A stretch of DNA of 40,762 nt from an uncultured Rhodothermales bacterium. GTDB taxonomy: Bacteria; Bacteroidota; Rhodothermia; Rhodothermales; CAZKDQ01. Of this stretch, positions 1-40,762 are shown piece by piece. Made by a program: the position numbers and the translations under genes. Location: contig CAZRTY010000003.1 in NCBI GenBank assembly GCA_964603055.1, positions 1 through 40,762 on the forward strand, in the 5' to 3' direction. How positions within the stretch are numbered: the first letter of the stretch is position 1; every line of letters starts with the position of its first letter. The notes under the pieces were generated by a model. That model was not told where the DNA came from, ran no database searches, and worked only from the letters and a program-made list of their open reading frames with translations.

Positions 1-733
1 GGAAGGTTACGCTGCCGGTCTGCGTCTCCTGCGGGACGTTCGACGGCAGCGGGTCGAAGCGCCACTGCTCGAGCGCCTGCATGACGGACTGCTCGAGCGC
101 CGGGTCGCCTTTAATCAGCGGAAAGCGCTGCACGATTCTGCCTCTAGGGTCGACGGTAATCCGCACCTGAATGGTTGCGTTGACCTGTGATGTATAATCC
201 GGAAGCGGGGCGTGTACCGCCGTGCGATTGAGTCCCTCAATCTGGAACGGCGCCGATGCCTGGTCGTCGGTGCCTTCGCCTTCCTGCCCCGTCTCGCTTC
301 CCGTGTCTCCGTCGGCCGCTCCAACGCCCGGCGGCGCCTGAGGCGAGGCCTCCAGGTTGGCGTCGTCGTCAACGGTTGCCTCCTGCTGCGTCGGCTCTTC
401 GGGCGCGATGAGCTCGCTCTCCGGTGTCTCGACCCGCTCTTCGTCGCGTACGACCTGTTCTTGATCCGGTAGATCAACCGGACGCGCTTCTTCAGGCGGC
501 GTGGCCGACGGCCGCGGCTGTGGCTCGCGTTCGGATGGCGTCTCCTCCGGCTGCAGGCGATCCTCGACGGAGCGCTGCACCGCACGCCCCTCGGCGAGCG
601 GACCAAACTCGACTTCGATATATCCCATATTCTCAAACTGCGGGGCGGCACCGCCGACCATCGTGAGAAATAGGAATAGAAGCAGATGAACCGCCAGGCT
701 CGTACCAAGACCGATGAGGTCGTTCTTATTCAT
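1..733 (-). CDS. TonB-family energy transducer (C-terminal residues run off the window start)
   Basis: Not in the ORF track because there is no stop inside the window. My translation of the minus strand from ATG 733..731 gives MNKNDLIGLGTSLAVHLLLFLFLTMVGG (N-terminal membrane anchor), then a Pro/Glu-rich spacer (EETPSEREPQPRPSATPPEEARP...), then a TonB-like C-terminal domain (PLPDYTSQVNATIQVRITVDPRGRIVQRFPLIKGDPALEQSVMQALEQWRFDPLP). The tracked ORF 115..708 is an out-of-frame Arg-rich shadow of this gene. Confidence 0.8.
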   Translation of the reverse strand, partial: MNKNDLIGLGTSLAVHLLLFLFLTMVGGAAPQFENMGYIEVEFGPLAEGRAVQRSVEDRLQPEETPSEREPQPRPSATPPEEARPVDLPDQEQVVRDEERVETPESELIAPEEPTQQEATVDDDANLEASPQAPPGVGAADGDTGSETGQEGEGTDDQASAPFQIEGLNRTAVHAPLPDYTSQVNATIQVRITVDPRGRIVQRFPLIKGDPALEQSVMQALEQWRFDPLPSNVPQETQTGSVTF

Positions 734-794
734 GAGACCGATTCCGTATTGGGGACCTCAAAAATAACGAAAGTACTCGTATCCACGCCGAACA

Positions 795-1874
795 TTACGC
801 CGAAGCACCTGCCGGCGACGTGGATTCGCAGACCGTGCGCAGCGACTGACCGTACGGCGCACGAATGACGCCGCGCTCTGTGATGATGGCATCGACGAGT
901 TTCGCCGGGGTTACGTCGAACGCGGGATTGTAGACGTTAACGCCCGCCGGTGCGGTAAACTTCCCGAATCCGCGGCGCACCTCCTCGGCGTCGCGCTCTT
1001 CGATCACGATGTCTTGCCCGGATGCCGTGCCGAGATCAATTGTACTGACCGGGGCGGACACGTAAAACGGGACGCCGTGTGCATGCGCGAGAACGGCCAG
1101 GCCGTATGTGCCGATCTTATTCGCGACATCGCCATTGGCTGCGATTCGATCGGCGCCAACGATAACGGCATCCACGTTGCCCCGTTGCATCACATGAGCC
1201 GCCATCGAGTCGGTAATGAGCGTGGCATCGACGCCCGACTTCATGAGCTCCCACGCTGTGATCCGGCTTCCTTGAAGAAGAGGCCGCGTCTCGTCTACGA
1301 ATGCTTTCAGCGGGCGTCCACGTTCCTTCGCGAGAATGATCGGTGCAAGGGCCGTCCCATAACCCGACGTTGCTACGCCACCCGTGTGGCAATGCGTAAG
1401 AACCGTGTTCGCGTCGTCGAGCAGTTCGAGCCCGTACTCGCCCAGACGTCGTCCTGCGTCCTGGTCCTCCGCGAGAATCGATTGAGCCTCTCTTAGAAGC
1501 TGGGCACGCAGTGATCCAGCACCGCCTTCGGATCCGCCTCCCTCCCACTCATTCAGGACCTGTCGCATCCGCTCGAGGGCGTAGAACAGATTGACGGCCG
1601 TCGGACGCGTTCCAGCGAGAAGGTCAATCGAACGACCGACATGTTCTGACAGCTCTCGAGTAGGCCGTTCATCCTGATCACGGAGTGCGAGGACGACGCC
1701 GAACGCGGCCGCGATGCCGATTGCAGGCGCACCGCGAACGGCGAGCCGGCGGATGGCGATGGCCATGGCCTCCGGTGTTTCAATCCGGAGCCAGTTTTCG
1801 TGCTCGGGAAGCGCCGTCTGATCGAGAAGCGATACGGCAAACTCGTCGTCGAGCCAGTGAAGCGGTGGAATCAT
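795..1874 (-). CDS. mtnA: S-methyl-5-thioribose-1-phosphate isomerase (eIF-2B alpha/beta/delta family)
   Basis: 359 aa. The N-terminus LLDQTALPEHENWLRIET, then RRLAVRGAPAIGIAAAFG, VDETRPLLQGSRITAWEL and VGADRIAANGDVANKIGTY are the family landmarks. Confidence 0.85.
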   Translation of the reverse strand: MIPPLHWLDDEFAVSLLDQTALPEHENWLRIETPEAMAIAIRRLAVRGAPAIGIAAAFGVVLALRDQDERPTRELSEHVGRSIDLLAGTRPTAVNLFYALERMRQVLNEWEGGGSEGGAGSLRAQLLREAQSILAEDQDAGRRLGEYGLELLDDANTVLTHCHTGGVATSGYGTALAPIILAKERGRPLKAFVDETRPLLQGSRITAWELMKSGVDATLITDSMAAHVMQRGNVDAVIVGADRIAANGDVANKIGTYGLAVLAHAHGVPFYVSAPVSTIDLGTASGQDIVIEERDAEEVRRGFGKFTAPAGVNVYNPAFDVTPAKLVDAIITERGVIRAPYGQSLRTVCESTSPAGASA

Positions 1875-1956
1875 CTATGATGAGGGTGACGGAACGAGAA
1901 TCGATTCAGTAAACGCCAAGCGGTACACGAGGCGCTACACCGCCGGACAGTTCGCC

Positions 1957-3057
1957 TCAGCGTTGTGCAATGGGTGTGCCGAAACGCATGCTCGCGGCGA
2001 TCCGATGCGAAAAACCGAGCTCCGAGGGAATGCCTGCGAAATCGCCGAAGCCATAGTCAATGGAAATCCGATCGAGGATGAGCCCTGCGCCTACGGTGGG
2101 TACGATATCAGCGCCGCCGCGCCCATCCGTGGCAAGCCGGTTAATGCCGGCTCTGAGGGCAACCAGATTTCGGTAGACGTATTCGGCACCAAGCCGCGGG
2201 TGGAACGACACCTCGCCCATATTGGCGGCATAGGTTTTCTGCCCATCGAAGGCAAGATCAACGTCGGCGGCAACGGTCACGGCGTGCATCCCCATCGGGA
2301 TTGAATAGCCGGCGCCTAGTCTCATAAGTGGGAGTACCAGCTCGGTACCGCCCTCCGGCATTACTTCGCCGAAGTCTTCCTCGATCGGACGGAGCGCATC
2401 CTGATTCACGCTCCACGTCTGAAGCATCGTCGATGCGTCTTGCAGGGTGGCTCCGGCCGTGAATCCGCCCATCGTGTACTGCACGGCGACGTCGAAGCTA
2501 TATCCCCACGCCGAGGCAAAGTGGCCGATGTTTCGGCGGATAACCTTCGCCGTAACTCCGGCCGACAACGCATCATTGACGCGGCGGCCGTAGCTGAAGA
2601 AGAACGCATAGTCGGCAGCGGAGAACGTCGTGATGTGCGATCCGGGGTCCGACTTGGGGCGGTCGCGCTCGGAATCCCACGCGTCGAGCGTGTTTTTGAT
2701 GTCGTTGACGCCGCTGCGGAAGAAGGAAATCCCAACGGCTGAGCGATCGTTGAGCGGAAAAACGCCACCTGCGTAATCGAACGATACAATCCCCGCGAAC
2801 CGCTCGGCGTGCATGTAGCCGACTTCCGAGTGGGTGATCCGCGCGAGCCCCGCCGGATTCCAGTAGCCCGCACTTACGTCTTGCGCGAGGCCGACGTGAG
2901 CGCCGCCCATGCCAAGAGCTCGCCCGCCTACACCGCCCGCAAGGAACTCGGCGCCATAACGGACGACCGTCTGGGCACTAACAGGGGCAACGCTAAAGAG
3001 AAACAGAACCAGAGCGAGCGACAACCCGGCGATTCGAGCGCGATTACGACTCATCAA
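1957..3057 (-). CDS. PorV/PorQ-family (FadL-like) outer-membrane beta-barrel, T9SS-associated family
   Basis: 366 aa. Signal peptide MMSRNRARIAGLSLALVLFLFSVAPVSAQ. GGRALGMGGAHVGLAQDVSAGYWNPAGLA is the typical PorV/PorQ N-terminal motif. The rest shows an alternating beta-strand pattern and ends in an aromatic-rich C-terminus. Confidence 0.6.
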   Translation of the reverse strand: MMSRNRARIAGLSLALVLFLFSVAPVSAQTVVRYGAEFLAGGVGGRALGMGGAHVGLAQDVSAGYWNPAGLARITHSEVGYMHAERFAGIVSFDYAGGVFPLNDRSAVGISFFRSGVNDIKNTLDAWDSERDRPKSDPGSHITTFSAADYAFFFSYGRRVNDALSAGVTAKVIRRNIGHFASAWGYSFDVAVQYTMGGFTAGATLQDASTMLQTWSVNQDALRPIEEDFGEVMPEGGTELVLPLMRLGAGYSIPMGMHAVTVAADVDLAFDGQKTYAANMGEVSFHPRLGAEYVYRNLVALRAGINRLATDGRGGADIVPTVGAGLILDRISIDYGFGDFAGIPSELGFSHRIAASMRFGTPIAQR

Positions 3058-3259
3058 TAGAAGGATAACGACGAATTAATGGAGTCGTAGCGTTGCTTCA
3101 GAAGCTCAGTATCAGACAATGAAAAGGAAGCTGGTGCCGCGTGCTAAACCATTGCAAGATCTGCAATTAGCGCCGACTGGTCAAGGCATAGTTACGGATA
3201 TTCATCGCGGTGTGCTAATGGATCAGATAGCGCAGTCGCGCAGCCGAAGAGCGCGTCGA

Positions 3260-4564
3260 CTATCCGAGCTTCCTGAGCCGTGCGCCGAAAGCTCCGTCGA
3301 TGCCGTGCCGGTACGGCAGTGCCTGGTAATATCCGGTCTCAGTAACAAGTTCTTTGGGTACGAATTCGGCCGCCGTCTCGAGGTGGAAATCGGGATTGCG
3401 TTGAAGAAAGTGCTCGACCTGTGTTTCATTCTCTTCGGGCTCGATGCTACAGGTCGCGTAGACAAGGAGGCCACCTGGAGCCACGGCTTCTGCTGCGCCG
3501 TCGAGTAGTCGAGCCTGCAGCGCAATGAGCTCCGCGAGCTGCTCGGGTGTGCGCCGCCACCGTAAATCAGCTCGCTTGTTCATCACGCCGAACCCTGAAC
3601 AAGGCGCATCGAGAAGGACGGCATCGGCCTGCCCGACGATCTCCGCGAGCTTTTCTGCGTCCCCCGCCTTTGCCTCCACGTTATCGAGGCCGAGCCGAGC
3701 CGCGGCCTTACCGATCAGCTTCGTCCTCCCCGCATGAATATCTACGGCAATGACACGCCGATCGTTCATCTGAGCGGCGTAAAGCGCCTTGCCGCCCGGA
3801 GCCGCACAGGCGTCCACAAGCAAGCCATCCACATCCGCCAGCAAATGCACAACGAGGCCGGCGGCTTCGTCCTGTACCACGCAGAGTCCTTCCCGAATCA
3901 TGTTCGCGTGGATGAGCGGCTGCAGCGAACGCACGCGCACGAAGTCATCGAGGAAAGAAGACGGCTCGTGTTCTACCTCGAGCTCGTCGAGTTTCGTGAT
4001 GAAAGACGCTCGGTCGATGCGCGCGGTATTGATCCGCACGCCGTAAACAGGTCGTGCGTTGTTCCATTCGATCAAACGCTGTGTTTCATCCGCGCCAAGT
4101 CGTTTGAGCCATCGTCTGACAATCCATGTGGGATGCGACCCGAGTATTGCGACGTTTTCCGCGTCGTCCGTTGACGTCGGCTCCGGCAATTGATCACGTT
4201 GCCGCAGCACGGATCGCAGAATCCCGTTCGTAAGTCCTGATGCACCGCGACCGGACAACTGGCGTGCAAGGTCGACGGCTTCGTTGACGGCCGCGTGCGG
4301 CGGCGTCTCGAGAATCAGCAATTCGTAGAGGCCAATCCTCAGCACATGCCGGATCGACTCTTCGAGCTTCTCGGGCTCGCCTTTGAAGAAATGATCGATC
4401 AGAAAATCGAGGCGCCGCTGCCAGCGCGTGACACCCGACACGAGTTCAGTCGCATAGCGGCGGTCTCGCGGATCGAGGTCGGCCGAGGTCTCGATCAACG
4501 CGCGGTAGGCGCCCTCCCCTGAAATCCGTCTAAGTTGCCGAACGGCCTCTTCGCGAGCACTCAT
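3260..4564 (-). CDS. rsmB: 16S rRNA (cytosine967-C5)-methyltransferase RsmB/Sun
   Basis: 434 aa. NusB-like N-terminal domain, then SAM-MTase motifs VDACAAPGGK, LLDAPCSGFGV and LVYATCSIEPEENE. Its start overlaps the stop of the upstream gene (TAATG). Confidence 0.85.
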   Translation of the reverse strand: MSAREEAVRQLRRISGEGAYRALIETSADLDPRDRRYATELVSGVTRWQRRLDFLIDHFFKGEPEKLEESIRHVLRIGLYELLILETPPHAAVNEAVDLARQLSGRGASGLTNGILRSVLRQRDQLPEPTSTDDAENVAILGSHPTWIVRRWLKRLGADETQRLIEWNNARPVYGVRINTARIDRASFITKLDELEVEHEPSSFLDDFVRVRSLQPLIHANMIREGLCVVQDEAAGLVVHLLADVDGLLVDACAAPGGKALYAAQMNDRRVIAVDIHAGRTKLIGKAAARLGLDNVEAKAGDAEKLAEIVGQADAVLLDAPCSGFGVMNKRADLRWRRTPEQLAELIALQARLLDGAAEAVAPGGLLVYATCSIEPEENETQVEHFLQRNPDFHLETAAEFVPKELVTETGYYQALPYRHGIDGAFGARLRKLG

Positions 4565-5988
4565 TAATACCGGGGATTGCGTATTCGATGTGATACTTCT
4601 TTGGCCGCAGCACTGGCGGCGAGCGTCAAGACGTCTCGAGCCGGCGAAACGGGCGGATTGTAGACGAGATCCAGATTCATGAGATCAAACACGGTGCCGC
4701 GCTGCCTGAGGATTGGCACCAGGACGTTGACTCGCATTGCGGCACCGTCGTTGCCGACGATCTCACCGCCGAGCAGGCGGCCCGTCCGGTGCTCGGCGAC
4801 CAGGCGAACATGGATCTCGGCCGATTCCGGCGCTGACGAACCGCGCGAGACATGCTTCACGACGACGTCGAAGCAATCAAAGCCTGCATCTCTTGCCTCT
4901 TGCATACGGAGGCCCACTGCCGCCACTTCGAGGCCGAAGACTTTCACTGCCGATGCCACGACCACGCCGGGAAATCGCTCGGGCGTGCCACGGCCTTTCC
5001 GAGCGGCGTTACGGGCGGCAACGCGGGCCGTCCGAAAAGCAACCGGTGATAAGGGCAGGTTGATTTTCGCGCCATCGATCATGCGCGTCACTTCGCAAAC
5101 ATCACCGCAGGCCCAGACATTCGGCAGGTTCGTCCGCATACCCTCATCACACGCAACAGCGCCTGTTTTTCCGAGCCGCACTCCGGCGGCAGATGCCAGA
5201 TCCGTATTCGGAACGATGCCGGTGCAGAGCAGCACGAGATCGCAGTAGATCAATTCACCACGATCGGTGCGGACAGCCTTGAGCTTTTCGTGCCGATCTG
5301 TCTCAATCGCCGTTGCCGCCTCAAAGCGCAGCGCGACGCCATGCTCGCGGAATCGGGTATGGATGATCGGCCGCAGCGCATCGTCAATGTGGCGGTTCAT
5401 CAACCCACCTGCCGGCTCGACGATGGACACGCGGATACCTCGCCGCCGCAGTGCCTCCGCCATCTCAAGGCCGATATAGCCTCCTCCAAGAATAACGGCG
5501 TGCTTGACCTCCTCTCGATCGAGCCTCGATCGCAATTGGATGAGGTCATCGAGCCGCCTGACGGGATAGACGCCCTCGGCGCCGACACCCGGCATCTCGG
5601 GGATTCTCACGCGCGCGCCCGTTGCAAGGATGAACTTGTCGAATCGCTCATGGGATACCTCCCCATCCGTGAGCCGCCGGACCACGAGGCGATTTCGGTC
5701 CGGCAAGATCGCTTCTACACGGTGCCGGGTTTTCACGGTGACACCCTTCGCTCGCTCGAATTCTGCGGGATCGAAAACGATTAGATCATCATGATTCGCC
5801 ATCCCTCCCGCAGCAAAATGCGGCATCTCGCAGGCACTGTACGAGATGTGCTCGCCTTGCTCAAAAAGCACGACATCGGCATTCGGATCTACGCGTGCAG
5901 CTTCGGCTGCCGCTGCCGGCCCCGCCGCAACCCCGCCGATAATGGCAATCCGCTGTTGCTGCATACGCGATTTAACTGTCGATGACAC
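4564..5988 (-). CDS. FAD-dependent pyridine nucleotide-disulfide oxidoreductase (CoA-disulfide reductase / NADH oxidase family)
   Basis: 474 aa. FAD dinucleotide fold IAIIGGVAAGPAAAAEAAR, single redox Cys in SYSACEMPHF, second Rossmann ILGGGYIGLEMAEAL, and the ACGDVCE motif. Confidence 0.75.
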   Translation of the reverse strand: MSSTVKSRMQQQRIAIIGGVAAGPAAAAEAARVDPNADVVLFEQGEHISYSACEMPHFAAGGMANHDDLIVFDPAEFERAKGVTVKTRHRVEAILPDRNRLVVRRLTDGEVSHERFDKFILATGARVRIPEMPGVGAEGVYPVRRLDDLIQLRSRLDREEVKHAVILGGGYIGLEMAEALRRRGIRVSIVEPAGGLMNRHIDDALRPIIHTRFREHGVALRFEAATAIETDRHEKLKAVRTDRGELIYCDLVLLCTGIVPNTDLASAAGVRLGKTGAVACDEGMRTNLPNVWACGDVCEVTRMIDGAKINLPLSPVAFRTARVAARNAARKGRGTPERFPGVVVASAVKVFGLEVAAVGLRMQEARDAGFDCFDVVVKHVSRGSSAPESAEIHVRLVAEHRTGRLLGGEIVGNDGAAMRVNVLVPILRQRGTVFDLMNLDLVYNPPVSPARDVLTLAASAAAKEVSHRIRNPRY

Positions 5989-5994
5989 GATCTG

Positions 5995-6945
5995 CTACTC
6001 GGGCCGAAGTGCCGTTAAAGGATCATCAGGCTCGACGTGACCGCGTGGATGAGCCTTGTCGTGTGCAGCCGGCTCAAGGTGGGCGGTTACGACGACATCG
6101 TCCTCGGGGAAAACGCGGTCCAGCTCCTCCTCCACATCGTGCGACGCCGAGTGCGCTGCCGCCAGCTTCACATCCCCCTCAAACAAAAGATGGTATTCGA
6201 TCCATCGCTGACTACCCGTCTGACGATGACGTACCTGGTGATACCCGGCTACTGCCCCTTGATCCACGGCGGCGTCGAGAACGGAAAGAATGGCGAGCGT
6301 GTCTTCATCGTCGCTCTTTTCCATCAGCCCCTCAAACGACTGTCTGATCAACTGATAGGCTGTGAGCAAAATGTTTAGCGCCACGCCAATTGCCACGAGA
6401 GGGTCGAGCCAAACGATGTCGGTAATGATCACCAGGCCAACGCCCACCATCACCCCGATACTCGTCCACATATCCGTCAGCACATGACGCCCGTTCGCGA
6501 CCAGCGCAAGGTTGTTGTACCGCCTGCCGCTGCGTATCAAATAGAGGCCGAGCGCCAGGTTGACGAGCGTCAGCGTTACGAGCACGCCGAGTCCCAGACC
6601 CAACTGCTGCAGCTCGGGACCACGGATGAGGTCATCGATGGCCGAGTAGATGATCACGCCGGCCGCCAGCATGATCAGTCCGCCTTCAAAGCCCGCCGAG
6701 AAATACGACGCCTTGCCATGGCCGTATGGATGGTCGGCATCGGCGGGTTTTAGCGAGTACCACACACTGATCGCGACGATGACCGTCGCCAGGATGTGGA
6801 CGATTGATTCGGCGGCATCCGAGAAAATGGCCGCGCTGCCAGTCAGCACGTAAGCCGAGACCTTTCCCGCAAGCATCAGGACGCTGACGAGCACGCTCAC
6901 CAGTATCGGCTTGAAACGTGGATCGGTCAGACGGGCGTCGGGCAT
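5995..6945 (-). CDS. Cation diffusion facilitator (CDF) family divalent-metal efflux transporter
   Basis: 316 aa with six predicted TM helices. Metal-site motifs SDAAESIVH (TM2) and HVLTDMWTSIG (TM5), a C-terminal cytoplasmic domain and a His-rich tail (AAHDKAHPRGH). Confidence 0.85.
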   Translation of the reverse strand: MPDARLTDPRFKPILVSVLVSVLMLAGKVSAYVLTGSAAIFSDAAESIVHILATVIVAISVWYSLKPADADHPYGHGKASYFSAGFEGGLIMLAAGVIIYSAIDDLIRGPELQQLGLGLGVLVTLTLVNLALGLYLIRSGRRYNNLALVANGRHVLTDMWTSIGVMVGVGLVIITDIVWLDPLVAIGVALNILLTAYQLIRQSFEGLMEKSDDEDTLAILSVLDAAVDQGAVAGYHQVRHRQTGSQRWIEYHLLFEGDVKLAAAHSASHDVEEELDRVFPEDDVVVTAHLEPAAHDKAHPRGHVEPDDPLTALRPE

Positions 6946-7020
6946 TCAGATGAAAATGAGGCTGGTGGCGAGAGCTATTCCGATGCGTCCCCGCTGCCGG
7001 GCCGAATCAGGCGCAATTTA

Positions 7021-8928
7021 ATGAACACTTGCGACATCGGGGACGTTCGAGCCAGCGTTCATTCGATGTTCGAGACGATGACCGACGAGCTACGCGAGAA
7101 GCTTAATAACCTCCCGACGCGGCCGGGAGTCTACCAGCACAAGGATTCAGAAGGCAACGTTCTTTACGTCGGCAAGGCCAAGAACTTGCGATCGCGGGTA
7201 CGCTCGTATTTCCAGGAGGCCAGACCCGCGGATGGCCGGCTCCGGATCATGATCCGGAAGATTAACGACACCGAGGTCATCGTTACCGATACCGAGGCCG
7301 AGGCCCTCATCCTCGAGAACAACCTCATCAAGAAGCTCAAGCCGCGCTACAACATCAACCTGCGCGACGACAAGAGCTACCCGTTCATCTGCATCAAGAA
7401 CGAACGTTTCCCCCGCGTCTTCCCGACGCGCCGCGTGCGCAAAGACGGATCGAAGTACTTCGGCCCCTACACCGACGTCAAGAACATGCGGCTGATGCTG
7501 CGCACCATCCGTTCCATCTTTATGCTGCGCACGTGCAACCTCAACCTGACGCAGTCGGCCATCGATGCGGGCAAGTATCAGCCTTGCCTCGAGTATCACA
7601 TCAAGAAATGTGCGGCGCCGTGCGTGGGCCTGCAGCCGGAGGAGGACTATAATCAGACGATCATGCAGATCGAGAAGCTGCTGAATGGCCACACGAAGGA
7701 ATTGATCGGCTTGCTGCGCGATGAGATGAAACGCCTCGCCTCGGAGATGAAGTTCGAGGAGGCAGCATCGCTTCGGGATCGGATCGCCGCGCTCGAGAAA
7801 TACTCCGCCCGCCAGCGCATCGTCAGCCAGGATTTCGAAGATCGCGATGTCTTCGCCCTCGCCGTCGACCGCGAGGAAAGCGTAGCCTGCGGTGTCTTAT
7901 TCAAAGTGCGCGAAGGCACCGTCATCGGCCGGCAGCACAAGTACATCCGTCGCATCGAGGGGCTGACGGATGAATCGCTGCTGCAGTCGCTCCTCGAGTC
8001 GTACTACACCGAGACCACGTTCTTCCCCGAAGAAGTCCTGCTGTCGCACAACATCCCCGAGCCCGAACCGCTTGAAGAAGTCCTTCGCCGCGGGCGCGGC
8101 AAGAAAGTAGCCGTCCGCATGCCACAGCGAGGCGACAAAGCCGGGCTCGTGCGCATGGTCGAAACCAACGCCAACCTGCTTCTCGACGAGTGGAAACTCC
8201 AGAAAGAGAAGCGGGGCGAGGATCGCATTCCGTTCGCGGTCAAGAAGCTGCACAAAGATTTGCGGCTCGACGACCTGCCCCGCCGGATGGAATGCTTCGA
8301 CATCTCGCACCTCTCCGGCACCGGCACCGTCGCATCCTGCGTCGTCTTCCAAGATGGCAAGCCGCGAAAGAGCGATTATCGCCATTACAAGATTCGCTCG
8401 GCCGAGGGCAAGCCCGACGACTATCTCTCCATGCGCGAGGTCATTGCGCGCCGCTACAAACGAATCCTTGCCGACGACGGCCCGTGGCCGGACCTCGTCG
8501 TTATCGACGGCGGCAAAGGTCAGCTCTCGAGCGCCGTCGAAGCGCTCCAGGAGGTCGGCGCCTACGGCCGTTTCCCTGTCATCGGCCTCGCCAAGCGCCT
8601 CGAGGAGGTCTTCTTCCCGGGCGACTCCGAATCGATGCTCATCGCCAAAGACTCGGCATCACTCCAGCTCCTGCAACGCCTCCGCAACGAAGCCCACCGC
8701 TTCGCCATCTCGTTCCAGCGCACACAACGCACGAAGCGAACCATCCGGACCGAGCTCACCGAGATCCCCGGCATCGGCCCAAAAGTATCGGCACGGCTCA
8801 TCGGCACATTCGGCTCGGTAAAGCAAGTCCGCGAGGCCTCCGAAGAACAGCTCTCGGCTGTCGTCGGACCCGCACGCGCACGGGCCGTCAAAACCTACTT
8901 CGAGGAGCAGGTCGAAAATCCAGCGTAG
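7021..8928 (+). CDS. uvrC: Excinuclease ABC subunit C
   Basis: 635 aa as tracked. GIY-YIG domain (PGVYQHKDSEGNVLYVGKAKNLRSRVRSY...KPRYN), UVR domain (FEEAASLRDRIAALE), RNase-H-like endonuclease domain and C-terminal (HhH)2 (LTEIPGIGPKVSARLIGTFGS). The start is uncertain; in-frame ATGs at 7066 and 7078 are equally plausible. Confidence 0.95.
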   Translation: MNTCDIGDVRASVHSMFETMTDELREKLNNLPTRPGVYQHKDSEGNVLYVGKAKNLRSRVRSYFQEARPADGRLRIMIRKINDTEVIVTDTEAEALILENNLIKKLKPRYNINLRDDKSYPFICIKNERFPRVFPTRRVRKDGSKYFGPYTDVKNMRLMLRTIRSIFMLRTCNLNLTQSAIDAGKYQPCLEYHIKKCAAPCVGLQPEEDYNQTIMQIEKLLNGHTKELIGLLRDEMKRLASEMKFEEAASLRDRIAALEKYSARQRIVSQDFEDRDVFALAVDREESVACGVLFKVREGTVIGRQHKYIRRIEGLTDESLLQSLLESYYTETTFFPEEVLLSHNIPEPEPLEEVLRRGRGKKVAVRMPQRGDKAGLVRMVETNANLLLDEWKLQKEKRGEDRIPFAVKKLHKDLRLDDLPRRMECFDISHLSGTGTVASCVVFQDGKPRKSDYRHYKIRSAEGKPDDYLSMREVIARRYKRILADDGPWPDLVVIDGGKGQLSSAVEALQEVGAYGRFPVIGLAKRLEEVFFPGDSESMLIAKDSASLQLLQRLRNEAHRFAISFQRTQRTKRTIRTELTEIPGIGPKVSARLIGTFGSVKQVREASEEQLSAVVGPARARAVKTYFEEQVENPA

Positions 8929-9112
8929 GGCCAGAGTCCTAGCGGCATCGCTCTTTCGCGGCGGGCTTTGTTTTGTGGGGAACCGGGCTGCCGCCTCGCC
9001 CCCGTCCGCGGCCCCGCGCCGGGACGCCGATGGCCTCGTCCGCCCCAGCCGCTCTTTATCCGCCAACTTCGGACGCTCGATCGTAACGCCGCCAACAAAA
9101 TGAGCGGGCCAT

Positions 9113-9148
9113 AAAAAAAGCCCCGGCCGTAAACCGACCGGGGCTTTT
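9113..9148 (-). terminator. Rho-independent terminator of the cold-shock gene (could also stop uvrC read-through)
   Basis: Perfect 7-bp GC stem gccccgg / ccggggc (9120..9126 and 9138..9144) with an 11-nt loop. It is flanked by A7 (9113..9119) and T4 (9145..9148). On the minus-strand transcript the hairpin is followed by U7. It lies 25 nt downstream of the csp stop. Confidence 0.8.
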
Positions 9149-9172
9149 AGCGATTCGTCAAAACGGAACCGA

Positions 9173-9388
9173 TCAGCTGATCACTTCCACGTTCTGAGCG
9201 TTCGGACCTTTCTGTCCCTGACCAACCGAATACTCAACATGGTCACCCTCGTTAAGAGAGCGGAACCCGTCGCTGCTGATCTCGCTGTGATGGACGAATA
9301 GATCTTTACCGCCTGCATCAGGGGTGATGAAGCCGTAGCCCTTTTCGTCGTTGAACCATTTTACGGTTCCTGTTTCGCGGTCTGCCAT
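9173..9388 (-). CDS. Cold-shock protein, CspA family (single CSD)
   Basis: 71 aa. [15 protein letters not shown] (RNP1) and DLFVHHS (RNP2). Confidence 0.95.
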
Positions 9389-9634
9389 TGTGTAAAGCCT
9401 GTACCAGAAGAAAAACGTGAATCACGTGGCAAAGCCGATCTGTACTTCACTGCGTAAAGAATACTACGATGGGCTACTGCCTCGAACAAATTAAAGATAC
9501 ATCGAAGATTATCCCGTGTCAATCCTCTTATGCACGATGCATTTGCATATACCCTTCGGTAAGTTTTGGCGGCAGCTTAAGTAGGGCTTATCTGTGCGGC
9601 GGCCCGATGTAGTCATCACCTCAGTCTCTCCCCA
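9389..9634. promoter_or_regulatory. AT-rich divergent intergenic region: csp 5' leader/promoter plus the promoter of the SpmA-like gene
   Basis: 246 nt without a credible ORF, visibly more AT-rich than its flanks. CspA-family genes classically carry long structured 5' leaders. No transcription start can be fixed by eye. Confidence 0.4.
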
Positions 9635-10648
9635 ATGCTTAACTATATCTGGGCCGGGCTTATCGTCTTCAGCCTCGTCTTTGCGATCACTAACGATGTG
9701 CTGGATATATCGTCTGATCGCTACCGAAACGGCGAGTCTTTGCCTGTAGGGCTCGATTTGCCGCAGGGTTATCAGCCGGACGAGCGCCGCGTCCGCGTCG
9801 ACATCCTGATTGACGGAGATCTTTTTGGCGACTTCTACGACACCGATGTAAGACCCGATAGTGCGTACCCGGGCTACCTCGTTCGTACCGCCGACGGCAC
9901 CGTTCTTCGCTTCGACGCTGCGGCTCAACTGCCCGAACCACTGGCCACGATTCACGGTTTTTCCTCCTCCCGAGACGATGAATTGCAGGGAGAACTCGTC
10001 AGTCAGCAAGTATCTGCAGACTCGACGTTCATCGCGGGGCAGGTGGAATTCAGCCCCGTTCGCTTCGTTAAGGTGAACGCTATTACCGCCGCGGCTTTCG
10101 CCTTTGCCGAGAGCGCTGCCCAGCTCGCGCTCGGGCTTATCGGTGTGCTTGCCCTTTTTCTGGGGCTCCTAAAGATCGCCGAAGCGTCGGGCATCGTGGC
10201 TGCACTCGTCCGCTTTACCCAGCCGGTCTTCCGGCCTCTATTCCCTGAGATCCCGAAGGGCCATCCCGCCATGGGGATGATTGTCTTGAATCTGACGGCC
10301 AACATTCTCGGGCTCGGTAACGCGGCCACACCACTGGGCATCCGTGCGATGGAGGAGCTCCAAAAGCTGAACCCCACCAAAGAGACGGCCACAAACTCAA
10401 TGGTAATGCTGCTTGCTCTGAACACGGCCAGCGTTCAGATCGTGCCGCCTACACTACTCGTCGCGGTGATGGGCCTTCAAGTCAACGAACTGATCCTTCC
10501 CATCATCATCGTCACGGCTTTGTCGACGACAGTCGCCGTATTAGCCGCGCTCGGATTGCAGCGCCTGCGGGTTTATCGCCGCACCGACCCGGCCATCCAC
10601 GGCGCCGACGCCGAACGCAACCTGCCCGCCCACGACGATAACGCCTGA
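9635..10648 (+). CDS. Nucleoside-recognition (Gate) domain membrane protein, SpmA-like, with a large extra loop
   Basis: 337 aa. SpmA-type N-terminus MLNYIWAGLIVFSLVFAI. Core LALGLIGVLALFLGLLKIAEASG ... LFPEIPKGHPAMGMIVLNLTANILGLGNAATPLGIRAMEELQKLN. Confidence 0.7.
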   Translation: MLNYIWAGLIVFSLVFAITNDVLDISSDRYRNGESLPVGLDLPQGYQPDERRVRVDILIDGDLFGDFYDTDVRPDSAYPGYLVRTADGTVLRFDAAAQLPEPLATIHGFSSSRDDELQGELVSQQVSADSTFIAGQVEFSPVRFVKVNAITAAAFAFAESAAQLALGLIGVLALFLGLLKIAEASGIVAALVRFTQPVFRPLFPEIPKGHPAMGMIVLNLTANILGLGNAATPLGIRAMEELQKLNPTKETATNSMVMLLALNTASVQIVPPTLLVAVMGLQVNELILPIIIVTALSTTVAVLAALGLQRLRVYRRTDPAIHGADAERNLPAHDDNA

Positions 10649-10658
10649 TCTCACGACG

Positions 10659-11204
10659 ATGCTACGTACGATTATCGACATCTTTACCGTGTTCGTCCTT
10701 CCGGCAATGATCGTCGGATTCCCGCTCTATGGCCTATACAAAAAGGTACCGGTCTACGAGGAGTTCGTCGAAGGCGCTAAGGACGGCTTCCGCGTCGCTG
10801 TGATGATCATCCCGTACCTCGTCGCCATCCTGTTTGCGATCGGGATGTTTCGAGCCTCAGGTGCAATGGACTTCCTCGTCGAAGGATTGCGGCCCGTGCT
10901 GGGCTTCTTCCGCATCCCTCCCGAAATCATACCGATGGCAATCGTGCGTCCGCTGACGGGCTCGGGATCGGCAGGAATCGTCGTCGACATGATCAGCGCC
11001 TACGGTGAGGATTCCGTCCTGGTGAAGATCGCCGCGACAATGTTCGGCTCCACGGAGACCACGTTCTACGTGCTCGCAGTCTACTTCGGCGCCGTCAATA
11101 TCAAGAAGACGCGGCACGCCGTGCCAGCGGGCTTGCTAGCCGACGTCGCGGCCATGCTCGTGGCCATCTATCTCATCCAGCTCATGTTTGGCTGGGTACT
11201 CTGA
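10659..11204 (+). CDS. SpmB-like nucleoside-recognition domain membrane protein
   Basis: 181 aa, 10 nt after the SpmA-like gene. Contains PYLVAILFAIGMFRASGAMD ... RPLTGSGSAGIV ... FGSTETTFYVLAVYFG. Confidence 0.75.
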   Translation: MLRTIIDIFTVFVLPAMIVGFPLYGLYKKVPVYEEFVEGAKDGFRVAVMIIPYLVAILFAIGMFRASGAMDFLVEGLRPVLGFFRIPPEIIPMAIVRPLTGSGSAGIVVDMISAYGEDSVLVKIAATMFGSTETTFYVLAVYFGAVNIKKTRHAVPAGLLADVAAMLVAIYLIQLMFGWVL

Positions 11205-11215
11205 CGCGCCCGACG

Positions 11216-11515
11216 TTAAAGCCGGATGACGCTGTTCACACCGAAGTACGGGTTCGGTGCGGTGCCGTCGGCTTCATCGTCGTTGATCCAGTTCTCGCCG
11301 TCGGCCAGGTAGCGAAACTCGTAGGTACGGTCCGTATCCAGCTTGATCGTAGTCGACCAGACTTTGCGCGACCGAACGTACTTCATGGGGCTGCCGTCTT
11401 CCTTCCAATCGTTGAAGTCGCCCACGACGGCGGCACTCTCGCGAGCGGCGTCTCCCGGAAGTTCGAATTTGACTCGAGCGGACGTCCCTTTGGAGTTGAT
11501 TTTCTTCTCGATCAT
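11216..11515 (-). CDS. Stand-alone CBM48 / AMPK-beta glycogen-binding (isoamylase early-set) domain protein
   Basis: The tracked ORF runs to 11605, but the domain begins at the internal MIEKKINSKG (ATG 11515), giving 99 aa. VVGDFNDWKEDGSPMKY...WSTTIKLDTDRTYEFRYLADGENWINDDEAD is the CBM48 pattern. Confidence 0.7.
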   Translation of the reverse strand: MIEKKINSKGTSARVKFELPGDAARESAAVVGDFNDWKEDGSPMKYVRSRKVWSTTIKLDTDRTYEFRYLADGENWINDDEADGTAPNPYFGVNSVIRL

Positions 11516-11712
11516 TGTGAACGCGTGCTGGAAAATGAAATTGCGAGGCCGGAGAATCCGAGGCACAAATAATGCACAGCGGTCTGCCGGTGATTCTGTC
11601 GACAAGCTACTCTGCCGAGCTTCGGTTTAACAAGCCGCCGCATGAGACGAAAGCGTTTCCGCCTGCGTCCCGTTGCATTATTATTTCGTAAACCGACCCG
11701 CTGAGGTGATTT

Positions 11713-13008
11713 TCATCGAGCCGAGATGCCGGTCACGGTCAGCAATCGGTCAGTTCCAACGCTGATGTCGTCGTAGTAAATGAACGCCTGGTAGGTGTTC
11801 TGCGGACGCGGAGCCGACTCATTGAGCGCCCGATTAAGCCGCGCATCACGAGACCAGTATCGGTATTCATACGCGCCCTGCTTCACGAGCCCATTGCCTT
11901 CGTAGCGGCGCTGCTCCGCGTTCCAGGACAGCTTGAAGTTATCCGTAGGCGTCCATGCGTTGAACGCGCCGATTACGTAAACATCGCCCATATACGGCAC
12001 CTCATTTCCGGGCACCAGCGCGAACTGAACGTCGACGTATTCCGATTGCAGGGCCGGCACGGCTCGATCCCGGACGGCCGACTGCACCACGGGCTGGCCG
12101 TATTGCAGCGGCGCGAGGCCCGTCCCACCGAAGTGAGCATAATCCGGAGAGAGCGTTACCCGAAACGGCGACGCGCCATAATCGATGTCCTCGATCTGCT
12201 GGCCCACTTGCAATACACCTAAGTCGAGAAAATAATCGGCACCTTCGGCTCTGAACGCGGCATCTGGCGGAAGATAAAACCGGAGCATCGGCGCCTCGAT
12301 CAGCGACGGCCGGGTTGCGCAGCGGCCCTCGGAGAAACGACCGTTACGCACAAAGCACGTGGAAAAGTCGAGAGGGCTCGCCCCTTCGCCACGCTCCGGC
12401 CGGAAGAGCAACGTAGGCTGGACGCCGGAGAATCCAGAGCCCGCCATCAGCACGTTTTCAGCCGTCATTTCGGCTGCAACCGATTGCTCAGTGATGAAGA
12501 ACGGCAACTCAAATAGAACGTCGTCTTCCATCCCCTGCTCGGCCACGCGTAAAATGTAATTGCCACTGACTCGAAACGTGATCGACTCGTTAGGGAAGCG
12601 ATAGACGAAGTGCTGGTAGCGGACTTCGGTCGCTTCGGATGGCCGGTAGTCGAGAAGTTGGTCTCGGTGGAACGTGGACAGGTACTCGCCGGGCGAAAGA
12701 TCTCGGCGCCACTCGCGATCGGCGTGGTAGAAAAAGACGGACAGCGGGCGGCCCGCATCGGCAAGCAGATCGAATCGAAGCGTGAGCTGATCGCCAGAAC
12801 CAAGCGTCATAATCGGAAGCCGGCCCTCCCCCTCGCCCGGATACAACTGCGGCGTCGCAATCTGGGGCGACAGTTCAGCCAACTGCGGCACACCGATGAC
12901 CGACACCTCGTCCAGACGATCCGGAGGACGCACCCGTTCGTCTCGATCCTCAGTCGACGCACATGCGCTTGCAAGCACGAGTATGACGATCAAGAGCAAG
13001 CGATGCAT
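11713..13008 (-). CDS. DUF5103-type lipoprotein (T9SS plug-protein-like) with a C-terminal CBM48-like domain
   Basis: 431 aa. Lipoprotein signal MHRLLLIVILVLASAC. LPIMTLGSGDQLTLRFDLL...SVFFYHADREWRRDLSPGEYL...FRVSGNYILRV resembles the DUF5103 first domain. The C-terminus reads YVIGAFNAWTP...GAYEYRYW. Confidence 0.6.
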   Translation of the reverse strand: MHRLLLIVILVLASACASTEDRDERVRPPDRLDEVSVIGVPQLAELSPQIATPQLYPGEGEGRLPIMTLGSGDQLTLRFDLLADAGRPLSVFFYHADREWRRDLSPGEYLSTFHRDQLLDYRPSEATEVRYQHFVYRFPNESITFRVSGNYILRVAEQGMEDDVLFELPFFITEQSVAAEMTAENVLMAGSGFSGVQPTLLFRPERGEGASPLDFSTCFVRNGRFSEGRCATRPSLIEAPMLRFYLPPDAAFRAEGADYFLDLGVLQVGQQIEDIDYGASPFRVTLSPDYAHFGGTGLAPLQYGQPVVQSAVRDRAVPALQSEYVDVQFALVPGNEVPYMGDVYVIGAFNAWTPTDNFKLSWNAEQRRYEGNGLVKQGAYEYRYWSRDARLNRALNESAPRPQNTYQAFIYYDDISVGTDRLLTVTGISAR

Positions 13009-13070
13009 ACCGGGGCGATGAATAGGTGTTGAGGAAGGAGACGACCTTGGTCTTTCAAACGTCGTTCAAA

Positions 13071-15260
13071 TCAATCCGGCGCGGCATCCTCAGGTTTCCG
13101 GTTCGCTGCCCGCCACGTCAGCATGTCTGCAACATACTCGTTGTAGCGGAGCGCATCGATGGCACCGCGTCGTTTCTCCAGTTCGATCAGTGCGTGCACC
13201 ACGGCGCGGGCCCGCTCGAGATCTTCTGTCCGGCGCGCGATGGAAAGCTCGACCTGCAACGCATAACGCTGGAGAAGCGGCTCGGTGAATTCGCTTCGAG
13301 CCGGTAACCAGGCATCCGCCTTCATGAAATTGCCGCGGCTCAATGCGGCGTTCGACATGGTGAGCGAGTCTGCAAAATTTGTCGCGCGCATCGAAGAAGC
13401 ACCGTGCCGATCGTAGGCGACCTCGACAAACCCCGAGAGGTCGGATGATCTCCGGCGTAGCAGGATGGACGTCCGCAAACCATCCACATAGGAAGGCATC
13501 TGCCCATACACGGCGCCATATCTGGCGCGAGCTTCCTCGGTGCCGCCGGACAGTCCGTACACATCCGCCTTCAGCATCTCGAACGACGCGCCCGCATCCA
13601 GCGAGTCAATCCCATCAACAAGTCGACGAGCCTCCTCGGCGCGTCCTTCCGCCAACAGCAATTGAAGCGCGAGCCGAAGTGAGGGCAGGTAGTCGCCTCG
13701 CTCATCAAGCGATTCTCGGATATGATCCAGCGCGCGCTCCCAGTCATCCTGCTCAAGCGCTTCCCAGGCTTCGTAATACGAGCGGCGGTACGGCGCTACG
13801 TAGTGCGGACATCGCCGTTCGAACAACGATGGAGCTGAGAATCGTGTGAACGACGCCTGGCCGGCTGCCGCCGAGACAACCTGCCGCTGTTCAAGCCGGC
13901 CACGCCACTCCTCCACCAGTTCATCGAGCGATTTCCCATACGCCTTCGCGAAACGGCCGGAGCGATACACCTCTTTCAGCGGATCAGCACCGTACGCGTC
14001 GAGCAAATATCCCACAAAAGAACCAGACGACGAGTAGGCGACGGCGCCCCTGCCCGTCCAGAAGCCGAGTGGCGAGAGACGATCGGCAATGGCATCCAGG
14101 CGGTGCTGCGCATCGGGTCCACTTCGGGTGAGCGATGCCAGCACGAGGTCGTCATGAGACGGCCCACCTGACGGCGCTTCCAACGCGACAGCCAGCCCCT
14201 CGATCAAGGCAACCGCTGGCGAAGCGTTGATGATCGGTAGCCCGAACTCGCGCGATACTATGTGTACGAGCTCGTGCGTGATCGTCCGCGGAGAATCGCT
14301 GACCAACACATGCATTTGTGGCCGGCGCAGCCATACCGGCGTGACGCTGGTGAACCGACTGCCCGTTAAGCGGCCACGTACGAAGGGATTCGGATACAGA
14401 TAAACATGAATGCGCCGGTCAACCTCAATATCAAGTACGTCTTGTAAGTGGGCGTAGTGGTACTCGAGTTCATCGGTGACAAACTGTACTCGACGCTGCG
14501 AATGCTCATCCGACGTGTGGTGGATGACGAAGCCTGCAGTTACCGTGCGCTTGTCGAGCTGCTGTTCGAGATGCCCGTAGGTTGTGTTGATGCCAAGGGC
14601 GGCGGCATTCAAGTAGATGAGGCCCATCCCGAGCGCCGTACTCAGGATGGCTATCGAACGTTTGAACGACGGCCGCCGATCGGTAAGCGACGCGGCGGCA
14701 AGCAAACACAACACTGACCACCCGAGCGTCAACAACCGGAACCAGCCGTAGCTAGGCCGCCACCGGATGTCCTCCTCATAGATGGGCCCGAGGACACCGC
14801 CGAAAACATGGTTGTGGGTGAAGAATTGTGGATGCAGGCCGAGATCGTACATCACCCCACCGATCATGACCGCGAGTCCGGTCAGGATAAACACCGCGCG
14901 TTTACGACTGACCGATGACGCCGCGATTAAAGCCGCGAGCGATGCACCCAGGACGACCGACGGAACCGCGAAGACGAGGAAGTAGGCAAAACCTGTAGCG
15001 TAAGCACAATTAGGCGCCCAGACGAGCGACAGGCTGAGCATTGCGAGCGGCACAGCGAGAAGCACCACCTGCCTGCCGATCGCGAGGAACGGCGACGTGC
15101 CTCTTTGCAGCGGCTTCAGCTCGAGGAGGCCGGCGAGGAAGAATCCACTTGCCGCGATGACTGCGGCCGATTCCACGTGGAGGATTTGCAGCACGGGCCA
15201 TGGCCAGAGCCCGAGGCAGATGATGCCGTAAACAAGTGCGCCGCGCCAGAGATCGCGCAT
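13071..15260 (-). CDS. Polytopic membrane protein fused to an MA-clan (HExxH...E) metallopeptidase-like domain and TPR-like helical repeats
   Basis: 729 aa. Residues 1..~225 contain about 6-7 hydrophobic helices. HELVH is at nt 14262..14276, with EGLA 21 residues later (gluzincin / Peptidase_MA_2-like pattern). The C-terminal ~330 aa are helical-repeat rich (ALDHIRESLDERGDYLPSLRLALQLLLAEGRAEEARRL...). Confidence 0.6.
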   Translation of the reverse strand: MRDLWRGALVYGIICLGLWPWPVLQILHVESAAVIAASGFFLAGLLELKPLQRGTSPFLAIGRQVVLLAVPLAMLSLSLVWAPNCAYATGFAYFLVFAVPSVVLGASLAALIAASSVSRKRAVFILTGLAVMIGGVMYDLGLHPQFFTHNHVFGGVLGPIYEEDIRWRPSYGWFRLLTLGWSVLCLLAAASLTDRRPSFKRSIAILSTALGMGLIYLNAAALGINTTYGHLEQQLDKRTVTAGFVIHHTSDEHSQRRVQFVTDELEYHYAHLQDVLDIEVDRRIHVYLYPNPFVRGRLTGSRFTSVTPVWLRRPQMHVLVSDSPRTITHELVHIVSREFGLPIINASPAVALIEGLAVALEAPSGGPSHDDLVLASLTRSGPDAQHRLDAIADRLSPLGFWTGRGAVAYSSSGSFVGYLLDAYGADPLKEVYRSGRFAKAYGKSLDELVEEWRGRLEQRQVVSAAAGQASFTRFSAPSLFERRCPHYVAPYRRSYYEAWEALEQDDWERALDHIRESLDERGDYLPSLRLALQLLLAEGRAEEARRLVDGIDSLDAGASFEMLKADVYGLSGGTEEARARYGAVYGQMPSYVDGLRTSILLRRRSSDLSGFVEVAYDRHGASSMRATNFADSLTMSNAALSRGNFMKADAWLPARSEFTEPLLQRYALQVELSIARRTEDLERARAVVHALIELEKRRGAIDALRYNEYVADMLTWRAANRKPEDAAPD

Positions 15261-15329
15261 CGTTCATGCTGCGTGACAAGATGCGGGGGATGCGGTAGCG
15301 GCTGGAGCCCGGGTCCGAAGTGGCCTTCG

Positions 15330-16268
15330 CTATACGATCACCACCGTCAATCCAACCGACAGCACCTCTTTAAACTGGAGGGCGTCGCTCACTTCTCGGT
15401 CGTAGTACGTGATGAACTCAAAGTTGACGCCGAGCCAGCTGTTGACGCGCATCGAGACCAGGTTCTCCCACATCATATCCGGTAAGTCGGCCCGGTTGAA
15501 CGCGGCGAAGAGACCGAGCGTTGAACGATAGCGGACGTTCGTGGCGATCTCCAGGTTTACCTCCGTCCGCGACTCCATACCTACCTGATAACGCAGCGCC
15601 TGGTCGAAATCGAGTCCATAGAGCGAGCGCAGGTACTTGTTCGCGACGATGGTCTGCTTGCTACCGACACCGAGCCGGTATTTAAACCATTCGTCGGGAC
15701 CGCCTACGTATGACAGACCGATCGATTGTTGCAGCGTGGCCGGCGAGAAAAAGTCAGAGACTTTGACCGGGGCCTCACGCCCGTCGTTGAACGGGTTCCG
15801 CTCGTAGTTGAAACCCTGGGCGAACTGGGTACGGACGTCGAATGCCAGCGTCGGATTAAACGTATGGAAGAATCCGTTGCCTGTATAATTGATCGCCGTG
15901 TTCCAGTGGATCAGGTCCTCGACTTTGCGCAACGACGATCCGTTCTGGCGGACGATCCCGAATGCGAGGCGGGTCTCATGGTTGGTACGCCACGACGGCG
16001 TGCGCCGGACGAACTTACCCGACAAGTTCGCTGACGACGCGAGTGAATTCGTCCCGCCCTCGGCCCAGTTGCTGAAACCAGTCTGAGAGCCGCTGATGCG
16101 CGCGACGACGTCTGTCTGCCAGCGTCTTGGCGCTATTTCGACGGTGTCAGCCTTGGCTTCCCCTGTGGGTTCGTTGTCATTGACGGGCACTCCGGCCCAC
16201 ACCAAAGATTCCCCTCCGAGCGCGGCCAATACCAGCCACGCCGCCGTTAATAACCAGCGTTTCCTCAC
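15330..16268 (-). CDS. DUF3078-family outer-membrane beta-barrel protein
   Basis: 312 aa with a signal peptide. ISGSQTGFSNWAEGGTNSLASSANLSG and FDVRTQFAQGFNY are the DUF3078 hallmarks. Confidence 0.65.
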   Translation of the reverse strand: MRKRWLLTAAWLVLAALGGESLVWAGVPVNDNEPTGEAKADTVEIAPRRWQTDVVARISGSQTGFSNWAEGGTNSLASSANLSGKFVRRTPSWRTNHETRLAFGIVRQNGSSLRKVEDLIHWNTAINYTGNGFFHTFNPTLAFDVRTQFAQGFNYERNPFNDGREAPVKVSDFFSPATLQQSIGLSYVGGPDEWFKYRLGVGSKQTIVANKYLRSLYGLDFDQALRYQVGMESRTEVNLEIATNVRYRSTLGLFAAFNRADLPDMMWENLVSMRVNSWLGVNFEFITYYDREVSDALQFKEVLSVGLTVVIV

Positions 16269-16290
16269 CTTAACGTCGACCAGGTCGTGC

Positions 16291-16332
16291 GCACAATAAA
16301 CAAAAGGCTATGCCCACCGGGAGCATAGCCTT
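16291..16332 (-). terminator. Rho-independent terminator of the H1-like gene
   Basis: Perfect 10-bp stem aaggctatgc / gcatagcctt (16304..16313 and 16323..16332) with a 9-nt loop. The minus-strand transcript continues UUUUGUUUAUU. It lies 29 nt after the stop at 16361. Confidence 0.75.
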
Positions 16333-16360
16333 AAATGATCAACCGAGCAAAGCCGGACGA

Positions 16361-16537
16361 TCAACCTTCATTCTTTTTATCCTGAATCTCAACGCGAATG
16401 TCCTGCGCCATCTTTTTCAGGTCCTGCATTGCCTTACGTACTCGCGTACCTGCGGCTTTGTTACTCTTCTCGTAGAACTGGGTGAAATCACGTTCCTGTG
16501 CGTCAACGAATTCCTTCAGTTCGGAAAATCGGCTCAT
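16361..16537 (-). CDS. Histone H1/Hc1-like small basic DNA-binding protein
   Basis: Below the 60-aa cutoff of the track. My translation is MSRFSELKEFVDAQERDFTQFYEKSNKAAGTRVRKAMQDLKKMAQDIRVEIQDKKNEG (58 aa). The NKAAGTRVRK core is typical of the Bacteroidota H1-like family. A GGAGG lies 6 nt upstream of the ATG, and a strong terminator follows downstream. Confidence 0.8.
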   Translation of the reverse strand: MSRFSELKEFVDAQERDFTQFYEKSNKAAGTRVRKAMQDLKKMAQDIRVEIQDKKNEG

Positions 16538-16678
16538 GAGGTACCTCCTCGTGGTGTATAGTTAGAAAAAGCAATAGCCGCGTAGCGCGCTGAATTGGCG
16601 CTCCAACATAAAGCACGCCTTATGTGCTGTCAAGGACGGAAAGCGTCTGATCGCTCAATAATGGCGGTTATTGGCTCA

Positions 16679-17407
16679 TCACCTGACGTAGCTGCCGCGT
16701 AGCGCCGCCGTCGATGGGTACCGAACAGGGTTGGTGATGAGCACCGGAGATTCTGTTAAAACAACAGCTTCCATCACGTCGGGCTCGGTGAAAACATCGG
16801 CAGCTCGGACGTCCGCCATTGTCACATTCTCGATCGGGTCGGAGCCGCGCATGATGCCCGGCAGATTGTTTCGGCTGAAAAAGACGACCTCCGTGGCGCC
16901 TCCCAAGGCATCGATGAGGCAGGGAAGGAATTCGGATGGAGGAACGGCTCGCGTCGATCCATCGGGTCCGGCAGCCGTGGCGGACATGAGTGGCACAACG
17001 CCCGTGCGAAGAACATCCTTGAGCCAATCTGCTCGGCTGGATCGCAGCCTGCCTCCCTCCCACACCATAAAACCCCGATCTGAACCAGCAACGCCGACGG
17101 CGTGCACCATATTCTCGGTGAGCAGGCGGGTGAGGCGACGGTTAAAGTCGTGCAACGCCGTACCGACCATTGGCACGATCTCGGGCGGCGGCGCAACCGG
17201 AGCGCCGTCTTCCATATCGATGAAGATGCCTTTGCCCTCGAACCAGCGCTCGAGGAACGAACCCGGACCATGCACCACGATCGTTCGCCAGTCTCGCGGC
17301 CTCTTGGCGACGGCGTGAGCCATGGCGCGTAGGAATAACGTGTCGTTGAGGTGGTGACGGTCGAGATAGATGACGGACGTCCTGGCCGCCGAGTAATGTG
17401 AGGTCAT
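16679..17407 (-). CDS. Amino-acid-kinase (acetylglutamate kinase-like) fold protein with degenerate catalytic motifs
   Basis: 242 aa. It is colinear with ArgB-type kinases (TIVVHGPGSFLERWF..GI....DG; VHAVGVAGSDRGF; GVVPLMS; EVVFFSRNNLPGI). The N-terminal K-x-G-G reads IYLDRHH, and the NxxAD and GGM motifs are not recognisable. Confidence 0.55.
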   Translation of the reverse strand: MTSHYSAARTSVIYLDRHHLNDTLFLRAMAHAVAKRPRDWRTIVVHGPGSFLERWFEGKGIFIDMEDGAPVAPPPEIVPMVGTALHDFNRRLTRLLTENMVHAVGVAGSDRGFMVWEGGRLRSSRADWLKDVLRTGVVPLMSATAAGPDGSTRAVPPSEFLPCLIDALGGATEVVFFSRNNLPGIMRGSDPIENVTMADVRAADVFTEPDVMEAVVLTESPVLITNPVRYPSTAALRGSYVR

Positions 17408-17480
17408 GCAGGAAGAAACGTGTCGAGCCGAACGTCATTCAGTGAATACCGAGGGCGGCGTTGATCCCCCGCCGGACGAT

Positions 17481-17510
17481 AACGTTCTTAGCAGCAACGA
17501 TCTTAACAGC
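17481..17510. repeat. Imperfect 15-bp tandem direct repeat in the dnaE upstream region
   Basis: aacgttcttagcagc (17481..17495) followed directly by aacgatcttaacagc (17496..17510), 13/15 identical. It ends 58 nt upstream of the dnaE ATG. Confidence 0.4.
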
Positions 17511-17568
17511 GGCGTTTTCACCACCGCCCCGAGTGGTGCCGTTGGACCGATGACCCTTTCGATTGTTC

Positions 17569-20500
17569 ATGCCTCAGTTTAGTCACCTTCACGTCCATAC
17601 CCAGTACTCACTGCTCGACGGTGCTGCGCGTATCAATCAGCTCGTTTCGCGCGCGGCCGAGCTCGAGATGCCGGCGATTGCCATCACCGATCACGGCAAT
17701 TTGTTCGGCGTGCCCGAGTTCTACCATTCGGCCCGCAAGGCAGGCGTCCGGCCCATCATCGGGTGCGAGTTTTATATCACGCCGGCGGGCATGGGCGACC
17801 GCAACGACCGTACGCGGTATCACCAGGTGCTACTGGCCAAAAACGAGACCGGCTATCGCAACCTGATGAAACTGTCGTCGCTGTCGTACATGGACGGCTA
17901 CTACTATAAGCCGCGTCTTGACGTCGAGACGCTGGAGAAGTACAGCGACGGTCTTGTAGCAACCACGTGCTGCCTTCAAGGCGAAGTGTTGCAGACGATT
18001 CTGCACAAAGGTGAAGAGGCCGCCCGGACGGTGTTCGAAAAATGGCTCGGCATCTTCGGCGACGACTATTACATCGAGATCCAGGATCACGGCATCGGCG
18101 ATCAGCAGACGTGCAACCATGTTCTGCTGAAATGGGCGAAGGAATACAACGTCAAGGTCATCGCCTCCAACGATGTTCACTACGTCAACCAGGAAGATGC
18201 CGCCGCGCAGGATGTCTTGCTCTGCCTGCAAACGGGCAAGGAGCTGAACGACCCGAACCGGATGCGATTCGACGGCGATCAGTTTTTCCTGAAAGACGTC
18301 GACCAGATGCGGATGTCGCTGCGGGATCTCGACCCGATGATGCGCGACTCGGCGCTCGCCAACACGCAAGAGATCGTCGACAAGTGCGCGATCGAGCTGT
18401 CGATGGGCAAGCTGCTCATGCCGCACTACCCGATCCCACAACAGTTCGGGAACGATATGGATGCCTACCTGCGGCATCTCGTCTACGAACGTGCGCGGAT
18501 GCGATATCCCGAGATGTCTCAGACGGTGGTCGAGCGGCTCGATCATGAGCTGGCGATCATCAGGGAGATGGGATACGCCGGGTACTTTCTGATCGTGCAG
18601 GACTTCACCTCGGTGGCGCGGGATCTCGATGTGCGCGTGGGCCCCGGCCGTGGCTCGGCTGCCGGAAGCGCCGTCGCCTTCTGCCTCGGCATCACCAACA
18701 TCGACCCGCTGCGCTACGACCTCCTCTTTGAGCGCTTCCTCAACCCGGAGCGCGTATCGATGCCCGATATCGACATCGACTTTGACGACCGGGGGCGCTC
18801 GAAGGTCATCGACTACGTGGTCAAGAAGTACGGCCGCGATAACGTGTGCCAGATCATCACGTTTGGAACGATGGGCGCGAAGTCGGTCATTCGGGATGTG
18901 GCGCGTGTACTCGACCTGCCGCTGAGCGAGGCCGACCGAATCGCGAAGCTCATTCCGGATGGGCCGAGCGTCTCCCTTCAGAAGGCGGCGGATGAGGTGC
19001 CGGAATTTAGAGCGCTAAAGAAGGAGTCCGATCCGCAGATCCAGAAGCTCCTCCATTACGCGCAGGTGCTCGAGGGTTCGGCGCGCCACACCGGCGTTCA
19101 TGCCGCCGGCGTGATCATCGCACCCGGCAACGTGAGCGATTACGTGCCGGTTGCAGTCGCCAAAAGCAAGAACGACGACGTCGTCACCACGCAATACGAC
19201 GGCAAGTGGGTGGAGAACTTCGGGCTGTTGAAGATGGACTTCCTCGGCCTGAAGACGCTCACGGTACTGAACGATGCACTGGATCTTATCCGTGAGAACC
19301 ACGGGGTCGAGATCGATCTCGACACGATTCCTCTGGATGACGAAAAGACATTCCAGCTCTTTCAGGAAGCCGAAACCGTTGCCGTTTTCCAGTTTGAATC
19401 ATCGGGAATGCGCGAATGGCTGCGGAAGCTGAAGCCGACATCGCTCGATGATTTGATTGCGATGAACGCGCTCTACCGCCCGGGGCCAATGCAGTACATC
19501 CCCGATTACATCAACCGGAAGCACGGCCGCGAGAAGGTCGACTACTGGCACCCGATGCTCGAAGATATCCTGAAGCCCACGTATGGCATTCCGGTGTATC
19601 AGGAGCAAGTGATGCAGATGGCGCAGGTGATGGGCGGCTATACGCTCGGAGGCGCCGACATTCTGCGGCGGGCGATGGGCAAGAAGGATCCCGAGGAGAT
19701 GGCGCGGCAGCGTTCCATTTTCGTGGAAGGAGCGGTGGAACGAGGCGTCGACGAGAAACACGCGAACAAGGTCTTCGACACGATGGCCGCCTTCGCCGGA
19801 TACGGCTTCAACAAGAGTCACTCGGCCGCCTACTCCGTTGTGGCCTATCAGACGGCGTACTTGAAGGCGAATTACCCGGCGGAGTTCATGGCCGCGGCGA
19901 TGACCAACGAGATGAACGACTCGAAGAAGCTCGCCGTCGTCCTCGAGGAGGCTCGGCGAAAGGGCATCGAGATGCTTCCGCCTTCGGTCAATGGCAGTAA
20001 GGCGAATTTCTCGGTCGAAGACGGAAAGATCCGCTTTGGTCTCGGCGCCATCAAAGGCGTGGGACGCAACGCAATCGAGGCGATCATCACCGCACGCGAG
20101 AAACACGGTCCCCCAAGTACCCTCTACGAGCTCGTCAAGAATCTCGACCTGCGCATTGTTAACAAGAAGGCGCTCGAATGCATGGCCGGGGTTGGCGCAC
20201 TCGATGAGTTGGAAGGACACCGCGCTCAGCACGTCGCCGCGCTCGACACGGCCGTCCAGTATGCGCAGCGCATTCAGGCTGACGAGCTGGCGGGCCAGAA
20301 CTCGCTCTTCGGATCGTCTGGCGATGGGGCCGCGACGATGGAGCCGACGCTGCCCATGGCCGACAAATGGACGAAGGCGCAGATGCTAAAGCAGGAGCGC
20401 GATCTGATCGGCGTGTATGTGAGCGGGCATCCGCTCGACGCTTATCAACCGGAGATCCGCGCCTTTTCGACGGGCGAGCTGGGCAAGCCCGACGACCTGG

Positions 20501-21060
20501 GCATCGACGAGTCGGAAGATGCATCCGACAAGCGCCAGAACGGCCGAAGCCGCGGTCCCGTGCATTCGTTCTGCGGAATCATCACGGATGTCAGCCGTCG
20601 GACGACCCGCACCGGCAAACCGATCGCATTCGTGACCCTGGAAGACTTCACGGGGCAGGGTGAATTGATCTGCTTCTCGTCGACCTTCGACAAAGTGCAG
20701 AATTATCTTGTGCCCGATGAGATCGTGCTTGCGCGCGGCGAAACCGAACTCAGGGGCGGATCGGTCAAGGTCATCGTGCAGGATATCATGCCGATGTGGA
20801 AGGTGCGCGAGCAGCTCGTCAAGTCGATTACGCTGCGTGTGGATATCGATCGGATGAAGCCGGAGCCACTTCGCTCGTTCATGCAAACCTGCGACGACAA
20901 CCGCGGCCAGTGCAAGCTCTACTTCGACGTCGTGGCCGACGATCTGCCCGAATCAGCCCGGCTGCACGCCCGCAAGTTCGTGATCGATCCAACGCCGGAC
21001 CTTCTGAAAGAGGCGGCTAACGTGTTCGGGCGCGATAACGTAATCCTTGCGGGAGAATGA
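17569..21060 (+). CDS. dnaE: DNA polymerase III alpha subunit
   Basis: The tracked ORF starts at TTG 17563, but ATG 17569 gives the canonical MPQFSHLHVHTQYSLLDGA PHP start. Also present: GPGRGSAAGSAVAFCLGIT, MPDIDIDF, the beta-binding/HhH region and a C-terminal OB fold. Confidence 0.95.
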   Translation: MPQFSHLHVHTQYSLLDGAARINQLVSRAAELEMPAIAITDHGNLFGVPEFYHSARKAGVRPIIGCEFYITPAGMGDRNDRTRYHQVLLAKNETGYRNLMKLSSLSYMDGYYYKPRLDVETLEKYSDGLVATTCCLQGEVLQTILHKGEEAARTVFEKWLGIFGDDYYIEIQDHGIGDQQTCNHVLLKWAKEYNVKVIASNDVHYVNQEDAAAQDVLLCLQTGKELNDPNRMRFDGDQFFLKDVDQMRMSLRDLDPMMRDSALANTQEIVDKCAIELSMGKLLMPHYPIPQQFGNDMDAYLRHLVYERARMRYPEMSQTVVERLDHELAIIREMGYAGYFLIVQDFTSVARDLDVRVGPGRGSAAGSAVAFCLGITNIDPLRYDLLFERFLNPERVSMPDIDIDFDDRGRSKVIDYVVKKYGRDNVCQIITFGTMGAKSVIRDVARVLDLPLSEADRIAKLIPDGPSVSLQKAADEVPEFRALKKESDPQIQKLLHYAQVLEGSARHTGVHAAGVIIAPGNVSDYVPVAVAKSKNDDVVTTQYDGKWVENFGLLKMDFLGLKTLTVLNDALDLIRENHGVEIDLDTIPLDDEKTFQLFQEAETVAVFQFESSGMREWLRKLKPTSLDDLIAMNALYRPGPMQYIPDYINRKHGREKVDYWHPMLEDILKPTYGIPVYQEQVMQMAQVMGGYTLGGADILRRAMGKKDPEEMARQRSIFVEGAVERGVDEKHANKVFDTMAAFAGYGFNKSHSAAYSVVAYQTAYLKANYPAEFMAAAMTNEMNDSKKLAVVLEEARRKGIEMLPPSVNGSKANFSVEDGKIRFGLGAIKGVGRNAIEAIITAREKHGPPSTLYELVKNLDLRIVNKKALECMAGVGALDELEGHRAQHVAALDTAVQYAQRIQADELAGQNSLFGSSGDGAATMEPTLPMADKWTKAQMLKQERDLIGVYVSGHPLDAYQPEIRAFSTGELGKPDDLGIDESEDASDKRQNGRSRGPVHSFCGIITDVSRRTTRTGKPIAFVTLEDFTGQGELICFSSTFDKVQNYLVPDEIVLARGETELRGGSVKVIVQDIMPMWKVREQLVKSITLRVDIDRMKPEPLRSFMQTCDDNRGQCKLYFDVVADDLPESARLHARKFVIDPTPDLLKEAANVFGRDNVILAGE

Positions 21061-21662
21061 TCTGGGATGAGCGAACGGGAGCGAGAAGCGATGTGCACTC
21101 GCCGGTCATCGATCTGGACGAGCCTTTTCAGACGATCGATTTACGTGCGGTATACGATCCGCAGGTGATTCTCGACATGATGCCGGCGGTTGGCGGATAT
21201 GAAGAGGAGCGCTCGCCGGGTATGTACGATGGGCCGCTGTACGCGGACGGACGCACGCTCCACATGGGCGTCGACTTCTGGGTGCCCGCCGGGACGCCGG
21301 TACTTGCCGTGGCGCCGGGCCGCATTTACGGACTGGCCGACAACCGCGGCCGGAAAGATTATGGCCCGACGATTATAACCGAGCACGTCTTGGATGGGCG
21401 CCCGATCTGGATGCTCTACGGACATCTGGCTACCGAATCGCTGACACACGTTCGGAAAGACCAGGCCATCGAGCCAGGCGATGTAATTGGTTTTGTGGGG
21501 ACGGAATCAGAGAACGGCGGCTGGGTGCCTCACCTCCACGCGCAACTATCTACACGCCGGCCCACGAAGATCGACCTGCCGGGCGTCGTGAGGACGGATG
21601 AGCGGGCGACAGCACGCGAATTATATCCCGACCCAAGGCTAATACTAGGTCGCGTCTATTGA
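21057..21662 (+). CDS. M23-family metallopeptidase domain protein without a signal peptide
   Basis: 201 aa. HxxxD (HMGVDF) and HxH (HLHAQL) zinc motifs, plus LYGHL. The ATG overlaps the dnaE TGA (ATGA at 21057..21060). The N-terminus is hydrophilic (MIWDERTGARSDVH). Confidence 0.8.
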   Translation: MIWDERTGARSDVHSPVIDLDEPFQTIDLRAVYDPQVILDMMPAVGGYEEERSPGMYDGPLYADGRTLHMGVDFWVPAGTPVLAVAPGRIYGLADNRGRKDYGPTIITEHVLDGRPIWMLYGHLATESLTHVRKDQAIEPGDVIGFVGTESENGGWVPHLHAQLSTRRPTKIDLPGVVRTDERATARELYPDPRLILGRVY

Positions 21663-21826
21663 TTGTGGGTGTTTATTGGCAGGCCCGTATTTTCGACGAT
21701 TATTACCGAGCACTATTGATTTATGCCGTCGATTTATACTGCTTACGTTGATCTCCTGCGCCGGTTGACGGCTATCTTACCGGGCCCCCAGACCGCCCAC
21801 AGTCCCGAACCAGAACTCGTCTAGAC

Positions 21827-22057
21827 ATGGCCGATCCGAATAAGAAATCCTCTGCGATCATTGTCGGTGTCGCTGTCGCCGTCGCTGTAATCGTCGTCAT
21901 TTTCATCTTCTTCGTCTGGCCGAACATGGACACGGGCGACGGCGTCGACATTGAGATAACCGATCCAACCGAGCAGATCGAGGAGCCGGACGTCGAAATT
22001 GATATTGAGCCGCCTTCCGAGCCGGAGACGTCCGCCCCTGTCGACACGCTGCCGTAA
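21827..22057 (+). CDS. Small single-pass membrane protein with a highly acidic tail
   Basis: 76 aa. MADPNKKSS, then a TM helix (AIIVGVAVAVAVIVVIFIFFVW), then a D/E/P-rich tail (DIEITDPTEQIEEPDVEIDIEPPSEPE). No recognisable family. Confidence 0.5.
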   Translation: MADPNKKSSAIIVGVAVAVAVIVVIFIFFVWPNMDTGDGVDIEITDPTEQIEEPDVEIDIEPPSEPETSAPVDTLP

Positions 22058-22092
22058 ATTGCCCTCCGTACTAATCCTCCATTCGTAAATCG

Positions 22093-22425
22093 ATGGCCCG
22101 CCCCTCTGTAACTGATGACGGGAGTTCCGTCACTCTTGATCTCCACGGCGCAACGGTCGATGAAGCCATCCGCCTCGTGCACGCCGTCGTTCGGGAAGCG
22201 CACGCACGAGGTCGATCGTCCGTCCGCGTCGTCCATGGGTCTTCGACGAGCGATCCTCTGCTGGGTAATCGCACGATCAAGCATGAACTGCATACCGAGC
22301 TGGATGCCGGAGCGATGAGTTCCGTTGTGACAGGTGCGTTGAGACTCGAGAATGAGACTGTTTTGTCGTTGCCGATCGGCTCCAGGAATCAGTCCGCTCG
22401 GATATCTCTGCTCGACGTCGTATGA
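22093..22425 (+). CDS. Smr (small MutS-related) domain protein
   Basis: 110 aa. LDLHGATVDEAIRLVHAVVREAHARGRSSVRVVHG matches the Smr LDLHG...A...HG pattern. Confidence 0.7.
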   Translation: MARPSVTDDGSSVTLDLHGATVDEAIRLVHAVVREAHARGRSSVRVVHGSSTSDPLLGNRTIKHELHTELDAGAMSSVVTGALRLENETVLSLPIGSRNQSARISLLDVV

Positions 22426-22652
22426 CGTACCAAATTCACTTTCTCCGGTTTGAGCCAGGAAATTCGGTGCCGAGACATGGTTTGCATAGAACATGCGGAT
22501 TATCTCTCCGTTACATAATTTAGACACATCGTGGTGAGGCTGTCGTTCAAGGGCGTGCGAGTTATTACGCCTACGTCAACGTCGGCTCGGCACGACCTCA
22601 CTACTGATGCATTGCAAGCCGGAGTAATCGTTTGAACGAATCGCCGCGGGAT

Positions 22653-24512
22653 ATGGAGTCGAAAACGGGTCGGGTTCAGGATGGAGAGAGCGAACAGCAC
22701 CCGGCACGCCGGAAGAAGCGTGTCGTGCTGGGCGGTCGACGGGCCACTGTGGCCTCGTTTGCCGCTATCGGCGTGATCGTTCTTGCGTTAGTTGCGCTTG
22801 GGCGGTTCGACTCCGTCGCCAACAACCTCCTCGACCGCTTTCGCGAGACGCCGGGACGCATTGCCGCAGTGGCAGAGGCGCCCGAAGTTCTTGAGATGGA
22901 GGACATCTCACTTGTATTCGCTGAGATGGATATCCACCCGGACGTCCTTTTCAGCCCGTACCTCGATGGCGCCATTCTCGCTAACGGCGAAGAAGACGTT
23001 CAGAGACGGATGATCGGCCAGTTCCGCGAACTGCTCGATATGTACGTCCAGCGCCAGGGCGTCGACGACAACTTCACCATCCGTGTACTCGACGGTCGAA
23101 CCAACGAAACGCTGGAAGTCGCCGAACTCACGGCGCAGCGGATGGAATACCAGACAACAGGGTCCGTCAACTGGGGCGCCGTCGATAACATCCGGCGATC
23201 GGAGACGAACCGACTCGTCTCGAAGTGGCAGGGTCGCGGCATTCCGCGCGGCAGCGTGGTGGTGCGCTGGGGCCGTGCCGACCAGATCCGCGAGGCGCGC
23301 GAACGTAACGCGCCATTCATCGAGCATGAGCTCAACCTGGCTCGTCGACTTGGCTTGAGCCTCCTCGCCACGCAAATCCCGACCGTCGAGACATTCAACC
23401 AGGACCGGCTGATCTCGTCGGTTGGCGCGCGCAGTCGCTATCAGATGATGCCGTATCTGCTGCGGCAGAACGGCATCCACCACTACACGCTGCGCACGGC
23501 ATCAGGCAGCAGTGTTCAGGTGTTCGAGGAGTGGCATCCGCTGCTGACGCTCGAGCCGGCGTTCGCCACGCTGAAGGGCTATATCAACGCGGTGGGGCAT
23601 GAGATCCCTGGTGTTTCTGCGTATCACACGGGGCCCGGCAACATCTTCATGGTTTACCGCACGTTCCTCGACAATATCCGTAGCGTGTCGAGTTCGACCA
23701 GTGTGGCAGACGCCTACCTGTGGGCCGTAACCGAAGGGTTCGACACGGTCTCGCAAGGCACGTCGTTCAAGACGTACTCGCGGGGCTACGTGCCGTCAAA
23801 CTATGGCGCGTTGAAGGCAACCGAGGACACGCCGATCGATACGCTGCAGACGTTCCTTGCGGAGCGGGTCGTGTTGCAGTCGGGCGCGAGCATTTATCTG
23901 AGCGAGGTTATCGATCTGCTCGAGAACGATGCCACGTTCATGGCCACGAACCGGAGGATAGCCTCAACGCGAGACCTCCCCTCCCGCCTTTACAATCAGA
24001 TTCGTGATCTGAACCCGCACATCCAGCTTCCAGCCTTCGAGGAGACAGGGTTGCCCCCTGGCGGCGACGTCCGCTTTACCGCGACGTCGGATAACGTTCC
24101 GGTACGCTTCTTCTTACCCATCGGCGCGATGGATGCGCTTGAACGGAACGGTCGCGATATCGTCAACCGTACGGAATCGTTCGTCTACGACCGTAATGCG
24201 CTGGGCACGCCCGCACCTGAGGAGGTGACGATGTATGACCGGCAATATGAGGCGCTTGTACACGATGTAGCCAACTTCGGCTTCACCAACGAAAACCGAG
24301 CACGGCTTATCCGGCTCCGCGACCGGTTCCGGACAATGGCTGAAAACAATCCGTCGCACTACCGGCAGATCCAGTATCACGTCATCCGGACGCACGCACA
24401 GATCTGGCAGTCGCGGCCGTTTGATCGACTGGCCGCTGCGGTATCGGACAATGATGGCCTCCGCCGGATTGAAGGTCAGCCGCCGCAGATGCTGGGCAGC
24501 AATATGCAGTAG
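22653..24512 (+). CDS. Membrane-anchored protein with a lytic-transglycosylase (SLT/GH23-like) domain and long unassigned flanks
   Basis: The tracked ORF starts at TTG 22632; ATG 22653 (MESKTG...) is more likely. TM anchor VASFAAIGVIVLALVALG. SLT signature VETFNQDRLISSVGARSRYQMMP (nt 23388..23453; catalytic Glu, S..GA...Q.MP), and a second motif SAYHTGPGNI (equivalent to AYNAGPGxV). Confidence 0.7.
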   Translation: MESKTGRVQDGESEQHPARRKKRVVLGGRRATVASFAAIGVIVLALVALGRFDSVANNLLDRFRETPGRIAAVAEAPEVLEMEDISLVFAEMDIHPDVLFSPYLDGAILANGEEDVQRRMIGQFRELLDMYVQRQGVDDNFTIRVLDGRTNETLEVAELTAQRMEYQTTGSVNWGAVDNIRRSETNRLVSKWQGRGIPRGSVVVRWGRADQIREARERNAPFIEHELNLARRLGLSLLATQIPTVETFNQDRLISSVGARSRYQMMPYLLRQNGIHHYTLRTASGSSVQVFEEWHPLLTLEPAFATLKGYINAVGHEIPGVSAYHTGPGNIFMVYRTFLDNIRSVSSSTSVADAYLWAVTEGFDTVSQGTSFKTYSRGYVPSNYGALKATEDTPIDTLQTFLAERVVLQSGASIYLSEVIDLLENDATFMATNRRIASTRDLPSRLYNQIRDLNPHIQLPAFEETGLPPGGDVRFTATSDNVPVRFFLPIGAMDALERNGRDIVNRTESFVYDRNALGTPAPEEVTMYDRQYEALVHDVANFGFTNENRARLIRLRDRFRTMAENNPSHYRQIQYHVIRTHAQIWQSRPFDRLAAAVSDNDGLRRIEGQPPQMLGSNMQ

Positions 24513-24588
24513 CGCGGGCTGCCGTCATGATGCTTGCGATGCCGGCGCCACAAGCACTTTGTTTGGTGCCGCTCTACTGTGACCGAGC

Positions 24589-25065
24589 CTACTGCGGGAT
24601 CCCGGTTGCTGCTTCCAGCTCCTCGGCACGCCAGGGTGCGCGACGACCGGTTGCTTGACGAACGCGCTCAACGTCTTCGGCCCTGACACTGTCAGCTTCG
24701 TTTCCGAAGTTGCTTCGGACGTACGTCAGAACATCCGCCACCTGCTCATCCGACAGATGCCGGTGAGACGGCATCAGACCGTTGTATTCCACGCCTTTAA
24801 CGGTAACGGGGCCAGACAATCCGTATAGCAATAATCGGATGAGTCGCCCTTCGTCGCCCTGCACCCACTCCGTCTGACTTAGCGGCGGATATAAGCGGTT
24901 GATTCCTGAGCCGTCAGGCTGGTGGCAAACCGTACAATACTGCGCGTAAACCCGATGACCGGGGTCTTCGATCGTGTCGGCTCGGTTGTCACCCGAGCAC
25001 GCAGCAAGGAAGAAGGTCAGGCTGATGGTGAGTAACGTACTGACGTACGTCAGCGACGAACGCAT
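24589..25065 (-). CDS. Class I c-type cytochrome lipoprotein
   Basis: 158 aa. Lipobox FLAACSG, haem-binding CTVCHQ, and a distal Met in YNGLMPSH. Confidence 0.8.
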   Translation of the reverse strand: MRSSLTYVSTLLTISLTFFLAACSGDNRADTIEDPGHRVYAQYCTVCHQPDGSGINRLYPPLSQTEWVQGDEGRLIRLLLYGLSGPVTVKGVEYNGLMPSHRHLSDEQVADVLTYVRSNFGNEADSVRAEDVERVRQATGRRAPWRAEELEAATGIPQ

Positions 25066-25180
25066 GTCTGAAAGCTCAATAGACTTGTGCCCGCTTACTG
25101 ACTCTTTGAGCCGCGCGCAGGCTGGAACGGACCAGTAACTAAGATCCGGCTTTGCAACGCAGTATCCACGTGGCTTTTTC

Positions 25181-25513
25181 GTGTGGATCGTGGCACTGCT
25201 ACCGTTGGTTATGGCCGCCGTAACCTCGAACGAATACGGCTGCGGCCGCTATATAGATATGAGCAAGCACGACAACCAAACCAACGATCGCACCCTTAAC
25301 TGGATGCTGGTCGTCATGGGCACGATGATATTGCTGTCATCGGCTTTCTTTCTCTACCGCGAGATCTCGCTCAGCACGTACTACGATGTCTTCTTCACGG
25401 CTACTGCCGTAATTGGCGCCGCCCTCGTTGCCGCGGGTGTCATTGCATCCAACATGAACACGAGTTGGCAACCGCGCAAGAAGCACATGAGCGCCGTTCA
25501 AAGCGACGAATGA
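25181..25513 (+). CDS. Small hypothetical membrane protein
   Basis: 110 aa from GTG 25181, or 84 aa from ATG 25259 (MSKHDNQ...). Two clear hydrophobic helices (WMLVVMGTMILLSSAFFLY and VFFTATAVIGAALVAAGVIA). No family recognised. Confidence 0.4.
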   Translation: MWIVALLPLVMAAVTSNEYGCGRYIDMSKHDNQTNDRTLNWMLVVMGTMILLSSAFFLYREISLSTYYDVFFTATAVIGAALVAAGVIASNMNTSWQPRKKHMSAVQSDE

Positions 25514-25538
25514 CGGTTGCGCGACCTGATGCAACGTT

Positions 25539-25576
25539 AAAGGGGCTCCCTTGGCAATCGCTGCGGGGCCCCTTTT
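25539..25576. terminator. Possible bidirectional terminator hairpin between convergent genes
   Basis: aaaggggc (25539..25546) pairs with gccccttt (25568..25575), with three further inner GC pairs possible. Flanked by an A-run and a T-run. It sits between the 25513 stop (+) and the ppk stop at 25623 (-). Confidence 0.45.
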
Positions 25577-25622
25577 GCATTTGGCTCGGACGTCGTCCTG
25601 GCGAGCGCCGTCAGGTAGCCTC

Positions 25623-27797
25623 TTATTCCTCTTCAGCCTCGAGCGCCCGTCGACGCGCCGTCTCCATCAGCTCCAGCTGAGAATCGTGCCGTCCGCCGGT
25701 TCGCCGATAGACGCCATCCGGGCCGAGTGCCCATGCCGAGCGGCTGTCGCGCAGCGATGCGTTGAGAATATGCATCAGCTGATCCTTCAGCCGCACATCC
25801 TCAATCCCAACAAGACATTCCACACGGTCGTCGAGATTGCGTCGCTGCCAGTCGGCACTGCCGAGGTAGAGTTTCGGTTCGCCATTGTTGTGGAAGTAGT
25901 AGACGCGGCTGTGCTCGAGGTAGCGGCCCACGATCGACCGTACGTGGATGCTTTCACTGAAACCGGGCACGCCGGGGCGTAGTCGGCAATGACCTCGCAC
26001 GATGAGTTCGATCGTCACGCCGGCCTGCGATGCGCGGTATAGCTCCTGAATCATCTTAACATCGTCGAGGGCGTTCATCTTCGCGATGATGCGTCCGTTG
26101 CCGTGCGCCTCCTGGTTGGCAATCTCGTTGCGGACGAACTCTTCGAAACGGCTTCGCATGTCGCGCGGGGCAACGATAAGCGACTCGTACTCCTGCTGCG
26201 GTGCGTATCCGGTGATGAAATGGAACAGGTTGATGAGGTCGGTGCCTACGTCCTGTCTTGCCGTAAAGTAGCCGAGATCCGTATAGAGACGCGCCGTGAT
26301 CGGATTGTAATTGCCGGTACCGATGTGGCAGTATGCACGCGGGCCTTCCTCCTCTTCACGGATCACCAGGGTCGTCTTGCAGTGCGTCTTCAACCCGATC
26401 AGGCCGTACGTCACGTGCACGCCCGATCGCTCGAGCACCTGTCCCCACTCCATATTGTTCTGCTCATCGAACCGCGCCTTCACCTCCACAAGCACCGCCA
26501 CCTCCTTGCCCGCCTCCGCAGCCCGAATGAGCGCCTTCACCACAGGAGATTCGTCTGACGTCCGGTAGAGCGTCTGCTTGATGGCGAGAACGGAAGGATC
26601 TTCGGCGGCTTCCTCGATGAACCGCTGCGTACTGGCGCGGAATGATTCATAGGGATGATGCACCAGGAGATCACGCTGACGCAGGACGGTGAACATGTCG
26701 GTGCGATCGGTCGATTCTCCTTCGTGGAGGAGTTCGATCGGAGTGAGCGCCTGCCAGGTTTCGAACCGGTGCGCAGGGATGTTGAGGTTGGCGAATTCGG
26801 TCAGGTGATCGTAGTCGAGCAGGCCATCTGATAGATAGACGTCGTCGTTGGTCAGCGAGAGCTCTCGCATCAACAGACTGCGGACCGGCTCCGGCATGCC
26901 GGCATCGGCCTCGAGCCGCACGACCGGTGCGAAACGGCGCTCGCGAAGCTCTTCAGAAATCATCTCGAGCAGATCATCGGCCTCTTCCTCACTCCGGCTG
27001 ACATCGGCATTACGAGAAATACGAAACGGATGTACGCTCTCGACGCTCATCCCACGAAACAACTCGTGGGCATTGGCGGCGATAATCTGGTCGATCGGCA
27101 CGTACTGCCCTGAATGCCTCAGCTGGAGCCACCGTCCACGCCGGGTGGGCACCTTCAGCCTCGCAAAATGCTCGGTGCCTCTCGTCGGATGACGAAGCTG
27201 CACGGCAAGCGACAGACTCAGGTTCGAGATGAATGGAAACGGATGGCCCGGATCAACGGCCAGCGGCGTGAGAATCGGGAAAATGGAATCGCGGAAGTAG
27301 ACATCGCACTCGTCGCGCTCATCCGAGGACAGATCGTCGTAATGGCGGATAACGATGCCGATCTCGCGCAACGCCGGTTGAATTGCATGTCGCCAGACCC
27401 GGCCCATCGTGGCGTAGAATGGAACGACGGCACGCCGAATGAGCGAAAGCTGCTCGGTCGGTGTTCGGCCATCAGGTGATAGCGTCTGGACGCCTGCTGC
27501 TGCCTGACGTTTGAGTCCGCCGACGCGCTTGCGGAAGAACTCGTCGAGATTCGTCGACGTGATGGCCAGAAATCGGGCGCGCTCAAGGACCGGGTTGAAC
27601 TCGTCGACGGCCTGGGTCAGCACGCGCCAGTTGAAATCGAGCCAGCTAAGCTCGCGGTTGAAGTACAGATGGGGATGATCGAGCGGTGAATCCGGCGGGA
27701 CGATGCGCGGTGAGGTCGCCGTGAACACCGCATGCTGGTGCCCATGTTCATCGATGTAGGGGACCGAACGCTCGCTCACGGCTCGACTCCGCTCCAT
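25623..27797 (-). CDS. ppk: Polyphosphate kinase 1
   Basis: 724 aa. YFNRELSWLDFNWRVL N-domain, phosphohistidine region LKTHCKTTLVIR, and two PLD-like C domains (LGSADWQRRNLDDRVE). The alternative GTG start at 27779 would form a GTGA overlap with the dnaG stop. Confidence 0.95.
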   Translation of the reverse strand: MERSRAVSERSVPYIDEHGHQHAVFTATSPRIVPPDSPLDHPHLYFNRELSWLDFNWRVLTQAVDEFNPVLERARFLAITSTNLDEFFRKRVGGLKRQAAAGVQTLSPDGRTPTEQLSLIRRAVVPFYATMGRVWRHAIQPALREIGIVIRHYDDLSSDERDECDVYFRDSIFPILTPLAVDPGHPFPFISNLSLSLAVQLRHPTRGTEHFARLKVPTRRGRWLQLRHSGQYVPIDQIIAANAHELFRGMSVESVHPFRISRNADVSRSEEEADDLLEMISEELRERRFAPVVRLEADAGMPEPVRSLLMRELSLTNDDVYLSDGLLDYDHLTEFANLNIPAHRFETWQALTPIELLHEGESTDRTDMFTVLRQRDLLVHHPYESFRASTQRFIEEAAEDPSVLAIKQTLYRTSDESPVVKALIRAAEAGKEVAVLVEVKARFDEQNNMEWGQVLERSGVHVTYGLIGLKTHCKTTLVIREEEEGPRAYCHIGTGNYNPITARLYTDLGYFTARQDVGTDLINLFHFITGYAPQQEYESLIVAPRDMRSRFEEFVRNEIANQEAHGNGRIIAKMNALDDVKMIQELYRASQAGVTIELIVRGHCRLRPGVPGFSESIHVRSIVGRYLEHSRVYYFHNNGEPKLYLGSADWQRRNLDDRVECLVGIEDVRLKDQLMHILNASLRDSRSAWALGPDGVYRRTGGRHDSQLELMETARRRALEAEEE

Positions 27798-29692
27798 GTA
27801 AGGAATTCGCGCTGCTCGACCTGCGTTCGCAACCGGCGGAGCGCCATGATCTCCTCCAATTCGGCCCTCACGTCTTCGCCGGCCGCCTCCTTTGCATCGT
27901 GCCGGTGCTTAACGCGCTGGAGCGACGCATCGATGCGGTCGAGTTTGAGCAACATCATCGCATCGGCGGCGGCTTCTTTCGGCTCGTCGTTCATCCGCGG
28001 GACGTTCACGTTGAGGTGCCGTTGCCAGTTTTCTGACGGCGCGTGGCGGTCGACCAGGGCTTCCGTGACGAGCGATTGAACGGCGGCGCCGTGCGTGCCA
28101 TCCACAAACGGCCGGCGGTCGATCTCGCCTACCTCGTATTGTGTAATGATCTCCGTCACGATCCGCTGAACAAGACCTTCCGAAAACTCATCCAGCGCCA
28201 TATTCCCCAGGATGTATTCGACGAGCGGCCGCCCGAACTCCAGCATCAGGCGGATCAACAGCATCTCCTCGGGCAGTACGTCCGACTGCTGAACCGGGGC
28301 CGAATCCGCGGCCACCTCGCGGGGCAGGCGTTCTACTGGTGGTGGCGCCTCCTCCCGTGGTTGACGCGGCTGACGGCCACGCTTCCGGCTGATCTTGCGA
28401 AACTCCTCATGCAGATGCACCAGCGGCATGCCGATGGCTTCGGCCATCTGATGCAAGTACGTTTCCTGCTCGAACCGGGAATCAAGCATGGCGATTCGCT
28501 CGAGCACACTCTCAAACGTCTGCCGTTCTCCTTCTACCGATTCTAGCGCTCCGTCACTCTGTGCCCGAATGAGGTGGTACTGAACGAACGTCCATTTGTA
28601 CTTGGGATTGGTGAGGTATGCCGCGAGTTCGGCGCCGCCATGATGCTCGACGAACCCGGCCGGATCCTCGCCGGCGGGAAGTTCGATGACGTACGGAGTA
28701 AGGCCCTGCCGAAGCGCCAAGTCGATGCTGCGCATGTTCGAGGCATCTCCTGCGGTGTCGCTGTCGTTGAGAAAGATGATGGCGTCGCAGTACCGCTTGA
28801 GAATGCGTACGTGATCGGGCGTGAGGGACGTCCCGCACGTGGCCACCACATTCCGGATGCCGTGCTGATGCAACGCCACGACATCCGTATATCCCTCGAC
28901 AACATAAACCTCTTTCCGCTCGCGGATCGTGCGCCGGGCCTGGTAGAGCCCGTACAGAACCTCGCTCTTGTGATAGACGGGCGTCTCGGGCGAGTTGATG
29001 TACTTCGCCTGATCAGACTCCGGGTCGAGGATCCGGCCGCCGAAACCAACCACCCTCCCACTGTGCGAGAAGATGGGGAAGATGACGCGTCCGCGGAAGC
29101 GGTCGTACCAGCCCTCGCGTTCCTTCCGTGGGATGACGAGGCCCGCTCGCTCCAGCACCTCCGGATTCACCTGCTCCGCTTCGGCGTACTTTAAAAGTGC
29201 ATCCCAGGAATCGGGTGCGTAGCCGATGCCAAACTGTTTGATGGAGCTGCGTGAAATCCCACGTCCTAAAACGTACTCGAGCGCAGCTTCCCCTTCTTTC
29301 GAGTTCGTAAGACAGCGGTAGAAAAAGCGCGCACTCAGGCGGAGCGCATGTTCGAGCGTTTCGGCTTCGGAGGACGCCTCCCTCCCGGCATCGTCATCTT
29401 CTTCCGGAAGCTCAATGCCGGCTTCCTCGGCCAGCATTCGAACGGCCTCGGGGAAATCCACGTGCTCGACGTCCATCACAAACTTGAAGACGTCGCCGCC
29501 CGCGCCACATCCGAAACACTTAAAAATGCCCATGTTCGGGTTGACGCTGAACGACGGCGTCTTCTCCGAATGAAACGGGCACAGACCAAAATAATTGGAG
29601 CCGCTACGTTTGAGCTGGACGTAGTTCGACACGACATCGACTACGTCGGACGCCGCGCGTACCTCCTCTATCTTGGTCTCTGGGATGAGCAT
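27776..29692 (-). CDS. dnaG: DNA primase
   Basis: 638 aa. Zinc finger CPFHSEKTPSFSV..FKCFGCGAGGD, RNA-polymerase core, TOPRIM (VVEGYTDV ... DSDTAGD), and a C-terminal DnaB-interaction-type helical domain. Confidence 0.95.
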   Translation of the reverse strand: MLIPETKIEEVRAASDVVDVVSNYVQLKRSGSNYFGLCPFHSEKTPSFSVNPNMGIFKCFGCGAGGDVFKFVMDVEHVDFPEAVRMLAEEAGIELPEEDDDAGREASSEAETLEHALRLSARFFYRCLTNSKEGEAALEYVLGRGISRSSIKQFGIGYAPDSWDALLKYAEAEQVNPEVLERAGLVIPRKEREGWYDRFRGRVIFPIFSHSGRVVGFGGRILDPESDQAKYINSPETPVYHKSEVLYGLYQARRTIRERKEVYVVEGYTDVVALHQHGIRNVVATCGTSLTPDHVRILKRYCDAIIFLNDSDTAGDASNMRSIDLALRQGLTPYVIELPAGEDPAGFVEHHGGAELAAYLTNPKYKWTFVQYHLIRAQSDGALESVEGERQTFESVLERIAMLDSRFEQETYLHQMAEAIGMPLVHLHEEFRKISRKRGRQPRQPREEAPPPVERLPREVAADSAPVQQSDVLPEEMLLIRLMLEFGRPLVEYILGNMALDEFSEGLVQRIVTEIITQYEVGEIDRRPFVDGTHGAAVQSLVTEALVDRHAPSENWQRHLNVNVPRMNDEPKEAAADAMMLLKLDRIDASLQRVKHRHDAKEAAGEDVRAELEEIMALRRLRTQVEQREFLTWSGVEP

Positions 29693-29718
29693 CGTACACC
29701 GTCAGGCCCTGGATGTGG

Positions 29719-29865
29719 CTATCGATCAGGACGTTCGATGGCAGGATCTCCAGGCATTTCCGACGACGGATCCTCGACCGGGCCGATGTTGGGCTTGGTT
29801 GAGCACTGGCACGACGTAAGGCCGAAGAGGCAGAATACGATGATGAAGAGGTACGATTTCCGCAT
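29719..29865 (-). CDS. 48-aa predicted lipoprotein
   Basis: Below the track cutoff. My translation is MRKSYLFIIVFCLFGLTSCQCSTKPNIGPVEDPSSEMPGDPAIERPDR, a textbook signal peptide plus lipobox (GLTS|C). It lies 26 nt upstream of dnaG on the same strand. Support is from sequence logic only. Confidence 0.4.
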   Translation of the reverse strand: MRKSYLFIIVFCLFGLTSCQCSTKPNIGPVEDPSSEMPGDPAIERPDR

Positions 29866-30001
29866 CTGGACTGCTGTGGTTTTGAATGCTGATGGAGGAC
29901 GAAGGTATTGGCCGTTGACGAACGTGACAAGTACGCCGGCGCGAATCGAATCATCGTACCGCCTCCTCGAATCCTCCGGTCTCCGGCCAGCAACGACGTC
30001 A

Positions 30002-30394
30002 TCAGCCTAATTCTCCGTCGACATTCCAGCGGCGGGCAAGATCCTGAATGAAGCTGATTTCACCGCCAACGATGATGCCATCGGCCGACGCAATATCGGC
30101 AAGATCGTTCAACACCCGCACGCGCCGGTTGCGCTCCATCGAATCGTACACAGATACGACTGCGGTGTCGAGCAATTCATCTCGATGCGGACTCATGTAC
30201 GCGAGCAGGACGTCGTTCATGACTCGTCTGATCTGTGATTGCTGAGCTTCCGGCTGCCAGTCGCTCAGTTTAACCGACATGGCCTCCATCTCCGACGGCT
30301 CGAGCTCGGCATCCGCACCGTGCGTGAGCGACAGGTAAATCAGGCCGAGATCATGAAGCGGCGTCCAATCCATTTTATTTTCGAGTTGTGTCAT
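30002..30394 (-). CDS. TerB-like (tellurite-resistance TerB / DjlA N-terminal fold) protein
   Basis: The tracked 300-aa ORF is an artefactual extension. A credible 130-aa protein starts at ATG 30394: MTQLENKMDWTPLHDLGLIYLSL...VLNDLADIASADGIIVGGEISFIQDLARRW (TerB-type ADG..E motif). Confidence 0.7.
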   Translation of the reverse strand: MTQLENKMDWTPLHDLGLIYLSLTHGADAELEPSEMEAMSVKLSDWQPEAQQSQIRRVMNDVLLAYMSPHRDELLDTAVVSVYDSMERNRRVRVLNDLADIASADGIIVGGEISFIQDLARRWNVDGELG

Positions 30395-30411
30395 GATATC
30401 ATGTAAAGGTG

Positions 30412-31104
30412 CTACACCAGGCTCCGACCGCCATCGACGCGGATAGTTGTGCCGGTCACGTAAGGATTCGTCATCGCGAAAATCACGGCCGACGCCGCGT
30501 CTTCGGGCCTCCCGATGCGCTGAACCGGCAGCGTGCTGGTCAGGCGCTGTGCCAGTTCTTCGCTGACGCCACGGGAGTCGATATAACCTGGCGCCACGGC
30601 GTTCACCCGAATGGGTTTGAGTTCGACGGCGAGCGAGCGAACCAGCGCCTCGATCGCGCCGTTCATCGCAGCGACCACGCTCAGGCCGGGCACCGGCATC
30701 TGCGCAGCGACGCCTGACAGTAGCGTGATCGAACCATCCTCGGGCAGTACCGGAGCGGCCGACTGGACGGCTGAAAAAGCGCCCCAGAACTTGACCTTGA
30801 ACATCTTCTGAGCGTCGGCCAGTACGGTATCGATAAATGGCGCGGATGTATGGTCGGACGCGGTGAACACGAGGTGATGGAACGGCGCGATGCCCTCGAT
30901 GCAATATGCGAGTGCGCGTTCGTCGCGGACGTCTATCGCACAGGTCTCGACCGATCCCAGACGCTGCGCGGCCTCCCGCAGATTGTCTTCGCTCTGGCTC
31001 AGGATCGCAACGTCCGCGCCGTGCTCGAGCGCGAGCCTGGCCGTGGCTTCTCCGATTCCGGAAGAGCCTCCGATCACAACCACTTTTTTCGTCGAAAGCA
31101 ACAT
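30412..31104 (-). CDS. Short-chain dehydrogenase/reductase (SDR) fold protein, apparently atypical active site
   Basis: The tracked 339-aa ORF is over-extended. The 230-aa protein starts at ATG 31104: MLLSTKKVVVIGGSSGIGEATARLAL (Rossmann), then ITLLSGVAA and a C-terminal PYVTGTTIRVDGG. The Y-x3-K position reads VAAMN by my manual alignment. Confidence 0.8.
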   Translation of the reverse strand: MLLSTKKVVVIGGSSGIGEATARLALEHGADVAILSQSEDNLREAAQRLGSVETCAIDVRDERALAYCIEGIAPFHHLVFTASDHTSAPFIDTVLADAQKMFKVKFWGAFSAVQSAAPVLPEDGSITLLSGVAAQMPVPGLSVVAAMNGAIEALVRSLAVELKPIRVNAVAPGYIDSRGVSEELAQRLTSTLPVQRIGRPEDAASAVIFAMTNPYVTGTTIRVDGGRSLV

Positions 31105-31213
31105 GGCAGAGGCTAGGCGCGCATTCAGCGAGACCGCGTCGTCAGGAACGCCCGCCATACGGCATCGTATTGGCGGCGGCCCTAATAAAAATGAACCGCC
31201 CCACTTTACCCAC

Positions 31214-32314
31214 GTGCGGCACGCCGAAGTTACATACAGGCTGACGAGTGTCGACGCGTCGGATATCGACGACCTCGCCTCCGATCTTCTCCTCGAGCAG
31301 ACGTTCGAAACCCCGCAGGAAGTCGTCAACAAATATGTGGGACTGGCGGAGCGCGCAGGTGAGGTCCATGACATCCGGCCTGCAGCAAACGGCGCCGTTG
31401 ACGTCACCCTCCATCTCCCGGATGACGACATCCAGGATGTTGCTCAGTTCGTCAACCGTATTTTCGGGAACGTCTCCATCCATCCCAATATTCGGCTGAT
31501 CGACTTCATCCCATCGTCGGGTCTGGCCCGACGCTTCGAGGGTCCGAGGTTAGGTGCGGAAGGAATCAGGGAGGCATTTGGTTTTCCTCCTCGTCCGCTA
31601 ACCTGCACCGCGCTCAAGCCCGTGGGGTTATCCGCGGATCAGCTTGCCGAGCTCTGTCGGACGTTTGCCGAGAGCGGGATCGACATCATCAAGGATGATC
31701 ATTACTTGAGTGACCAGCCCACGGCACCGTTTAAGGAACGCATAAAGCGCTGTGCCGACGTTGCGGCGGACGTATCCGCGCGGCAAGGGCGCCCGATCTG
31801 GTACGTTCCGAGCGTTTCGGGATCGCCGGATGAGGTGAGGCGCCGGTGCGAGGCAGCTGAGGATGCCGGGCTTAGGGCGGTTATGCTCGCCCCAATGACG
31901 ACGGGCCTTCCCGTCCTGCACAGTGTTCGCCGGGATACCGACCTCGCCATCCTGACGCATCCCTCCTTCTCGCCGGTGGCATCGATCGCGCCGAAGGTTC
32001 TGTGGTCGACGCTCTTCCGCATGCTCGGCGCCGATGCCGTTATTTTCGTCAACGCTGGCGGTCGATTCGATTATTCGGTCGAGGAATGCCGCACGGTTGC
32101 CGCCACGATGATGGCGCCTGTATTCGACTTGAAGGCCTCGCTGCCCGTCCCAGCTGGGGGCATCGCGCTCGATGACGTGCCTCATACGATTCAGCGGTAC
32201 GGAAACGACTGCGCGCTGCTCGTTGGCGGCAGTCTCTTGAAGCAAAAGGATCTGGGCGCGGCAACCCGCCGCTTCGTGGAAGCCGTTGCCAAAAACGCAT
32301 TACTGGCTGAGTGA
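31214..32314 (+). CDS. RuBisCO-like protein (form IV RLP), not a carboxylase
   Basis: The tracked ORF (from 30890) is an over-extension across the divergent SDR gene. The likely start is GTG 31214 (MRHAEVTYRLTS...LLLEQTFETP, like the N-termini of YkrW-type RLPs), giving 366 aa. Landmarks: TALKPVGLS, GIDIIKDDH, THPSF, VNAGGRF, PVPAGGI, LLVGGSL. Confidence 0.8.
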   Translation: MRHAEVTYRLTSVDASDIDDLASDLLLEQTFETPQEVVNKYVGLAERAGEVHDIRPAANGAVDVTLHLPDDDIQDVAQFVNRIFGNVSIHPNIRLIDFIPSSGLARRFEGPRLGAEGIREAFGFPPRPLTCTALKPVGLSADQLAELCRTFAESGIDIIKDDHYLSDQPTAPFKERIKRCADVAADVSARQGRPIWYVPSVSGSPDEVRRRCEAAEDAGLRAVMLAPMTTGLPVLHSVRRDTDLAILTHPSFSPVASIAPKVLWSTLFRMLGADAVIFVNAGGRFDYSVEECRTVAATMMAPVFDLKASLPVPAGGIALDDVPHTIQRYGNDCALLVGGSLLKQKDLGAATRRFVEAVAKNALLAE

Positions 32315-32805
32315 TGGACAAAGCAGAAAACGCCATTACGCGCGGCCAGATAATTTCGGGCGTGCGCAAGTTCGACAATACCGGAGGCGAGTATCGGTGG
32401 CATGACGTCGACCTGCTCCAGTACAAGCCAACGGGAACGCATTTTCGTGACATCACGCGGCAGGTGCTGTTCGGGGACGAGCATGGCCTGCCGACTCAAC
32501 TTCGCTACTTCGAGGTTGCGCCAGACGGACATTCAACGCTCGAACGGCATGAGCACGTCCACGCCGTTCTGATTTTGCGGGGCCGTGGAGAGGTGTTGCT
32601 CGGTGATCACGTTGAAGGCGTCGCTACCTTCGACACCGTCTATGTGGCGCCTCAGACGTGGCACCAGTTCCGCGCGAATCGCGGCGAAGCGCTCGGCTTT
32701 CTATGCCTCGTCCCGTGCGACCGCGACCGCCCGCAGCGGCCCGATGCCGACGACCTCGATCTGCTCCGCAAGAACCCTGACATTCGCGACTTCATCCGAA
32801 TCTAA
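32314..32805 (+). CDS. Single-domain cupin protein, translationally coupled to the RLP
   Basis: About 163 aa. The ATG at 32314 shares one nt with the RLP TGA (32312..32314); an alternative GTG lies at 32311. Cupin motifs: [25 protein letters not shown] and [14 protein letters not shown]. Confidence 0.75.
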
Positions 32806-32813
32806 ATTCATTC

Positions 32814-33644
32814 ATGACCGAATTACGTACTGAAATCGAAGAACTCACCTCATCCACCGACATCGATGAGGCACGCGGCCGGCGCGCCGTGTCTGCGCTA
32901 ATCGACGGCCTGAACGACGGCACCATCCGCGCCGCAAGCCGTGACGACGACGGCCGCTGGACGGCCCATGCCTGGGTGAAGCAAGGCATTTTGCTCGGAT
33001 TCAAACTCGGCCACCTGGAGTCGATGTCGGGCGATGCGCTTTCTTTCTTCGACAAAGATACCTATCCACTCAAGCCACTTTCGGTTGAGAGTCAGGTTCG
33101 TGTGGTGCCGGGAGGAAGCTCGATCCGCACGGGATCGTACCTCGCGCCGGGCGTCGTCTGCATGCCACCGATGTACGTAAACGTCGGTGCGTACGTCGAT
33201 TCCGGATCTATGGTCGACTCGCACGCACTCGTGGGAAGTTGCGCTCAGATCGGCAAAAACGTGCACCTTTCCGCTGCGGCTCAGGTCGGCGGCGTGCTCG
33301 AGCCCGTCGGCGCCGTGCCGGTTGTCATCGAAGACAACGTGTTCGTCGGTGGCGGCTGCGGGATTTATGAGGGATGGGTCGTGCGCCGCAATGCCGTTCT
33401 CGCTCCTGGTGTTGTGCTGACGGCCGCGACGCGTGTTTACGACGTCGTGAACGAGCGCATGATCGGCCGGAGTTCGGGCGGCGAACTCGAAATTCCTGAA
33501 GGTGCCGTGGTCGTACCCGGCACACGACGCCTCGATGGCGACTTCGCCGCCGAGCACGGACTCTCGCTCTACGCACCCGTCATCATCAAGTACCGCGACG
33601 AGAGTACGGATGCCGCGACGACGCTCGAATCAGCGCTACGCTGA
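32814..33644 (+). CDS. dapD: 2,3,4,5-tetrahydropyridine-2,6-dicarboxylate N-succinyltransferase
   Basis: 276 aa, colinear with E. coli Dap[53 protein letters not shown] (left-handed beta-helix hexapeptides) and [11 protein letters not shown]. Confidence 0.9.
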
Positions 33645-33656
33645 GCGCCGTCGTAC

Positions 33657-34199
33657 TTAATTGCCGCCTGACAGCGTGACCGTGTCGGGCACGATGAACG
33701 AGCCGGGAAAGCGCCGCTGCACGATGGTGGCGGCGCGCTCGGCCTCGGCCCTCGACGCGAAGTTGCCGATGCGCACGCGGTAGTAAGGTTGACGATAGAC
33801 GATGTACACCGGCAACTCCTGACCTGAGAGCCCGGCCACAGCCGTGCGGTCTTCGCCGCGCCACCACTGCTGCGCAGCTTCTTCAGCAACAACGGCATCG
33901 TCTTTCTCGACCGTCGATGAGATCTGGATGCGGAAGCCGGGTGCCGTCCGCACGGCCGACGTACGAATGCGGCCGTCCATCAGCACATCCGGGACGTCGT
34001 GCTCGATCTGTTCGGCTACCGGCTCGTGCTCGCGGTAGGGCGAGATATCAAATACCTCGACCTCAGACAGGGGCACTTCAACCGGAGTCGGCAGCACGTC
34101 CTCATCCCTTTCTTCCTCCTCTACCGCGCCCACCGTCGCGCATGCGGAAAGGAATAGCGCGCCGGCTAAGAGCATAAAAGTTGCCAGTCTGAACTTCAT
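33657..34199 (-). CDS. SPOR-domain lipoprotein
   Basis: 180 aa. Lipobox FLSACAT. C-terminal SPOR domain FRIQISSTVEKDDA...VYIVYRQPYYRVRIGNFASRAEAERAATIV. Confidence 0.8.
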   Translation of the reverse strand: MKFRLATFMLLAGALFLSACATVGAVEEEERDEDVLPTPVEVPLSEVEVFDISPYREHEPVAEQIEHDVPDVLMDGRIRTSAVRTAPGFRIQISSTVEKDDAVVAEEAAQQWWRGEDRTAVAGLSGQELPVYIVYRQPYYRVRIGNFASRAEAERAATIVQRRFPGSFIVPDTVTLSGGN

Positions 34200-34230
34200 C
34201 CTTCTCTCCGAATAATGTTGATATCGAGCG

Positions 34231-35100
34231 TCAGTAGTCGGCGTCGCTCGTTAAACCCTTGACGATCGCAACGGATGCACTGGCTCCAATCCGAGACGCA
34301 CCGTGCTTGATCATGGCCTCGGCGTCCTCCGTCGATCGGATGCCGCCGGATGCCTTGACGCCCATTCGGTCGCCAACCACGCGGCGCATCAACGCAACAT
34401 CGGCGATCGTCGCTCCGCCGCTCGAGAACCCGGTTGAGGTCTTTACAAAATCCGCGCCCGCGTTCTGAGCAAGGACGCACGCAACGACTTTCTCCTCATC
34501 CGTCAGAAGCGCGGTCTCGATGATCACTTTCACGGTCACGTGCTGCCCGCTCGGGTGCGAGGCGTGCCGTGCCGACTCTACGACTGCGCGGATGTCTCGC
34601 TCGACGTCATCGTAACGTGTGCTCTTGAGGAAGCCGACGTTGATCACCATGTCGATCTCAGAGGCACCGTTGCGCACTGCCTGCTCCGTCTCACGAGATT
34701 TCACTTCAGACGTCGTCGCTCCCAGCGGAAATCCGACCACCGTGCAAACCGCCACCGGCGAATCTTTCAGCAGTTCGTAGGCCACTGGCACGTAGCCAGG
34801 ATTCACGCATACCGACGCGAAGCAGTAGCGGCGAGCATCGTCGCAGAGCGCGCGGATCTCGCCCTCCGTCGTTTCCGCTTTCAGCGCCGTGTGGTCGATT
34901 AATCGTGCGAGACGCGGCGCAAGATCACACGCCGAGAAGTTGCCGTTGTCGGAATCGTCGGCCCGTACGCCAAAACGTTGGGCGCCGGCACCCACCATGC
35001 GCTCGAGTGCAATCCGCACGGATGCATCGGGAGAGGAGGAGGAATTCCCGAAACGCGCCTGCAGGCGGCGGACGACTTCGTTCAATTGTTGTTCGTTCAT
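34231..35100 (-). CDS. deoC: Deoxyribose-phosphate aldolase with a ~65-aa N-terminal extension
   Basis: 289 aa. [58 protein letters not shown] (Schiff-base Lys) and [10 protein letters not shown]. Confidence 0.9.
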
Positions 35101-35168
35101 AGCCGCGAAGATAATGCGGCCGGCGAACTTAGTGTCCCGCTGTCGCTGTCAAGAATGCGTTGAACGCG

Positions 35169-36554
35169 TCACGCGACCTGTTCGTCGAGATTATAACGCT
35201 TGCGCTTTTCCCACAACGTCTTCTTCGAGATCCCCAGGATTTCCGCTATTTGCGCGTAGCTGGTCTTATTGAACTGCATCACGTGCCCGATGTACGCGCG
35301 CTCGAGATCTTCGAGCGAACCTCCGTTGCGGAAGAGAAAATGATCCTCGGGAACGCTGACGCTGTTGAACATGGCTTCATCCGTCAACGCGATGTCGTTC
35401 TCATCGATCTTTTTGCCGCGCGCGAAGATGACGGCGCGTTCGATGACGTTACGGAGCTCGCGCACGTTGCCGGGCCACGAGTGATCAAGCAGAAGCTGTT
35501 TCGCTCCATCGGTAAATCCGGTGATGTCCCGTTTCAGCTCAGACCGGTACTCGTCGAGCAGTGTATCGGCAATCCGCAGCATGTCTTCGCCCATCCGGCG
35601 CAGCGGTGGCAGATGGATGTTGATGACATTGATGCGGTAAAAGAGGTCTTTCCGGAATTCCTTTGCGGCGACTCGCTCCTCGAGGTCTGCGTTCGTGGCA
35701 CACAGCACGCGCGTGGTCACCCGGAGCTCTTCGACGCCTCCAAGACGACGGAAGGTGCGGCTCTCGAGGAAGGACAGCAGCTTGGCCTGCAGTGCGCCGC
35801 TCATGGAGTCGATCTCATCGAGGAAGAGCGTACCGCCGTCGGCCACTTCGAGGAGTCCGGGCTTCGAGGCACGGGCATCCGTGAACGCGCCTTTCTCGTA
35901 ACCGAACAGCTCAGCTTCGAGCAGATTATCCGGCAGCGCCGCACAGTTTATTTCGGTGAAGCGACCGGCGTTATAGGTCGAGTTGTGATGGATCGTCTTC
36001 GCCACCAGGTTCTTCCCCGTTCCGGTCTCGCCACGAATGAGCACCGTGGTGTTGGGCACACTCCGAAGCGTCTCGACAACCGAGCGCACCTCCACGATCT
36101 CATCGCTGTCGCCCATGATCCCTTCAACGGGATAGTCGGATTTGGCAGGGGTGCTCACGACCTCCGCGACCACAGGCTCGCGCTTCTCGTAAAGATGCAG
36201 AGCCTTGGTAATCAGCGTGCGCATCTCCTCCAGGTTGACCGGCTTCTGGAGATAGTGATACGCGCCAAGTCGCATGGCCTCAACCGCCGTCTTGACCGAC
36301 GAATGGGCCGTCATAATGATGACGGGCACCTCAACGTTGCGCCGGCGAAGCTGTTCGATGAGCTCGATACCGTTCAGATCGGGCATCATCAGGTCGGCCA
36401 GTATGACGTCCGGGGTCCCATCCGCCTCCATCTTCTCGAGCATCACAGACGGACTAACAAAGGACTCTGCATCGTATCCGTCCCGCTTGAGCACGGTCAC
36501 GAAAAGACTCCCGATTTTTGGTTCGTCGTCGACGATGAAGATCTTCTTTTTCAC
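35169..36554 (-). CDS. Sigma-54-dependent response regulator (REC - AAA+ - Fis-type HTH; NtrC family)
   Basis: 461 aa. REC domain with acceptor Asp in ILADLMMPD. Walker A GETGTGKN, sigma-54 contact loop GAFTDA (nt 35874..35891), Walker B LFLDEI, and HTH SYAQIAEILGISKKTLWEKRKRY. Confidence 0.9.
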   Translation of the reverse strand: MKKKIFIVDDEPKIGSLFVTVLKRDGYDAESFVSPSVMLEKMEADGTPDVILADLMMPDLNGIELIEQLRRRNVEVPVIIMTAHSSVKTAVEAMRLGAYHYLQKPVNLEEMRTLITKALHLYEKREPVVAEVVSTPAKSDYPVEGIMGDSDEIVEVRSVVETLRSVPNTTVLIRGETGTGKNLVAKTIHHNSTYNAGRFTEINCAALPDNLLEAELFGYEKGAFTDARASKPGLLEVADGGTLFLDEIDSMSGALQAKLLSFLESRTFRRLGGVEELRVTTRVLCATNADLEERVAAKEFRKDLFYRINVINIHLPPLRRMGEDMLRIADTLLDEYRSELKRDITGFTDGAKQLLLDHSWPGNVRELRNVIERAVIFARGKKIDENDIALTDEAMFNSVSVPEDHFLFRNGGSLEDLERAYIGHVMQFNKTSYAQIAEILGISKKTLWEKRKRYNLDEQVA

Positions 36555-36660
36555 GGCCAGAGTGGGTGATTGGCGCTCGGTAGTATCGTAACCGCTGTAT
36601 CGGCGCCATACGGGCGATATTAAGAGCCATCACTACCTTTCTACCACGCGAGGGAAGATG

Positions 36661-37572
36661 TCACCTGCTCGGCGGCGCGATGACACGCAATCGCCTCGGA
36701 TGAACGTGCACGCGCAGCTCGCGCACATTGAGCGGCAAGACTTCGCCATCGATGTGCACCGGTACGCCGGCGGGTGCGTGTACGGACATCATCGTGCTTG
36801 CTTCGTACGTCACCTCCCGGGCCCCGGTATGCCGGCCGACAGCCGCACGAGGAAGCAGCTGTACGAGTCTCCCGAGAGATAGACGTGGCGCGAGGCATAC
36901 ATCGAGCAGACCGTCATCCGGCTCGGCGTGCGGCGTAAGGCGGACCCCACCTCCCGTCGTCTTCCCGATTGCCGCCGTGCATAATAGCATCTCGTCCGTC
37001 CATGCAGAGCGGTCGAGAGCTACGTCTGCTGCTGGATGCTGCCATTCCTTGACAGCTTGCCGGATCGCCGCCAGATATCGTCCTCGACCCTTAATACTTG
37101 CCGCCTGGATCACGATTCGTGCAACAAGAGCATCAACACCGCAGCCCATCGCATTTACAAAGATCCGGCTGCCCTCATCCTCGGCCGACGTCCACTCGAC
37201 CTCTCCTACATCCATTACACGTACGCTAGCGCTGAGTAGCACCTCCGCAATCGATGACGGACGAGACGGCATCCCGATAAGCCGCGCGTAGTCGTTACCG
37301 GAGCCGTATGGAGCCACGGCAACAGGCACGTCGATATCCTCCGCCATCAAGCCGCATACGACTTCGTTGAGCGTGCCGTCTCCCCCTGCAGCAAGGACAG
37401 CATCACAATCTCCTGCGCTCCGTTGGGCGATCAGCCGGGCATCGCCGGGGTCCGTTGTCCATGCTAATCGCACCTGCTCAGCGCGATGCCGAAGCTCCGT
37501 CATGAGCCCGTGAATGCGCCGCCGAGTCGTCCCACTTCCGGCGTTAGGATTGGCGATGACGAGAATCTTCAT
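36661..37572 (-). CDS. Diacylglycerol-kinase-family lipid kinase (YegS/BmrU type)
   Basis: 303 aa. ILVIANPNAGSG and AAGGDGTLNEVV catalytic-domain motifs. Confidence 0.85.
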   Translation of the reverse strand: MKILVIANPNAGSGTTRRRIHGLMTELRHRAEQVRLAWTTDPGDARLIAQRSAGDCDAVLAAGGDGTLNEVVCGLMAEDIDVPVAVAPYGSGNDYARLIGMPSRPSSIAEVLLSASVRVMDVGEVEWTSAEDEGSRIFVNAMGCGVDALVARIVIQAASIKGRGRYLAAIRQAVKEWQHPAADVALDRSAWTDEMLLCTAAIGKTTGGGVRLTPHAEPDDGLLDVCLAPRLSLGRLVQLLPRAAVGRHTGAREVTYEASTMMSVHAPAGVPVHIDGEVLPLNVRELRVHVHPRRLRVIAPPSR

Positions 37573-37698
37573 AAAGCGGCGATACGTGGCGGCTTTATCC
37601 TTGTCGCGCTTCGGCGGTATGCCGAAGTTGGGGCGCCAGCATTATAATGTGCGCTCGCCGAAGTTAGAGCGCCTACCGCGCTTCGCCAATTCGACCCG

Positions 37699-38595
37699 AT
37701 GCCGAAACTGATAATCGCCTGTCTTACTGCGCTGATCGTTCTAATTGCGGGATGCGGTGCGCCCGAGGAACAGTCTGGGGCATCCATCGACGGGCTCGGC
37801 CGCACGGTTCATCCGCCCGATCCGGCACAGCGGGTCGTGACATTGGCACCCAATCTGACGGAGATCATCTTTGCCGTTGGCGCAAGTGATCTTCTCGTTG
37901 CTGTCTCTTCAGCCGATGATTATCCGCCCGAGGTGGAATCGATCAGGAAAATTTCTGCGTTGCCGGTGGACTTTGAGGCGATACTGGAGCTCGAGGCCGA
38001 TCTCGTCCTGGCCAACGCTCAAGTTAACAGCACCCGAGATGCCGAAGTCTTCGAGGCGATGGGCATCCCCGTCTATTATTTCGACTTTGCCACAGTAGAC
38101 GATGCGATGGAGGCGATCCGCACAGCGGGCCGGCTGACTGGCCGCTCCGGAAAAGCCGACCACGTGGCCGATTCTCTGGAGACACGTTTAAGCGCCATCA
38201 CACCCGATTTCAGGGTCGACGGGCCCGCTCCATCCGTACTATTCCTCGTCTCGCCGGAGATATTGTACAGCTTCGGCAGCGGGAGTTATGTGAATGAGAT
38301 GATTCACGCGGCCGGTGGAATCTCGGCTACGGCGAGTATCCCGCAGTTGGCGCCGGTACTTTCACAGGAGTTTGTGCTTGAGGTCGATCCCGACATCATC
38401 CTGGGAGCCGGAGATGATTTCACCACAGAAGGTGTTCTCGAAGCGCAGCCGGGATGGCAGCATTTGAAGGCCATAGCCAATAGACACGTCTTCGCCATCG
38501 ATCCTGATCTCATGTATCGACCGGGCCCGAGGCTCGTCGAAGGTGTCGAAGCCATTCAGGATGCACTCGAACAGGCAGGCTACCTCGATGAGTAG
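37699..38595 (+). CDS. ABC transporter substrate-binding lipoprotein, cluster A-2 (iron-siderophore / cobalamin, FecB/BtuF type)
   Basis: 298 aa. Lipobox LIAGCG. RVVTLAPNLTEIIFAVGA, DLVLA and RPGPRLVEGVEAI are typical of the PF01497-type fold. Confidence 0.85.
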   Translation: MPKLIIACLTALIVLIAGCGAPEEQSGASIDGLGRTVHPPDPAQRVVTLAPNLTEIIFAVGASDLLVAVSSADDYPPEVESIRKISALPVDFEAILELEADLVLANAQVNSTRDAEVFEAMGIPVYYFDFATVDDAMEAIRTAGRLTGRSGKADHVADSLETRLSAITPDFRVDGPAPSVLFLVSPEILYSFGSGSYVNEMIHAAGGISATASIPQLAPVLSQEFVLEVDPDIILGAGDDFTTEGVLEAQPGWQHLKAIANRHVFAIDPDLMYRPGPRLVEGVEAIQDALEQAGYLDE

Positions 38596-39598
38596 AAATC
38601 TCCTCGTGGCCGTCGGTTCTATATGTCTTGCCGTGATCGCGGTCGTCGCCTCGCTGCTCATTGGCACGGCCGACATCACCGCCCGCGAAGTCGTCTCGAT
38701 TCTTGCATCCGGCCGTGGCGATGCATCCACCGCGCATCGCATCGTGTGGGACCTCCGTATGCCTCGAGGATTGCTGGCGTTCTTTGTCGGAGGCGGGCTT
38801 GCCGTGGTAGGGGTTGGGATGCAAGCTCTGGTAAGAAACCCGCTGGCTGAGCCGTACATCCTAGGTGTTTCGAGCGGTGCGTCGGCCGGCGCGGCGTTGT
38901 TCTACCTGGGCTTTTTGCCGGCCGTGGTGTCGCAGACCGTCTCGATGCCCATCGCGGCGTTCGTCGGCGGCCTTGCCTCACTCATCCTGGTCTACCTTGT
39001 CGCGCGAACCAGGACGCATATCAGCGTCACGAGGCTTCTGCTGGCAGGCGTCGCGATGTCGGCCTTGATGGGCGCTGTCACCGCGTTCATCACGTTCGCG
39101 TCTCCCGACCCGGCGAGGCTGCGCGCGGTGTTGTTCTGGCTGATGGGATCGCTGGGGGGCGCTCGTTGGGATGTGTTATGGATACCAATGGCGGTATCTC
39201 TAATCGGATTTCTCGTCTTACTGATGATGTCTCGCGGTCTCGACGCGCTGCTGCTCGGCGAAGAGCAGGCATGGAATCTGGGGATGTCCGTCGAGCGACT
39301 GAAGCACGTCCTCCTCGTCCTCGCCGCGTTCATTACGGGGCCGCTCGTCGCCGCGGTGGGTGTTATCGGTTTCGTGGGGTTAATTATCCCCCACATCGTT
39401 CGGATGCTTGTGGGGGTTCGGCACACGCCCTTGCTCATTTCGAGCTACTTTTTGGGCGGAGCGTTCATTGCGGCCACCGATGCTATCGCTCGATCGCTTT
39501 TGCACGCGCAAGAGCTGCCAATTGGCGTCTTGACCGCGATCTGCGGTGTGCCGTTTTTTCTCTGGTTGCTGCGCAGCAGTCATTACCGCTTCGGCTGA
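38588..39598 (+). CDS. FecCD-family ABC transporter permease
   Basis: The tracked ORF starts at 38543. The ATG at 38588 (MSRNLLVAVGS...) overlaps the SBP stop by 8 nt and is more likely. Multi-pass membrane protein with the conserved GVIGFVGLIIPHIVRML region. Confidence 0.85.
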   Translation: MSRNLLVAVGSICLAVIAVVASLLIGTADITAREVVSILASGRGDASTAHRIVWDLRMPRGLLAFFVGGGLAVVGVGMQALVRNPLAEPYILGVSSGASAGAALFYLGFLPAVVSQTVSMPIAAFVGGLASLILVYLVARTRTHISVTRLLLAGVAMSALMGAVTAFITFASPDPARLRAVLFWLMGSLGGARWDVLWIPMAVSLIGFLVLLMMSRGLDALLLGEEQAWNLGMSVERLKHVLLVLAAFITGPLVAAVGVIGFVGLIIPHIVRMLVGVRHTPLLISSYFLGGAFIAATDAIARSLLHAQELPIGVLTAICGVPFFLWLLRSSHYRFG

Positions 39599-39670
39599 CG
39601 CCGGCTTTTCAAACATCTCCGTACACGCGGCGTAATACGCGCTTTCGCGATCGTAGCATCAACTCTCTTT

Positions 39671-40702
39671 ATGGCCGAAGCTGTTACCACGCTTGAGGGG
39701 AAGGCCCCGCCCGTCGACACCGGCTCGAAGCCCTTGTCACTGAGTCAAATTCGTCGCCCCATCGAAGCCGAACTGAAGCACTTCGGACGCTACTTTCGCG
39801 GCTCGATGCGCTCGCGGGTGCTCCTGCTCGACCGCATCACCCAGTATGTGTTGCGTCAGAAGGGGAAGCAGATCCGGCCGATCCTCGTCCTGCTCTCCGC
39901 CAAGATGTGCGGCCAGATCAACGAGGCCAGCTACCGCGCCGCCGCACTCGTTGAACTCATGCACTCGGCCACGCTCGTCCATGACGACGTCGTCGATGAC
40001 GCCGACATGAGACGGGGCATGTTCTCGATCAACGCGCTCTGGAAGAACAAAGTGGCCGTCTTGCTTGGCGACTTTCTGTTGAGCCGAGGCTTACTCCTCT
40101 CCCTTGAGTATCAGGACTACAAACAACTGCACGCCCTTTCAGATGCCGTGCGGCGGATGAGCGAAGGCGAGCTGCTGCAGATCGAGAAGTCGCGCCACCT
40201 CGACATCGACGAGGAGACGTACTACCGCATTATCTCCGACAAGACGGCTTCACTAATCGCCGCGTGTACGACGTGCGGCGCGCTGAGCACGACGGAAGAT
40301 GAGGCCCTCATCGAGCGCATGCGATTGATGGGCGAGAAGCTCGGACTTGCGTTTCAGATCCGAGACGACCTCTTCGACTTCGGCGTTGCCGATGTAGGGA
40401 AGCCCATCGGAATCGACCTGCAGGAGAAGAAAATGACGCTGCCGCTCATTCACGCGTTGCGCGAAGCAGGTACTGCGGATCGCCGGCGCATCATGCGCAT
40501 CGTCCGCAAGAACAAGAAGAGCCGCTCCGACATCCGTGAGGTCGCCACATTTGTGGCCGAGTTCGGGGGAATCGAGTACGCCCGGGATCTGATGGTCCAG
40601 CATGCAGAGGAAGCGCGAGAACTGATCGCCGGATTCGAGCCGTCTGAATCGCGGGCGGCCATGCTCGCCCTCGTCGACTATACAGTTCAGCGCTCCAAGT
40701 AG
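39671..40702 (+). CDS. Long-chain polyprenyl diphosphate synthase (octaprenyl/IspB-like trans-IPPS)
   Basis: 343 aa. First Asp-rich motif LVHDDVVDDADMRRG and second FQIRDDLFDF. Confidence 0.9.
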   Translation: MAEAVTTLEGKAPPVDTGSKPLSLSQIRRPIEAELKHFGRYFRGSMRSRVLLLDRITQYVLRQKGKQIRPILVLLSAKMCGQINEASYRAAALVELMHSATLVHDDVVDDADMRRGMFSINALWKNKVAVLLGDFLLSRGLLLSLEYQDYKQLHALSDAVRRMSEGELLQIEKSRHLDIDEETYYRIISDKTASLIAACTTCGALSTTEDEALIERMRLMGEKLGLAFQIRDDLFDFGVADVGKPIGIDLQEKKMTLPLIHALREAGTADRRRIMRIVRKNKKSRSDIREVATFVAEFGGIEYARDLMVQHAEEARELIAGFEPSESRAAMLALVDYTVQRSK

Positions 40703-40755
40703 CGGCGCAGTTCAGCGCTCCAAGTAGCGACACAGTTCAGCGCTCCAAGTAGCGG
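40681..40755. repeat. Three head-to-tail 25-bp repeats duplicating the last 6 codons plus the stop of the polyprenyl synthase gene
   Basis: Copies at 40681..40705, 40706..40730 and 40731..40755. The 22-nt core cagttcagcgctccaagtagcg is identical in all three; only 3 junction nt vary. Copy 1 contains the real stop TAG (40700..40702). The window ends 7 nt after copy 3. Confidence 0.9.
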
Positions 40756-40762
40756 AGCCCGC

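Follow-up and report, generated by a model that had tools for sequence, protein, structure and literature searches.

A RuBisCO-like protein and cupin gene pair, predicted to belong to the MTA-isoprenoid shunt, in a Rhodothermales-type bacterium

The window analyzed here, a stretch of 40,762 nt of DNA from an uncultured Rhodothermales bacterium, contains a gene encoding a form IV RuBisCO-like protein (RLP) of the DeepYkr clade, followed on the same strand by a cupin gene. The RLP gene (31214..32314, plus strand) encodes a protein of 366 aa, predicted from its sequence to act as a 5-methylthio-ribulose-1-P (MTRu-1-P) 1,3-isomerase. It starts at a GTG codon (31214) and ends with a TGA stop codon (32312-32314). 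The longest possible open reading frame would begin at ATG 30890, adding 108 aa and overlapping the divergent SDR gene (see below) on the opposite strand. All RLP homologues in the family alignment begin at the M-x-x-x-E-V-T-Y position, and an independent gene call in our protein collection (entry P0001) is exactly 366 aa long and 100% identical to the window RLP. Two ORFs on the minus strand within this gene (31142..31483; 31628..32245) were considered artefacts of the high GC content.

The cupin gene (32314..32805, plus strand) is an orthologue of Rhodospirillum rubrum Rru_A2000, and its product is a putative 1-methylthio-xylulose-5-P methylsulfurylase. Its ATG (32314-32316) shares one nucleotide with the RLP stop codon in the sequence TGATG (32312..32316), giving a protein of 163 aa. 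An alternative in-frame GTG (32311) would give 164 aa and a 4-nt overlap (GTGA). The overlap makes it probable that the two genes are translationally coupled. A first-pass annotation of this DNA had described the same start, frame and stop/start overlap, and these were confirmed. The motifs it had quoted are likewise all present in the translations: ALKPVGLS, DIIKDDH, THPSF, NAGGRF, PVPAGGI and LLVGGSL in the RLP, and HEHVH...WHQF in the cupin.

Upstream, an intergenic region of 109 nt (31105..31213) separates the RLP gene from a divergent gene encoding an SDR without the canonical YxxxK motif (30412..31104, minus strand). This region presumably holds the promoters of both genes and the 5′ leader of the RLP gene. 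An Rfam scan of the entire window found neither a riboswitch nor any other RNA family, so there is no SAM riboswitch in the intergenic region. No match to a sigma-70-like consensus was found there, and the three terminator-like matches equal the expectation from shuffled sequence and all lie within genes; both scans are uninformative for such an organism. Downstream, dapD (tetrahydrodipicolinate N-succinyltransferase; 32814..33644, plus strand; NF008808, 306.9 bits with a cutoff of 204) starts 9 nt past the cupin stop codon; it also occupies this downstream position in the Rhodothermales loci L001, L004, L006 and L008. Judging from spacing alone, dapD probably shares a transcript with the RLP and cupin genes; it is outside the shunt chemistry discussed below.

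The window also encodes MtnA, the S-methyl-5-thioribose-1-P isomerase (795..1874), which scores well above the curated cutoffs (TIGR00512, 428.7 bits with a cutoff of 279; NF004326, 451.8 bits with a cutoff of 271) and matches PF01008 with an E-value of 4e-86. The presence of mtnA, as proposed in the first-pass annotation, thus stands, with the correction that the gene is on the minus strand, ~29 kb from the RLP-cupin pair and unlinked to it; in none of 80 related loci does mtnA occur within 6 kb of the RLP gene. The scanned genes of the window include neither mtnP nor mtnN/mtnK, and none for O-acetylhomoserine sulfhydrylase or the MEP pathway.

The window RLP matches the Pfam RuBisCO_large domain (PF00016; 65.6 bits, cutoff 30.1, E-value 5.9e-18), as a CO2-fixing RuBisCO of form I, II or III would. 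However, its scores are far from those models: 116.8 bits against a cutoff of 497.45 for type III RuBisCO (TIGR03326) and 105.2 against 438 for a large-subunit subfamily (NF003252). The positions that a carboxylase needs have been replaced (the equivalents of K177, E204, R295, K334 and S379 are V, H, P, R and A, respectively), and the protein has 366 aa, against 430-490 aa in the matched RuBisCO structures. A carboxylase is refuted by these scores and by the replaced active site, leaving it a vanishingly small probability, in agreement with the earlier view of this protein as an RLP rather than a CO2-fixing enzyme.

Among known structures, the best match is an RLP from Rhodopseudomonas palustris (3QFW; 231 bits, E-value 1.9e-67), and all remaining RuBisCO and RLP structures score at most 110 bits. 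3QFW is 100% identical to one R. palustris protein in our collection (P0121), while a second (P0163, assumed to be RPA2169) shares 40% identity with the window RLP (E-value 3e-73). In a protein search seeded with 3QFW, the best 120 matches were all closer Rhodopseudomonas-like clusters. In a neighbor-joining tree, the window RLP joins 31 family members together with the R. palustris proteins in one clade (99/100 bootstrap replicates), apart from the YkrW (2OEK, 4NAS), Photo (2QYG) and form III (2CWX) proteins. RLPs of the NonPhoto clade were compared by score only (85 bits for 3NWR; 70 bits for the OiaX model, with a cutoff of 700). The tie to characterized RLPs runs via R. palustris RLP1 rather than R. 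rubrum Rru_A1998, and identity to the characterized RLPs is only ~40-45%. On this sequence evidence, the window RLP is a member of the DeepYkr clade.

Another reading of the window RLP is a YkrW/MtnW-type 2,3-diketo-5-methylthiopentyl-1-P enolase of classical, oxygen-dependent methionine salvage. By score, the top NCBIfam match of the window RLP is indeed an enolase model (PRK09549), and mtnA is common to both pathways. Yet the 166.9 bits obtained with this model (NF007095) compare with a cutoff of 409, and the 113.8 bits obtained with TIGR03332 with one of 513.6; the window RLP scores under all NCBIfam cutoffs for RuBisCO, MtnW and OiaX. The same 99/100 node parts it from 2OEK and 4NAS, which carry a Lys where it has N86 and KDDE where it has KDDH, and its partner is a cupin of the Rru_A2000 type. 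Together, scores, tree, residues and cupin type refute an enolase on sequence grounds, and we regard it as very improbable.

Residue conservation agrees with the placement in the DeepYkr clade. In an alignment of 32 family members, 57 positions are near-invariant, and the window RLP retains all 57, including K135, K160, D161, D162, H163, H249, R284, A314, G315 and G316. K135, K160, D162, H163, H249-P250, R284 and A314 are invariant in 32/32 members, and the clade-specific residues H163, N86, R284 and A314 are all kept. In RuBisCO numbering, the clade signature consists of retained K175, K201 and D203 equivalents with E204 replaced by His, R295 by Pro, K334 by Arg and S379 by Ala. At the K177-equivalent, family members differ, carrying V, M, I or Q; the window RLP has V. 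The first-pass annotation had considered the His at the E204-equivalent a possible sign of new RLP chemistry. This is unsupported, since every one of the 32 family members compared has KDDH, the R. palustris RLP1 proteins among them, and R. palustris RLP1 is an MTRu-1-P 1,3-isomerase (PMC5893883).

The cupin matches the general Cupin_2 domain with 38.6 bits (E-value 9e-10) and specific structures much more strongly: 3KGZ (3.8e-44), 3JZV, which is Rru_A2000 (1.2e-43), and 3IBM (3.6e-40). The first cupin from outside this family in the PDB search is TM1459, with an E-value of 2e-7. The alignment with 3JZV (152 bits) covers 136 aa at 54% identity, which bears out the proposed homology to the R. 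rubrum methylsulfurylase. The cupin retains ten residues that are shared by at least 63 of the 66 sequences in its family (E77, H79, H81, H83, H117, C131, R49, R64, Y37 and K38). H79, H81, H83 and H117 are predicted to form the His-rich metal site of the enzyme.

Relatives of the RLP occur in at least 583 species-representative genomes spread over many phyla, and gene order was counted in 80 related loci. In 62 of these, again from many phyla, the RLP gene is immediately followed by the cupin gene on the same strand; two of the 62 (L054 and L069) encode the RLP and cupin fused into a single ORF. One further locus has the cupin upstream, and 17 have no cupin beside the RLP, three of which end at the RLP gene. 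At least 23 of the 80 loci offer a cupin start codon with a 1-8 nt overlap with the RLP stop, and in 16 more the gap is at most 25 nt. Loci from Meiothermus and Nitrococcus are among the relatives (L024, L028 and L068); an RLP-cupin organization of this kind has been described for Meiothermus, Nitrococcus and Halorhodospira (PMC4958253). Clustering of neighbors across the 80 loci revealed no conserved partner besides the cupin, and the large neighbor clusters proved to be antisense ORFs of high-GC DNA. The SDR gene adjoins the RLP gene only in L001, L002 and L006; it is not beside it in the Rhodothermales loci L003, L004, L007 and L008, nor in any other phylum. Since its adjacency is limited to three close relatives, the SDR is not part of the module; it was rejected as a pathway member, and the earlier suggestion that this neighbor hints at new RLP chemistry is unsupported.

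The MTA-isoprenoid shunt is an oxygen-independent form of methionine salvage, in which methylthioadenosine, a by-product of SAM, is turned into methanethiol and DXP, a precursor of isoprenoids. We predict, with a probability of about 85%, that the RLP-cupin pair is the signature gene pair of this shunt, based on homology, placement in the clade, conserved residues and gene order, and the gene fusions seen in other phyla. It is a further copy of an already known two-enzyme module, here in a Rhodothermales-type bacterium. The pairing of a DeepYkr RLP with a methylsulfurylase-type cupin had also been the primary reading of the first-pass annotation, and is supported by the tree, the cupin homology, the conserved adjacency and the overlap.

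For substrates, products and the roles of single residues, the following scheme extrapolates from the orthologous enzymes of R. rubrum and R. palustris. MtnA (795..1874, minus strand) would convert methylthioribose-1-P into 5-methylthio-ribulose-1-P, the proposed substrate of the RLP. The conserved RLP site would be of the activated Lys/metal type, formed by K160, D162 and H163 with K135 and H249. Here, the carbonyl group would be shifted via a 1,3-proton transfer, resulting in 1-methylthio-xylulose-5-P and some 1-methylthio-ribulose-5-P. For the RLP enzymes of R. rubrum and R. palustris, the kcat is reportedly ~1.2-1.3 per second. Subsequently, the cupin, as a metal enzyme, may use a thiol (e.g. 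glutathione) to take off the methylthio group. The predicted products are 1-deoxy-xylulose-5-P (DXP), which would enter the MEP isoprenoid pathway, and a methylthio-thiol adduct. This adduct would then yield methanethiol, to be reused in methionine resynthesis. In R. palustris, the RLP and cupin steps have been demonstrated both in vivo and in vitro for RLP1 (RPA2169) and its cupin (RPA2170), whose identities to their R. rubrum counterparts are 53% and 56%, respectively (PMC5893883). These counterparts are Rru_A1998 and Rru_A2000 (PMC4958253).

The fold and type of chemistry could also be conserved with a different substrate: the Rhodothermales sub-branch might isomerize a ribulose-1-P with some other 5-substituent, or a related ketose phosphate, with the cupin cleaving a different thio-sugar and the SDR possibly taking part. 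The window RLP does sit on a distinct and fairly long Rhodothermales sub-branch of the tree, with 40-47% identity to other members, its family varies at the K177-equivalent, and the SDR without YxxxK is divergent from the RLP gene both here and at loci L001, L002 and L006. However, all 57 near-invariant RLP residues and every invariant cupin residue are kept, the SDR is absent from beside the RLP in the four other Rhodothermales loci named above and in all other phyla, and mtnA is present in the window. Moreover, for this RLP subgroup no in vivo function other than MTRu-1-P isomerization is known (PMC5893883). We therefore consider another substrate unlikely, and favor the shunt reaction on 5-methylthio-ribulose-1-P.

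As an MTA-isoprenoid shunt module, the pair chiefly matters for annotation. Public records name these RLPs 'RuBisCO large subunit C-terminal-like domain-containing protein' or 'ribulose-bisphosphate carboxylase', and neither the RLP subgroup nor the cupin is covered by an NCBIfam model, so there is no curated cutoff confirming the assignment and carbon fixation could be inferred wrongly. Correct naming would instead give a Rhodothermales-type bacterium a predicted oxygen-independent, methanethiol-producing methionine-salvage route, and the module is very widespread, as the genome and locus counts above illustrate. A larger role can be imagined, in which this Rhodothermales lineage draws the DXP for its MEP pathway mainly from the pair, independently of dxs, and the pair is not just a side branch of methionine salvage. 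In Rhodothermus marinus, DXS is reportedly the one MEP enzyme that is lacking, and the shunt is described as only 'partially present' (PMC11730185); in a survey, a few dxs-less species carried both shunt enzymes (PMC10663253). If the genome is without dxs, the shunt would be a candidate for the missing first isoprenoid step noted in Rhodothermus, and only then would it gain this greater importance; we regard such a role as quite improbable.

The closest characterized counterparts of the window RLP are R. palustris RLP1 (RPA2169, with 3QFW from a related strain) and R. rubrum Rru_A1998, both DeepYkr 5-methylthio-ribulose-1-P 1,3-isomerases. All have lengths of 366-368 aa and genes immediately 5′ of a methylsulfurylase-type cupin, and the window RLP shares with the R. 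palustris proteins its clade (99/100) and invariant residues, including KDDH, HP, GGRF and PAGG. They differ in sequence (~40-45% identity), in host (a Rhodothermales-type bacterium versus purple non-sulfur alphaproteobacteria), in the K177-equivalent (Val in the window RLP, Gln in the R. palustris proteins) and in local neighbors, which in the window are a TerB-like protein, the SDR and dapD. The cupin resembles Rru_A2000 (3JZV) in its LERHxHxH...WHQF motifs, its invariant Cys131 and a gene position directly 3′ of the RLP; in contrast, it has an N-terminal extension of ~25 aa, poorly conserved in the family, and a start codon overlapping the stop of the RLP gene. With the YkrW/MtnW enolases (DK-MTP-1-P enolase; Geobacillus kaustophilus 2OEK and Bacillus subtilis 2ZVI), the window RLP has in common the form IV fold, the K175, K201 and D203 equivalents and a predicted step after MtnA in methionine salvage. 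However, at ~28-31% identity it belongs to a separate clade, whereas the YkrW proteins, with KDDE and a Lys at the position of N86, are not paired with an Rru_A2000-type cupin and operate in a pathway that needs O2.

The window most probably (at roughly 85%, on the homology, active-site and gene-context analyses) encodes the RLP isomerase and the methylsulfurylase-type cupin of the MTA-isoprenoid shunt. The RuBisCO-like protein (RLP; 366 aa, + strand) runs from a GTG at 31214 to a TGA at 32312-32314, and the co-oriented cupin (163 aa, + strand) from an ATG at 32314-32316 to 32805. As read from the sequence, the two codons have one base in common (TGATG); an alternative, in-frame cupin start (GTG 32311) would give a 4-nt overlap. 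GTG 31214 was taken as the RLP start because a longer ORF from 30890 would run into the oppositely oriented SDR gene, because the alignment places the start of all homologues at this position (M-x-x-x-E-V-T-Y), and because a separate gene call in the protein collection (P0001, 366 aa) is 100% identical. The first-pass annotation had described two co-oriented genes with a stop/start overlap; its coordinates are accurate, and every RLP and cupin motif that it quoted is found in the translations.

The RLP matches Pfam RuBisCO_large (E 5.9e-18) and misses every curated NCBIfam cutoff by far, including that of OiaX (70.4 bits, cutoff 700). A true carboxylase is ruled out on sequence grounds by the form III RuBisCO model (116.8 bits, cutoff 497) and by active-site replacements, and a YkrW enolase by the MtnW (113.8 bits, cutoff 513.6) and PRK09549 (166.9 bits, cutoff 409) models and by the tree. 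Among all solved structures, the best match is 3QFW, in a full-length alignment (231 bits, E 1.9e-67), followed at 74-110 bits by 2CWX (form III), 4NAS/2OEK/3FK4/2ZVI (YkrW-type), 3NWR (NonPhoto) and 1YKW/2QYG (Photo). 3QFW is 100% identical to the Rhodopseudomonas palustris database protein P0121, and a second R. palustris protein, P0163, shares 40% identity with the window RLP (E 3e-73). Since the RLP complement of R. palustris consists of just RLP1 (DeepYkr, RPA2169) and RLP2 (Photo, 2QYG) (PMC5893883), both proteins are taken as RLP1 orthologues. In a neighbor-joining tree of 267 shared columns, one clade (99/100 bootstrap) unites the window RLP with 31 members of its family and the RLP1 proteins of R. 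palustris and leaves YkrW, Photo and form III sequences outside, with NonPhoto RLPs set apart by score only. Structure scores and tree thus bear out a DeepYkr-type RLP.

Within this family, K175, K201, D203 and H294 are kept (K135, K160, D162 and H249), while E204, R295, K334 and S379 are always replaced, by His (H163), Pro, Arg (R284) and Ala (A314), respectively; in place of the Lys of the YkrW enolases 2OEK and 4NAS, the family has Asn (N86). All 32 members compared share these residues. The K177 equivalent varies (V, M, I or Q). The E204-to-His change had been offered as a hint of new chemistry. However, the His is invariant in the clade and thus one of its hallmarks, and R. palustris RLP1 was demonstrated in vivo and in vitro to be a 5-methylthio-ribulose-1-P 1,3-isomerase (kcat 1.3 per second; R. 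rubrum RLP, 1.2; PMC5893883), so that new chemistry is not supported. The main rival to a role in the shunt is that the same chemistry acts on another substrate in the Rhodothermales sub-branch, on which the window RLP sits with 58-44% identity to proteins from Rhodothermales MAGs; with no deviation at 57 near-invariant family positions, we hold this to be unlikely.

The cupin is also close to a known enzyme. Its best structural matches are 3KGZ, 3JZV and 3IBM (E 4e-44 to 4e-40), with the next-best cupin far off (E 2e-7). 3JZV is recorded as 'uncharacterized protein Rru_A2000', which is the 1-methylthio-xylulose-5-P methylsulfurylase of R. rubrum (PMC4958253). The window cupin shares 54% identity with Rru_A2000 over 136 aa, close to the 56% of the functionally validated R. 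palustris cupin (PMC5893883), and retains all family-invariant residues (E77, H79, H81, H83, H117, C131, R49, R64, Y37 and K38), which upholds its proposed methylsulfurylase type.

Gene context ties the two proteins together. Scanning one genome per species returned at least 583 genomes with an RLP relative; the best 80 loci cover Rhodothermales, Balneolales, Burkholderiales, Alpha- and Gammaproteobacteria, Eremiobacterota, Chloroflexota, Meiothermus, Gemmatimonadota, Verrucomicrobiota, Actinomycetota and others. A cupin homologue immediately follows the RLP, in the same orientation, in 62 of these 80 loci, precedes it in one (L010), and is missing from 17, three of which stop at the RLP gene. 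At least 23 of the 80 allow a cupin start codon at a 1-8 nt overlap with the RLP stop, and 16 more have one within 25 nt. In two loci, RLP and cupin are encoded in a single frame uninterrupted by a stop: L054, from a single-cell genome of Fibrobacterota (5956..7563, +, 535-aa ORF), and L069, from a Chitinivibrionales MAG (about 1139..2725, +). These natural Rosetta-stone fusions argue separately that both proteins work together. The RLP-cupin adjacency is conserved in relatives. For R. palustris, Meiothermus, Nitrococcus mobilis and Halorhodospira, this RLP-cupin order had been described before by North et al. (PMC4958253), and the 80 loci include some from Meiothermus and Nitrococcus. In L036 (6001..7236), and near the RLP 3' end in L022 and L038, the cupin alignment is in a different frame and opens 15-120 nt upstream of the RLP stop, reflecting either long overlaps between the genes or frameshifts in the assembly. 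Neighbor clustering found no other neighbor conserved across the family in the 80 loci.

The divergent SDR gene (30412..31104, −, 230 aa), separated from the RLP by 109 nt, had been seen as a pointer to new RLP chemistry, but just three of the 80 loci (L001, L002 and L006) have it beside the RLP. Its best NCBIfam model is PRK07041 (223 bits, cutoff 257). It has a nucleotide-binding motif (GGSSGIG), and what we take by eye to be the classical YxxxK site reads LSVVAAMNGAIEAL, apparently without the catalytic Tyr and Lys. A TerB-like gene (30002..30472, −) upstream of the SDR keeps its position in L001-L008, as does dapD (32814..33644, +), after the cupin, in the Rhodothermales relatives L001, L004, L006 and L008, which reflects local Rhodothermales synteny. 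Given these positions, the 9 nt between cupin stop and dapD start, and the lack of a terminator-like site between them (simple promoter and terminator scans being uninformative here), the pair is inside a syntenic housekeeping block and probably co-transcribed with dapD. An Rfam search found no riboswitch or other element in the window.

By orthology with the described shunt (PMC5893883, PMC4958253, PMC6302742), MtnA would supply 5-methylthio-ribulose-1-P, which the RLP would convert to 1-methylthio-xylulose-5-P, with 1-methylthio-ribulose-5-P as minor product. The cupin, with a thiol co-substrate, would then remove the methylthio group, yielding DXP, which would feed the MEP pathway, and a methylthio adduct as a source of methanethiol for methionine resynthesis. 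The mtnA gene reported at 795..1874 is real (−; TIGR00512, 428.7 bits, cutoff 279); mtnA was within 6 kb of the RLP in 0/80 loci. No mtnP, mtnN/K or dxs was found in the window. ORFs without a Pfam match at E 1e-5 lie at 115..708 (−), 1957..3057 (−), 13071..15260 (−) and 22632..24512 (+); two of them flank mtnA, neither recognizable as mtnP, mtnK or mtnN. A polyprenyl synthetase gene (39671..40702, +; PF00348, E 6.6e-65) of isoprenoid metabolism lies 7 kb downstream, with no link to the pair seen. A T9SS plug-domain protein (11713..13008) is consistent with the Bacteroidota/Rhodothermota-type host suggested earlier.

Some relatives carry the RLP alone. No cupin was found within 5 kb of the DeepYkr-type RLP in the Rhodothermus and Rhodothermaceae loci L030, L005 and L007, and the Eremiobacterota loci L023, L053, L056 and L057 lack one as well. 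In the Rhodothermus-type loci, the solitary RLPs have unrelated neighbors: genes for a NuoN-like antiporter subunit and for an M24 peptidase in L030 (RLP at 5914..7119), and DUF4349 and 5'-nucleotidase genes in L005 (RLP at 5959..7077). They fit Rhodothermus marinus, which reportedly has all of the MEP pathway except DXS, and the shunt no more than 'partially' (PMC11730185). In a survey, a few dxs-less species turned out to carry both shunt enzymes (PMC10663253). Should the window's host lack dxs, its complete pair would become a candidate for the supply of DXP, a scenario to which we give very little weight. The pair is a further case of an already characterized, widely distributed two-gene module.
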